Shown here: piece by piece, positions 1-64,000 of the stretch
Layout of the letters: the number at the start of each line of letters is the position of its first letter
How positions within the stretch are numbered: position 1 is the first letter of the stretch
Assembly (NCBI GenBank): GCA_024704765.1
Contig: JAKMXF010000298.1
Location: 248,001-312,000 of the forward strand
Source: Oopsacas minuta
Lineage: Eukaryota; Animalia; Porifera
DNA: 64,000 nucleotides
Direction: 5' to 3'
Notes under the pieces: generated by a model
Seen by the model: the letters and a program-made list of their open reading frames with translations, nothing else
Told to the model about the DNA's origin: nothing
Database searches by the model: none
Made by a program: the position numbers and the translations under genes

Positions 1-3000
1 AATGGAAAAGTCACAACAGCTCTATCTCAAGCTCCACCTTTACCCACTCAAGAGAATATTCTGGAACAAAGTGCGAAGGTTAAAGATTTGCGAGATGAAA
101 TATCTGATATAGCAAATGCTGAGAAGAATGCAGATAAGAAAATGGAGAAAAAAGTATCTGCCAAACCGAGTATTTGGGTTAGAATTAAAAATGAGACATT
201 GCATTACTATCATGGTTTCAAGTTGTTCTTTTACGAAGTGAAAATATCAACTAAATTCCTTGGGAAGATTCTGAGGGGGCATTCACTAACGAGAAGAGAG
301 AAGAGACAACTTGAACGAACTGTTGCAGATATCTTCAGACTTGTACCATTTTCCATATTTATTATACTTCCGTTTATGGAGTTTTTGTTACCAGTTGCAA
401 TCAAAATATTTCCAGGATTGTTGCCTTCAACTTTCCAAACTGTCCAAACGAAAAATGAGAAAATTCGTGCTGAATTGAAGGTCAAGTTGGAGATGTCAAA
501 ATTTCTTAGAAATACCATGGGAGGTATTAATTACCAAAATATTTCGTAGATATTTTCTGTAAATGCTTTTTGTTTTTTTTTTTCAGAAATGAGTGTACTA
601 AATGAAAAGAAAGAAGGGCCAACAATTCATGAATTTGTGGAATTTTTTGAAGCAATTCGTGAGAGAGGAGAGAATGCTCATGTTGATGATGTGATTAGAT
701 TCTCACAACTTTTCAGAGATGAGTTTACGTTGGACAACATGGCACATGCTCAATTGAAGGTATGTGAAGTATTTATACTTATAATGTTTTCAAAATAAAC
801 TATTTCATTTTATGAATGATATACATACATGCACCATGTTCATTGTGCATGATCGGCTTTACACCGTATATGTCGATATGTCCATGGTTGTAACTTGTAG
901 TAATAATTATTGTATCAATTCACTCCTGCTTTAGCCTATAATACCTGGTTATTCTCCTGGGTAATTCATATTTATTCAATTCGCAATATCCACAATAATA
1001 ATAATTACACTGTATTTATCCCTAGTTAAATTTTTATATATTCGTTGTTATTGATACACCATGGCTAAGTAGTTAAGTTTACCTGTCTAGTTTATAAACT
1101 TAGTTGATTCAAAAAGTTATGGCAGCGGTGGGATTCGAACCCACGCCTCCGAAGAGAATAGTGCCTTAAACTATCGCCTTAGACCGCTCGGCCACGCTAC
1201 CTATAATTCATAAAATTACATTTTTCACCTTATAAACCATTATTCCGTACATATTCTTTTCTACTTTAAATCTATGAAAATATCTTGACAATTATCCTGA
1301 AAATTAACAATAGGCTCTCTGCAAGTTATTGATGCTAAACTCTGTTGGTACAAGCGCACTGCTTCGACTGCAACTAAACATGTGTCTGCGACATTTGAAA
1401 GCTGATGATAATCTCATCAGAAAAGAAGGTATTGACAATATGACATCTTCAGAATTGCAATCTGCTTGTCAAGCTCGTGGAATGAGAGCTGTGGGCATGA
1501 ATGGGAGAAAGCTGAAGGAGCAATTATCATTATGGCTAAACTTACATTTAGATAAACAGGTGCAGTTCTTATATGCAGGTTTAACAATTTCATAATTTTA
1601 CGATGGATTCTCATCGTAAATTTGCTTCGAAATGCTGAATTTCTTTCGCAAATATGATTTGATTTTAGTATTTTTCAAATTTAGCAATCTGTATTGATAA
1701 TTTAGCCAATGAATCTACAGCAAAGAATTAAAGAATTATTAATTACAAATTCTAAAATGTGTAATCTAGAAAAATCGAGGACAAAAGTTCATTTTTGATT
1801 AAAGTGTTTTGATGTTGCAATCACTAATTTAATGTATTAATATTGCTAACTAAACTATCTTTGACAACGAATCAATTGTTATACGTTTTCATAAATAGGT
1901 TCCTCCATCTCTTTTACTACTCACACAAGCCCTCACTTTAAAATCACATGCTCCAAATCCAGAAGGATTAGGCAAAACTCTTTCTGCTCTACCAGAAGAG
2001 GTAATTGACCATTTGGAAGCAGAAGTAGCTAAAACTCCAAAAACTAAGCTAGAAACTCTCAGAAATGAACAAGCAAAGATTGAGGAGGAGAATGTAGAGC
2101 ATACGATACAGGTAGAGGAGATATTAGAGAAACAGGTTCTAGTAAAACAAGAAGAAAAAGGTAACTTCACTAATTTGTGATGTAATTTTATCGATCTAGA
2201 TATTCTTAATACAGTGAAACTCCACTAACGGAGGACCGGGTATACCGGTAGCATTTTATGGCTTTTCTCCATCTGGCAACCAAATTTCCAAGTTGTGTTA
2301 TATTTATAAATACAGCGAAACTTCGTTAATACGAACACATTTAATACGAATTTCCGGTTAAGACGAACACAATTTTACACAATTTTAGTCCGTACAATGG
2401 ATATTCAATAGTTTTTACTCCTGTTAATACGTACTCCGGATAAGGAGTACTAATCTCGACGGTCCCTTGGTGTATGTATTAACGAGGTTTCACTGTGTAT
2501 CTTCAGAGAAAATACCAGATGTTGTTGTCAAACCTCCTGTTGATACTCAGCTGACTAAAGAAGACGTGAAGACTTTATCAGAAGCTGTTGACAAACTAAC
2601 GAACATCCGTGAGAGTATTGCTGATATCAAGACAGAGATGGAAATATCTAAAGAGAAAAAGCCTGAACAGATAGGTGTTGTAGAAGTTGAGCCTGAAGTT
2701 ACCAAAAGCAAAGCTGAAAAGATTCTAGCCAAAAAGGTACTAACATTTTCAGTATAGCATGAGAAAATCAATTGCTAGGTCCCTCCTCCTTGCAATGGAC
2801 ATATACAGAGCAGTTGGCTTATTAACAAGTCGTATTTTGCACGAATTTCCCTTTCTAATTTAGCACTCGAACGCCACTTCATGTATCTACTATAATTTAA
2901 TACCAGGTTTCAACAATACTTGCTGGTCTAGAGGAAATAATCTCGAACATAGAAGAAACTACACTGACTACAGAACACATAAGTACTTCAGATTTAACTG

Positions 3001-3221
3001 ATACCCTACTAGCTCTCAAGAATAGTATCAGCCCTGAGAAACTCGAACAAATCGTGAAAGCGATTGATACAGATTCAGATGGGTTCATACGTCAAGAGAA
3101 TTTGCATAAAATCATTAACATGATAGCTTCTGAAGACACAGAGATAAGTACAGCTCATGTTAAGCAAATTACAGAGCTCATAGATCGGGAGCTTCTTACT
3201 GTCAAGCTTAAACAGCAATAA
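1..3221 (+). CDS. LETM1: LETM1 mitochondrial inner-membrane Ca2+/H+ (K+/H+) exchanger, 5' end outside window. Exons <1-523, 587-759, 1314-1559, 1899-2160, 2507-2736, 2907-3221
   Basis: HYYHGFKLF..LTRREKRQLERTVADIFRLVPFSIFIILPFMEFLLPVAIKIFPGLLPSTF, LRLQL..LKADD.LI.KEG, ACQARGMR and an EF-hand-like DTDSDGFI; GT-AG junctions keep the frame; stop TAA 3219-3221. Confidence 0.95.
1120..1201 (-). tRNA. tRNA-Leu(AAG), 82 nt, in LETM1 intron 2
   Basis: Reverse complement GGTAGCGTGGCCGAGCGGTCTAAGGCG-ATAGT-TTAAGGC-ACTAT-TCTCTTCGGAGGCGTGGGTTCGAATCCCACCGCTGCCA: A and B boxes, long variable arm, paired anticodon stem, T-run terminator at 1111-1115. Confidence 0.96.
2313..2495. mobile_element. MITE family C (TIR CAG(T/C)G(A/G)AAC(C/T)TCGTTAATAC), Tc1/mariner-pogo type. 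Related copies ~23190-23347 and 39020-39197
   Basis: tacagcgaaacttcgttaatac ... gtattaacgaggtttcactg inverted ends; the 39020-39197 copy has TA on both sides. Confidence 0.75.
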
Positions 3222-3989
3222 ATACTTGACTACCTGCGACTTTATCTAACATGTTGAATTAGTTAGTTCTAATTCTGATCAATCAATCCCATGTCTTATT
3301 TAATAAGTTTTGTGATATGTAATAATTTTATTATATTAATATTAAATTAATAAATCAAATAACTTATATATAGCTCAGTTTTTGTGTATTAGATTTTCTA
3401 TCTTAGAGGAAAGGTCATTTTTTCGGATTAATGAAAGTCTCCTTTTCGATTGAGTGTATGGAGTTTTTGTATTGCAAAAAAACTGTATTATACTCTACTA
3501 TAGCTCAGCTATATATAAGGAATCTCATATTAATGTAAGATTGTTTTGGATTAATATTCCTCCATCCTTGCTAATGTTTCGATACAATAATGTTTTCGTT
3601 CACACCTTTAGAGATAATGACACCAAATTTGGCATGTGTACCCATAGTGATGTCTAGATGTACACCTGACATTTGAAAAATTTCCTGTGTGTATTTTCAC
3701 ACCTTTTGACACCTCTGTATTTTTCTTTGCTAAAATAGATATTTAGTAGAATAATATACTTTAATTAATCCACTAAAAATTAATTTGGTAAAATCTAAGT
3801 CAGCGCGAGCAAGCGAATCGGCTCATTAATTATAATATTAATTTTGCAGAACTTGTTAATAGCGTAATACATTTATTGGATAATATGAATGAAAATGGAT
3901 GTATGCTCGCTATTGGGGTATCATATGGGACAGAGCTTTACATAAACTCATAAAACATGCATATAGAAAGGTATATTCACACTGGTTAA

Positions 3990-4265
3990 TTATCTTATTT
4001 CTGCTTTTTTGTAATATTCTATCTGTTCGGATAGAACTTTTGATTCCTTCTGGAGCAAGTATTTAAGGTAGCGTAATTGCTGAATACCTCGAGAATGCTC
4101 CTCTCTGTATTTTTGGATATACAAAGATAGTTTGTGTTTCCTTCTGAGTTGTCTCGCTTCCCTAATCTGATTCGCAGAGTATCCGAGGGATTTGAGTAGT
4201 TTTATCACATCACCTGCTGGCTGGTGGTTAATTATGAAACTGATTGGAAGTGATCTATTCCCCAT
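3990..4265 (-). CDS. Small (91 aa) intronless CNC/Maf-like bZIP protein with a degenerate basic region
   Basis: MGNRSLPISFIINHQPAGDVIKLL..QIREARQLRRKHKLSLYIQKYR..IQQLRYLKYLLQKESKVL aligns by eye with the CNC-bZIP core ([53 protein letters not shown]); ATG at 4265. Confidence 0.65.
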   Translation of the reverse strand: MGNRSLPISFIINHQPAGDVIKLLKSLGYSANQIREARQLRRKHKLSLYIQKYREEHSRGIQQLRYLKYLLQKESKVLSEQIEYYKKAEIR

Positions 4266-5041
4266 GATATTTTTGTAGAAGATAATTGAATAATTGATAT
4301 ACCCAATTTTGGAGATGTATTTATACAAATGCAAAATTAACTAACATAAATCGGTAGGAACATCAAGAAACGTCTATTTCCTTCGATCTGAGGAGCTGTT
4401 ACTAAAATAAGAGCAAAAATTGATATATATTCTCCGAGATTACACGCACATATATTTTATCCCTAAAAGTTTCACAAGTTTTTCATTGATATATGTACAT
4501 ATATGACCTTATTGGTTCCGTGATTGCAATGTTTACTCGAAATTTACAAACTAGTTAACATATCCTCTCTTACAGATCTTGACTTTATTGATAGCAAAAG
4601 AGAAATCAATCTACATACAATATTCTTCAATCATTACTTAATATTACTATGAAGAGAGGATAATTTCTATGCTTAATTAAACCCATTTCTTTAATTTTTC
4701 AGTTTAGATGTGTAATGTGAACCCTTACGTCACCATGACAATCAAATCTACTTTCAAGCATTTCAAGTTTCCAATACTCTGTGTCCATTCTCTGGCTTTA
4801 GAATTCTGTGCAAACACTTTGAATCCTTATTTCGTGCTCTCTTACACTCTCGTCACCATTTCTATAGTGGTATTCTAACGCTAGGCTATCCAATTCAAAA
4901 CGTATATATCATATGGACCTATTCGCTATGCTGTAATAATACTATAATTTCACGGTTAGTTCATTCGAAAATTTCTATATATAATATTTCTTGGAAAGTT
5001 AGGATATCAATTCATTTCATTCGAGCAATTATAATTCAAGA

Positions 5042-8000
5042 ATGAAGGCCATTTTATTGATAATATTCTTTGCAACAATATTCAATGGAACAGTTTCAAT
5101 TCGATTTATTCTAAAACCGAAAGATGTCTATGTCTACAATAGTAACGATACGAAATTCACTTGTTTGGCTGAGGGTGAATTAAATATTACTTATGTTTGG
5201 CTGAAGGATGGGAAATCAGGTGGAAACAATAGATGGCAAGCATATGGTAGGTTCATTAATCATTTTATTATACAAATTCCATAATTGAAATAAAACGTGG
5301 TGGAAATTCGTTAAGTATTGCAAAATATAATACTAACTCCACTGTATTTACGAATTTGATTTTCTAGGAGCAACTCTGTATTATAATTCAGTTAAAGCAA
5401 AAGATAATGGTGTATTGGTGACTTGTCAAGCTACAGATTCTACAGGTACTGCAATACAAGCAAGTGCTACTATACACGTATATAACAGATCTACTGCAAC
5501 TTTTCCATTGATTACTACTGGGCCTAGTGACGTAGAAGCTGAATCTGGTGCCAATGTGAATTTCACATGCACTGCTTATGGTAAGTTTATCAAGCAAATT
5601 TCAACCCAAATTTAATAGTTTTTAACAGGTGTAATGGGGGACATTCGCTGGATTCATAGGGACCTAGAGCTTAATACATTCCCAGATCTTCGTGACGTCA
5701 CAACATACAATGATGGTTTGAACATTACCTCTACTTTGAGTTTGATCGAAGTTTACGCTGAGAACAATGGTGTATACGTTTGTGAAGCATTTGGTACTCC
5801 TTTTTATGTTGAAGGATTTGATAGCAAAAATGCGACACTGATCGTACGACAATCCCCTGTCATTATAAGTATTTCTCATAATGTATTCGCTACTGAAGGT
5901 CAGGAGATGAATGCTACCTGTGTTTTCTCAGGATATCCTGAACCTATAATTACATGGGTTGATGTAAATGATACAATTGTGAATAGAGGCTCAAGTTGGA
6001 TTGTGAGTAATGTTGCCATAGATATAGAGGGAGAGTATAGATGTATTGGTAAGAATATACAAGGTACAACTTATTCATTTGTTTCTATAACAGTCTACTC
6101 TATACCACGGATAATTAGTGTATTTGATGAGCTGTTGGATATATCTTTTGGTGATGAGCTTCAACTTGAATGTACTGCTATAGGTAAGATATGTAAATTC
6201 TTATTTCTTTAAATGTTCCTTTTATAGTAGAGTTCGCCTATTAGCAAGTCATATTTTGCACGAATTTCCTTGCCATCTTGCTATTAGAGAAATTATCTCA
6301 TACAAAATGGACTGAAGTCACTAAAAAACACGCTAATATGAAAACACAACTGTATATTGTTTATTAAGAATTCAGTTGATGAATACTCCTGGTATATTCG
6401 TACAAATACAATAGTTATCGCTTATAAGAACACCCTTGGGAGTAGCAAAATACTATTTTCTTATAACCGGTATGAAATCTACAAGATTATGTATATAAGA
6501 ACCATTTTCCATAGGATGGTTCTTATAAGTTGTTTCTTATAGCCGGTGGTTCTTATGCGGTTATCAATTCCTAATTTCTAGGTAGGCCATCACCTGATAT
6601 ATTTTGGTATAAAGATGATAATCAGCTGACAGCTAACAATAGATTATCTATAGAAGCGAATTATCTGTTAATAGGAGAGGTAAACAGAGAAGATCAAGGT
6701 TCATATTATTGTATAGCAGGTAATACAGTAGGAAATATATCATCTGATCAAACATTTGTAAAAGTACACACCATTCCTATTCCACCTTCTGGTCTCGAAA
6801 TAGTTGAAATAACTCATGAATCCGCGAAATTACACTGGATTCCCATAGTATCAACTGATCCTGTATTCCAATTTGAAGTTATCGTAATGGATAAAAGTTA
6901 TTCATTTCCTCTTCAAAATATTTCTATTCCTACTGATTCTCTAACTACAGTAAATGGATTCAGTGAATATACTATACAGGGATTATCTGCTTATACATAT
7001 TACCATATATGGATACAAGCAATAAACGATATTGGTGCGAGCGAATTTTCGCAGTTTGAGTTGTTTCAGACGAAAACATGGTTTCCATCACCCCCGATTG
7101 TACGCACGCGAAATATAACACCTTTCAGTGTAGATATACAAATTATATCCGATGAAAGTGCGCTTAATGGCCCATACGAGGGCGTAAACCTCACAATTAC
7201 GTCACAGCAAGAAGGCCTCTTAACGGATACAAGAATATTCAACTCTTCTTCACAATTAACAATTTATAGCTCCCTATATGACCTAATACCCTATCATAAG
7301 TACACGTTAACAGCTTATACGTTCAACGGAGATTACTATAGTGAAACTTCTACAGTAACATTTCTAACTTTAGAATCACAACCCGGGACACCACCCAGCA
7401 AATTACAGGTCAACTGTACGTCTTCTAGTGTCTGTGTATTGAATTGGGAGCAACCGAAAGAACCGAATGGTTTGATAACTTCTTATACGCTTACTATTGA
7501 GAATTTAGGTTTAACTGAATCACACATTACTTCGTTCACAGTTAGAAACGATTCCAATTTTTATATCGCGGAAGATCTCACACCATATTCGTCATATTCT
7601 TGGAGAATATTAGCCTCCACTCGGGCTGGAGCTGGGCCTCAGGGAACACGTAGATTCAGGACACCTCAAGGAGTTCCGAGCGATAGTCCTATCCTAACGG
7701 TAGAAACTGTCAACTCAACTGCAATCAGATTAACATGGCTAAAATTAGATATAAATAATCTAAACGGTGAATTCCATCACTACCAAATCCTATACACTTA
7801 TACAGGTATAAACGGGAAGAATATAAACAAGACTTTAATAATTCCGTCAAATCGTGGAGTGACAATCTCTAATCTCAATCCTTATACAAACTATGGCTTT
7901 AGCATTAGAGTTAATGCAGGTATAGGGTATGGCCCTTACAGTATAAATCCTATTCATAAAATCACATTTTCAGAGATACCAGATTCGGTTGTTGACAACT

Positions 8001-11000
8001 TCACAGCTATTTCTTTCACACCTAATTCCGTGTTTCTTAAGTGGAAACAAATACCTAAAAACTTGATTTATGCATCAACAGCTAACTATCGCATAGAAAT
8101 AAAATCACATGATAATTGGCTTGAACTAGATGAAGTTACTTACACTAAAAATCTTTATAACGTTAATTACCTACAACCAAATACGCTGTATTTCTTCCGA
8201 ATACAACTCTTCAACTATTTAGGCTCCGCTCCTTATTCAAAAGAAATAAATATTACAACTCAACAAACTATCCCACTTGTCCCTATCGTAACAGGATCAT
8301 TAGGGGCTAATAGCTTAGAAATAATCTTAGAAATTACCCCACAGAATTCTACTACAGGAGATATAATCGAATACGAAGTGAAGGTTAATGAAATTGGTGA
8401 AAGAGTAATTGATATTAGAACTATAATTCCTTTGGACATACACGACACGACTCATATCATTTACAATGCTACTAATTACTTCACATTCTACAAATTTACT
8501 ATCTCAGCTAAAACTACCGTAGGATTTGGTGAACCTGCTATCTACCTAATAGAATCTGGTCAAGCTGCTCCAAGTGTACCCCCACAGCGCTTGATAGCTC
8601 TCCCCCAGACCTCAACAAGTGTACACTTATCTTGGGAACCTATTCCCGATAGTTATCTCAACGGTGAATTAACTGGCTATTTAATACGCTATAATACAGT
8701 ACTACATCAAAATTGGGTGTACTTAAATCATACACAATCTACATTCAAACTAGTAACAGATCTTGACAAGTATACTGTATACACTTTCCAAGTTGCAGGC
8801 GATACAATAGCTATTGGGGAGTATTCAAACCTAGCTTCTAATCGAACACTCCCTGACACCCCTGGGGAAATACAGTCAGTTTCTCTTATTAAGGCTAAAT
8901 CGAATATTCTACGAATTAGATGGGAACCGCCTTCAGAACCTAACGGAATTATTTCGCAATACAGAATAAAAGTTGTACAAGATAGGATTAATGATTTAGC
9001 CATACATGCTTCAACGCTAAACTCAATAATACTCCGTGATTTATCTCCGTACACACAATATACCCTACAAGTAGCTGCTACAAACCAAATAGATACTGGA
9101 CCATACAGTAACGAGTTCATCTTCACAACTAAAGAAGATACTCCATCAAAACCAATTATTTCACAGGTGTACAGGCAAGGCTACCAATTGACAGTCAGCT
9201 GGCATACACCATATGATCCTAATGGGTTAATAATTGACTACAATTTAACGTGCTTTCTCTTATCAGCTAGCGATACGCCTTCATCTACCCGTAAGATTAC
9301 AATACTACACAAATCTGGAATTTATTCGTATTCAGCTTCGTGTACGCAACTTACACCAAACAGTGTATATTTAATAGAATTGTCAGTAAGAAATTCATTC
9401 AATACGAGTTGGACAAGTGCAATAAAAAATACGGATTATCTGCCTCCCAAAATTGTTGATAGTACTTCCACGAAGCCTGAAATAATTAATGAGCGAATTT
9501 TCACACTTCCGAAATTCTCTAAAACAGTTGGAAAAATCTCATTCTACCTCATAGTTGTCCTTGTTTACGACCCTTTAACAACCACAATAGACATACTTAC
9601 TACCAATCAATCAATATACAGCCTCCTAGCGTATGCTCTAACAAGTGATTCATCAAAACCGGAAAACTACATCGCGGCAAATTTCACACCCACAGATTAT
9701 GGATTATTTAATCTAGGGGATAATGAGTTATACGGTGATTACCGTAATATTCCGTTGGAAAAAGGTTATGGCTATACTTTCTACGTCAAAGCATGTGTAA
9801 ATTCAATCAATCAAAATAGATTTCTCGCGACTAGTAGCAGTTTATCTGAACCAATAATAATCCCGAAAGAAATCCCCGCGAATGATCAAATTTCTGCTAT
9901 TTCAGCAGTAGTAGCTGTTTCAACTATTCTCCTTTGTCTTCTCATCTGTATATTCGTAATTTTAATCAGTGTATTCTGTGCGAGAATTCGTTCAAAACGG
10001 AAATGTATAAATAGCTCCAATAATTTGATATCAAAACAGCATTTCCCATACCAGCCTTGTGATACAGAATACAACTCAGTGCCGTGGTCAGCTAATGTTA
10101 ATTTCAAGAAATCATTCAAAGGAATAGATCCAATATCAACCTACCGTAGTACCGCTAATGACCCACAATTAGACGCTAGGGCCCCTGTCCCAGCATTTAT
10201 GTTACCGAAGATTCTGGAAGATTTAACAGCTGATGATGAGCTGCGGTTAAGCGAGGAATATAGCTATCTTATTCCAATAGATACGTCGACTACTATTTTA
10301 GCAAATGCTGAGATTAACGTGAAGAAAAACAGATATTTGAATATACTACCTTACGATCATAATAGAGTTTGTCTACAGGTAAATTCTAAGACAGATTCGG
10401 ATTATATAAACGCTAGTTTCATTGACGGTGCTGACAAAAAGAACGCGTATATTGCGACACAAGGGCCTACTGAATCAACACTTGAAGATTTCTGGCAAAT
10501 GGTGTATGAACAACATGTACAGAGTTTGGTGATGGTCACTAAATTGAAAGAGAAGGGAGTTGATAAATGTATTCAATACTGGCCAACAAAAAACACTAAT
10601 ATATTTGGAAAATATAAAATCACTCTCCTCTCAACGTCTGTATACTGTGACTATATTGTGAGGAAACTTTTGCTTGGAAAAATCGCTACAAACAAAGAAT
10701 CAAGAGTTATTTATCATTTCCAGTTTATTTCCTGGCCAGACCACGGAGTACCACTTCATCCCTTACCCATGCTTAACTTCTTAAAACGTGTCCATCAAAC
10801 AATGAATAGAAAATTGATTGTCACACAAAATCCTATTCTAGTGCATTGCAGTGCTGGCGTAGGCCGAACAGGCACTTTTATAGTTTTGGATTCTATGTTG
10901 AAACGTATGATAAGTGATAAAGATGTTGATATATTTGGTCATGTAGCTTATCTACGTACACAGCGTATGTTCATGGTACAAGGAGAGGATCAGTATTTGT

Positions 11001-12118
11001 TCATTTATAAGGTCCTAGCGGAATGTTACACTTCTCATAAGACTGAAATTCCTTTGAAAATTATTGATAGTGTATACTCAAATCTAACTGTTGTGGATCC
11101 AAACACACAAAAATCTGGTTTCGAGTTTGAATTTAATCTTCTCGAAAGGAAATATGAAAAATGTGACTTTTCATCTGCAGATGATGAATTAAATAAACAG
11201 AAAAACAGATACACACAAATTATACCGTATGAAAACTCACGAGTTAAGTTACCAATTCTAAATGAACAACGAGATACAGATTATGTTAACGCTAGTTTCA
11301 TTGACGGGTATATTTGCAAACAACAGTTCATTGCTACACAAACACCGCTTGCTAATACGATACCAGATTTCTGGAGAATGATCTGGCAAGAAAAATCACC
11401 AATTATCGTAATGATAACTACGCAATCTTCTGATTTTGATGAGTGTTATTTCCCTGAAAAGTTACAGATTTATGACAAATTTCAGGTTGAAAAGACATCT
11501 GATCGCTCCAACAAGGATAATTATATTTACCAACAATTTTCTGTGATGAATATCAGTACAGGAGAAGCACGGACTATAAGTCATTTTCAATATTCTCCTT
11601 TCACACAATTGAATAAGTCATTTTCTGCTAGAGCACTGCTATTGCTGTGCCAAGAGATCGCTAACATGTATCAGTCAGTAAGCTCAGGTCCTATCACAGT
11701 ACATTGTAATAATGGTAGTGGGAATACAGGCATGTTGATAGCAGTAATGAATCTATTGGAAGAATTGAAAGAAGCTAGAAATATCAACATTTCTCAAACA
11801 GTACATTATTTGCGTTCACAGCGTCCATTCATGCTACAAACCGTAGAACAGTATCATATTATATACGAAGCTATGCTACAACAAGTAAAATCTTCTATAG
11901 AAAATATCAGTCGCCGTGCTTCTGGCATCGAAGAGTATACCCCTCCAACTAGCCCAGTAAAAATGTCTACTTTCTCTAAAACACGTGACTCAATCAATTC
12001 ATTCAATAGTTTACCAAATCGTTTGAGTTATACTAATAATTATAATTATCGTAATAGTCTTGCTTCAAATTCTTCCGCCTACTCAAACTATGATGAAGTA
12101 TTGGAGACATCTTCATAG
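5042..12118 (+). CDS. Receptor-type tyrosine phosphatase, LAR/type II-like: signal peptide, 4 Ig, ~9-10 FN3, TM, PTP D1 and D2. Exons 5042-5246, 5368-5580, 5629-6183, 6582-12118
   Basis: Signal MKAILLIIFF; Ig C..W..D.G.Y.C motifs; FN3 repeats (L.PYT.Y); TM ISAVVAVSTILLCLLICIFVILISVFC; D1 KNRY, WPDHGVP, HCSAGVGRTG; D2 KNRY, HCNNGSGNTG. Confidence 0.93.
6225..6340. repeat. Dispersed repeat family D (AGTTCGCCTATTAGCAAGTCATATTTTGCACGAATTTCC). Other copies ~2808-2860, 26040-26170, 32685-32780, 45294-45430, 59105-59220
   Basis: Near-identical non-coding segments recur in both orientations in introns and intergenic DNA. Confidence 0.65.
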
Positions 12119-12532
12119 CATCAAGATGTCTAGCTTTTACCGCTAATTCTTCGACTTGATCCCTTATTACTTATGTACTAGAATACAAAGTGTTTTCCTT
12201 ATATGTAGTTATATTAATTGTATTTGTAGTTTTTGCTTCGTCCCTTTCTTGATGGTATAAATATCCAGACAAACTATTGAACTTCATATGTATATGATCA
12301 GTATATTATCTATTAAATTGACCAATAAATATGTTAATTACCCTGGATACGAGATTGTCTTATAGAATGTGCGTAGAAAACATAGTTCTTAGGAAATTTC
12401 AAATCTCAATGGGTCTCTGCTGCGAATCATTAGTTGTACTAGAATCAATATTAACTAGCATATAATCATAGTTTCTTTATATGACCATAAAAGGACTGTT
12501 CACTTATTTAATTATAGCTTCAATTCGGAAAG

Positions 12533-14159
12533 ATGGCATCTCAGATTGAGATGTTAGAGTACTGGGATCTTGGCTGTAAGGCTATTGAGAAAAAAGACTA
12601 TCCATCCGCCATTCAATACTTTGAGAGTATAATACAAAACAGTATTACTCCACCTGCTAATATATATTATAATAAAAGTATTGTTCATTTTATATTGGGA
12701 CAATTCGCAGAGGCAATATCAGTCCTGGACCAAGGTCTGCAGAAGAATGAACACATGGCGATTGGATACTTCCAGAGAGGAATTGTGAATATAAAATTGC
12801 GAAATGTCGATGAAGCATTGAGGGATTTCAATCGAACTATGGATAAGATGAGAGGCAACTTATTTATCGATTATAAACAGCTGGGTAAATATACATAACA
12901 CGAATTCTGTAATTGCCAATTTATTAGATATTTTTAGGAATGAACTTCAAACTATCTCAGATAGAAATCAGAATCAACATAGCTTACTGTATCAATGAAC
13001 AAGGCCGAGGTAAACTAGCTTTATCAGAGCTACAAAATGCAGCTGAGCTGAACATCCCGATTAAAAATAAAGTTATAGAAGGGCGCGTCGAGCGCTTTAA
13101 AGCTACTGGAAAAGTTGCTCTACTCTTATTACCGACTGAAGCCCTAAACTTTAAGCCACCTCAGTCCAAAATCGTAGCTAAAACTGAAAAAGATTATTTA
13201 GCCAAAGATAAAGGAAAAATATACTTGGAAGGTGACCAAAGATATACGCTCGATCCTCTACAGTCTGATTCTAGTGTAGAAGGTTTGTTGAACAAATAAT
13301 ATATGATTATTTGTGTCTAATTATTATATATTTCTAGCGCAATCTCTCGTTTCAAAACGTCCCCCCAAACCATCAAGCCCTGCACCCAATCTCAAAAACT
13401 CATCTGGACCAAACAGAAGACCACCTCCCCCTTCTAAGAAGCCTCCTCTCCCCAACAAGAAACCGGAACGTCCTTCACTCCCACCCATGCGTAAACAAGA
13501 TTCTAAAGCATCAAATCTAATAGTAAAAGTACACTACACATTCACAATAGCCCTCTATCTGGATCCACATGCAGCTATGCTGGATACATTCAAAGGGGAA
13601 GTAGCTAGGAAATTCAATATAAAACCGCATACAATATCTCTATGGTATAAATCACGTACTGAGCTAGTATGTATATTTGATGAGCCAACATTAAAGCATG
13701 CTCTATCACATCCCACCAATGAGTATAGAGTTACTATGTGGGCTTATGATGAGAAAGGTAAATACATTGATAATACAATCAACTCCTGTTATATGAAGTT
13801 CAAGAGATCGTGATAACTACTTCAATATAAGCTGCGTTCGATATCACTGAAGAAATATATGGTACTTTTATGGGTTGGGACCATATTTGTACAATTTCAG
13901 ACTTCGATATAACGGGAGTTGACTGTAGCACAATTTACAGTGATTTAATACGTGATATGAATGTATGCTTATGTTAACAGGTATTGAAGGGAAAGACTGC
14001 ATAGCTTTATACGATTTCAATCCGACAGAGGATTGTGATCTACCTTTCAGGGCTGGAGATATAATCTCAATACTGAACCAAATTAATAATCACTGGTTGG
14101 AAGGGAAGTTAGGTGAAAATACTGGTCTCTTTCCGAGAAACTATGTGAAGATTGATTGA
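12533..14159 (+). CDS. NCF2: NADPH oxidase activator (p67phox/NCF2-NOXA1-like): TPRs, activation segment, Pro-rich region, PB1, single SH3. Exons 12533-12884, 12938-13282, 13338-13757, 13981-14159
   Basis: EHMAIGYFQRG, MRGNLFIDYKQLGMNFKL, KDYL, KVHYTFT PB1 lysine motif, ALYDF..DLPF..GD.I..WLEG..GLFPRNYV SH3. Confidence 0.85.
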
Positions 14160-14455
14160 AGTTACCAGGTTTAATCAGAGAGTTTATAGAATAATGAAGC
14201 GTGACTTTTTGAGGAAATTTTATTATTATACTATAACTTTATCTTCATAAATATGTATATTAATTGTGTTGAAACAGATATATTTCTGAGATTCCTTATT
14301 TATTATCAGCATAGGAAATAAATTGGCAAATTGGCGAATTGGGTTGTACTACTCTTATGTCCACAAAACTTCTTTTCTGAATTTCCCATACTAACTGTAC
14401 TATACAGCAGTCAGCTATACAATTATATTAGAAATCAGTGTACTGTATGTACGCT

Positions 14456-15386
14456 ATGACACAGTCAGTAATATCAGAGTTCATAGAGAGTATCTGTCAT
14501 TACAAACAAGAGGATGACAACATGTGTGCTCAGCACTGTTTGAATGCACTCATACAGCAGCCTCATTTCCATGCTGCCCTGCTAGCAGAGATAGCTACTG
14601 AGCTAGATTTACAGGAAAGAGAGACTTATCTTGTGGGTGGAGCTGATAGTTTAGATTATCTTAAAGCTATGCAGGTAGATGTTTGTGTTTATTATTTACC
14701 CAACAGTCACTCGTTAATAATAAAAATAGTAGTAATTCTGCTTAATAAGAATTTAATACGAGTGTAACTTCCATAACATGGTGCATGAGGTAGGCCGAAG
14801 AATGTTTCCAAGTTTCTGGAGTTTCAACTACGAATTCGCTCTATTTATTTTCACTCCATTTCCAGATTTTTCCCGTTTGTGGAGGTTTCACTGTATATAA
14901 TTATAGGGTGCTTCTAACAATATGGACGATTCAGGCTGTTTCTCTATACAAGTTATAACTAAAGCCTTAAACAGTTTCAACTTAAACATAATGCCTATTT
15001 CAAGTAAAGATGCAGGAACAGCTTTATCTGAATCAGTGAAAGAATCCGCGTTCATATGTAATTTCCAATCTCACTGGTTCACAATACGCCGATTTAGTGA
15101 ACAGTGGGTTGATCTCAATTCACAGCTTAAACGTCCTAACCTTATATCAGATACTTATCTATCAATTTACCTTACTCAACTTGTTCAAGAAGGTTACTCA
15201 ATATTCGTAGTGAAAGGTGAATTACCTTATTGTATAGCAGATCAGCTGTCTGCTGCTTATGAATTAAAATCAATTAGTGATAATGGAGGTGACGTAATCA
15301 ATGAAATTGATAAAGATGAGATGCGACAGATTGAAGAGGCTATTTTTAACAGTATTCAGGCTGGAGGAGGGCAGAATGCTAATTAA
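14456..15386 (+). CDS. ATXN3: Ataxin-3-like Josephin deubiquitinase (~232 aa). Exons 14456-14674, 14907-15386
   Basis: KQE..CAQHCLN, NMDDSGCFSIQV, FICNFQSHWFTIR, WVDLNS (Cys-His-Asn triad intact), LISDTYL, GYSIFVVKG, one UIM-like EMRQIEEAIFNS. Confidence 0.92.
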
Positions 15387-15769
15387 TATGAATAACCAGA
15401 GCTCTACTGTAGTATACATATCCTGATCAATTCATAATTCTTAACGAGTACATATATGTTTGCTACTAGTTTCTTATATTAACTTTTTGAATTGAGTTCA
15501 TTTATGAGGGACTTTTTCGTCAGTAAATTGGGTTGCCACTGTTCCCAAAATTAGGGCTATCGATATTCGAGTTACGACCACACGATCGTGTGCAGTCAAC
15601 TCCTGTTGTATCGAACACGGATATATTGAAATACTTAAAGTCTGTAATTGTACAAATAAGGTCCTAAACTGTCAAAATAACAAATAATAACGAAGTAATT
15701 ATCACAGTATAGAGAAAAAACGTAAATATTCATTTGTTACACACTCAAATATCATAAATATATCAAAAA

Positions 15770-16866
15770 TTATTTTCTCTTATAAGGAAAATATATCTTA
15801 AAATGTTTATGTTTCCCTCTACTGAACATAACATCAAATGGAAGCCAGAATACACCACTAGTACCAAATACATCTCCTCCCTCGTATGCTAGCCCCTCTA
15901 CTTCTAATTTAATTCCAGAATTTTTGTAAGAAGATTTGCACTGTGTCATCAAAATAGACGAATAATCTTCTAATCCCATTTCATTAGTTGTATGTGGGTC
16001 TAGTACTAATACATAATGAGTATGTTTGAAAATAGTGTCAGGCTTCGCGATTATTTTCACACATCCTGCTAGTGTATACGCGTATATAACGTCATCAATC
16101 ATGATATGGGTACCTTCTTCTTCGAAATGGGTCATGATCTTCTCTGGTAGACCATTGAGTTCATCTTCCTTATCACTCCAAACTTGTTCTACTCGGCCTT
16201 TAACTCTGTATTTGGAAAGGTATGTGTGTGCGTAATCTGGATCAATCCATTGCCTAGGTTTTGTTATCTTTAGTGTGGATTGTATGTCTTTTATTGACGG
16301 AATTGTTTTAGTGAGTACTGCTTTGTCTTCTAACTATAAAAGTTGTATTTTCTAGAATAATCTATCAATTGCGTATAACCTATTTTGATGACAGATATTG
16401 GAGAAACTTGGCAAGAAACGACAATTTTGCTATTTTTTGCTATATTACTGGGTGTTTTTCGGGTATAATAGTGGAAATAATAAAAATCCAGTGATTTGGC
16501 AATGAAAATACCGAGAAAATTGTAAAAGGGGTTGTTAACTATGCGTGACCAAATTTCCGTCAAAACAAATACTACCTTAATTTCCTTGACTTTATGTATA
16601 ACATCTTCTATCGCTGTGTTATCTTTGTTTTCACTCTTATCCTGTGTAATACAACTTATCAATGTCTGTAGTGCTCTATAAGCACAGCCCCAACCTTCAT
16701 CAATCTCTCCACAACAATTATAATGGTAATACTCACTCTCCACTGACTGCCTATGTTGTATTATCTCGAATAAGCCATCATCTCCTTTTGAGAGAGACAC
16801 AAACATTTTATTCATTAAATTCACCAGTCCATATACAGGTTCTATTATGGTAGAAGATTCTGCCAT
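15770..16866 (-). CDS. UFSP1: UFM1-specific protease, UFSP1-like (peptidase C78, catalytic domain only, ~284 aa). Exons 16866-16576, 16333-15770
   Basis: YYHYNCCG..DEGWGCAYRALQTL (catalytic Cys), IPSIKDIQSTL, RQWI, YVLVLDPH (Asp-His); splice join reconstructed in frame. Confidence 0.8.
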
Positions 16867-17073
16867 TGGAACAGCTGGAAAGTGTGTGAATTAACGAACT
16901 CGCTTGTGAACAAAATTAGACATAAACTGTTGTATAATTACAGATCATTAAACACATCCCAATAAATATTTTAAAGATTATATTAATAATCCACAATTAC
17001 TTTTAAATAATGAATAGGAATATTATTGTCAAAGTCTGTTCTGATTTCCGCTACTGATGGTGAGTATATTCGC

Positions 17074-20000
17074 TTATATGATTGTATTCGTAAGAAATTG
17101 ATAGATAAATGTAGTTTTCTTTTTTGCAATGGAGAGCTCATCTCTGTTCGGATTTTGTTCCATTTTCGATTTTGCTCCGAGGTTGTATTCTGATCTCAGT
17201 AAAATCGAGCCGAATATATGTGAGATAGGGAGTGTATACAGTGCGTTATCTCTAAGCAAGTGATTCAGGAAGCGGATTAAGTAGCGAAAAGTAGTCTTGT
17301 GTGATTCTGGTAATTCCTTCAACACAACCTAATGCATTAAAATATTAAATAAATCCATCGAGCGGAGCTTGTAGATAGAAAAGATAATTCGTCAGTCAAA
17401 TTCAATGCTTTTCATTCAAAAGTATGTAAAAAGATAGAAATATTCTTTTCTTGGCTCAATTTATGAAAAATTCAATCTCAAAATACTCACTTGTTTGCAG
17501 ATGGTATAATTCGAGCTAGCATCAAGACATTTCATTTGTAGATGGAATGGAATAACAGGATTTTCTAGTGCAGCTAGAAACGTTATGAGACAAGCTGCTA
17601 TTGAATGTACACTCCCAGTTAATGGATCTCCTTTATCTAAACATTTTCTTATGTTGTCCATCTCCCATTTTAAACCTCTCTCCTAAAAATATGATTTACT
17701 GTAAAACCTTCACAAACGGAGAGGCATTTTCCGGTGTCCCCGTTTGTGGAGGTTACACTGCTTAAACGCTGTTAAGCAAAATATGTAAAATAAAAAGTTA
17801 ATCCAAAACTGACTTGAAATAGATTCTCTGTCTTGCCCGCATGTTCTTTGAGATATTCCACCATAGCAACGAGTTCCTGTGGCAACTCAACATTATCATC
17901 TAGCATAAGAGACTGTATGTATCTGCTGGCTGGTTCAGGTATTGCCGTGACGTCATCAACGTCAATTAGATTACCAGTTGGTACACGTGCTTGAAAGAAC
18001 GGAACTCGTAAGTGGCTTAAGTATTCAAGCGATGATCCGAAACATGATGCAATGTATGTTGCTATTGAAATGATATATAATATAATTTTATAGAAAATGA
18101 TTTCTTTAAAATTGTACAAACCTTGAATAGTTATGAAGAAATCTTTTCCTCCTTCAAGATGTAAAATTAAAATATCTTCTAAATTCTTGTCTTTATCCAA
18201 AGTCGAAGCAATCTCTTCTTTTATTTCGATCGTGAATTGTAGCTCGATGCTTTCAGTTGTGTTGATCACGCTTGATTCCGGGCTAATACTAAGCCAGGGC
18301 TTACAAATATCTATCTCGTCTATCTTTGGAATGAAAGACAGTGAAACTGGACTCTGTCCTACGTTTTTAACTGTTATGCCTCTTGTTTCTGGATGTCCGA
18401 AATGGATTTCTTGGAATTTAAGTGTCTAAAGTAGCATTCTTAATTTCGTATTCAAATATTTAATCGTATTTACATACCAATTCGCTTATCTCAACTTGAG
18501 GTAAATATTCGTTTTCTTCTTTGTCCAGTTGCCAACATATATCTTCAAAAACATACCTCTCTTTTTTACTATCAATTACTTTCATTCCCACCTAGAAAAT
18601 AAAAATTTCCAAAATAACTTCTTAGAGATGGCATCTAAAATACCCACATATGACGTACAGGCCGTATCAATAAACATTTTGATATCAGGTACTCCAGGTG
18701 TTGGTAAATCCACACATGCAGCAGAGCTCGCCAGTAGAATTGGACTAAAGTACATTAATATTAACGATACGGCGAAAGAAGGGGATATGTACGATGGATG
18801 GGATAGCGAGTTGGAAAGCAAGATACTAAACGAAGATATGATTCTAGAAGAAATAGGATTATTGATAAAGAAAGGAGGTTGTGTAGTTGATTATCATAGT
18901 TGTGATTTGTTTCCAAAATCCTGGTTCAAGTTAGTGTTTGTGCTACGAACAGATAACACTGTGTTATATGACAGACTGAAGGAGCGAGGTTATAACGAGG
19001 TTAAAATGAAGAATAATATTGAATGTGAAATATTTCAAGAATTACTGGAGGAAGCAAGAGAACATTTTGGTATTGATAGTGTAATTGAGTTGTTCAGTAA
19101 TTATGTAGATGATATTGAGAAGAATTTAGAGATAATGATTGCGACAATTAAAGGCTTAAAATAATTCTATTAGAATTTATTATTTGTAGATTTTCGCGTG
19201 AACATTATTATTTCTTTGTGAATTGATTTTTGTTACAAATAAGTTTCAAAGATTCAAACATCTCCCGTTTTATCGAACACGGATAGTTAACAGACTGTAG
19301 TTGACTGATATTATAAAAAATAATAATTTTAAGATTTTTATGTTAGCTAGAATACGTCACAAACATTACATTATACTTCTAGTAAGTTCCTGTGTATTAA
19401 TATACCTCATCTACAACACATTAAAATATGATATAGTGACGTCAGATCGTAGTGTAGTACTGGTAACTGGTGCAGCTGGGCTGGTAGGATCGCATTTGTG
19501 TGAAGAATTACTTAAACGGAACTACATAGTATATGGATTGGATAATTTATCAACTGGACAGATACGGAATATTAATTGGTTGAATAGTTTAAGAGATTTC
19601 TACTTTGTAAACAGAGATGTAACAGATAAATGGGAAGACGGATTCACTAGATTAGATGAGATATATCATATGGCTTCACCTGCATCTCCAAAAGCTTATT
19701 TCAAAGATCCAATAGGTGAATTTTACAGTAGAAACCGGAAATATTTAATTTTAACAATTTCTTTTAAGGTACATATCGTGCTAATACAATAGGAACAGAA
19801 AGCATGATTGAGCTAGCAGGAAGACACTCAGCTCGTCTGTTATTCGCTTCATCTTCAGAGGTATACGGTGACCCATTGACACACCCACAAACAGAGATAT
19901 ATTGGGGTAATGTGAACCCCTATGGACCAAGAGCTTGTTATGATGAGTCAAAGCGTATGGGAGAAACTCTGTGTTTTATAGCTCAACAGCTGTATGGTAC

Positions 20001-23000
20001 AGAAATAAGAATAGCGAGGATATTTAATACATTTGGACCAAGGATGCATCCAGAAGATGGAAGAGTTATAAGTAACTTCATTATGAACGGGATCAAAGGT
20101 AAATTGATAATTTCCGCGAAATTTACACAAAGTTATATTTATAAATTAGGCGATGATATTTTCATATATGGAGATGGTATGAAAACAAGATCTTTCATGT
20201 ACATTTCTGATTTGGTAGATGGCCTTATTCGATTAATGGCTAGTAACAACAGCTCACCGATAAATTTAGGAAATCCTTATGAAGAGCATAATGTGTTAAA
20301 AGTCGCGAAAATTATCCAAGAACTGTTAGCAGAGAGAGGGATAGCAAGAACAAGAATAAATTATATACAAGCTCTACAAGATGACCCTACCAAGAGAAAA
20401 CCAGATATCTCAAAGGCAGAGGAATTGTTGGATTGGAGACCTACTGTAAGCTTTGAAGATGGATTGAGGAAAACCATTGATTATTTTATAGAATTATACA
20501 AATAAATAAATATATATTTGTGTAGCCTGAATGTGCCCACAACATGCCATGTCCTGCCCACCCACTTGAAAGTTCATGTCATAAGTCAAAGGTTCCTGAC
20601 TAAGCCAAATCCATGAACTTTTTCATGATTTGACACAGTGATTTGTCTGTATTGTCCCTATAATGTCATATAAATAATTGCTATGTTCTGAAAATATACA
20701 GTAATTACCTCGAAATAAGCAGATACAGGTTTATGATCACTAATCTTTATCTGAGGATGACTCTTATAGTCTAACAATCCGATATTTGATCCTCTCCACA
20801 ATATCCTATCGCACCATGCAGGGGGTCTGTGTTTCTCACTGCTATCCCAATCATCTGTACCAGGATTGTATTTGTAGGTAGGTTTAAATGATAATGGGGC
20901 TTCGAAAAACTCCTAAAAATTCAACAATCTAAAATTATATAATTGTAAATATTGCTCTTATCCTTACAGAGAATACTCTATCCTTCTCAATCTCTATTCT
21001 AAGTTGATCATATTCGTAGAGTTTTTCGTATTCTTCTTTTGCTATTAGTTCTTTTAAAGTGTCAATTGTTACTTCAGGTGTTGTAATCAACCTTTCGGAG
21101 TAAATAAAATATAATGAAACGTGTAATACATAGGAACGATTTTTGACATTCTCCATTCGTTTTTAAAACCGGCGAAAAAATTAACGCAATCCACCTCAAA
21201 TCACACCCAGAATATTACCTGTAGTTCAGATCACCTAACCACACAACAATATCATGAGCATTAATGGTCTTAGTCTTCAATGGTACTTCAAACCGAGTTT
21301 TAGTTAGAATATCATTAAAATCCTGATTCCTACGTTCTACCTCACTAACATGAGCTGCTAGATGTGAATTTACAAAACAAATCTCTGTGTGATGGAATCT
21401 GAACCGTATACTAACTCCACCTTTATTACCCTACAAAATATACTGAGAATAATTGGGGGAATTTGTTATATAAAAAAGACTTACAATAATTCCCAAAACT
21501 CCAGTAGGGACACTATGAGAATCAACTTCTGATATGTAGGAGTATAACTTGGCCTTACAATACACTAGTAGGTATACGCCCACCATACGGAGAGCTTTCA
21601 CACATCTGTAAACAACTATATCACGGAAACACACCTCAATAGCTTCCTTCCATTCATCTTCCATCTTATTGCCACTCGTCATTAGAGCTTCAGGACTCAG
21701 ATCAAGTTCCTATTTTATATCGGTATATTAATAGTTTTGGGCCAACAGATTAATTCTGTTATATAGGGGAGGCTCCAGTATTTCCCAACCAGAGGTAAAT
21801 GACGGGTCAAAATGGCCTATATGCCAAATTCATTTAGGTCATCTTGACTCGATAACGCGATATGCCCAAATTCGGAAATTTTTGAAATTTCCAGTAAAAT
21901 ATTATCTATAATATTTTCATTTATTTGTGTATTAGCTAACCTGAAATCCTATGACGTATAGATCTGGCATCCTAGATCCTTCAAGAGTATCAGTTAACCA
22001 TTTTCTAAGTGATGGAGGTGATGGCTTTCCATTGACATTGAAAGTAGTCACGAGAATGAAGTGAGAATCCTGATAGGTGAATTCAGCATGCCTAGCTCTC
22101 ATTTTCGAATACACAACCTGATGTGGAAGTAGGTTTAACTCTAGCTTGTATTGACAGAGCAGATCAGTGTTTAGTATGTTCATATTAATCCAATTCAGCC
22201 ATAAATTTGTATTAGTTGTATGTATACCTTCCCGGCTCATACACTGATCATGGGAGGTGAAACTCTCACTACGAACAAGTTGGGTTACCCCCTTGCCCTG
22301 TGTAAGAATGCTTAATCTAATGCGATGTTTTAATCTCTGTATTTACACACAGTTACTCCGTACAAATTATCTACGGATTTATTATTCTAGTGAACCGTAA
22401 ACTTTGAAATCTAAATATTAAACAAGATTGGACTAAATATATGAAAATGTGTATATCTCTAATTCTGTATAGATAGCCTGGAGAAGATCCACGACTTCCA
22501 GTGTATGCATAAATTCGATAATTTCGGGTTATAATTACGATTAAACCAACCTTTTCTCTGAGACTAGCAGACATTCGTCTCCTCTCATTATCAGCTAGTT
22601 GTAAAGGACCTTTGTGGAATGGTCTTTGAGGCTCTTGATGACCATGTGACGTAGCCCAATTGTCTTGAATAGTACGGATTGCTGTACCAATTGCTTGGGG
22701 AAACTAAATAACCAATAAATAATATAGAAATAAACATGCACAGCCCATTCAATGTCAACTTACTTTTTTCTTTGATTTTGTCCTGAAATGAGGGTCACTA
22801 TCTGCTCGAGACTGAGCAAAATTTTCCATTTGTAGGTTACTTGTTTCAAAACCCGCTTTTACGTCATCAATAATTACAGAATGTTCTTGTGATTCACTAG
22901 AATTCTGGTACATTACATCTAGACTAGTGTCTTTATCTGTTTCACCTGGTGTTATGTAGAATACGCTTCTTACTTTCTAACAAGATTAAAAGTATTTTTA

Positions 23001-25363
23001 ATTGTATTTATCAACGATGATAAAGTTCGTACTAAAAGCCTAATAATTCAATCCTAATAATGAAAGTATGGAAATCAGAATTAAAATATTCGGGACTAGA
23101 TCATCTCTCACATACCATTAACAATCAATTAGTTTAATAGAAAATGTGAGTATCCAAACTGTATGGATTTTCTCGAGTCGGACCATAGATAGTGGAACCT
23201 CGTTAATAGTTAATACAAATTTCCAGGTAAGACGAACAAATATTTACACCAAAACAGGTCCCTACAATGGTTATTCAATTGGTATTACTCCTAATAAAGG
23301 GAACACATTTTGACGTCCATTAGTGTTTGTATTAACGAGGTTCCAATGTAATAATTTTCAAGTTTCTTATGACTTGATTACTCTCTTTCTGATCGAATTT
23401 GAATTGTATCCATAGTCCAGTGCAATTAAGCTTTAATATTACGTGTTTGTGTTGAGCACTAGGAGAATGATTAGAAGCACTACTACTAGAAGATAGAGAG
23501 ATGTCCATTCTCAAATCATTATCTGACTTAGAATTACGCTTATTTGCAGTCACAGTAGTACTTTCTCCATTAGAGTTAATAGGATCCATATCTGTATAGA
23601 AAGTTGAAAAACTAGATGTCAAACGACCTTGATCATCATAAGACTAGAAAAATCGTATATATTACAATCAAGAATTACAGATTCTTAAATTCAATCCATG
23701 GTGCATGTAGGAAATTTCTTACCTGCTTTTTAACTTTTTTGTGTTCTTTGAATTTAACTAAATTTGATTCGCTTCTGCTTATTTCTTTTCTTCTTTCTTC
23801 TCTATTAACATTTTTAGAATGTCTTGATACTTTTAAGAATGTATCCCGATTTTCAAACAGCTGGATATCAGCTGATGTCAAACTAACAGAATCTTGTGAA
23901 TACTTTCTCATTGGGGAAAATGGATCCAGGGTAGTTATGTTATGTTCTTGGTGTGTATAGGAATGTTTAGGAGGACTATTAGAATTATCGAGATCAATTA
24001 ATGGAACAGTACAAGAATCTTCTATTGAGTTTGATAACAGCAATGAATTCTATAAGAATAATAATATAATATTAATACAATCAAGCTCTACTTGGTTATT
24101 ATCAATGTTAATTTGTATATTTCGCAGTTATAAGAAAAGATTCAGCGAACCATGACTTAATTTACTATACGGTATAATCTCTTTAAAACGGAAATACTGA
24201 TACAGTCAACTCCTGTTACGTATATCGAAGTCTGAAATTTGACAAATATAGTCACAAACCGTTAAACTAACTTATATTTCATTGATTATATCGAAGTCAT
24301 TATCGCGGTCCCTTGAGCTTCGATATAACGGGCGTTGACTTCATACACTCTAACAATCAAAACTCACTCTTATCTCTTCAGGATTTGTAACAGCTATAAG
24401 TTCTCTGTAATATTCCAACCAACTAAACACTAATTCTTGATTTCTAGAATTATGTATAGCCTGTTTAACTTTCTGTAGAATTTCTAATAATGTCACTGAA
24501 CATGGCAGTAGTAATGATAGAATCTGTGTATTGCCAACTAAATAGAAATCAGCATGGAAATACGTATGTATCTGATAGTTTAATTATGATTGCCATCAGT
24601 CAATTAAAACTTAATAGCCAGTCTGGGAGCAAAGCGTGCTTCCCAGCGTTCTATCAGAAAATAGTCTATTCCTGCTCTCAAATAAGCGTTCTATACTTTT
24701 CGCTATACTTTCAGGAATAGATTGAACTATAGCAGGGGAAAAATTGCTCCCAGTTGACCATAAGACATAATTTTGTAAATTGACTCGTTGGTCACATAAT
24801 TATCATATTTACGCACCAGTAATAGTGATATCCACTTCACTCTCCTCCAGCATAGATGCTCGTTTCCTGCCTGTAGTTTTCTGCTGTATATCAACTGCTG
24901 GAGTAATTGCTATAAAGTCTTCAAGTACTAACAAATCTGCTCCTGTATTAGCCCTGTTGAGTTGTTTCTCAGATGTAAATGGACAGAAAAGAAAGAGAGC
25001 ATCTTCTTTCACAGAGTTTATCAGTGCTAGAGACTTCATAGAACCAGTACCTATACACACACAGCTATAACAGACTTCAATATAAGCGAGTATTCGTTGT
25101 ATTCGTGTTCGATTTACGGGAGTTGACTGTAGCTGTATTTTGCAAATTCTCAGATTTTCGAGCCCTACAATTCAACCTTATACGTATAGCTATATACCTG
25201 ATTCCTGTACATGCATACACTTTATGCTCTTCACACATTTCTCAGTAGGTCTGATAATCTTCCTTATATCTTTACTGAATTTATCCTCCACAATACTGGG
25301 GTGTGGTTGTATTCCCAGAGACACAAGACTCTCGATAGGCGCAGTATCTCCAGTGATACTCAT
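17074..25363 (-). CDS. OCRL: OCRL/INPP5B inositol polyphosphate 5-phosphatase (PH, 5-phosphatase, ASH, RhoGAP-like), 17 exons: 25363-25198, 25064-24817, 24537-24368, 24049-23723, 23643-23382, 22945-22764, 22703-22551, 22297-21941, 21709-21485, 21430-21219, 21091-20968, 20912-20709, 18591-18478, 18425-18122, 18061-17814, 17682-17491, 17328-17074
   Basis: [71 protein letters not shown], RhoGAP ENLFQ (Gln in place of the Arg finger), clathrin box LIDVD, no CAAX; all junctions GT-AG and in phase. Confidence 0.92.
18628..19164 (+). CDS. AK6: Adenylate kinase 6 (hCINAP/Fap7), intronless, nested antisense in an OCRL intron
   Basis: [15 protein letters not shown]-loop, [41 protein letters not shown]; likely ATG at 18628. 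Confidence 0.93.
   Translation: MASKIPTYDVQAVSINILISGTPGVGKSTHAAELASRIGLKYININDTAKEGDMYDGWDSELESKILNEDMILEEIGLLIKKGGCVVDYHSCDLFPKSWFKLVFVLRTDNTVLYDRLKERGYNEVKMKNNIECEIFQELLEEAREHFGIDSVIELFSNYVDDIEKNLEIMIATIKGLK
19340..20505 (+). CDS. UXS1: UDP-glucuronate decarboxylase (UDP-xylose synthase), nested antisense in the same OCRL intron. Exons 19340-19715, 19769-20098, 20150-20505
   Basis: N-terminal [85 protein letters not shown]. Confidence 0.95.
24203..24341. mobile_element. MITE family A (TIR CAGTCAACTCC(C/T)GTTATATCGAA)
   Basis: tacagtcaactcctgtt ... cttcgatataacgggcgttgact inverted ends, shared core gtcccttgagcttcg. Confidence 0.8.
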
Positions 25364-26274
25364 TTGTGTTGTTCATAAATTGCTAAATCTAACGAAAATA
25401 TAAACACATCAAAACTAATATGTGTTGTTCGCCTACGAATTACCCTTGCGAATACGCAAACTTGCTATTAGAGGAAAGTCCCTAAAAAACTTGCTAATGG
25501 GAGAACACCACTGTAATAGCCATATTTCTATATTTCCAACTAAAAAAATAAATGTTTCCTTTATCAAAGGCGCAGGAGCATTCCACATTATAAATCATTA
25601 TATAGCTGAATTGTTTTACAAATAAATAGATAAACTGAATGTATACATAGTTACACTGGTATCTTACAGCTAATTATTGTAGTAAGATAGTTAGAATTAT
25701 TCTAGCTTTAGTATGAGAAGAATCCTTCTCAATTTCTGACCTTTGCTCTACTGAATTATAAGGATTTATGTAAATCTTAGATGGCAAGATCACTTGTGCA
25801 TTTTATTGGATTACATTTTGTCAATATGAAGTCCTTCTGGATTCTAGAAAATAATCGAGTCAGTTTCAAATTATACATTATGAAAACAGTAAGTATTATG
25901 CCATACTCCTAGCATGTTTACATTTACGACTCGTTTCACGCTCATCGGTTAGATTATAGACGAGCGAAATTTCGTCATCTTTCTTACACAACCATTCTAT
26001 GCATGATTTATAGAACTCAATTGGAGACAATACAAATTAGTACAATGGATTTTGCCAATTAGCTTTTTTGGACGATTTCCTTTTCTATTCCTTGAACTTG
26101 CTATTAGAGGAATTATTTCCAATACAAAATGGGCTCGAAGTCTCTGAAAAAACCTGCTATTAGGCGAACATCGCTGTATATTCACACCCTGATTAATGAT
26201 TTCTAGTAGATACATATTAGAATATCTTAGAGAGGGCAGAGAACTGTACTGTGACGTACAACTAACTACAACCT

Positions 26275-27625
26275 ATGGGATATCTCTACACAATCCTAAA
26301 ATATGTATTCTACCTATGTAACCTGGTCATCTTACTATCTGGAGCATTTCTCATTCTAATCGGAGTATATGCTAGAATAAATACTTCTTATATATCAGGA
26401 GATCTTGCTACAGAGTTTCTAAACCCGGGGAATTATGTAATTGCATTTGGTGCGCTATTACTCGTGTTTGGCCTGTTAGGAGCAATAGGTAAGTAAGATG
26501 TATATAAACAATTTCTAAACGTATATTAATACAGTGGAAACTCTACAAACGGGGCCTGTAAAATCGGGGAACTTCAAGGAAACGGAGTGAAAAATTAGAG
26601 AGAATTTATAGTTCCATACAAATAAACCTCCACAAACGGAGGTAGCATTTTCGGCGTCCCTAACACCCCGTTTCTGGAGGTTATACCGAAATTAGATACT
26701 ACATTTATTCATAGGGTCAGTTAGAGAGATATCAATACTACTCGGAGTATACACTGGATCTATTGTTTTACTAATTATCCTAGAGTTAGCGCTTGTTCTA
26801 TTCATATTTCTGGGTAAAGAAAAAGTGAAAGAATTAGCGAATGACGCAATCCTGAATTTGATTGAGAATTATCGTACTTACTCAGATCTGACGGTTGTAG
26901 TGGATTTGATACAAACCTCACTTGTTTGTTGTGGAGGTTATTTTGGTACTGATGATTGGGAGAATAATGTTTATTTTAATTGTTCATCAGCTGGTAAGTT
27001 TGTTATTATTGGATCTCATCTAAATTAGCGAGAATCAGTTGTTTTCTAAATGTATGGAGAGAGTGCGATTTTTGAGGGGGCTTCCCTCACCACTTTTAGA
27101 CTCCATTTATTGTGATAGGGCATTCTCAAAAAAGGATTCATACTCAGTTCACATATAGTTAAACTGCAAACATATTTCTGTTAAATCAGGAACTTTGCTT
27201 ACAATATATTGGTAAACTATCTTAATTATACGAGTTCCAATAAGTGGAGTTTACTGTACTTAATTAATTGAGGGAATATTTTAGCAATCTCACGATGTGG
27301 AGTTCCAACATCCTGTTGTAGAGAAGATATACGTATAAACTCACAATGTGGTTACAATGTGCGTAACATTATGGATACATCTAGACGAGCAAACGTGAAT
27401 AATATCGGTTGTATTCAAGCTATTGAGGATCTTTTCAACAAAGAATTGAATATTTTCATAGCATGTCTTTCGGCTCTTTTCATATTGGAAATTGTCGTGA
27501 TTTTAATCAGTTTATTCCTCATTTTTGATCGTAATAAGAAGAAGAATCTTAGAGTGATTGCTCATACCAATCTTGAGAATAGTAGAAATAGTAGAGTAAA
27601 GGAATCTGATTGGGGAATCCAATGA
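26275..27625 (+). CDS. Tetraspanin, TspanC8 subfamily (TSPAN5/14/17/33-like), paralog 1. Exons 26275-26488, 26715-26993, 27285-27625
   Basis: Four TM segments; large loop CCG..DW..N.YFNC..CGVP.SCC..NSQCGY..GC with 8 Cys. Confidence 0.9.
26532..26688. mobile_element. MITE family B (TIR CAGTG(G/A)AACCTC(C/T)ACAAACGG). Other copies ~2212, ~14870-14893, 17697-17760, 48687-48837, 50093-50135
   Basis: Inverted ends ..cccgtttgtggaggt(t/c)(a/t)cactg; the 48687-48837 copy is TA-flanked on both sides. Confidence 0.78.
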
Positions 27626-27986
27626 AAATAGATTATACCAGCAGTCTGACTATTACAACCTCCTTAATTGTATTTATATATTACTTTTGTGAATCCATTT
27701 GTATTTTCAATTATCTGTTTACTTCATATCCATAGAGATAACAAATAAATTTACATATGATTTATTCAAAAGTTTAAAATTCTTGGATTCAGTATATTCA
27801 ACATGTTTTGTCAAGTTTTACTGAATTTATTTACTACACAGGATAAATACATAGTTATATAATTCTGATTTAATACGAATTTTGAGATCCCAGATCCTAT
27901 GGACCCAAGGTTGAGAACTGCTGTCTACTGTATGTATTTTTGCTTTTGGATTCCAAAACTAGCTTTCTTATATTGTGTCTCAGTAA

Positions 27987-29620
27987 ATGGCTATTCTCTT
28001 CTACATATTCAAGTTCTTTGGGTGGTTAATCAACTTGCTGGTTGTAATTTTGGGAGGCATTATATTAAGTGCTGGCATATATGCTACCATCGAGACAAGT
28101 AAGTTTATATTTATTCAACTCCTGTTGTATCGTTTCGAAATACCCGCTTGTATCAAAGTCTGAAATTGTACAAATATGATCCCAAACCGTCAAAGTAAAA
28201 TATATTTCATCTTTGGTTATTTGTAATTCCGCATTTATCAAAGTAATTATCGCTGTCCCTTGAGCTTCGATATAACTGGAGTTAATTGTAATTTATAATA
28301 ATTAAGCTTGTAAAAATATGTATTATATATTTATACAGGTGCATTCAGCAGCCAGATATCTCTCTCTAGCATTATTACACAGCCTGCAATAATGTTCATA
28401 GTACTAGGCTCCTTACTAGTGATTATTGGTATTATGGGAGTAGTAGGTACGCTAAGAGAAGTCAGATTTATACTATGGATATATGCAGCTATCGTTGGTA
28501 TTATCCTAACATTAGAGATTGCATTGGTTGCATATTTAGTGTATAGTTTTACTCAGAACAAAGAACAGTTACAGGCTCAAGCGGAAACTGCATTTACTCC
28601 TCTTATAGAGAATTATAGAGATGATAATGATCTGAGAGCTCTTATTGATTTGTTACAGAATGGATTATCTTGCTGTGGAATTAATTCGTTTCATGATTGG
28701 GAAAATAATAGGTTCTTTTTCTATTTATTTAGAAATATTGATGGAATTAGTAAATCGCTGATTTCTCCGCGTTAGTATGGACAATAGAAATTATTATCCG
28801 TTTGAATAACGAATTGAAATAACCAAATGGATTATTTCAATAAATTTCCAAAAAAATTTTTCAGCAGGAATATTCAGAATTTGGAATTCTGTATTAATTA
28901 TTAGTCTGCTAAATATACAGCGGATGCCAATTATAAGAACACCCTTGGGAGTAGCAATACATGTTCTTATGTTCTTCTGACGTTTCTGACAAATATGCAT
29001 TCACTATCTCATCATATAGGTACTTCAACTGCAGTGCTCCAGGCGTAGAGAAATGTGGAGTACCTAATTCTTGTTGTAAGGATGAATTACAACTGAATAG
29101 TCAATGTGGTTACGATGTCAGGAGTCTTTCTAGCAATAGATTAGATAATATTAAGCTCATTAGTTGTTTGCAAGCTTTTGATTTATTTCTCACTTCAAAT
29201 CAGATAACATTAGGAGTGATTGGAGCTGTGTTACTATTGATACAAGTATCTGCCATTGTATTATCTCTAATGTTGAGTTTTGAGATCCCAAACAAACGAG
29301 AGGTAATATAGATATTTATGTGTACAGTCAATTCCTCTTATATCGAACACGGACTTATTGAAATACCCGCTTATATCAAAGCCTGAAAATTGTACAAATA
29401 TGGTCCCAAACCGTCAAAGTAACTTCAATTGGTTATATCATACTTCGTTTATATCAAATTTATTTTTGCAGTCCCTTGAGCTTCGATGGGTAAAGGTAGT
29501 ACTCTATTTTTTGTTCTTTTAATATCTTATAATTTATTATATTTTTAGGATGATGTAATCAAGAAATTGCGAGCCAATCGACCTAAACATCGCAAATCTC
29601 ATCCTCACGTCAGACGTTGA
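27987..29620 (+). CDS. Tetraspanin, TspanC8 subfamily, paralog 2. Exons 27987-28098, 28339-28711, 29000-29302, 29549-29620
   Basis: Exon 1 reads MAILFYIFKFFGWLINLLVVILGGIILSAGIYA (a different frame from the ORF track); large loop CCGINSFHDWENNRYFNC..CGVPNSCC..NSQCGY..SC with 8 Cys. Confidence 0.88.
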
Positions 29621-29800
29621 TTACACGAATGTCAACTAATTATAAGCTTTTCTCACTTATTTAGCAAATTTCCTTTTATACACTTTATTTCTATTTATTT
29701 TACCATTTTACTTTCACTTGTATTTTCCAAATATTTTTGATTTTGATCGATTCTGCAGTTCTAACAAATTATAATTGAATCGTTTTATGTGAATTAAGTA

Positions 29801-30648
29801 ATGTTTAGATTAACTGTGAGAACAATTTATGATCGTTTTTGTGTTCGAAAGTTTGCAACTTATAAACAAGGACACTCTCCATTTCCAGATACACGAGAAT
29901 ATTTTTATTTTGTGAATCATCAAGGTCAGGTTCGTAGTACTAATTTCTCTCATTATTTTGCATAAAATTCTCTTTTCTTTGCAATTCATATACACGCACC
30001 TGCAATTTTTATTTTTACGAATATATTGCACTGTGTGTAGCTGTTTCTAGATGATACACGAGTTAAAAATTTTATTACTTCCTTCAAAGGTAATTACGCG
30101 ATACAAAATACAATACTTGGAAATATTAAAAACTATTCTATTTAGATGAGAAATTCCTATCTCTCCTCTTCTCAAGAATGAAAATGAACAACACAGAACG
30201 TTGGAAACAAGATTTTCCATTCCTATATATTTGTGCTGGAGAAAATAATTATATTCGATGTGATGACCTACCAATTGTATTCACACAAATATACACGAAA
30301 ACTGGCAATGAACTGTCCCTCGTTGATTTACAATCTCTTGTCCAATTCGATAGTAATACAGACTATTTCCTGTCATATGGTAGTTATAAGGGTCGACTAA
30401 GAGTTAAATTTAATCCAAGTTCTCTCTGCATGCATCCTGATAATGGAAGACTTTATCATTCAGGTCCAGAGAGGGTAGGGGGAGTTGGATTAATCAAATC
30501 TGCGTTAGCTGATGAATTGAGTAGTTTCTTTGTGTATAAAGCTGATAATAAATCTCCCACACATTTCAAGAATAATTCTACAGGCGAATTAATTCCTCTC
30601 ACTAACGAAATTCTACCATTAATTTCTCAACTGAGTAATTGCGTTTGA
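29801..30648 (+). CDS. C8orf82: C8orf82/UPF0598 (DUF4505) homolog. Exons 29801-29929, 30041-30089, 30146-30648
   Basis: REYFYFVNHQGQLFLDDTRVKNFITSFKD, RCDDLPIVFT, GRLYHSGPERVGGVGLIKS.LA. Confidence 0.88.
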
Positions 30649-30846
30649 AATGTATTTTCCTAAATACTATTGCAATTTGCTAGCTCACTACTAAATTGTA
30701 TATTATTGGAATTGAAGTGAAGCCTTACTAGCGTATAGTCCTATCAAATATGAAGATAGATAATATATATATTTACGACTACTATTTCAAATTCTTATTT
30801 CGCAATTATTAGCTGGTACATTTATTTACATCATTTGCTTACTTCT

Positions 30847-33800
30847 ATGGCGCTACCACCAGATAGCGTTATAACCAATGGAGGGAATGATAAGGAGGAA
30901 TTCGCCGATGAAGATACTCCAATTGATCCTCTCGCGTGTCCAGCAAGAACAGGAATAGCTACTAATGTTCGTAAACACACGAAACGTGGAATGACTCAAA
31001 AGAAAAGAGTATCAAATGCTCAGGAATTGTTGAAGGAGAAATATGTAAGTTTCTTCAACTTTTCGCTTATATTTTGAACGAATTTTTCGCGTTTTGAAGT
31101 AGAAATTTCTGTGGATTCCACACGAGAATTTATGTTTGTATTTGTTTAGAAACGTGAACAAGAGCTCAAAGAAGAGAGTCTCAGTCAGTTGGACGACAGA
31201 CATAATTTTTTGTTAGAAAATGTGGCTACACGACTCGATCTACCCTTAGATGAAGTAGTTGAATCTGTATTGCAAGGAGATCAGGTATATACAATATATT
31301 TTCACGAATTTTCTGTGCTATTATGCGAACTGGCTATAAGAATTATTCCAAACAAAATACGGATAACATTATATGTTTATTGTGATCTTTTTATGAAAGA
31401 TTGCAACTATGAACAAGTTTTTCCAAGCTGGAGGTACTTCTAAGCTGATTTTCTTTTCTAATCCAGATGGTGGCGTTGAGAAGACTGAATATGTAGAAGG
31501 TAAGCAACTCAATATATGCTAAAATTTACCTCAACAAATTACATAGAGTCAACTCCCGTTATATCGTACAAGGATATACCGAAATACCCGTTTATATCGA
31601 GGTCTGACAATGTATACATATGGTCTCAAACTATCAAAGTAATATATATTCAATTTGTTTGATATAACGGGAGTTGACTGTACTGTGTATTGTATAGGTG
31701 CTTTCTGCCCAATAACCGCAGATGCTCGTAACCCTGTTGTAATCGGAAAGGTGGTCTCCAAGTCTAAGATAATCCTCTCAGATGGTACTGATTATCCTTA
31801 TACAGGAGCCTGTGTGTTCTTTCTACGTACAAACACAGCAAAAGCCATCAATAAGTCAAATGTAGCACAAGAAGTATTATTTGGTAGTTTTACATCTGGT
31901 AGAGATGAAATGCTAGGTGCTATTGAGAGTCTGTTAACTAACGCGTTTATACCAGCTATATCAAATCAGAGCTTTTCTATGGCAACTCCTAAGGTAACGT
32001 ATGATGAAAATGGTAATGGTAATGGAGAAGGAAGTGAAGATACTATAAAGCAAGAATTTTTAGGTTTGTTGTTTCAAGCTGTATAATTTTTTCCTTGGGA
32101 GTTTTCACTTTTAAATTTTCAAGAAATCGGTTAACATGTGTGAAAAATGAAATTTTGGAATCGAATATTTTCCCAAGCAAAATTTATGTATCCTCAATAC
32201 TAATTATTTTTCTGTTTGGATTTTCCTATTCATGACTACTTAATCTAGCCCGATTGAACAGCTTCACAGGAGCTCTGCTAAACGCTAAAGCTAGTCTACA
32301 TATGTCTGTCCGTCTTAAGTTAGATTCAAAAGGTACAGACCTAAGCAAACTGAGATCTCTAGAAGATTACTTACAAATAGCCTCCAGTAGCGAAGAGCTT
32401 GCTAAACTAGAAACAGCATTTTCTAACTGGCTATTATCCATCGAACAAATTTTGACAGAATCTCAACAAATGAGGAAGGAAGCTGATAGTATCGGTCCAA
32501 GGGCTGAGCTAGATCATTGGAAACAGAGACTAGCTATGTTTGATTCTCTAACTGATCAGATTCGTATGCCACAAAGTAAGGCACTAATTTCGGTTATGGT
32601 TGCAGCTAAATCTAAACAAATAAAGGTACGTACGGATATACTATTTAATCCTGCAATGATACGCTGTTTAGAAGTTTTGCATATACAGTGGAGTTCGCTT
32701 ATTAGCAAGTCGAGTTTGCGCGAATTTCCCTTGCTAATACACCAACGTGCTATTCGGAGAATATTGTCAATAGGCGAAAGCCACTGTACGCATCATGCCT
32801 TAATTTTTGATATATTTTTAGGCTTGGCAACGATTAGACAAGGATATAACAGATAGGACGAATGAAGCTAAAGATAGTGTTAGGTTTCTATACACTTTAG
32901 AGAAATTCTATGAACCTTTATACAAGAGCAATCCGGTAAATATTAACATAGAAAATATCTAGAAATTGTGTTTATATATTTTTTTGTAAATAGAGTATAA
33001 TGTTTGACTGTCTGCCTGGATTAATCAATGCTATTCGTATGATTAACTCTCATTCTCGTTGCTACAATACGCCTCGTCGTATTACATCATTATTTGTGAA
33101 GATAACAAATCAGATGGTAACTTCATGCAGGGAGTATATTACAGAGAATGGACATAAAAATGTATGTATTCAAAAGCGGTACATCTGGAAGATTCTACAT
33201 TATTCCTTGGATTCGTGTGATTCTTTAACTGAATTTGTCGACATTTTTTGCAGTATCTAGACAAAATGACAATTTCCTTTCATGTATATTCCTATACAGT
33301 TATTGGCATGAGTTTCCTTTTATTTTTAGCTTTGGGATTTGGACATTAAAGTAGCTGAGTCACGCATCTACGAGTGTATCAAACTAAATGGAGAATATCA
33401 GAAGGCTTTTCACCACACTAAAAGCAAACTAGAAGATCTTCCTAATGAGAAACAATTTGACTTCTCAGAAATGTATATTTTTGGGAAGTTTAATAATTTT
33501 TGCATAAGGTATGTTAATTGAAATTTTCGTGGTTTCTATTCGATATAATTCGGTATTCCTATTGTTAGAGTACAGCACATTTTGGATATTTACATCATTC
33601 TGAATACATACGATACTCTGTCTCTCTCTAATATCGAGGGATTAGAACAGATAAATTCTAGATTCCAAGTAGCAGCTACTAATCTTAAGAAGAAACCGTA
33701 TGATGTGTTGGAGTATAGGAGGAAAGAATTTGCGGAAGATTACGAGGAGTTCAAGAGACAGGTCGTAGATGTACAGGTAAAAATCTTTTGAAATTATTAT

Positions 33801-36800
33801 ATGATGGAATATTCTAGAATTTATCTTTGATTTATACAGGCTCAAATTCAACAACTCTTAAATAATTTTTGTTCAGAAGTACAATCTACAGATGGAATAC
33901 TCCAGATACTGGGAAGATTCTCTAGACTCAATCTACCGGAATTGAAGCTGAGGGAGAGATACGAACATGCACTTGTTCTCTATCAGAAAGATTTGGAGCG
34001 ATTACAGGAACAATACAATGCTGATAGGTAAGTGAATGCATTTTAAATATGTACATATCTAATTTTGAAGCTAAAATAAGCCGAAAATACATTTTTGAAC
34101 AACTGTAAAATCGCTCAATTTTATCTGTAGACACTCTCCACCATTGGCTAGAGACATGCCTCCAGTAGCAGGTAAGATTCACTGGTCTAGACAGCTATAC
34201 AGATGGATAACTAAACCTATTGAGTTGTTATACAAACTTGCTCCTGATGTTATGAAGTTACCAAATGGGAGGAAAGTTACTTCTCTCTATAACAAATTAG
34301 CTCAAGTACTAGTTGCATATGAATTAATGTACTATCAAGCTTGGCTGAAACAGGTATAGTAAATTGTTATATTTTTAGGAAATAGAAGGAAATTGGCTAT
34401 TTAAATCTCTTATTTTATAGATCACGGTTGCATTAGATGGTTTGAATGCATTTGTTCTTGTGAGACATCCTGGGACAGGAGAGATATTCGCAAACTTTGA
34501 CTTGAGTTTGCTTGAATTGATAAGAGAAACTCAGTGTATGAAACATCTAGACTTAGAAATCCCTGCTAATGTGCTTGTATTCACTTCTTCTGGATCAAAG
34601 TTCAAGAGAGATTTTAATTCTATTCAGGTAATGATTTAGAATTTTTATTGGTCTTCCCTAACAACACAGGAATGCATTCTGTATGTATTATTGTCATTTA
34701 GATGATACTCAAAGAATCTAAACGAATTAGCCACAAAGTATGTCCAATTTTCCTTCCATTGATTCAACCACACAAGAAACTCCTCGAGGAAACATTTGAG
34801 CCTGGTTTCATAAAGATTACATGGACATCACTCAACATACAACAATTCGTACATACCGTTAATCAATCTCTCAAAAAATATGAACATCTTGTAGATGAAA
34901 CAAATAGTATTTATCAAGATAGAATACTGGTAGCTTTCTCTGATATGGCTCAGATAGAATTCTGTGATTTGAATGTTGAAACTCATCTTACTATTCAACA
35001 ATTTGTCGCCATAACAAAGGTAAATATTTATCGATATCTATCTTAATTTGCATACTTGCGCTTGCCCCGAGACTTCATAAGAAATTTATGTGCCATTTTT
35101 TCCCAAATGATCGTCTCAAATTGCCATTTATTCGCGTAAAACTTTGATTTGCGATTATCGGGAAATCATTATAAGGGATTTGTAATTATAAAATAGCCAA
35201 CTTTAATAAAGTTATAAATCTTAGAAAATGTGCGATACAGCTAGCCTCAAGTTAGACAACTTGAGTAGGAAGGTAGAGCTAGCTTCACAGGATCTTATTG
35301 CAATTTTACTGAATATTGACGATAAGTTGACTGAAGAAGAAATACTAGCCTTTGAAGCACAACACATGAGGATGATAACCACAACTTCGGGAAGGTATGT
35401 ATATTTTATAGAAAATATTGAATTTGTTGAACTACAATTTTCCTTAGGAGGCAATCCACTTTGCCTGGTGGTGGTTTAACTAAGTCAATGAGCTCTCAGA
35501 GTGTGAATACTCCAGGATTACCTCCTACCACAGGCAAGAAGCAGGTATCTGCTCTACAACGTAAGGTGGATCAGAGAACAGAAATGCAGCAACTTGCATC
35601 TGAACTTACAGGTTGAGTAGAATTCGCTAAATAGAGCAATCGGTTAATCAGATATTTTGCCCAGAAACAGAGCCTTGTAAATATTGTTAAATAGCTCCGA
35701 TTATTCAGGCCAAGGAATATTGTAAACTACCGAATTTCCTCGAGACATGTATATATATATATTTATTTCGATATATCCTTGTTCAATATAATGAGAGTTG
35801 CCTTCATTTCAATTTGTTCCAATTAGGGATTCTAATACAAGAAAACTTGGATTCACTAGTCAGAGTTTTGAAGAATAACATAGACTGTTTCAAGAGACGT
35901 ATCTCCATACCGACACTACATTATGAGGATATAGTACAGAATAAACTTAGACAAGTACCGATATTCCGTGTTGATGTTAATCTAACTATTCCTACGATCA
36001 GTCTTAGTCCAACTCTTGATGAAGTTCAACAGACTGTTAACGGCTGTCTACAGCTATTCATACAGGTTTGTTTAGAGTTTTAATTACTAGCTAGATTGAT
36101 CAGAGAAAGTTTTCTCGAACAGAAATAATAATAATAAGAAGAAGAAGAAGAAGAAACTTGAATCTAGTCAAATTTACAATTATGTATTACGGCTTATGTC
36201 ATTACGCTCGCATCACAAATGCCGTAATCGGTTAATAACTGAAAAAAAGTTTTAGCTGAGATTAGCGAAATGTAATTTTTACGATTTCATAACTGTATAC
36301 AATCTGACACCCTGCTCTTACAGGTATACAAGGGTGTATCTCTATGGTCAGTGAGTAGATCAGATCCTATTGAATCTAAGCCCTCGATTACTCGTTCCTC
36401 TTCAAGTGTAGGAGGTAAGAAAGGAAGGAATTACTATCACTCTATGACAGATAATAAAGATATAACCAAGAGTTTATCTTATCTAAGCACTTCTATTAAC
36501 TCAATGAAAGAGATGGTTAACTTTGTTTTGACCCCATTTCATCGTTATGAAAAGGTTTGGAAAATGGATAGGAAAGCAGAGATGGATGAATTCTTAGAGA
36601 AGTCTCCCTGTGTGAATGAGTTTAGGCTAGAAATAAATTCATACAGGTATTTGGATTCACAAGTTACAGGTAAAACAAATGACATAATAATAGCTTGATT
36701 TGCTAGTCCTTTTCTTACTTAAATATTTTTAACAATACTATTACATGAATTTTCTATTTGAATTCAATCAACAATCGTTGTTCGATATCAAATTCAGCTC

Positions 36801-39800
36801 AGTGTTGCCGGATGATGTGTTCATCTCGTGCACTTGAAAGTTCATGGTTCATGCTAAAGCAAAAACCTATGAACTTTGTTAATGATCTGGCAACATTAAC
36901 TGATTCAAATTTCTCCAGGTTAATACGAAATATGTAAATATTCTTTTATACGTTATCTACATATTTGAATACTCATATATTTATTTGTTAGATGAGTCAG
37001 AGTTACTGAGCATCGGGCCTCTAGCTATCTACACAGAGAACTTAAAGACTGCCTTACAAGCCGAAGCTAAATCTTGGATATTATTATTTGCAAGACATAT
37101 GAATGATAAATATGAGAAGATGATGTCTAACTTGTTAAAATCGATGGAAGATTGGGCATCACAACTATCTAGACCTATCAAGGATCTAGATGATATACGA
37201 GCTACTATGTCATGTCTGAAGAATATTCGAGAGAATGAAATAAATGTTGATATGGAGATCAGTCCGATTGAGGTGTGTGATTAATCATATGATCAGTGAC
37301 GTCATGTGTATAAGGCAAATGTAGCTTGGACCCTTGTCTATATAATAAAAAAAATAATATTATTAATAATCCACAGGATCTCAAAATTAGTATTACAGTC
37401 TATGGAAGGGGTCAAGGGGTTCCACAGACTGTATGATAAATTCCATAATTCTATGTCATATAACGACACGAGAAAAAACTATTCTTATACTACTAATATT
37501 TAAGTATGCTCTCTATTGTATTCAGGAATGCTATGGAATGCTACAAGCCTACAATCTTCCTGTGGATAGAGAGGAAGTTGACAAGGTAGATATACTCAGA
37601 TATACATGGAATAAGCTACAAAATCAAGTAAAGGAGACTGTAACTAATCTCATCAAAATACAGCCAAAATACAAAGACTCACTTCAAGAAAATATATTCT
37701 CATTTTCAAGAGATACAGATAAATTTGTGGATAGGTACAAGCTAGAGGGACCAATGGCTGAGGGGGTTAGCCCAAGAGATGCATCTGCTAGACTTGTTGT
37801 ATTCCAGTCAGAATTTGATTCACTTTGGAGAAGGTAATTCAATTTCGAATATATAGATATCCAAAATGCAGTCAACTCCTGTTATATCGAAGCTCAAGGG
37901 ATCGCGATGATTACTTCGATATTACCAATGAAAGATATCTTACTTCGACGGTTAGGATCATACTTGAACATTTTCAGATTTCTATATAAACGGGTATTTC
38001 TATATATTCGTGTTCGATATAACAGGAGAGTTGACTGTACCTACATTCTATCAACCACGTAAATGCTAAGAATTCCTCTGCTAAATGTATTAACGATAGT
38101 CTACTTTATATTCTTATAGATATCAGACATACTCTGATGGTGAAGATCTATTCGGTCTAAACACTACACAATATCCTGGTATACAGCAGATACGCAAAGA
38201 ACTGAATCTGTTACAGAAACTGTACGGTCTGTACAATGCTGTTATGGATAGTATTGATGGTTTCTATGAGGTGCACTGGGGTGATGTGGATATTGAAAAG
38301 ATAAACAATGAGATAATGGATTTCCAAAATAGGTAATATTATTGATTAATTCCAGAAATGCGTTTTATGGTGATCGGATTGAGAAATTTCGCGGGATCTT
38401 TATTTTGTCATTCGTAATATGGAAGGAAATATGATAATTTATATTAATTTATTCGCAGATGTCGGAAACTTCCAAAGGATTTGAAAGATTGGCGCGCTTT
38501 TGGAGAACTTAAAAGAAAACTAGAAGAATTCCACGAAATTTGTCCATTACTTGAAATGATGTCAAATGATGCAATGAAAGACCGTCACTGGCAGAGACTT
38601 GAGGAGTTGACCTCACATAAATTCGATGTAGAGACTGAAGGTTTCCAGTTGAAGAACATTCTAGAAGCTCCACTTCTCCAACACAAGGAGGATATTGAGG
38701 TAAGAAGTTTCCAGGAATTGGTCAATTTGGCGTGAGAATTGTTCCAACTTATTTTCTATTATAGGATATTTGTATAAGTGCAGTGAAGGAGAAAGATATT
38801 GAAGCCAAACTGGGAGCTGTCATGGCTGAATGGAAAACACGTACGCTAAATTTCGGTAACTTTAAATCACGAGGAGAACTGCTTTTAAAAGGAGAAGATA
38901 CTTCTGAAATTATAACTTTCATGGAAGATTCACTAATGGTTCTGGGTTCTCTCATGAGTAACAGGTAACTATTTGCCGATTGTTTCGTTTTTGGGAGATG
39001 ACGAAATTTGCTTGCACTACAGTGGAACATTGTCCATACGAACACTGTTGATGCAAATTTCGGGAAGGCGAACTAATATTTACACAAAATAAGATCCCTA
39101 CATTGTTTTTCAATTGGCATTACTCCGGTTAATACGATCTCCAGATAAAGCGAACTAATTTTGACTGTCCATTTGGTGTTCGTGCGAGATTCCACTGTAA
39201 ATACTACATTCCTGTGTAGTCAAGGAGGGATTTTCTTGTTAGGGAGGGGCTTTCATTGTGTTGTCTTTGGACGAAATTCCTGGTGTCGATAATTGCATTG
39301 TCCATTATATTAAATTGGTAGATACTTTTCATTATACTTCTTAACTTCTCTAGGTACAACGCTCCTTTCAAGACTCAAATACAAGAATGGCTACATAAAC
39401 TGACGAATTCTACAGAAATAATAGAGAAATGGCTTGTAGTACAGAATCTATGGGTATATTTAGAAGCAGTATTTGTTGGTGGAGATATCGCTAAACAGTT
39501 GCCGAAAGAAGCGAAGCGGTTTCAGGGTATAGACAAGTCATGGGTGAAGATAATGACCAGAGCTCATGAGACAAACGTAGTAGTGCCCTGTTGTGTAGGG
39601 GATGAAACGATGGGACAACTGTTACCACACTTGTTGGAGCAATTGGAGACTTGTCAAAAGTCACTCACAGGGTTAGTAAGATACTGTATGTTGTTTATTT
39701 TTTTAATGTGAAAAATGGCAATATAGTCAACTCCCGTTATCAAACACGGATATATCAAAGTTTGTAACAAATTTGGTCCGAAACCGTCGAACATAAATTT

Positions 39801-42800
39801 TCATCGGTTATATCGAACTCCGCTTACATCGAAAGAATTATCACGGTCCCTTGAACTTCGATATAACGGGAATTAACTGTACGTAACTATTTTAGAAAAT
39901 TTTCTTGTATTTTTATTTGGAATTTTCACAGTTATCTCGAGAAGAAACGATTGATATTTCCTCGTTTTTTCTTCGTATCTGACCCAGTACTTCTTGAGAT
40001 CCTCGGACAAGCAAGTGATTCTCATACAATACAAGCTCACCTCTTAAATATATTTGACAATATAAAAACCGTTACATTTCATCCAAAAGAGTACGATACT
40101 ATTTTAGAAATCAACTCAAAAGAGCCAGAAACAATTCAATTAGATCAAAAAGTAATAGCACAAGGGCACGTGGAGTTATGGCTAGGAAAGCTACTTTTTA
40201 TGGCTAGAAAATCAGTAGCTAGTGTTGTTAGAAATGCTCACATTACAATTTCAAATCCAAACTGCGTACTATTAGAATTCTTAGAATCCTTTCCAGCCCA
40301 GGTTAGTTATTACCTTTCATAGAATTATTCTAATAGTGTAAATCAATATATAGTATACGAGGTTATGGGCGTGTTTTGCAGTACTATTAAAAATGATATC
40401 TGCAATGCAACCTGTGGAGAAAACTCTATATTTGTCTATATCTGAAAGGTCATTTGAATAGTAAGGTCATTCTAATTGCATTCCTCTACGCATGCTATTC
40501 ATTTCTGGGTAGTATATCTACTACCTAGAAGCATGACTCGCCAGGGCTAAGTTCAATATCATGATTATTGCGTGATATTTTACAGTTGGCTTCTCAACAA
40601 GTAGTTATATAAGGTTGATAAAACTAATGTAAACACATTTCTGCTTCACTCAATGGATGCATATTTACACTCTCCAACCTCTGGTCTTCTCTACCAAGCT
40701 ATTGATGATGTAACAAAGCGGTCATGTGTATCTTCCTACCAATTTGGCCCGATGGAGCCTAGCTTTTCACCGCCCCCTCCGGCAACTCCTCAGGTATTTA
40801 GCCCTCCTCCAATCCGTGAATTCAATGTCAGTTTCACTCAACCATTATCTCCTGCTACCACACAACAATCTCCTGTATCACCATGTGAAGCACCGTATAC
40901 TCCTGTTGCATCTCCCAACATTTTTTCCACAATAGACTTCAATTTGTCTATACAGCGACAAAGAGCTGCATTAAATCGAGATCGTTACAAGAAAGTACGT
41001 TTCTGCGTCTTTTGCCAAAGCTCTAAACAACCTGAGCAAGTTTACCGTTCTCACATTTTGAAAGATCAACAGGGTCGCGTGGTTTGCCCTTTCCTACGAA
41101 GTTATACATGTCCTCTGTGTTGTGCCAATGGAGATGATGCACACACCATAAAGTATTGTCCCCTTAGACAACCAACCATTGTATTCACATAGTCATTAGT
41201 GTTCTAATTAGAACTTCTCTATTTGATATGAGAAGATAGTTGAAATTATGCTTAGCTTCTTTCTCAAAATTTTGTGACCAATTAGGATTTTCTACGACAA
41301 TAGTTTTTGAATTATCATCATCAATTGTATTTTGCCTATTAATATTTTCATGATTTGTATTCTGGAATTTGTATTCTGTTGGTTGTTTATATATTATATT
41401 TATATTCCTTTGAGATTGGTGGGTGAAATTGGTGCTTTTTGCCAATACACTAAACTCTTTTCTTATCATAAGTGAATTTATTGAGATACTCTATTGCGGC
41501 AGTACCCAACCTTTTCGCCAGTGGACCCTCTATACCAATTTTAACACATTTTGTGGACCCCCCATAGGCCTCAATACAAATTTTGAGATCCTGTGGGTCC
41601 CTTGCTGCTTTCAGGAGACCACCAGGAGGTCCATGTTTGTGAAAATACAATGTGCGAGCGTCCATCTACATGATCTTACGAGATCTTGTGACCCAATTTG
41701 GAACGTAGAATTGCTAGAACTTATGTTTATGCTCCAATATCCTTCTCTGAGTAATTGGATGAAACCAAACTGTATATATTTCTTTGAATTATTGGTTGAT
41801 ATAATCAGGCGTAAAGTTTGAAAACCAAAGACCCTAAATGTACAATTTACTTGCTTTTATCGATCGTTTCATTTTTCCAGCAATATCTTATTCAATAATG
41901 CCATCATATATTTTCATTGTATTTATCATGTATTTTCCTATAGGTCGGTATTATAGGGATTCAAATGTTGTGGACACGAGATGCTGAAATTGCACTAACG
42001 AACTGTCGCACTAATAAGACAATTATGGCTGATACAAATCAGGCATTTTTGGAAATTCTAAATATGCTGATCGATCAAACCACAAGGAATCTAACCAAGT
42101 TAGAACGAATACGATTTGAAACACTCATAACAATCCACGTGCATCAAAGAGATATTTTCAATGATTTAGTAAAATTACATATTCGTACTCCAAAGGATTT
42201 TGAATGGTTAAAACAGACTAGATTCTATTATATAGATGAGCTAGACAAATGTGGTATTTCTATTACGGATGTAAACTTTACTTATCAGAATGAATTTCTC
42301 GGATGTACAGATAGATTGGTGATTACCCCACTTACAGATAGGTGTTATATTTCGCTAGCTCAGGCACTTGGTATGTCTATGGGTGGATCTCCAGCTGGAC
42401 CTGCTGGAACAGGTATGTTAAAATGGGGAATTAGAAAATTTAACGTATGACAGCTTAATGAAACCCAGGCATATTATGATTATTAGAAATTTACCATGGA
42501 TAGTAGATTTAGTGTTATATACAAATTTCCCTGTCCAAACGAGCGAGGAGTGCTTCAAAATGACCTCGAACAACATCTAAGCAGATTAACTAAATCCACA
42601 ATCCATGGTTGAATAAACATATTAAAGAGGCCACTTTCGTCATAACAGTATTACCAATACGAACTTACGTTAGGTAAGACTGAGACTGTGAAAGATATGG
42701 GTCGTTGTCTGGGGAAATACGTAGTAGTATTCAACTGTTCAGATCAGATGGATTTCAGAGGTCTAGGCCGTATCTACAAGGGACTAGCTCAGTCAGGATC

Positions 42801-45800
42801 ATGGGGATGTTTCGATGAATTCAACCGGATTAAACTACCGGTACTCTCCGTGGCTGCACAACAGATTGCAGTGGTCTTGCTATGTAAAAAGGAGCGAAAA
42901 AGTAGTTTTATATTTTTGGATGGAGATGTCGTCAATATGGATCCTGAATTCGGTCTATTTCTCACAATGAATCCTGGCTATGCTGGGAGGCAGGAACTAC
43001 CAGAGAATTTAAAATTGAATTTCAGAACACTAGCTATGATGGTACCTGACAGACAGATTATTATTCGTGTTAAACTTGCTTCTTGTGGATTTCTTGAAAA
43101 TATACCGTTATCTAGGAAATTCTTTGTATTGTATAAACTATGTGAAGAGCAACTTTCCAAACAGGTAATTGCCTTTGATTGATATTGTTAAGGCCCCTGC
43201 CAGTTAGTGAGAAACTTGTTTCAGCTCCACATGATGTTAATCTTAGCATGCTGGCGGGCAGCAATTCAATATCATTATTTTATGCCGTTATCATAATACC
43301 ACGTGGTCAATTCATGGAAATTTCAATGACTATTTCGAAATTTGTATATTTTGCGTGTTAAGGAGGTCTGTGAGGATAAAATCACTACTTTTTACCCGAA
43401 AGTTAGTAAATATATTGTGTAGTTGAATTTCACCGTGAAAATGGTGAAACAATGACTATATTCATGCGGCAGGTAAACTTGATGCGGGTGGTGGGGCTGA
43501 AACAATTTCCAACTAACCGTGGCCTTATTCCGCTTATATTTATACATTTATGATAGGTGCATTACGATTTCGGATTACGTAACATGCTCTCAGTATTACG
43601 AACTCTCGGTCAAGCAAAGCGAGCAAATCCAGAAGATTCTGAGAGTAGTACAGTGATGAGAGGACTTAGAGACATGAATCTATCCAAACTAGTTGAAGAA
43701 GATGAACCTCTTTTCCTATCACTAGTCAATGATTTATTCCCAGGTATGTCTCTGGACAGAGAAGCAGGTTATCCAGAGTTAGAAGCAGCTATTGATGCTA
43801 ATGTTACTAAAGCAGGGCTTATTGTACATCCTTCTTGGAAACTTAAGTTAGTACAGTTGTTTGAAACACAGAGGGTACGTCATGGATTCATGGTACTTGG
43901 TCCAACAGGAACTGGTAAGAATTAAAATAATAAATAGCGAAAATGATTTACGTACAAAAATTTTTTGGAGAAATTTTCATACAGTCAACTCCCGTCATAT
44001 CGAAGCTCATTTATTCGATCACTTGCTTATCTTGACGGTTTGGAACCATATTTGGACAATTTCAGACTTCTATATAATCGGGTGTTTCGATATATTAGTG
44101 TTCGATATAACGGAACTTGATTGTATTTGTTTCTGTACAAACTAATACATTATTCGTTTAAAATGCGATTTTCTAGGTAAGACTTGCTGTATTATTCAAC
44201 TAATGAAAGCCATGACAGACACAGGGGAGCCTCATAGAGAAATGAGAATGAATCCTAAAGCTATCACCGCTCAGCAAATGTTTGGTAGATTGGATGTAGC
44301 TACTAATGACTGGACAGATGGAATATTCTCTACTCTGTGGAGACGAACACATAAAGCTAAAAAAGGTAAAAATGATAAACGACGACTTTTCAAGCTCCTT
44401 TATTGCAGTTTTAGACAACTTTATCGCTAATACTTTTGTATTTTTTGGCAGGTGAACACGTCTGGCTTGTTATGGACGGCCCTGTTGACACATTATGGAT
44501 AGAAAATCTGAATTCAGTATTGGATGACAACAAGACTCTGACATTAGCTAATGGAGACAGAATTCCTATGTATCATAATTGTAAGCTTGTATTTGAACCA
44601 CACAACATTGACAATGCTAGTCCAGCTACTGTATCACGTAACGGTATGGTTTATATGAGCTCTTCTGGCCTCGATTGGATTCCCATATTAGACAGTTGGT
44701 TATTGACAAGAGAATCAGTAGAAGCTAATATTATTCATGAACTTTTCCATGAAACTTTTCAGAAGATATACAACTATGCGACTACGAGTCTTCTGTCAAA
44801 AATGGCACTACTTGAAGTGTGTTATATTTCTCAAGCAATTAAGTTTCTAACTGGACTAATTCGTAAGACAGATGATAGTTCTTCTTTACCTCCCAAACAT
44901 CTCGAAAAAATTTATATTTTCACGGTAATGTGGAGTGTTGGTGCAATCCTGGAGTTGGATGATAGATTTAAGTTGCAGGAATTTTTGCGTATGCACACAC
45001 AGCTAGATCTGCCTCAGTTTGAATCTGATACTGGAGATACTATTTTTGAATATTTCGTAGATGATAATGGTGATTGGCAGCACTGGAAAACACAGGTATG
45101 TTGAAATTGATAACAGAGTTACGTGTTAACGAGAGTTTAAATACAGTAGGACTCGGATAAGACATACCCCCCCATCCGGAAACAAAAAATAGTACGTACT
45201 AACCGAAAGTACGTCTTATCCAAGTTCTACTGTAGAGTGAATAATAAGTGCGGTTTTTAGGATATTACAATATATTCTTCGACTAATCTTGGTACAGTGG
45301 TGTTCGCTATTAGAATGTTTTTTCAGGAACTTAGAGTTCATTTTGTATTGAAATGTTCTAATAATAATTTCGGGTATTAGCATGGGAATTCTTAGAAAAT
45401 ATGACTTCTTAACGAATGATCTCCTCTGTATTTTAATGTATGATTGGACAAATCTTGGAAATTTATGCTACAGTAGACTCCGCGTAATAGGGTCACTCGG
45501 GACCAGGTTCAATACTATGTATTTCCATGTTTCTGGCCAAGTGACCTATTCTCTATTAACCGGAGTCTACTGTATTTTCTTTGCAGGTTCAAGAGTTCTC
45601 CTATCCCATCGACCATAAGCCCCAATACGCTTCCATCCTCGTACCAAACGTAGACAATGTCCGTACAGATTTCTTAATCCAAACAATTGCCAAACTAAGC
45701 TCTCCAGTCCTACTTATAGGAGAACAAGGAACAGCTAAGACAGTAATGATAAAAGCATACATGTCTAAATACAGTATAGAGGACCATCTTTCAAAAATGA

Positions 45801-48800
45801 TGAACTTCAGCTCTGCTACTACTCCGAACATGTTCCAGCGCTCAATGGAGAGTTATATTGATAAGAGAATGGGTACTACATATGGACCTCCAGCTGGAAA
45901 AAAGATGACAGTATTTGTCGATGATATTAATATGCCGTTTATAAATGATTGGGGCGACCAGATCACTAATGAAATTACTAGACAAACTATTGAGATGTCT
46001 GGATTTTATTCACTGGAAAAACCAGGTATATAATAGCTCTCATTAAAATACGAACACGGTCAAAAGGAAACTCAGGATAAGACGTACAAATTCGCTTTAT
46101 CAATGACTTTCCAATGAGAATCAAATCGTTTATAGTTACCTCGAAGCTCAAAGGAGCCGCGATAATCACTTCGCTATAGGCGAAGTTATGACCGATAAAA
46201 TATACGTTAATTCGAAATTTTGGGATCATATTTGTACAGTTTCAGGCGCTGGTATTTTCGATACCTCCGTGTTCGATGAAACGAGAGTGACTGTACTAAA
46301 TATTTAACTTGTGTTATATTCAATAGGAGACTTCACTACCATAATCGATGTTCAGTTCATAGCAGCTATGATTCACCCTGGAGGAGGTAGAAATGACATT
46401 CCACAGCGCCTCAAGCGTCACTTTACAGTTCTCAACTGTACACTCCCTTCAAATGCATCAATCGACAAGATTTTCTCTATTATAGGAGAGGGATACTTCA
46501 TAGTTAAGAGAGGGTTCCATAAGACTATTCCTGAAGTGAGTAATTCTTCTTAATAATACAAAATTTTAATTTTAGGTGGACAAAAACTGTAGTGGACCAA
46601 AATATTTCCCGATACCAGGTGTACAACTACAGTCAACTCCCGTTACATCGAACGCGGATATACATATATATCGTTTATATCGAACTCTAAAATTTTACAA
46701 ATATGAACCCAAAACAGTCAAAGAAACATAAATTACATCTCAGTAATTCTCAGAGCCCCTTCAGTTCAATATAACAGAAGTTGACTGTACGTACATATAC
46801 AAATTTCGCAGTATCGCGGAAACAAAGGGCATGTCATACTGTCCATGCTAATATAACAATTCGTGCCATTTCTCTATACGTATACAACTAAAATCTTGCA
46901 ATGATTGTATTTACATTTTATAGGTTGTATCAAAATTAGTATTAGCTACACGCATACTATGGCAACTCACAAAGATAAAGATGTTGCCTACACCAGCTAA
47001 ATTCCATTACATCTTCAACCTCAGAGATTTATCTCGTATATGGGAGGGTATGGTTACAATCGACTGTGACATCTGTACTTCAGTCCCAATTATAATGTCT
47101 TTATGGAGACACGAGTGTACTCGTGTTATAGCAGACAGATTTATATCTTATGAAGATAGGGAGTGGTTTGACAAGACAATGACAAAAGTTGCTAATGAAC
47201 AAATTGGTCCTGAATATATTAAGCATATTGAGGAAGAACAATTTTTTGTTGATTTTCTAAGGTAAATTGATCTAAGATTTGTATTAAATTCGCCACATAC
47301 ATAAATTTGGATGTTTTTGTTCGATTTTCATTTTTTCAAATCGCTAGGGAACCGCCCGAGCCAACTGGAGATGAGCCAGAGGACTTCGTCTACGAAGCCC
47401 CTAAGATCTACGAACAGATACCACCATGGCCTGAGTTGCAGGAGAAACTGACTAACTACATGCTGATGTATAATGAGACTGTAAGAGGATCTGGTATGGA
47501 TTTAGTATTCTTTAAAGATGCTATGATTCATCTAATGAGGGTAAATGTCTATAGAAAACAAGTATTTTGTTGTGCTGTTATGGCGAAAATGGTCCCTATA
47601 TGCTTATTAGATATTTTACCATGGAAGGTGGATTTGGTTTATCTGCTTTGATGTTGTTCTAGGTCATATTGAGGCTCTCCTGGTTGGAGGAGGATCTCTA
47701 TATAACATAAAATTAATGATATACACGGGTCGAATATCTAATAAACAGCATTTTCGTCATAATTTTCATAAAACGAATTTTACAAATATCAAAGATTGTA
47801 TTCACCATTTTATTTAGTAATATTTATATTTATCTCAGATTTCCCGTATAATACGTACAGATCGTGGTAACGCCTTGCTAGTAGGAGTTGGTGGATCTGG
47901 CAAACAATCTCTCACTCGGCTAGCTTCATTTCTCGCAGATTATAAAATATTTCAAATTACACTAACACGTTCCTACAATGCTAACAACCTATTAGATGAT
48001 TTGAAAGTGTTATACCGCATAGCTGGCCTACAGAATAAGGGAATAACATTCATATTTACTGATCAAGAAATAAAAGAAGATTCATTCTTAGAATATATAA
48101 ATAATCTGCTATCTTCTGGGGAAATTTCTAATTTATTCGCGCGTGATGAGTTAGAAGAGATTCGTTCTGACCTGATACCAGCTATGAAAAAGGAGTTCCC
48201 TAGACGTCCTCCTACCCCTGAAAATCTATACGAATACTTCCTATCTCGCGCTAGAAAAAATCTACACGTTGTACTATGTTTCTCACCCGTCGGAGAAAAG
48301 TTCAGAAACAGATCACTTAAATTTCCTGGCCTTATATCAGGTTGTACCATGGATTGGTTCCATAGATGGCCAAAGGATGCTCTGATCGCTGTAGCAGATC
48401 ATTTCATATCATCATTCAAAGTTGATGCTACTATGGAAATTCAGAAACAGGTTATTCAAGCTATGGGCGTGTTCCAGGATCAGGTATCAGAAAAATGTAC
48501 TGATTACTTCAACAGGTAATATATTGCTATAGAAATTATTTTACAAAATTATCAACTTGGTATTTATAGGTTTCGACGTGCTACACATGTAACTCCTAAA
48601 TCATACCTATCATTTATTGAAGGCTATAAGCTGGTGTATCAAGCTCAACACAAGCAGGTACTACAAGCAATGACAATTTTTTAATACAGTGGAACCTCTA
48701 CAAACGGGTCTGTGGAAATGGGAAACTTCTGGAAACGGAGTGAAGATAATTAGAATGACAAATACACCTCCATAAACAGGAAATTGGCAGAACGGGGAAA

Positions 48801-51800
48801 TGGGGTCCCTGGCACCCCGTTTGTGGAGGCTACACTGTACTGCTATTATCTTATCTTTGAATTTTCATGTATCATAAAAGTTTATTAAAACACGTTCCTT
48901 CTAGCTCGGAGAAATGGCTAGTAGAATGGAGAGAGGACTTAACAAGTTGTTAGAAGCTCAGAAGTCAGTAGAAGAGCTACAAGTAGAATTGAATCAGAAA
49001 GAAAAGGATTTAGCTGTTGCTAACGTAGAGGCAGAGAAAGTATTAGCAGATGTTACTGTATCAGCTCAAGCAGCTGAGAAGGTCAAAGCTGAAGTACAGC
49101 TTGTGAGTTTTGTATAAGTACAAATACAGTATATGTAATTACTCTCGTTATGTGAATCTGCTGCTGGTTATTACTGTTATCATTCACCATAGGTTAAAGA
49201 TAAAGCACAAGAAATCTATGATGACATCTCAGCGAATAAAGCTATCGCTGAAGAAAAGCTATTAGAAGCTAAACCCGCATTAGAGGAAGCAGAGAGAGCC
49301 CTCAAAACTATTCAGCCATCTCATATAGCTACAGTTCGTAGACTTGCTAATCCCCCTCATCTTATCATGCGTATCATGGATGCTGTGTCTCTCCTATTCA
49401 AGAGGAAGATGGATCCTGTAACCATGGATCCTGAAAAGCCAACGATAAAGCCATCTTGGTCTGAGTCGCTTAAATTAATGGGAGGAATTACTTTCTTGAA
49501 TGATCTGTTAAACTTCCAAAAGGTACTTTTCAGTTGGTGGTCAGATAAAACACACGAAAATATAAATATGGGTTCGTATAAATCAGCGGTTTTCCCCTAT
49601 ACCTTTTTAACACATTCTATGGACCACTCTCATAGACAGCAATACAATTTTTTAGATCCTCTGTACCCCCTGCTGTCTTTCGTGGACCACCAAGGGTCCA
49701 TGGGTCCAGGTTGAGAAACGCTGGTATAAATAACGAACTTGTTATAGGATAAGATAACTGAAGAAACAGTCGAATTAATGTCTCCCTACTTACAAGCCCC
49801 TGATTTCAATTTGGAGAGTGCTAAGAGAGTATGTGGTGACGTAGCTGGTCTCTGTTCATGGTCTAAAGCTATGTCTATATACTTTACAATTAATAAAGAG
49901 GTTATACCACTTAAACGAGAGTTAGCTATACAAGAGGTTAAGCTAGAAAAAGCGCAGACTAAGCTTGATGCTGCACAAGCACAGTTAGATGAGAAAGAGA
50001 AAGAATTGGCTGTAGTACGAGCGCTATATGATAACGCTATGCGAAAGAAACAGGTTTTTGATAATAAAAATAGTGTTTGAATTGGATAATACAGTGTAAT
50101 GCTACCCAGTTTCTCGTTTGTGGAAGTTTCACTGTACAATTGCTTCCGACAAGTTTTGCTATGAATTTTGAAAATTAGTATGCCTTCGCCTTTTAGCAAT
50201 TTTCATGGATTTAATTTTCATTTTGTATTAGAAATAATAGGCAAACTCCACTACTTATATTCGATTTCAAACTAATTATTATCGCTTTTTAGACATTGAT
50301 GGATGACGCTGAAACTTGTAAGAGAAAGATGAAGGCCGCGACTGCACTCATACAAGGTTTATCATCTGAGAAAGAACGATGGACACGACAAAGCAAAGAA
50401 TTCCAGCAACAAATTGTCAGGTAAGGTATACACAGTTAAATGTATTATAATTAAAGAACAATAGTATTCATTGAACCATCAGGTTGGTAGGAGACGTACT
50501 TCTTGCTACAGGATTCCTGTCATACACAGGACCATTCAATCAAGAGTTTAGATTGTTACTAATGGATACATGGAAGAAGGAATTGAAGGAGAGAGGAATA
50601 CCTTATACGGAGAGTATTAACTTAATTGAAATGTTAACTGATCCTGCGCAGGTAAATATTGAGTCCAGTCAACTCCCGTTACATAGACATACCCCCTTAT
50701 ATAGAGACCGGAAATTGTACAAATATGGTCCCAAACCATAAATGTAACATATATTCAATCGGTAATATCAAGCAATTATCGCGGTCCCTTGAGCTTCGAT
50801 TTAACGGGAGTTGACTGTAATTTTAAAGAAATAATTTAGAAAATATTTGAATTATTCTGAATAGATTGGTGAATGGAATCTACAAGGACTTCCTAACGAT
50901 GAACTTTCAATTCAGAATGCAATCATTGTGACGTCAGCATCTAGATATCCTCTACTAATCGATCCTCAAGGCCAAGGTAAAATCTGGATAAAGAACAGGG
51001 AAGGTTCAGACTTACGACTAACCAGTCTAACGAATAAATATTTCAGGCAAGTTCTAGAGGACTGTCTGTCACAAGGTCTACCTCTAATGATAGAAGATGT
51101 AGGGGAGACTCTAGACCCAGCACTTGATAACGTGCTCGAGAAGAATTTTATAAAACAGGGTACTGTACTGAAAGTTAAAGTTGGTGATAAGGAAGTTGAT
51201 GTGATGAAAGGATTCATGTTATACGTCACTACCAAGCTAGCGAATCCTTCTTATACACCTGAGGTATGATCTTATTGCCAAAATAGTACTCTCTATATGT
51301 TTATTAGTTATATAACCATGGATAGCGGATTAGTTTATCTGCTTGGATATTGTTCTAGGTCATTTTGAGGTAGTCCTCGCTTGATTGGACTGGTAAATTT
51401 GCATATAACGTAAGTAAACTATATCCCCCATCCATGATTAAATACCTAATAATCTAATAGGAGACCATTTTTGTCAAAAATGTGAGCCAACGAATATCGA
51501 AAATAATTCCTTCACAAGTTTGACTGTTATTAAATCTATCTAGATATTCGCCCGCACGAGTATAATTGATTTCACTGTGACAATGCAAGGGCTAGAAGAT
51601 CAGCTGTTAGGTCGTGTGATATTAACAGAAAAACAGGAGTTAGAATCAGAACGAGTTAAACTCCTGGAAGATGTAACAGCTAACAAACGTAAGATGAAAG
51701 AACTAGAAGATAATCTGTTGTTCAGACTGACAAATACTAAGGGTAGCCTTGTGGATGATGAATCACTGATTGAGGTATTGAGAGTTACTAAAGCAACTGC

Positions 51801-52477
51801 TGAGGATGTGAAGCAGAAGTTAGCTATTGCTGCTGAGACTGAGATTATGATCTCCTCTGCTAGGAACGAATTCAGACCTGGTACGTAATATCTGTTAGTT
51901 GGCGCATTAAACAACTTAGAATGATAGTTCAATTTCCCCATATAGTAGAATACTAATAATAAACGTTAAAACAGTTTTCTATAATTATTCCATATAATTT
52001 GCATCTAGAATAATATACAAAATAAATAATTATTTTATCATAAGCTGTATTAGAGTATTATTCAATTTCTCTAACTTCTTCAAATCCTGTAGCTGATCTG
52101 TCTTGTACATTAAACACGTTATATCATCTGTCATTTTGAGTACCATATTGCCTTTAGAATGAACATACTTTATGACAAATCTGGATTTATTTGGACTGGT
52201 TAGATAAAGTTGTTCCACTGCTTTCGCGAATTCATCCCATGAACTGAAGTACGGCATTTCTAATATTTCAGCTAAATGTTGTAAAATATACAATTATTAT
52301 TTACAGTTAACTCCCGTTATATCGAAGCTCAAAGGAACCGCGATAATTACTGCGATATAGCCGATTATATATATGTTTGTTGACGGTTTGGGAGCATATT
52401 TGTACAATTTCAGACTTCGGTATAAGCGGGCATTTCGATATACATATCTGTGTTCATTATAACCGGAGTTGACTGTA

Positions 52478-52512
<35 letters not shown>

Positions 52513-55500
52513 ATTATAGTTGCTACAAGAGGAAGTATACTATATTTCTTGATTGTTGAGATGTCTATGGTGAATTGTATGTACCAAACATCACTGAATC
52601 AATTTCTTGATTTGTTTGACTTGTCAATGGCCAAGTAAGTACAAATTCGAATATTCAAATATTTATTTACCAATTATCCGGTGTACATAGGTCAGACCGT
52701 TCTCCGATAACAAGCAAACGTATACAAGCTATAATAGACAAGTTAACCATGGTTACATTTGTGTACGCTACACGGGGATTTTATGAAGAACACAAGTTTC
52801 TATTCACACTACTGATGACCCTCAAGATTGACATGAATCAGAAACTTATTCGACATAATGAGTTTCTAACTTTTATCAAAGGTTTGTAATGGCAAACCTA
52901 TTTGGTAGATGCCTCCACTAACAAATTACGTATTATGAATTCTACAGGTGGTGCAGCACTGGACTTAAAGACTGTAGCTCCTAAGTCAGCTAATTGGATT
53001 CTAGACATGACCTGGCTTAACTTAGTAGAACTCAGCTCTCTGCCTAGTTTCACTGAGATTCTGAATCAGGTGACTAAAGGTGATAAAATATGGAAGCAAT
53101 GGTTTGATTCAGAAGCTCCAGAAGAAGCTGTAATTCCTGATGGATATAATAACTCATTAGACACATTCAAAAAGCTCTTGCTTATAAGGTATAACAATTG
53201 ATAGTATAGCCATAGGCCAGCGGTTCCAAATCTGGGCTCTATGGACCCCTTAGTGATCCACGGGAGTCCACAGGATCTCAAAATTGGTCTCTTCTAGATC
53301 ATGGTGTCCAGATAGAGTATTGTTTCAAGCTAGAAACTTCGTAGCAGAGAGAATGGGAAAGGTGTATGCAGAAGGAGTTATTCTAGACATTGAGAAGATG
53401 TTCTACGAATCTAAGACTAGAACACCTCTGATCTGTTTCTTATCTCTTGGATCTGATCCTAGCGATTCTATTAGAGATCTTGGAAAGAAATTAAATTTTG
53501 GTAAATAATAATTAAATTCAAAACTAGCTTTATGTATTTTATTGTGTTTTAGAGTTCCGAGCTGTTAGTATGGGACAAGGTCAAGAAGTACACGCAAGAC
53601 GAGGCTTACAACAATTGATACAAGGAGTAAGTTCCTTACAATTCATTGCAATAAATATCATTCAAGGAACATGTTAACGCTTTTGATGTAATTTTTCAAT
53701 TATATATTATTGGTAATTTCTGATAAGATTACAAATTGGACCTAGCACTTCGCTGGTACCATTAGGCTATCGATTCCCAAACTGGGATCTTGGACCCCTT
53801 TGAGTTCCTGTGGGAGGCCACAGGATCTCAAAATTTGTATTGTAGTCTATAGGAGGGTGTCCACGGGGCGAAAAGGTTGGAAACCACACATTGGTCATTG
53901 ATTAAATCGAAACAATATACTTTCCTTAAAACACAATGAAATTATAGGGTGGATGGATGTTATTACAGAACTGTCATCTGTGTATTGACTTCCTTGAAGA
54001 GGTCCTGGAAATTGTTCTAGAAACCCAAACAGTACATGATGATTTCCGTCTCTGGATAACTTCAGAAGTAAATCCAGAATTCTCAATCAATCTATTACAG
54101 ATTTGTATAAAATTCACTTTTGATCCACCTCGTGGGATACGAGCTGGTCTCAAACGAACATACACAAACATCTCACAAGATCAATTGGAAGTATCAAACT
54201 TATCGCAATGGAAACCTATGTTGTACGCTCTCTCATTCATGCATTCAACCGTACAAGAACGTAGAAAATTTGGTGCTATTGGCTGGAATATTCCTTATGA
54301 ATATAATCAATCAGATTTCAATGCTACAATGCAGTTTATTCAAAATCATTTAGATGATATGGACCTCAAAAAGGTAAGGAAAACTTCAGCGATAATTTTG
54401 GAATTCTTAACGTGAAGAAAGTGGAAATTTCGAATTTTTCGGGAATTGAGTAAAACGTAGTTTGGTGTTCTCGTAACGCATATGACGTAATTGGTTATTA
54501 TAAAATGACCGATTCTTTATTAAAAAAGTTTAAATTTAATCCTCAATACTTATTATAGGGACCCTCGTGGGGAACAGTTCGCTACATGATTGGAGAAATC
54601 CAATATGGAGGAAGAGTAACTGACGATTTTGATAAATTTCTACTTAATGTATTTGCCAAGGTAATTTTGTATATTTTGTATTCAAACTTTGGAAATGTTC
54701 TTTACGATAATTTCTATTTTTAGCATTGGTTTTGTGAAGAAATGTTCAGACCTAATTTTGAATTCTACAAAAAATACGGTATTCACGTTTGTAAGACAAT
54801 CAAAGAGTATTTGGAAACAATAGAGAAGTTATCTCCTGTTGATTCTCCAGAAGTATTTGGTCTTCACAAGAATGCAGATATCACGTAAGGGCGAATTTGT
54901 ATTATTTGATTAATCATAAGGAATGTAGATAGTATAAATCTTGATCATATGATGATTCATGTTTTGGTCCTTTTTACTCCAATTTCAAATAACTTGAGAT
55001 ATTCTAATACAGCGGATGCGAAATACCAACCTGCCTTTGGTGTTGCACGGACAACTATTGGGAAAAGTGGATCCACAGACTGTGTTAAGATTAGTATAGG
55101 GGGTCAAAAGTGAAAAGGTTGAGAAATTATTTTCTAACGGCTAGTCAGCTGTAACCGCGAGTGACAAATAACTTCCAAGCGCACTACTTATCAGCTGACA
55201 GAATATTTGTATACATTTACGAATACATTCTCCTCTCCTTATTTAGATACCAGACGTCCACAGCAAAACTAATGCTGGATACTATCTTAAATGTCCAGCC
55301 TAAAGATAGTAGCAGTGGAGGAGGAGAGACAAGAGAATCTATTGTGTACAGACTAGCTGAAGACATGCTTAAGAAACTACCTCCGAATTTCCTAGCTCAC
55401 GAGGTAATCATAATTTGTATGAAAAGAATATTAATACGAAAATATATTTAATTCTATAAAATAGGTAAAAGAACAAATGCAAAAGATGGGTAGATTACAG

Positions 55501-56920
55501 CCCTTGAATATTTTCCTGCGTCAGGAAATTGATCGTATGCAACGAGTATTGAGTGTAGTTAGAAGCACTCTTACAGACTTACGATTAGCTATTGAAGGAA
55601 CAATCATTATGAGCGAAGTAAGAGAAATCAATTTATTCACCAATCATAATGTATAATATTTTCATTGTCTATTTATAGAATTTGAGAGAAGCATTGAACT
55701 CCATGTATGATGCTAGAATACCCGGTACATGGAGAAAGGTGAGTTGTGTATTCACACGCCGAAATATGGATAATGGAATGCTGTATAGAGTGAGAAATAC
55801 ATTGTGAAGTTCTTACGAATACAATTCCAGTAACATTTTCGATTTAGAAGTTAGATTTTGATGTGAATTATTTGACAGGTATCATGGGATTCGAGTACAC
55901 TTGGATTTTGGTTCACAGAGCTCCTGGAGAGGAACACACAATTCCGTAGCTGGTGCTTTGAAGGCAGACCTAAGGTATTCTGGATGACAGGCTTCTTTAA
56001 TGCTCAAGGATTTCTCACAGCAATGAAACAGGTAAACACACAATAAACTATAGAAATTCCCCATTTTAAAATTGTTCGATTTAATTAGGAAGTTACTCGA
56101 GCGCATAAAGGTTGGGCTCTTGATTCAGTAGTGCTACACAACGATGTAATAAAAATGTCTAAAGATGAGATAGATGAAGCTCCAGGAGAAGGTGTATACG
56201 TGTATGGACTGTACATTGATGGAGCAGGTTGGGATAAGAAGAATTCTCGTCTAGCTGAGCAACAGAATAAGGTTTATTCAATACCGTATTTATGTACAGT
56301 CAATCCCGTTATGGCCCCATAATAATTAACGTGAATAAAGAGGCTACCAGTCCCGTGGCTGTGTTTTTAGATTTTGGTAAATAATAAGCAGAGTGTCCCA
56401 ATCTCGTTTTTTGTTTATTCCTACGATTCCTTTATAACTCAAGTTATTTTCATAAAATTTAAGTTACAAATAGAAACCCCAAGGATTCCCCGATTCCGTT
56501 CCTATGCGTTCGTTTTCAACTAATTAAACTTTATTTAGAAGCCTTTACATTTTTTTAGTCAGTCAACTCCTGCTCATATCTGATTCATAAATTGTACAAA
56601 TATGGCTCAGACAAAGTAATGTATATTTCATCGGTCATATAGAAGTAATTATCGCGGTCCCTTGAGCTTCGAAATAACAGGAGTTGACTGTACAATTAAC
56701 CTAATCTCTCCAATAGGTACTATTCGTTAACATGCCAGTACTACACTTATTCGCTATACAGCATTCAGGAGATAGAGATCCTAAGATATACTACTGTCCT
56801 GTATATAAGAAACCCAGACGTACAGATCTAACTTATATAACTACTGTATTACTGAAGACAGTCGTGCAACCAGATCACTGGACTCTAAGAGGTGTAGCAC
56901 TTCTTTGTGACGTCAAATAA
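30847..56920 (+). CDS. DNAH5: Axonemal outer-arm dynein heavy chain, gamma type (DNAH5/DNAH8 ortholog), complete, about 56 exons
   Basis: Tail [19 protein letters not shown]; P-loops GPAGTGKT (AAA1), GPTGTGKT (AAA2), GEQGTAKT (AAA3), GVGGSGKQ (AAA4); C-terminus [31 protein letters not shown]; exons traced from ATG 30847 to TAA 56920 with GT-AG junctions in phase. Confidence 0.95.
31546..31680. mobile_element. MITE family A copy in a dynein intron
   Basis: gagtcaactcccgttatatcg ... gatataacgggagttgactg. Confidence 0.8.
36798..36895. mobile_element. Short inverted-repeat element (AGTGTTGCCGGA..TCTGGCAACATT); the internal cttgaaagttcatg is shared with a repeat at ~20560-20640
   Basis: Inverted termini plus a second partial copy. 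Confidence 0.5.
37869..38037. mobile_element. MITE family A copy
   Basis: cagtcaactcctgttatatcgaa ... ttcgatataacaggagagttgactg. Confidence 0.82.
39724..39879. mobile_element. MITE family A copy
   Basis: tagtcaactcccgttat ... cttcgatataacgggaattaactg. Confidence 0.78.
40606..40613 (+). promoter_or_regulatory. Candidate TATA box for the nested nanos gene
   Basis: TATATAAG 47 nt upstream of the nanos ATG. Confidence 0.45.
40653..41192 (+). CDS. nanos: Nanos RNA-binding protein, intronless, nested on the same strand in dynein intron 40302-41943
   Basis: Two CCHC zinc knuckles: [39 protein letters not shown]; Pro/Ser-rich N-terminus. Confidence 0.95.
41499..41705. mobile_element. hAT-like MITE remnant; related pieces at ~53217-53285, ~53760-53890, ~55020-55135
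   Basis: cccaaccttttcgcc..gtggaccc..caatacaaattttgagatcctgtgg is shared with the other copies. Confidence 0.65.
43191..43525. mobile_element. MITE with ~35-bp imperfect TIRs (AGGCCCCTGCCAGTTAGTGAGAAACTTGTTTCAGCTCCAC)
   Basis: Right end gtggggctgaaacaatttccaactaaccgtggcct is the approximate reverse complement of the left end; TA on both flanks. Confidence 0.65.
43982..44123. mobile_element. MITE family A copy
   Basis: TA-cagtcaactcccgt ... ttcgatataacggaacttgattg-TA. Confidence 0.78.
45139..45233. mobile_element. TA-flanked MITE (TIR CAGTAGGACTCGGATAAGAC)
   Basis: tacagtaggactcggataagac ... gtcttatccaagttctactgta. Confidence 0.75.
45468..45574. mobile_element. TA-flanked MITE (TIR CAGTAGACTCCG)
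   Basis: tacagtagactccgcgtaatag ... ctattaaccggagtctactgta. Confidence 0.72.
46630..46787. mobile_element. MITE family A copy
   Basis: TA-cagtcaactcccgttacatcgaa ... aatataacagaagttgactg-TA. Confidence 0.8.
48687..48837. mobile_element. MITE family B copy
   Basis: TA-cagtggaacctctacaaacggg ... cccgtttgtggaggctacactg-TA. Confidence 0.85.
49584..49723. mobile_element. hAT-type MITE with a perfect 8-bp target-site duplication
   Basis: GTATAAAT at 49576-49583 and 49724-49731 flanks cagcggttttccc ... gagaaacgctg. Confidence 0.88.
50666..50817. mobile_element. MITE family A copy
   Basis: cagtcaactcccgtta ... ttcgatttaacgggagttgactg. Confidence 0.8.
51313..51440. repeat. CCATGG-terminated repeat family; other copies ~880-1070, ~42494-42610, ~47617-47740
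   Basis: Shared ccatggatag..gatt(a/t)gtt(t)atctgctt..gatattgttctaggtcat(t/a)ttgagg segments with ATCCATG(G) inverted ends. Confidence 0.6.
52030..52257 (-). CDS. SRP9: Signal recognition particle 9 kDa subunit (75 aa), intronless, nested antisense in dynein intron 51881-52519
   Basis: [64 protein letters not shown]. Confidence 0.93.
   Translation of the reverse strand: MPYFSSWDEFAKAVEQLYLTSPNKSRFVIKYVHSKGNMVLKMTDDITCLMYKTDQLQDLKKLEKLNNTLIQLMIK
52304..52475. mobile_element. MITE family A copy immediately upstream of SRP9
   Basis: TA-cagttaactcccgttatatcgaa ... tataaccggagttgactg-TA. Confidence 0.85.
52479..52511. repeat. (TAT)n microsatellite
   Basis: About 10 tandem TAT units just before the dynein acceptor at 52519. 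Confidence 0.9.
56560..56690. mobile_element. MITE family A copy
   Basis: cagtcaactcctg ... cttcgaaataacaggagttgactg. Confidence 0.78.
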
Positions 56921-57606
56921 ATAGTCTACAGATAGGAACTCATTTTACAAGTATTTACGTATTTATACTGAATTTACGTATTTATACTGAATTTATTTCA
57001 TTTTTTCAAAACGATATTTGTGTTTTTATACCTTATTATTATTATTATTATTATTATTTATTTAGAATTGTTCCTTTCTATTAATATTACTTTTGTATAT
57101 AATTAATAATGTGGTATTTATAACGGGGGTGATACGAAAGGCTCTGGACTTAACACTAAGGACCGTTAAAAAATACAGGTGATTCGTAGAACAAGCCTGA
57201 TATTCTGAGCAGAATCTTTTAATTTTTATCAGAAAACGCAGTGGTAACAAGTAGGAGCTAGAATTTTCGCGTATTTATGATTAAACCTTATCTGACTATA
57301 TTAAATATACAATTTCTTACTAACTAAAGCAATATATAGAACTAGATGTCACTACGAGCATATATGATGAATTTGGGGTCTTAATCTCTAAAGGTTGGAA
57401 CAGAAGAGTGATTACAACAGACCATGTTCATATTGACCAGGGTACTGAAGGAGAATTAGCTATAAGTTTCTTCTATAAAACTAATGATAATTAACTCTAA
57501 ATGCTCAAATAAAATGTAGAACTAATAAAGCCAGCTACTCAAACAGATAGGAATAATCTACTCTAGATAAGACAAGCAATAATATTAATTTAATAATCTT
57601 CAAACC

Positions 57607-59548
57607 TTACAAATCCTCCTTCTCAAATACAGGATCATCCCAACTGAAATCAGATAAATCTATATCATCCTCAATAAACGGCTCTCCATCTTTCCCATCC
57701 CACGGTTGAATCTCTGATACCGTCGGTAAACCCGCGGATTGTAGGGCACTAGTACTACCCCTCCCAACTGCTATACCCCTCAACAATTCATCAATCCCAT
57801 TTTCACTGAATGCCCCCCTCAATAGCGAGTATCTAGCCTTGCGGCTATTTACAACTACAAGAGCAGGGTAGCCGAATCCACCAACTTCTAGAGCCGTCTC
57901 CAGATCTGATATCATACCCCCTTCTGACCATAACCACTCCCATCTACGCATTTTGAATTTGTCTCCCAATTCTGTAAGCATCTGTTTGGTGAGAGGAAAT
58001 CATTAAATACTTATAGTATTAAATTTGGAAATACGGTAGAGACAGGATATTTTAACAATTTTCGTGCAAATAATGTGTTTAAAATATCCATTTTCTACTG
58101 TATCAACTCACCTCTAGGTATTTATTCCTTCCCTCAGCTCCCGTATCCAGGATATGAGGCAGGAATGTAATCACACACAGTGGAGCAGCTAGACACGTAT
58201 CCAATTCATCCTGTCCAACTAGCTGTCTAACCTCTGGAGTAGACACAGAATCAGTCCATCTAGACAGACCCCATTGTACAATATCATCAGCTGTTCTTCC
58301 CCCTGAATAATCCTCTACACTGGAGGTTGTCTTAGGCCCAGCTGGAAAGAACTTAATAGTCGGATATCCTTGTACCGAGTATCGACCTGCTGTATTCTTG
58401 TGTGTAGTAGCGTCTAATGCTCCAAGATTAATTTTACCTTTTAATTCTGTAGCTGCTTTAGCCCAGTGTGGAGCTAAGTTCTTACAATGTCCGCACCATG
58501 GAGCGTAGAATTCTACTAGCCATGGTTCAACTGAAGAGAGGACCATCTTGTCGAATGTTTCATCTGATAATTCGATTACATCACTCTTTCCTTGTCCACC
58601 TTGATTTTGTTGTTGTTGTTGTTGTTGTTGACCACCTCCGCCTCCTCCCATGCGTTCCTGGACGAGATCAGCTGAAACAAATATAATGACGCCATAAAAA
58701 ATTTAGATGAAACAATATGTTTCATCAGTTGTATAGAACTCCGCTTATATTGAAATAATTATCACGTTCCCTTGAGATTCGATATAATGGGATTGACTGT
58801 ATATATTTAGGCTATACGTATACGTACTTCACTTCACTACTAACACAACTCATTACCTATTAATAACAATAGCAATTCTACTTACCAGCTTCTTTCATAG
58901 CTGCTTGCACTATAGCTTGAGCAGAACGAGCACCCTGATAGTCTTTCGGTTTATTTTTATTAGAGCCGAATATCTTAATAGTAGGAAATCCTGATATACC
59001 ATAAGGACTCCCTAGTGAAGAGTATTGATCCATATCGACAGCACCTATGATAAGCTAGATAACTATTAAGTCTAGAGTTTCACCGGTATATTCTTATAAA
59101 TTATAGAGTAGTTTTGCACGAATTTCCCTTGCTAATAGAGGAATTATTCCAATACAAAATGAACTCTAAGTCCCTGAAAAACTTTCAATGAAGCGATTGC
59201 CGAGCATTGCTAATTTGTGAACACCACTATATGATGAACTTTCGAGAAATAGAACTGAAAGGGCTAGTAAAACAAAATACAATAAAACCGCAGTTTGGTT
59301 ACATATTACATACCTACGCCTACTACTCCCTTGAGAGCAGCAGCTGCCTTCTTCCACTCAGGAGCTAGGTTCTTACAGTGTCCACACCATGGAGCGTAGA
59401 ATTCAACAAACCACATCCCTTCTCCTCCCAACACCAGCTGATTGAAATTAGTTGGCGTTAACTCTATGACATCATCAGATTTAGTGTACAGGGCTGATGT
59501 AAAACTCAGACATGAGTAGAGTATTGTAAAGTAATATAGACTATGCAT
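57607..59548 (-). CDS. PDIA6: Protein disulfide isomerase A6 (P5). Exons 59548-59314, 59044-58886, 58671-58112, 57981-57607
   Basis: Signal peptide, two [14 protein letters not shown] thioredoxin domains, b domain GIGGFGYPA-like [12 protein letters not shown], acidic tail ending KEDL. Confidence 0.95.
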
Positions 59549-60187
59549 TCTAATACGATTATACAAAAATGAATTATTCAAATCGAGAATAAATAGATCT
59601 ATTATCATATGATATTTGGAAAGAATTGATCAAGCGTACAAGGTATTAATACCAGGTTATGAAACCGTGAAATAGAATACGTATTGATAAGAACTATGAA
59701 AACTGAAAAGACCAAGGATTTTGTAGTGGTAAACCAAATATCATGAGAGACCTCCAATTAGGTACAAAGTGACTCCCTTATAAGGAGCAATACATGTTCT
59801 TACATCCAGCATAAATATGCTGGATATACTATGAGAACCGTTTTCAGAGGATGGCGCTTATAACGGGCATCCACCCTATAACTGTTTTTAGTCTTCTTTC
59901 GCGGAACGTTCCGCTTTTTTGGACGCGTATCAGTCTAGACATGTAAAATCACAACTTAAAATGACCAAATTTGATAGAAAAAAATCCAAATATTACCCCT
60001 GACCATAAATTATAAAGTATATGTATCAAATCATTGTAAGTATAATGAGAAATAAAATAGTTATTCCTAAGACAATTTACTTGATATAATCCAAATTAAG
60101 GCATGCTAACTATCTATAAATAACAAAGGTTTTACAAAGTATACATTGTTCATTAGGCTAAACAGCAGTGTTTAGGGAATGCAATGT

Positions 60188-60658
60188 CTATTTGGTGGTT
60201 ATAGCTTTAGTGCCTACAGGGATCTCATCGTCAAGGACCTTCAACACGGTCACCATGAACTGTTCCTTTTTGTCATTTTTATCAGAAATGTCTTTGCCAA
60301 TATCTCCATCAGGGAGCTTGATATCATTCCTAATTTCTCCCTGGTCGTTCATCAATGCGAGATACCCATCTTCTAAGTCGGTAAATTGGTAGTCAGTACG
60401 GCCTATCTTAGGTACATTCATATTATGAGTAGAGGGGCATATATCCTCGTATTTTTTGTTAGTGATCATGTCTAACCCAACTAGATGCACTTTAGCATGT
60501 CCATGCTTGCCGGTTTTGCTAGTAGACATCTCGACAATCTTGCAGGGATGGCCTTTGAGCATCACATGCTCGTTTTTACGTAAAGCAGAGCACTGCTTTG
60601 GGTATGTGGTAGACGCACCGGAATCTCCACTCTGAAAATCTTCATCAGTATGCGCCAT
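60188..60658 (-). CDS. EIF5A: Eukaryotic translation initiation factor 5A, intronless
   Basis: MAHTDEDFQSGDSGASTTYPKQCSALRKN, hypusine motif STSKTGKHGHAK, KKYEDICPSTHNM; ATG at 60658. Confidence 0.97.
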   Translation of the reverse strand: MAHTDEDFQSGDSGASTTYPKQCSALRKNEHVMLKGHPCKIVEMSTSKTGKHGHAKVHLVGLDMITNKKYEDICPSTHNMNVPKIGRTDYQFTDLEDGYLALMNDQGEIRNDIKLPDGDIGKDISDKNDKKEQFMVTVLKVLDDEIPVGTKAITTK

Positions 60659-61527
60659 AACTATAGTTCTAACGAAAATGGTATAAAAAATAAAGCTCGT
60701 ACTGGAGTTGAATGAATGGCAAACAGTGAAACCTGGCAATAACTATATATGTAATCACTAAGCCTACAAAACAAACGTCTAATTTTAGACTAGTTTCCAC
60801 TATCTAATTAGAAGATTAGCAAAGATGGAAACTTTATACGATATTGAATTTATTGTGTACTAATTTTAAGTTTGATTATTGAATAATCGCCTCTGGGTAA
60901 GAAAGAAGGAATAATTAAAATTCTTTAAAGTTTGTGCTATCATGAGCAGTGAATATCTCATTGTGATAATTAAATAATTGTATTTGATAACAACCCAACA
61001 CATTATCAAATACATTTACGAGTTAGAATTCTAAAAATAAACCTGTTATGAAACATTAATAAAGCTTATAAACGAGAAAAGGTTTTATGACAATTGTCAT
61101 TGCTTCACCAACGGCTTGATAATTATAGGGGACAATATCTATCAAAACACGGTACTGAATCTTTACGTAATTGGTAGAAAACCCCGTTTTAACCGAACAT
61201 AATTTCAACCTACGGCGATACTGTATTTCCCTTGAGCGCTGGGGTATTCTCTTGCGCGAAAAAATTAGGGAAATCCACGTAATTTATCATCACCAACTCG
61301 ACTGTGATTCAATTCGGACAGTGAATATCGGCCCCAACATATGACCAAATTTTTCAGTGACAACCCACAAACAAAGTTGCTAATCTAATTGATAATAATT
61401 ATGAGGTAGATTGTAATTTGTAATGGAATTTTGCACTATAATTAATTAAACAGAACTGCAGAGATAAATAATTAATAATTGATTTCATATAAATGGTAAG
61501 CAATAAATTACACTAAACTTGAGCATG

Positions 61528-64000
61528 CTATACTTTATAAATGTGAGCTGTGTTATTACCAAAACTTGATGGGGTATAAGCAGATAAAACTGCACGACAG
61601 ATAAAATCATATTGAGATAGATTCTGTACCATATTACATCTGCATTCTCTTAATTGCCATATAATCCCGACTAAATCGACAGGTAGTCCCCTTTCCATCA
61701 TTGTCATAGCTACATCCATGACGATATGGACACCTGATCGGCCTATACCAGCCGAACAATGAATAACAGGAGCTGTGTCTTTGCTCTCACGACGAACTAC
61801 GTTTACAAATGATAAAAAAGATTCAGTTTCTGCAGGCACTCCCTGGTCCGGCCAGGCAGTATAATGTAGTTGAGTTATGAACCTCTCTCCTGAATGAAGT
61901 TGATGACGTATACGGAGCTTACGTCTTGTGAATATTGTGTCTTTATGTTCTTCTATAGTTGTAATCTCTATTCCCTCACAATGCAGTGTCTTCTCGGATA
62001 CTTCTGTTGTTGCTAATTCAGGCCAGTAACGATAGCACTTGTTCTTACCTGCCATGATATTGTATTAATAAGGAAAGAGAATATTAAACTACCTGTACGT
62101 AATACAATATCCCTTCAACTTCAACTTTTACATAATTATTTCCAAATAGACTCGATTACCCCTAACTGGCAGTTGAAACGAAAGTTCTCGTGTGAATTTG
62201 TTACTTTTGAGCTCTGAAAATGGTTTCTACGCACTAAATTACTGCTGATAATACGAAGTTCTTAAGAAACGATATACGTATAAACACGAGGTATAATTTC
62301 AGGACTTAAATCAATTGAAACACAACTTACCTCCCTCTTTTAGTGACGTAAGCATTACAATAAGTGTACACCCCTGGTCCCAAACCATACACCAGAAATC
62401 CTTGCAAGTGTGTTTCAGTGGCCCTTGTGTTACAACATAGAACTTCTTTTCTATAACACAAAACACTAAAAGTTACAATTTTTGGTGAATATTTACAAAT
62501 AATATTCACCTTTAGCATTAATTGTTACTTCAACATGTGAAGCATTGATATAATCAGATTCTATAGTTAGCTGTACTCTTGTCTCGTCATAAGGTAAAAT
62601 ATCCTTGTATCTATTCTTCTTAAAGTTATCTGGGTATCTAGCTGCTAGCGTACTCCTAGACGGGTTATTAGGTTGCTGGGGGATGGCAAGGAATGTGTCT
62701 ATTGATGATCCATCTCTCAAGCATTGAGATATTAAATCGATTGACTGTGGTAACGTTAAAGAGGGCAGTCCTAGACAAAGTAGATAATAAGATAACTGTA
62801 TAACAATGCATGAATCAGTTCCTTCAAAAATTTCATCACAAGTGACCATGGATGGAATTAGTGTATATATTTTATAAAATATTAGAAAATGTGAAATTAA
62901 CATACTCTTAGGGGCTAAAGCAGAAGGAGTTTGATTACCAGCTGTTCTTGATACAGCCATCAGCTGTCCCTCACTAGCAGATCCACTATGTATATGTCTT
63001 GAACTGTCAGCTGATATCATATTTTGAGATTGATTGGGGAACTGAGCTTGTAGTAAACTGAGCATTTCAGTACTCTTACTTTTACGACGTCTGACTACCA
63101 GTTCTAAGCCATCCTGCTGGAGATCTTTACCAGACTTAATAAACTTTACCAATTGGTGATGAGAGAATATTTGTACTGAATGTCTATTGACCTAATTGAA
63201 GAATTGTACATATATGAAGTATCTTGAAATTATAATTATGTATGAAAAACTTGTAGCACTAAAATCCGGGAAATAAGTACATAATAAGACTATACTCACT
63301 CACCTGTACAAGTTCATCTCCCAGCTGTAAAGGTGTCGGGTAGGCTAGACTAGCTGGTGAATCAGGCATCACTTTAGAAACAATAACAGGTTCTTCCTGA
63401 TTACGCTCTTTCCCTTGTATATTGAAGCCGTATCTTCCTTCTGGGTCAGACCGTAGTATCAAACAGATCTCTTCTCTAGCTATACAGCACATTTTGTATT
63501 CAATACTTGTATAATAAAGTTTAATGAAAAATTATACAAAATTTTTTGATAATGAATTAGTTATGCAAGCTATTTATATTTCTAAAGCAAATTAATGAAT
63601 ATCCCAACTTTGATATTTTGTATTAGTTCTTACCTGCTAAATGTTAGTTAATTGTGGATCTATATGCATTCACCTCCCGTTATATGAAGCTCAAGGGGCT
63701 GCGATAATTATTTCGATATAGGCAGAGTTTGACGGTTTGCGACCATATTTGTACAATTTCAGACTTCGATATGAGTGGGTATATCGTTATATCCATATTC
63801 GATATTACGAGAATTGACTGAACGTAGATTCTTACAGATTATGTAGATCGTAAAAATACTCAAAAATATCGTAGAATTAGAAATATATTCACCTGGTACA
63901 GTTTGATAGCACTCAGAATCCATAGACAGATTTCTATCATGCATATACTGTAACAACTGATTCTCTGATTGAGGAATATTATTATACTCTTCTGGCTCAA
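61528..64000 (-). CDS. PTPN4: PTPN3/PTPN4-like non-receptor tyrosine phosphatase (PDZ + PTP; the expected FERM domain would lie beyond the window)
   Basis: [31 protein letters not shown]; [50 protein letters not shown]. Confidence 0.8.
63668..63820. mobile_element. MITE family A copy in a PTPN3/4 intron
   Basis: ctcccgttatatgaagctcaaggg ... ttcgatattacgagaattgactg. Confidence 0.72.

Follow-up and report, generated by a model that had tools for sequence, protein, structure and literature searches.

An apparently self-contained nanos gene in a dynein heavy-chain intron of the glass sponge Oopsacas minuta

Does a nanos gene that lies inside an intron of an axonemal dynein gene, on the same strand, depend on its host, or is it simply lodged there? 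The question is raised by a stretch of 64,000 nucleotides of the glass sponge Oopsacas minuta, referred to here as the window (contig JAKMXF010000298.1, positions 248,001 to 312,000). The original prediction was that the two genes might be coupled, or mutually exclusive, as a switch between germline and flagellum. The pair invites attention, being clean and well conserved in an early-branching animal and joining two evocative genes. We put the probability at about three in four that it consists of an autonomous nested nanos paralogue held in place by constraint on the host gene. The arrangement has the look of a self-contained nested gene of the ordinary kind, which is common in the compact genomes of glass sponges, and a germline/flagellum switch is not revealed by the present data.

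Anatomy of the host gene and the nested unit

The host is an outer-arm dynein heavy-chain gene (Table 1). Its Pfam matches, which include DHC_N1 (32254), AAA_lid (44436), AAA_8 (47875), Dynein_heavy/AAA_lid_11 (53957) and Dynein_C (55161), are colinear in the order N1, N2, AAA1, lid, AAA4, D6, C. Three host exons found their best PDB matches in human DNAH5 (8j07_n0) and in a 4730-residue sperm outer-arm chain (9fqr_I3). The exons were searched singly, not as one joined protein model, and scored 312.9, 140.7 and 247.1 bits against DNAH5, compared with 182.8, 35.9 and 98.3 bits for the best of DNAH9 and DNAH17. Exon scores and domain order thus bear out the proposed DNAH5/8 type: the host belongs with the DNAH5/DNAH8 (gamma) chains, as opposed to the beta, inner-arm and cytoplasmic chains.

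Table 1. Features of the dynein-nanos locus (positions in the window)
Feature	Position	Strand	Basis or remark
Host: outer-arm axonemal dynein heavy chain (DNAH5/DNAH8, Chlamydomonas gamma type)	32254..55448	+	Domain hits; a minimum span set by domain matches, true ends slightly beyond
Last DHC_N2 (linker) exon, ending ..LESFPAQ	39951..40301	+	Pfam; 5' boundary approximate
Phase-0 host intron, 1,642 bases (GTTAGT...CCTATAG)	40302..41943	+	Encloses the whole nanos gene
Conserved core-promoter block	40570..40622	+	CGTGA motif (40571-40575), GTTGGCTTCTCAAC (40585-40598), TATA box TATATAAGGTTG (40606-40617)
Nanos CDS, 179 codons plus stop	40653..41192	+	Pfam; dN/dS against orthologues
Nanos zinc-finger domain, two CCHC knuckles	41004..41162	+	Pfam PF05741, residues 118-170
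Conserved 3'UTR blocks	41214..41258	+	Near-invariant among nested loci; CTTCTCTATTTGATATGAGAAGATAG (41214-41239), GCTTAGCTT (41250-41258)
Candidate non-canonical poly(A) signals AATACA, ACTAAA	41444..41454	+	About 250 bases 3' of the stop
Short interspersed repeat, 3' of nanos	41527..41636	.	Missing from orthologous introns
Next host exon, VGIIGIQ.. to AAA1 P-loop GPAGTG	41944..42411	+	Reaches at least 42411

The exon upstream of nanos matches the DHC_N2 profile from position 311 to its end at 403 (E 1.3e-27) and aligns to human DNAH5 residues 1713-1828, and the exon downstream opens at the start of the AAA_6 profile (E 6.5e-16) and aligns to residues 1829-1984. Because the two abut without a gap at residues 1828|1829, the exons are contiguous and the intron between them is in phase 0; its 3' end reads ..TTTTCCTATAG. 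Neighbouring exon-bearing host ORFs are separated by only a few hundred bases. The TATA box, the nanos ORF and the conserved 3'UTR all fall within this one intron, which makes nanos a nested gene with predicted transcript ends. The anatomy first described was thus confirmed: nanos is complete, carries a TATA box of its own and lies on the host strand between in-phase exons. The host reading frame meets a stop six codons into the intron, and in every species in-frame stops lie 21-102 bases 5' of the nanos ATG, so no dynein-nanos fusion is encoded. The remaining ORFs of this intron and those of the neighbouring introns had no Pfam match. Copies resembling the short repeat 3' of nanos occur at 49594-49702, 53818-53856 and 37371-37413.

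The nanos ORF is intact and free of introns, and an exact look-up of its 179-residue product in public assemblies returned no record. Its match to zf-nanos scores 83.5 bits (cutoff 27; E 1.2e-23) and takes in positions 1-53 of the 54 in the profile, with two consecutive CCHC knuckles near the C-terminus, as in Nanos proteins. The zinc ligands (C118, C121, H134, C145, C153, C156, H164 and C169) are invariant across 17 aligned nanos proteins. The orthologues conserve the N-terminal 33 residues, and the start is therefore at 40653 rather than at Met34; the start of the 146-residue database model P0001, 33 codons too late, is corrected accordingly. The NOT1-interacting motif at the N-terminus of vertebrate Nanos recruits CCR4-NOT. 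At that position the nested protein has GLLY.AIDDV, where the nanos 5 clade has FNNYFGLADV and Latimeria FWNDYLGLSTL; the aromatic residues are not retained. We infer that the nested gene encodes a working Nanos zinc-finger RNA-binding repressor.

The TATA element TATATAAG (40606-40613) lies 47 bases 5' of the nanos ATG. At all nested loci the TATA box is found at -47 to -54 from the ATG with its flanks kept (TTTGGCTTCT..CTAGTATAAAAGGTTGCTAA), and outside this region the remainder of the intron is barely alignable among them. The first of the 3'UTR blocks contains an inverted repeat (CTTCTC/GAGAAG); covariation was looked for in the predicted 6-bp hairpin and none was found, and we do not claim a structure. 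An Rfam scan of the intron, in which the Drosophila nanos control element was included, gave no match. Neither AATAAA nor ATTAAA occurs in the 751-base 3' flank of nanos, whereas in four relatives the first such hexamer follows the nanos stop by 208 (L001), 245 (L003), 376 (L002) and 704 bases (L008). The predicted unit would thus comprise a TATA-box promoter, a short leader, the intronless ORF and a 3'UTR of about 250 bases, all within one intron of the DNAH5-type gene, and nanos would be transcribed from its own promoter.

Conservation of the nesting among related sponges

A same-strand nanos gene occupies the same dynein intron in five other long-read assemblies (L001, L002, L003, L008 and L016). 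The assemblies are independent, and this excludes misassembly. Identity of nanos to these five ranges from 61% to 71%, and synonymous divergence is saturated. The ratio of non-synonymous to synonymous substitution rates between the nested nanos and its orthologues is 0.06-0.19 (six species), and dS relative to the window exceeds 1.3, indicating that the nesting is old and that the gene is constrained. The orthologous introns measure 1247, 2467, 1341 and 1830 bases, and that of L016 about 1489. In a more distant relative (L009) nanos lies in the same dynein intron but is antisense. Together with the five assemblies this case disposes of the possibility that the nesting is unique to one genome, and it implies that same-strand read-through is unnecessary for retention of the gene. 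The two genes share a strand in six of the seven species sampled, which could reflect constraint or merely common ancestry. The initial assumption that nested genes mostly run antisense to their hosts was overstated: in mouse and human the bias is slight (PMC11694760).

Conservation on this scale makes it hardly credible that the ORF lacks function, whether as a dead or decaying retrocopy or as a product of chance. The intronless state might suggest a retrocopy, but intronless nanos genes are commonplace. That the family is multi-copy in glass sponges (PMC5381599) would also fit such an origin. However, the selection data already contradict this explanation, with dN/dS of 0.06-0.19 in six species at saturated dS, and all eight zinc ligands are intact and the promoter and 3'UTR conserved. 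The hallmarks of a processed retrogene, which would have favoured a retrocopy, were also looked for; the intron has no run of eight A residues and no bracketing direct repeats, though hallmarks of such age could have decayed.

Eighty metagenome contigs carrying nanos of other animals (32 with flanks of 1 kb or more on each side) included none with adjoining dynein exons. The nesting is thus no general feature of nanos, within the limited power of such short contigs.

Two Logan contigs from the L003 species (L004 and L005) end exactly k-1 (30 bases) beyond both splice junctions. We infer that these ends are the signature of an RNA assembly containing both spliced host RNA and RNA covering nanos. 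The relative's contigs also join host exon to nanos, and nanos to the next exon, without a break. This continuity, like the same-strand location, would be expected if nanos had no effective promoter and, being produced from dynein transcription or made accessible by it, passively followed dynein in flagellum-building cells such as spermatids and collar-bearing cells. (Of the flagellated cells first offered as examples, the choanocytes need adapting, the animal being a glass sponge.) Such passive co-expression is very unlikely. The TATA box is conserved, flanks included, at a fixed distance from the ATG, and stops intervene between the host frame and the nanos frame. Under cap-dependent scanning, an internal ORF far from the cap is inefficiently translated, as this one would be on unspliced dynein pre-mRNA. 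The antisense arrangement in L009 and the dispersed, selected copies described below also speak against dependence on the host.

Dispersed copies and independence from the host

In the L016 species a 2.3-kb segment corresponding to L016:7068-9358 (exon stub, nanos intron, exon stub) has been copied to other loci, where the dynein stubs are frameshifted and the nanos ORFs intact. Identity of these copies to L016 is 96.4-97.3% in the nanos CDS, 95-97% in the AAA1a exon stub, 92% in the N2 exon stub and 89-92% in the 5' flank. Compared with each other, two dispersed subfamilies give a dN/dS of 0.21-0.26, with 8 non-synonymous and 9 synonymous changes (binomial P 0.008). This signal of purifying selection could be due in part to gene conversion with the nested copy, and the high identity of the AAA1a stub fits such a contribution; some near-identical contigs may also be haplotigs rather than separate loci. 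The persistence of intact copies under purifying selection implies that nanos is independent of a working host, and suggests that the segment of about 2.3 kb carries all that nanos needs. The orientation flip and the excised copies with dead host stubs amount to natural experiments of a kind that is rare for nested genes.

These experiments bear directly on the proposal that the two genes interfere with each other, the nanos promoter or poly(A) site truncating dynein before AAA1 and dynein read-through silencing nanos. We regard such interference as unlikely. The same-strand geometry it calls for is real and has been kept in six species despite saturated synonymous divergence, proof of the mechanism comes from an endogenous locus in a mammal (PMC13309782), and the lack of a canonical poly(A) hexamer after nanos could signal selection against truncation of the host. 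Nonetheless, the pair persists in L009 with the orientation flipped, dispersed copies that have no functional host remain under purifying selection, and nesting in glass sponges is common and often conserved without such a cause (PMC10282587). The contigs of the L003 species suggest that bulk tissue contains spliced host RNA together with RNA covering nanos, an observation that is neutral on exclusivity at the level of single cells. A more specific version, which we consider somewhat less probable again, makes nanos a conditional terminator: its firing in stem or germ-line cells would end dynein before AAA1, and read-through in flagellated cells would suppress nanos. If true, the choice between a stem or germline state and a flagellated one would be hard-wired, and the poly(A) signal, being weak or non-canonical, would be balanced so as to permit both outcomes.

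The reading that we prefer, an autonomous gene in a constrained host, would place the origin of the nesting in an ancestor of these sponges. It most likely persists because moving the gene out of an essential host would risk breaking that host, and because the compact genomes of glass sponges keep local gene order. Co-regulation of nanos and dynein would not be required.

The dispersal also illustrates one DNA-level route by which nanos can multiply. It is the only duplication mechanism seen, in a relative, with each copy carrying the intron and exon stubs, and it bears on the unexplained presence of five to six nanos copies per glass sponge (PMC5381599), an expanded family to which the nested gene belongs. 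Dynein remnants, which would signal descent from a nested unit, were sought beside the nanos 5 loci (L006 and L007) and none were found.

Comparison with known systems

The closest named protein is Oopsacas minuta nanos 5 (UniProt A0A1W5RSD3; P0010), with 50% identity, a common 21-residue segment and a shared C-terminal QPT..FT. In a tree it groups with the nested clade (support 93/97). Its gene is un-nested: an amidohydrolase gene lies on one side and a TMEM234 gene on the other, and the surroundings contain no dynein remnants. The N-terminal F..W.DYLGL of the Nanos family is recognisable in this sister clade (F.NYFGL), whereas the nested protein has GLLY.AIDDV. Features in common with Drosophila nanos and vertebrate NANOS1-3 are the C-terminal double CCHC finger with all its ligands, the small size of the protein, the lack of introns in the ORF and the conservation of a segment of the 3'UTR.

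Close parallels are found in the glass sponges themselves. In Aphrocallistes vastus 2432 genes (12.4% of the total) are nested, many of them conserved, and glass sponges share extensive microsynteny (PMC10282587). As with nanos here, these include single-exon genes wholly within an intron of a larger gene; the glassin gene, for example, is reported to be nested in Aphrocallistes vastus and Oopsacas minuta alike (PMC10282587). Our literature search found no paper describing nanos inside a DNAH5-type dynein gene, and the orientation flip and the dispersal of the nested unit described here are further points of difference.

Mouse H13/Mcts2 is similar in that a host intron holds a small gene that lacks introns and has a promoter of its own, and the pair serves as a model of transcriptional interference in which the host is polyadenylated within an intron (PMC13309782). 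There, however, the effect is demonstrated and imprinted DNA methylation governs it, whereas the nanos/dynein pair is known from sequence, and the comparison favours independence of the two genes.

A nanos gene in an outer-arm dynein intron

The original prediction placed a complete nanos gene on the same strand within an intron of an outer-arm dynein heavy chain gene (DNAH5/DNAH8 type), and the sequence of the window is as it described. Pfam assigns the exon before the intron to the end of DHC_N2 and the exon after it to the start of AAA_6. The host exons were searched singly against solved structures and never joined into a model protein. The flanking exons align to human DNAH5 residues 1713-1828 and 1829-1984; these alignments abut without gap or overlap, indicating that the intron is in phase 0 and bearing out the claim that two in-phase exons (SFPAQ and VGIIGIQ) surround nanos. 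For all three exons tested, the best matches by far were DNAH5 and a 4730-residue sperm outer-arm chain (for the AAA1 exon, 312.9 bits for DNAH5 versus 182.8 for DNAH9), which identifies the host, by homology, as a gamma-type outer-arm heavy chain.

Upstream of the dynein gene lie tetraspanin and DUF4505 exons (28392-28775 and 30178-30648, + strand), and downstream a thioredoxin/PDIA6-like gene (57607-58651, - strand). A short, GC-richer interspersed repeat is inserted 3' of nanos (41527-41636), with related copies inside the dynein span at 49594-49702, 53818-53856 (-) and 37371-37413 (-). Elsewhere in the window, positions 6887-12118 (+) form one uninterrupted 1,743-codon ORF, a receptor-type protein tyrosine phosphatase with five fibronectin III and two phosphatase domains.

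Coordinates of the nested gene, its host and related loci (window positions unless a locus is named)
Feature	Position	Strand	Description
Host gene	~32.2-55.5 kb	+	domain hits
Host intron holding nanos	40302-41943 (1,642 bases)	+	starts GTTAGT after ..LESFPAQ (40301); ends ..TTTTCCTATAG before VGIIGIQ.. (41944)
TATA-box element	40606-40617	+	TATATAAGGTTG; core-promoter block ~50 bases before ATG
nanos ORF	40653-41192	+	ATG-initiated, 179 residues
Conserved post-stop block	41214-41239	+	CTTCTCTATTTGATATGAGAAG.TAG, then GCTTAGCTT; nearly invariant
Dispersed 2.3-kb unit	L010:7242-9289; also L011-L015		dynein exon stub, nanos, exon stub
nanos antisense in the same dynein intron	L009:2925-3590 and 1551-2018		

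Residues 118-170, in the C-terminal part of the nanos product, match nearly the whole Pfam Nanos zinc-finger profile (E 1.2e-23; 83.5 bits, cutoff 27). The database protein for this gene, P0001 (146 residues), begins at Met34 of the 179-codon ORF. Because the 33 N-terminal residues (MD.YL...GLLY.AIDDV..; 40653-40751) are kept in all orthologues, the longer ORF is the better model, and P0001 appears to be truncated at its N-terminus. In-frame stops 21-102 bases upstream of the nanos ATG in all species, together with a stop that the dynein reading frame meets six codons into the intron, indicate that no dynein-nanos fusion protein is encoded.

Conservation of the nesting and of its signals

The closest nanos proteins come from long-read sponge assemblies and are 61-71% identical over their full length. 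Five such assemblies (loci L001, L002, L003, L008 and L016) have a nanos gene in host orientation flanked by the last DHC_N2 exon and the first AAA_6 exon, and the exon boundaries, LESFPAQ and (V/I)GI(I/L)GIQ, are common to these loci and the window; the nesting is real and conserved beyond this genome. The orthologous introns span 1.2-2.5 kb, and neighbouring gaps between exon-bearing ORFs a few hundred bases. Between the window and the other nested nanos genes dS is saturated (1.5 to >4) and dN/dS is 0.06-0.17; over all orthologue pairs with measurable dS the ratio is 0.06-0.19. Saturated dS with low dN/dS indicates that the nesting is old. Judged from these substitution patterns, it is ancient within this sponge group, and the nested nanos is under purifying selection and functional by selection criteria.

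The arrangement is not a general property of nanos, since none of 80 nanos loci of other animals on metagenome contigs (32 with 1 kb or more on each side) was adjacent to dynein exons, and neither Oopsacas nanos 5 nor the orthologous gene of the L001 species sits in the dynein intron. In O. minuta assembly GCA_024704765.1, nanos 5 belongs to the array GFM1, amidohydrolase, nanos, TMEM234, RPS28, SCAI. In a phylogenetic tree the nested and nanos 5 clades join (93/97 support), apart from the other sampled sponge and vertebrate nanos sequences, a grouping that fits their origin by duplication within glass sponges. The GLLY.AIDDV segment of the nested clade (residues 1-23; 40653-40720) aligns with the vertebrate NOT1-interacting motif, whereas the nanos 5 clade keeps an F.NYFGL pattern at that position; the two paralogues may therefore differ in how they recruit partners.

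Little of the intron beyond the ORF can be aligned across species, with two exceptions, a core-promoter block and a block after the stop codon. At every nested locus a TATA box, its flanks conserved (TTTGGCTTCT..CTAG-TATAAAAGGTTGCTAA), lies 47-54 bases upstream of the ATG, in agreement with the claim that nanos has its own TATA-like element, and a CGTGA motif is found about 35 bases further upstream. The nested nanos is thus predicted to carry its own conserved promoter. The post-stop block can fold into a 6-bp hairpin, but it has no compensatory changes and no Rfam family match, and only sequence conservation is claimed. Neither AATAAA nor ATTAAA occurs in the 751 bases after the nanos stop in the window; candidate variant poly(A) signals are present at +252 (AATACA) and +257 (ACTAAA). 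The first canonical signal follows the stop by 208 bases in L001, 245 in L003, 376 in L002 and 704 in L008.

Two Logan contigs from the L003 species, L004 and L005, are 100% colinear with the genome (compared with L003:7646-9044). L005 starts with exactly the last 30 bases of the upstream exon; L004 runs 28 bases into the downstream exon, or 30 when the AG common to the exon end and the intron end is counted. Thirty is k-1 for the 31-letter words underlying Logan assemblies, which would be expected to break in this way wherever spliced and unspliced paths join. From contig ends k-1 past both splice junctions we infer that the runs derive from RNA, that splicing removes the host intron, and that RNA spanning nanos from end to end occurs in those same samples, a signal that cannot tell nanos mRNA from unspliced host transcript.

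In a more distant relative the gene is reversed. L009, a Logan contig of 3,972 bases with AAA1 exons 81% and 92.5% identical to those of the window, keeps the same acceptor (..cttatag before IAILGLQ) and carries nanos on the opposite strand 907 bases upstream of the AAA1 exon, with no DHC_N2 exon between them. Antisense nanos in the same dynein intron indicates that the pair survived an inversion and that orientation is not fixed, which weakens the hypothesis, put forward in the original prediction, that the nesting is a germline-versus-flagellum switch. The 3'UTR in L009 opens with a perfect 13-bp inverted repeat (CACTCTAGATTAT..ATAATCTAGAGTG), replacing the block conserved in the other species.

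Dispersed copies of the nanos unit

Besides the nanos nested in an intact dynein gene, the L016 assembly carries nanos at further loci (L010-L015). These occupy at least five contigs, and on one contig of 2.24 Mb two of the copies are separated by 168 kb. A single founder copy of L016:7068-9358 gave rise to all of them; this segment starts about 170 bases before the last DHC_N2 exon, takes in the nanos-bearing intron and stops after 94 codons of the AAA1 exon. Identical frameshifts shared by the dynein stubs of all dispersed copies indicate that the stubs are dead. The unit has spread within repeated segments that exceed 8 kb and fall into two contexts, with Tim17 and CH-domain ORFs as neighbours in one and ORFs of hAT- and MULE-type transposases in the other. 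Directly 3' of the truncated AAA1 stub is a long minisatellite of 25-base period, visible as staggered self-matches (L010:9400-11850, L011:9332-10225).

The nanos ORF is open in nine of ten protein variants of the dispersed copies, with one shortened to 144 residues. Relative to L016 the nanos CDS is best kept (96.4-97.3% identity, versus 92% for the N2 stub and 89-92% for the 5' flank). Comparing nested with dispersed copies gives dN/dS of 0.15-0.33. For the two dispersed subfamilies the ratio is 0.21-0.26, based on 8 nonsynonymous against 9 synonymous changes, with an expected nonsynonymous share of 77% (binomial P 0.008), a test that rests on small counts. Because the AAA1 stub likewise shows 95-97% identity, gene conversion between dispersed and nested copies may have occurred; some of the near-identical contigs could also be haplotigs. 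Selected nanos genes between dead stubs suggest that nanos remains useful where the host is non-functional and that what the gene requires lies within the 2.3-kb segment; they also count against a switch. This dispersal, the most informative by-product of the analysis, represents a DNA-level route for growth in nanos copy number in a glass-sponge relative. In glass sponges nanos exists in five to six copies, and in other animals mostly in one (PMC5381599).

Comparison with other nested genes

The nanos-in-dynein observation is confirmed and extended by these sequence comparisons, and a literature search found no mention of nanos nested in a dynein gene. The premise that most nested genes are antisense to their hosts is overstated: among mouse and human nested pairs, opposite orientation is only slightly in excess (PMC11694760), so there is nothing unusual about a same-strand pair. 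Cells that express nanos in the homoscleromorph Oscarella include choanocytes, pinacocytes and gametes, and embryos express it too (PMC5381599). Microsynteny is extensive among glass sponges, and the Aphrocallistes vastus genome holds 2432 nested genes (12.4% of genes), many of them conserved (PMC10282587); so high a background of conserved nesting further weakens the switch hypothesis. Its proper precedent is H13/Mcts2, where transcriptional interference with intronic polyadenylation is proven (PMC13309782).
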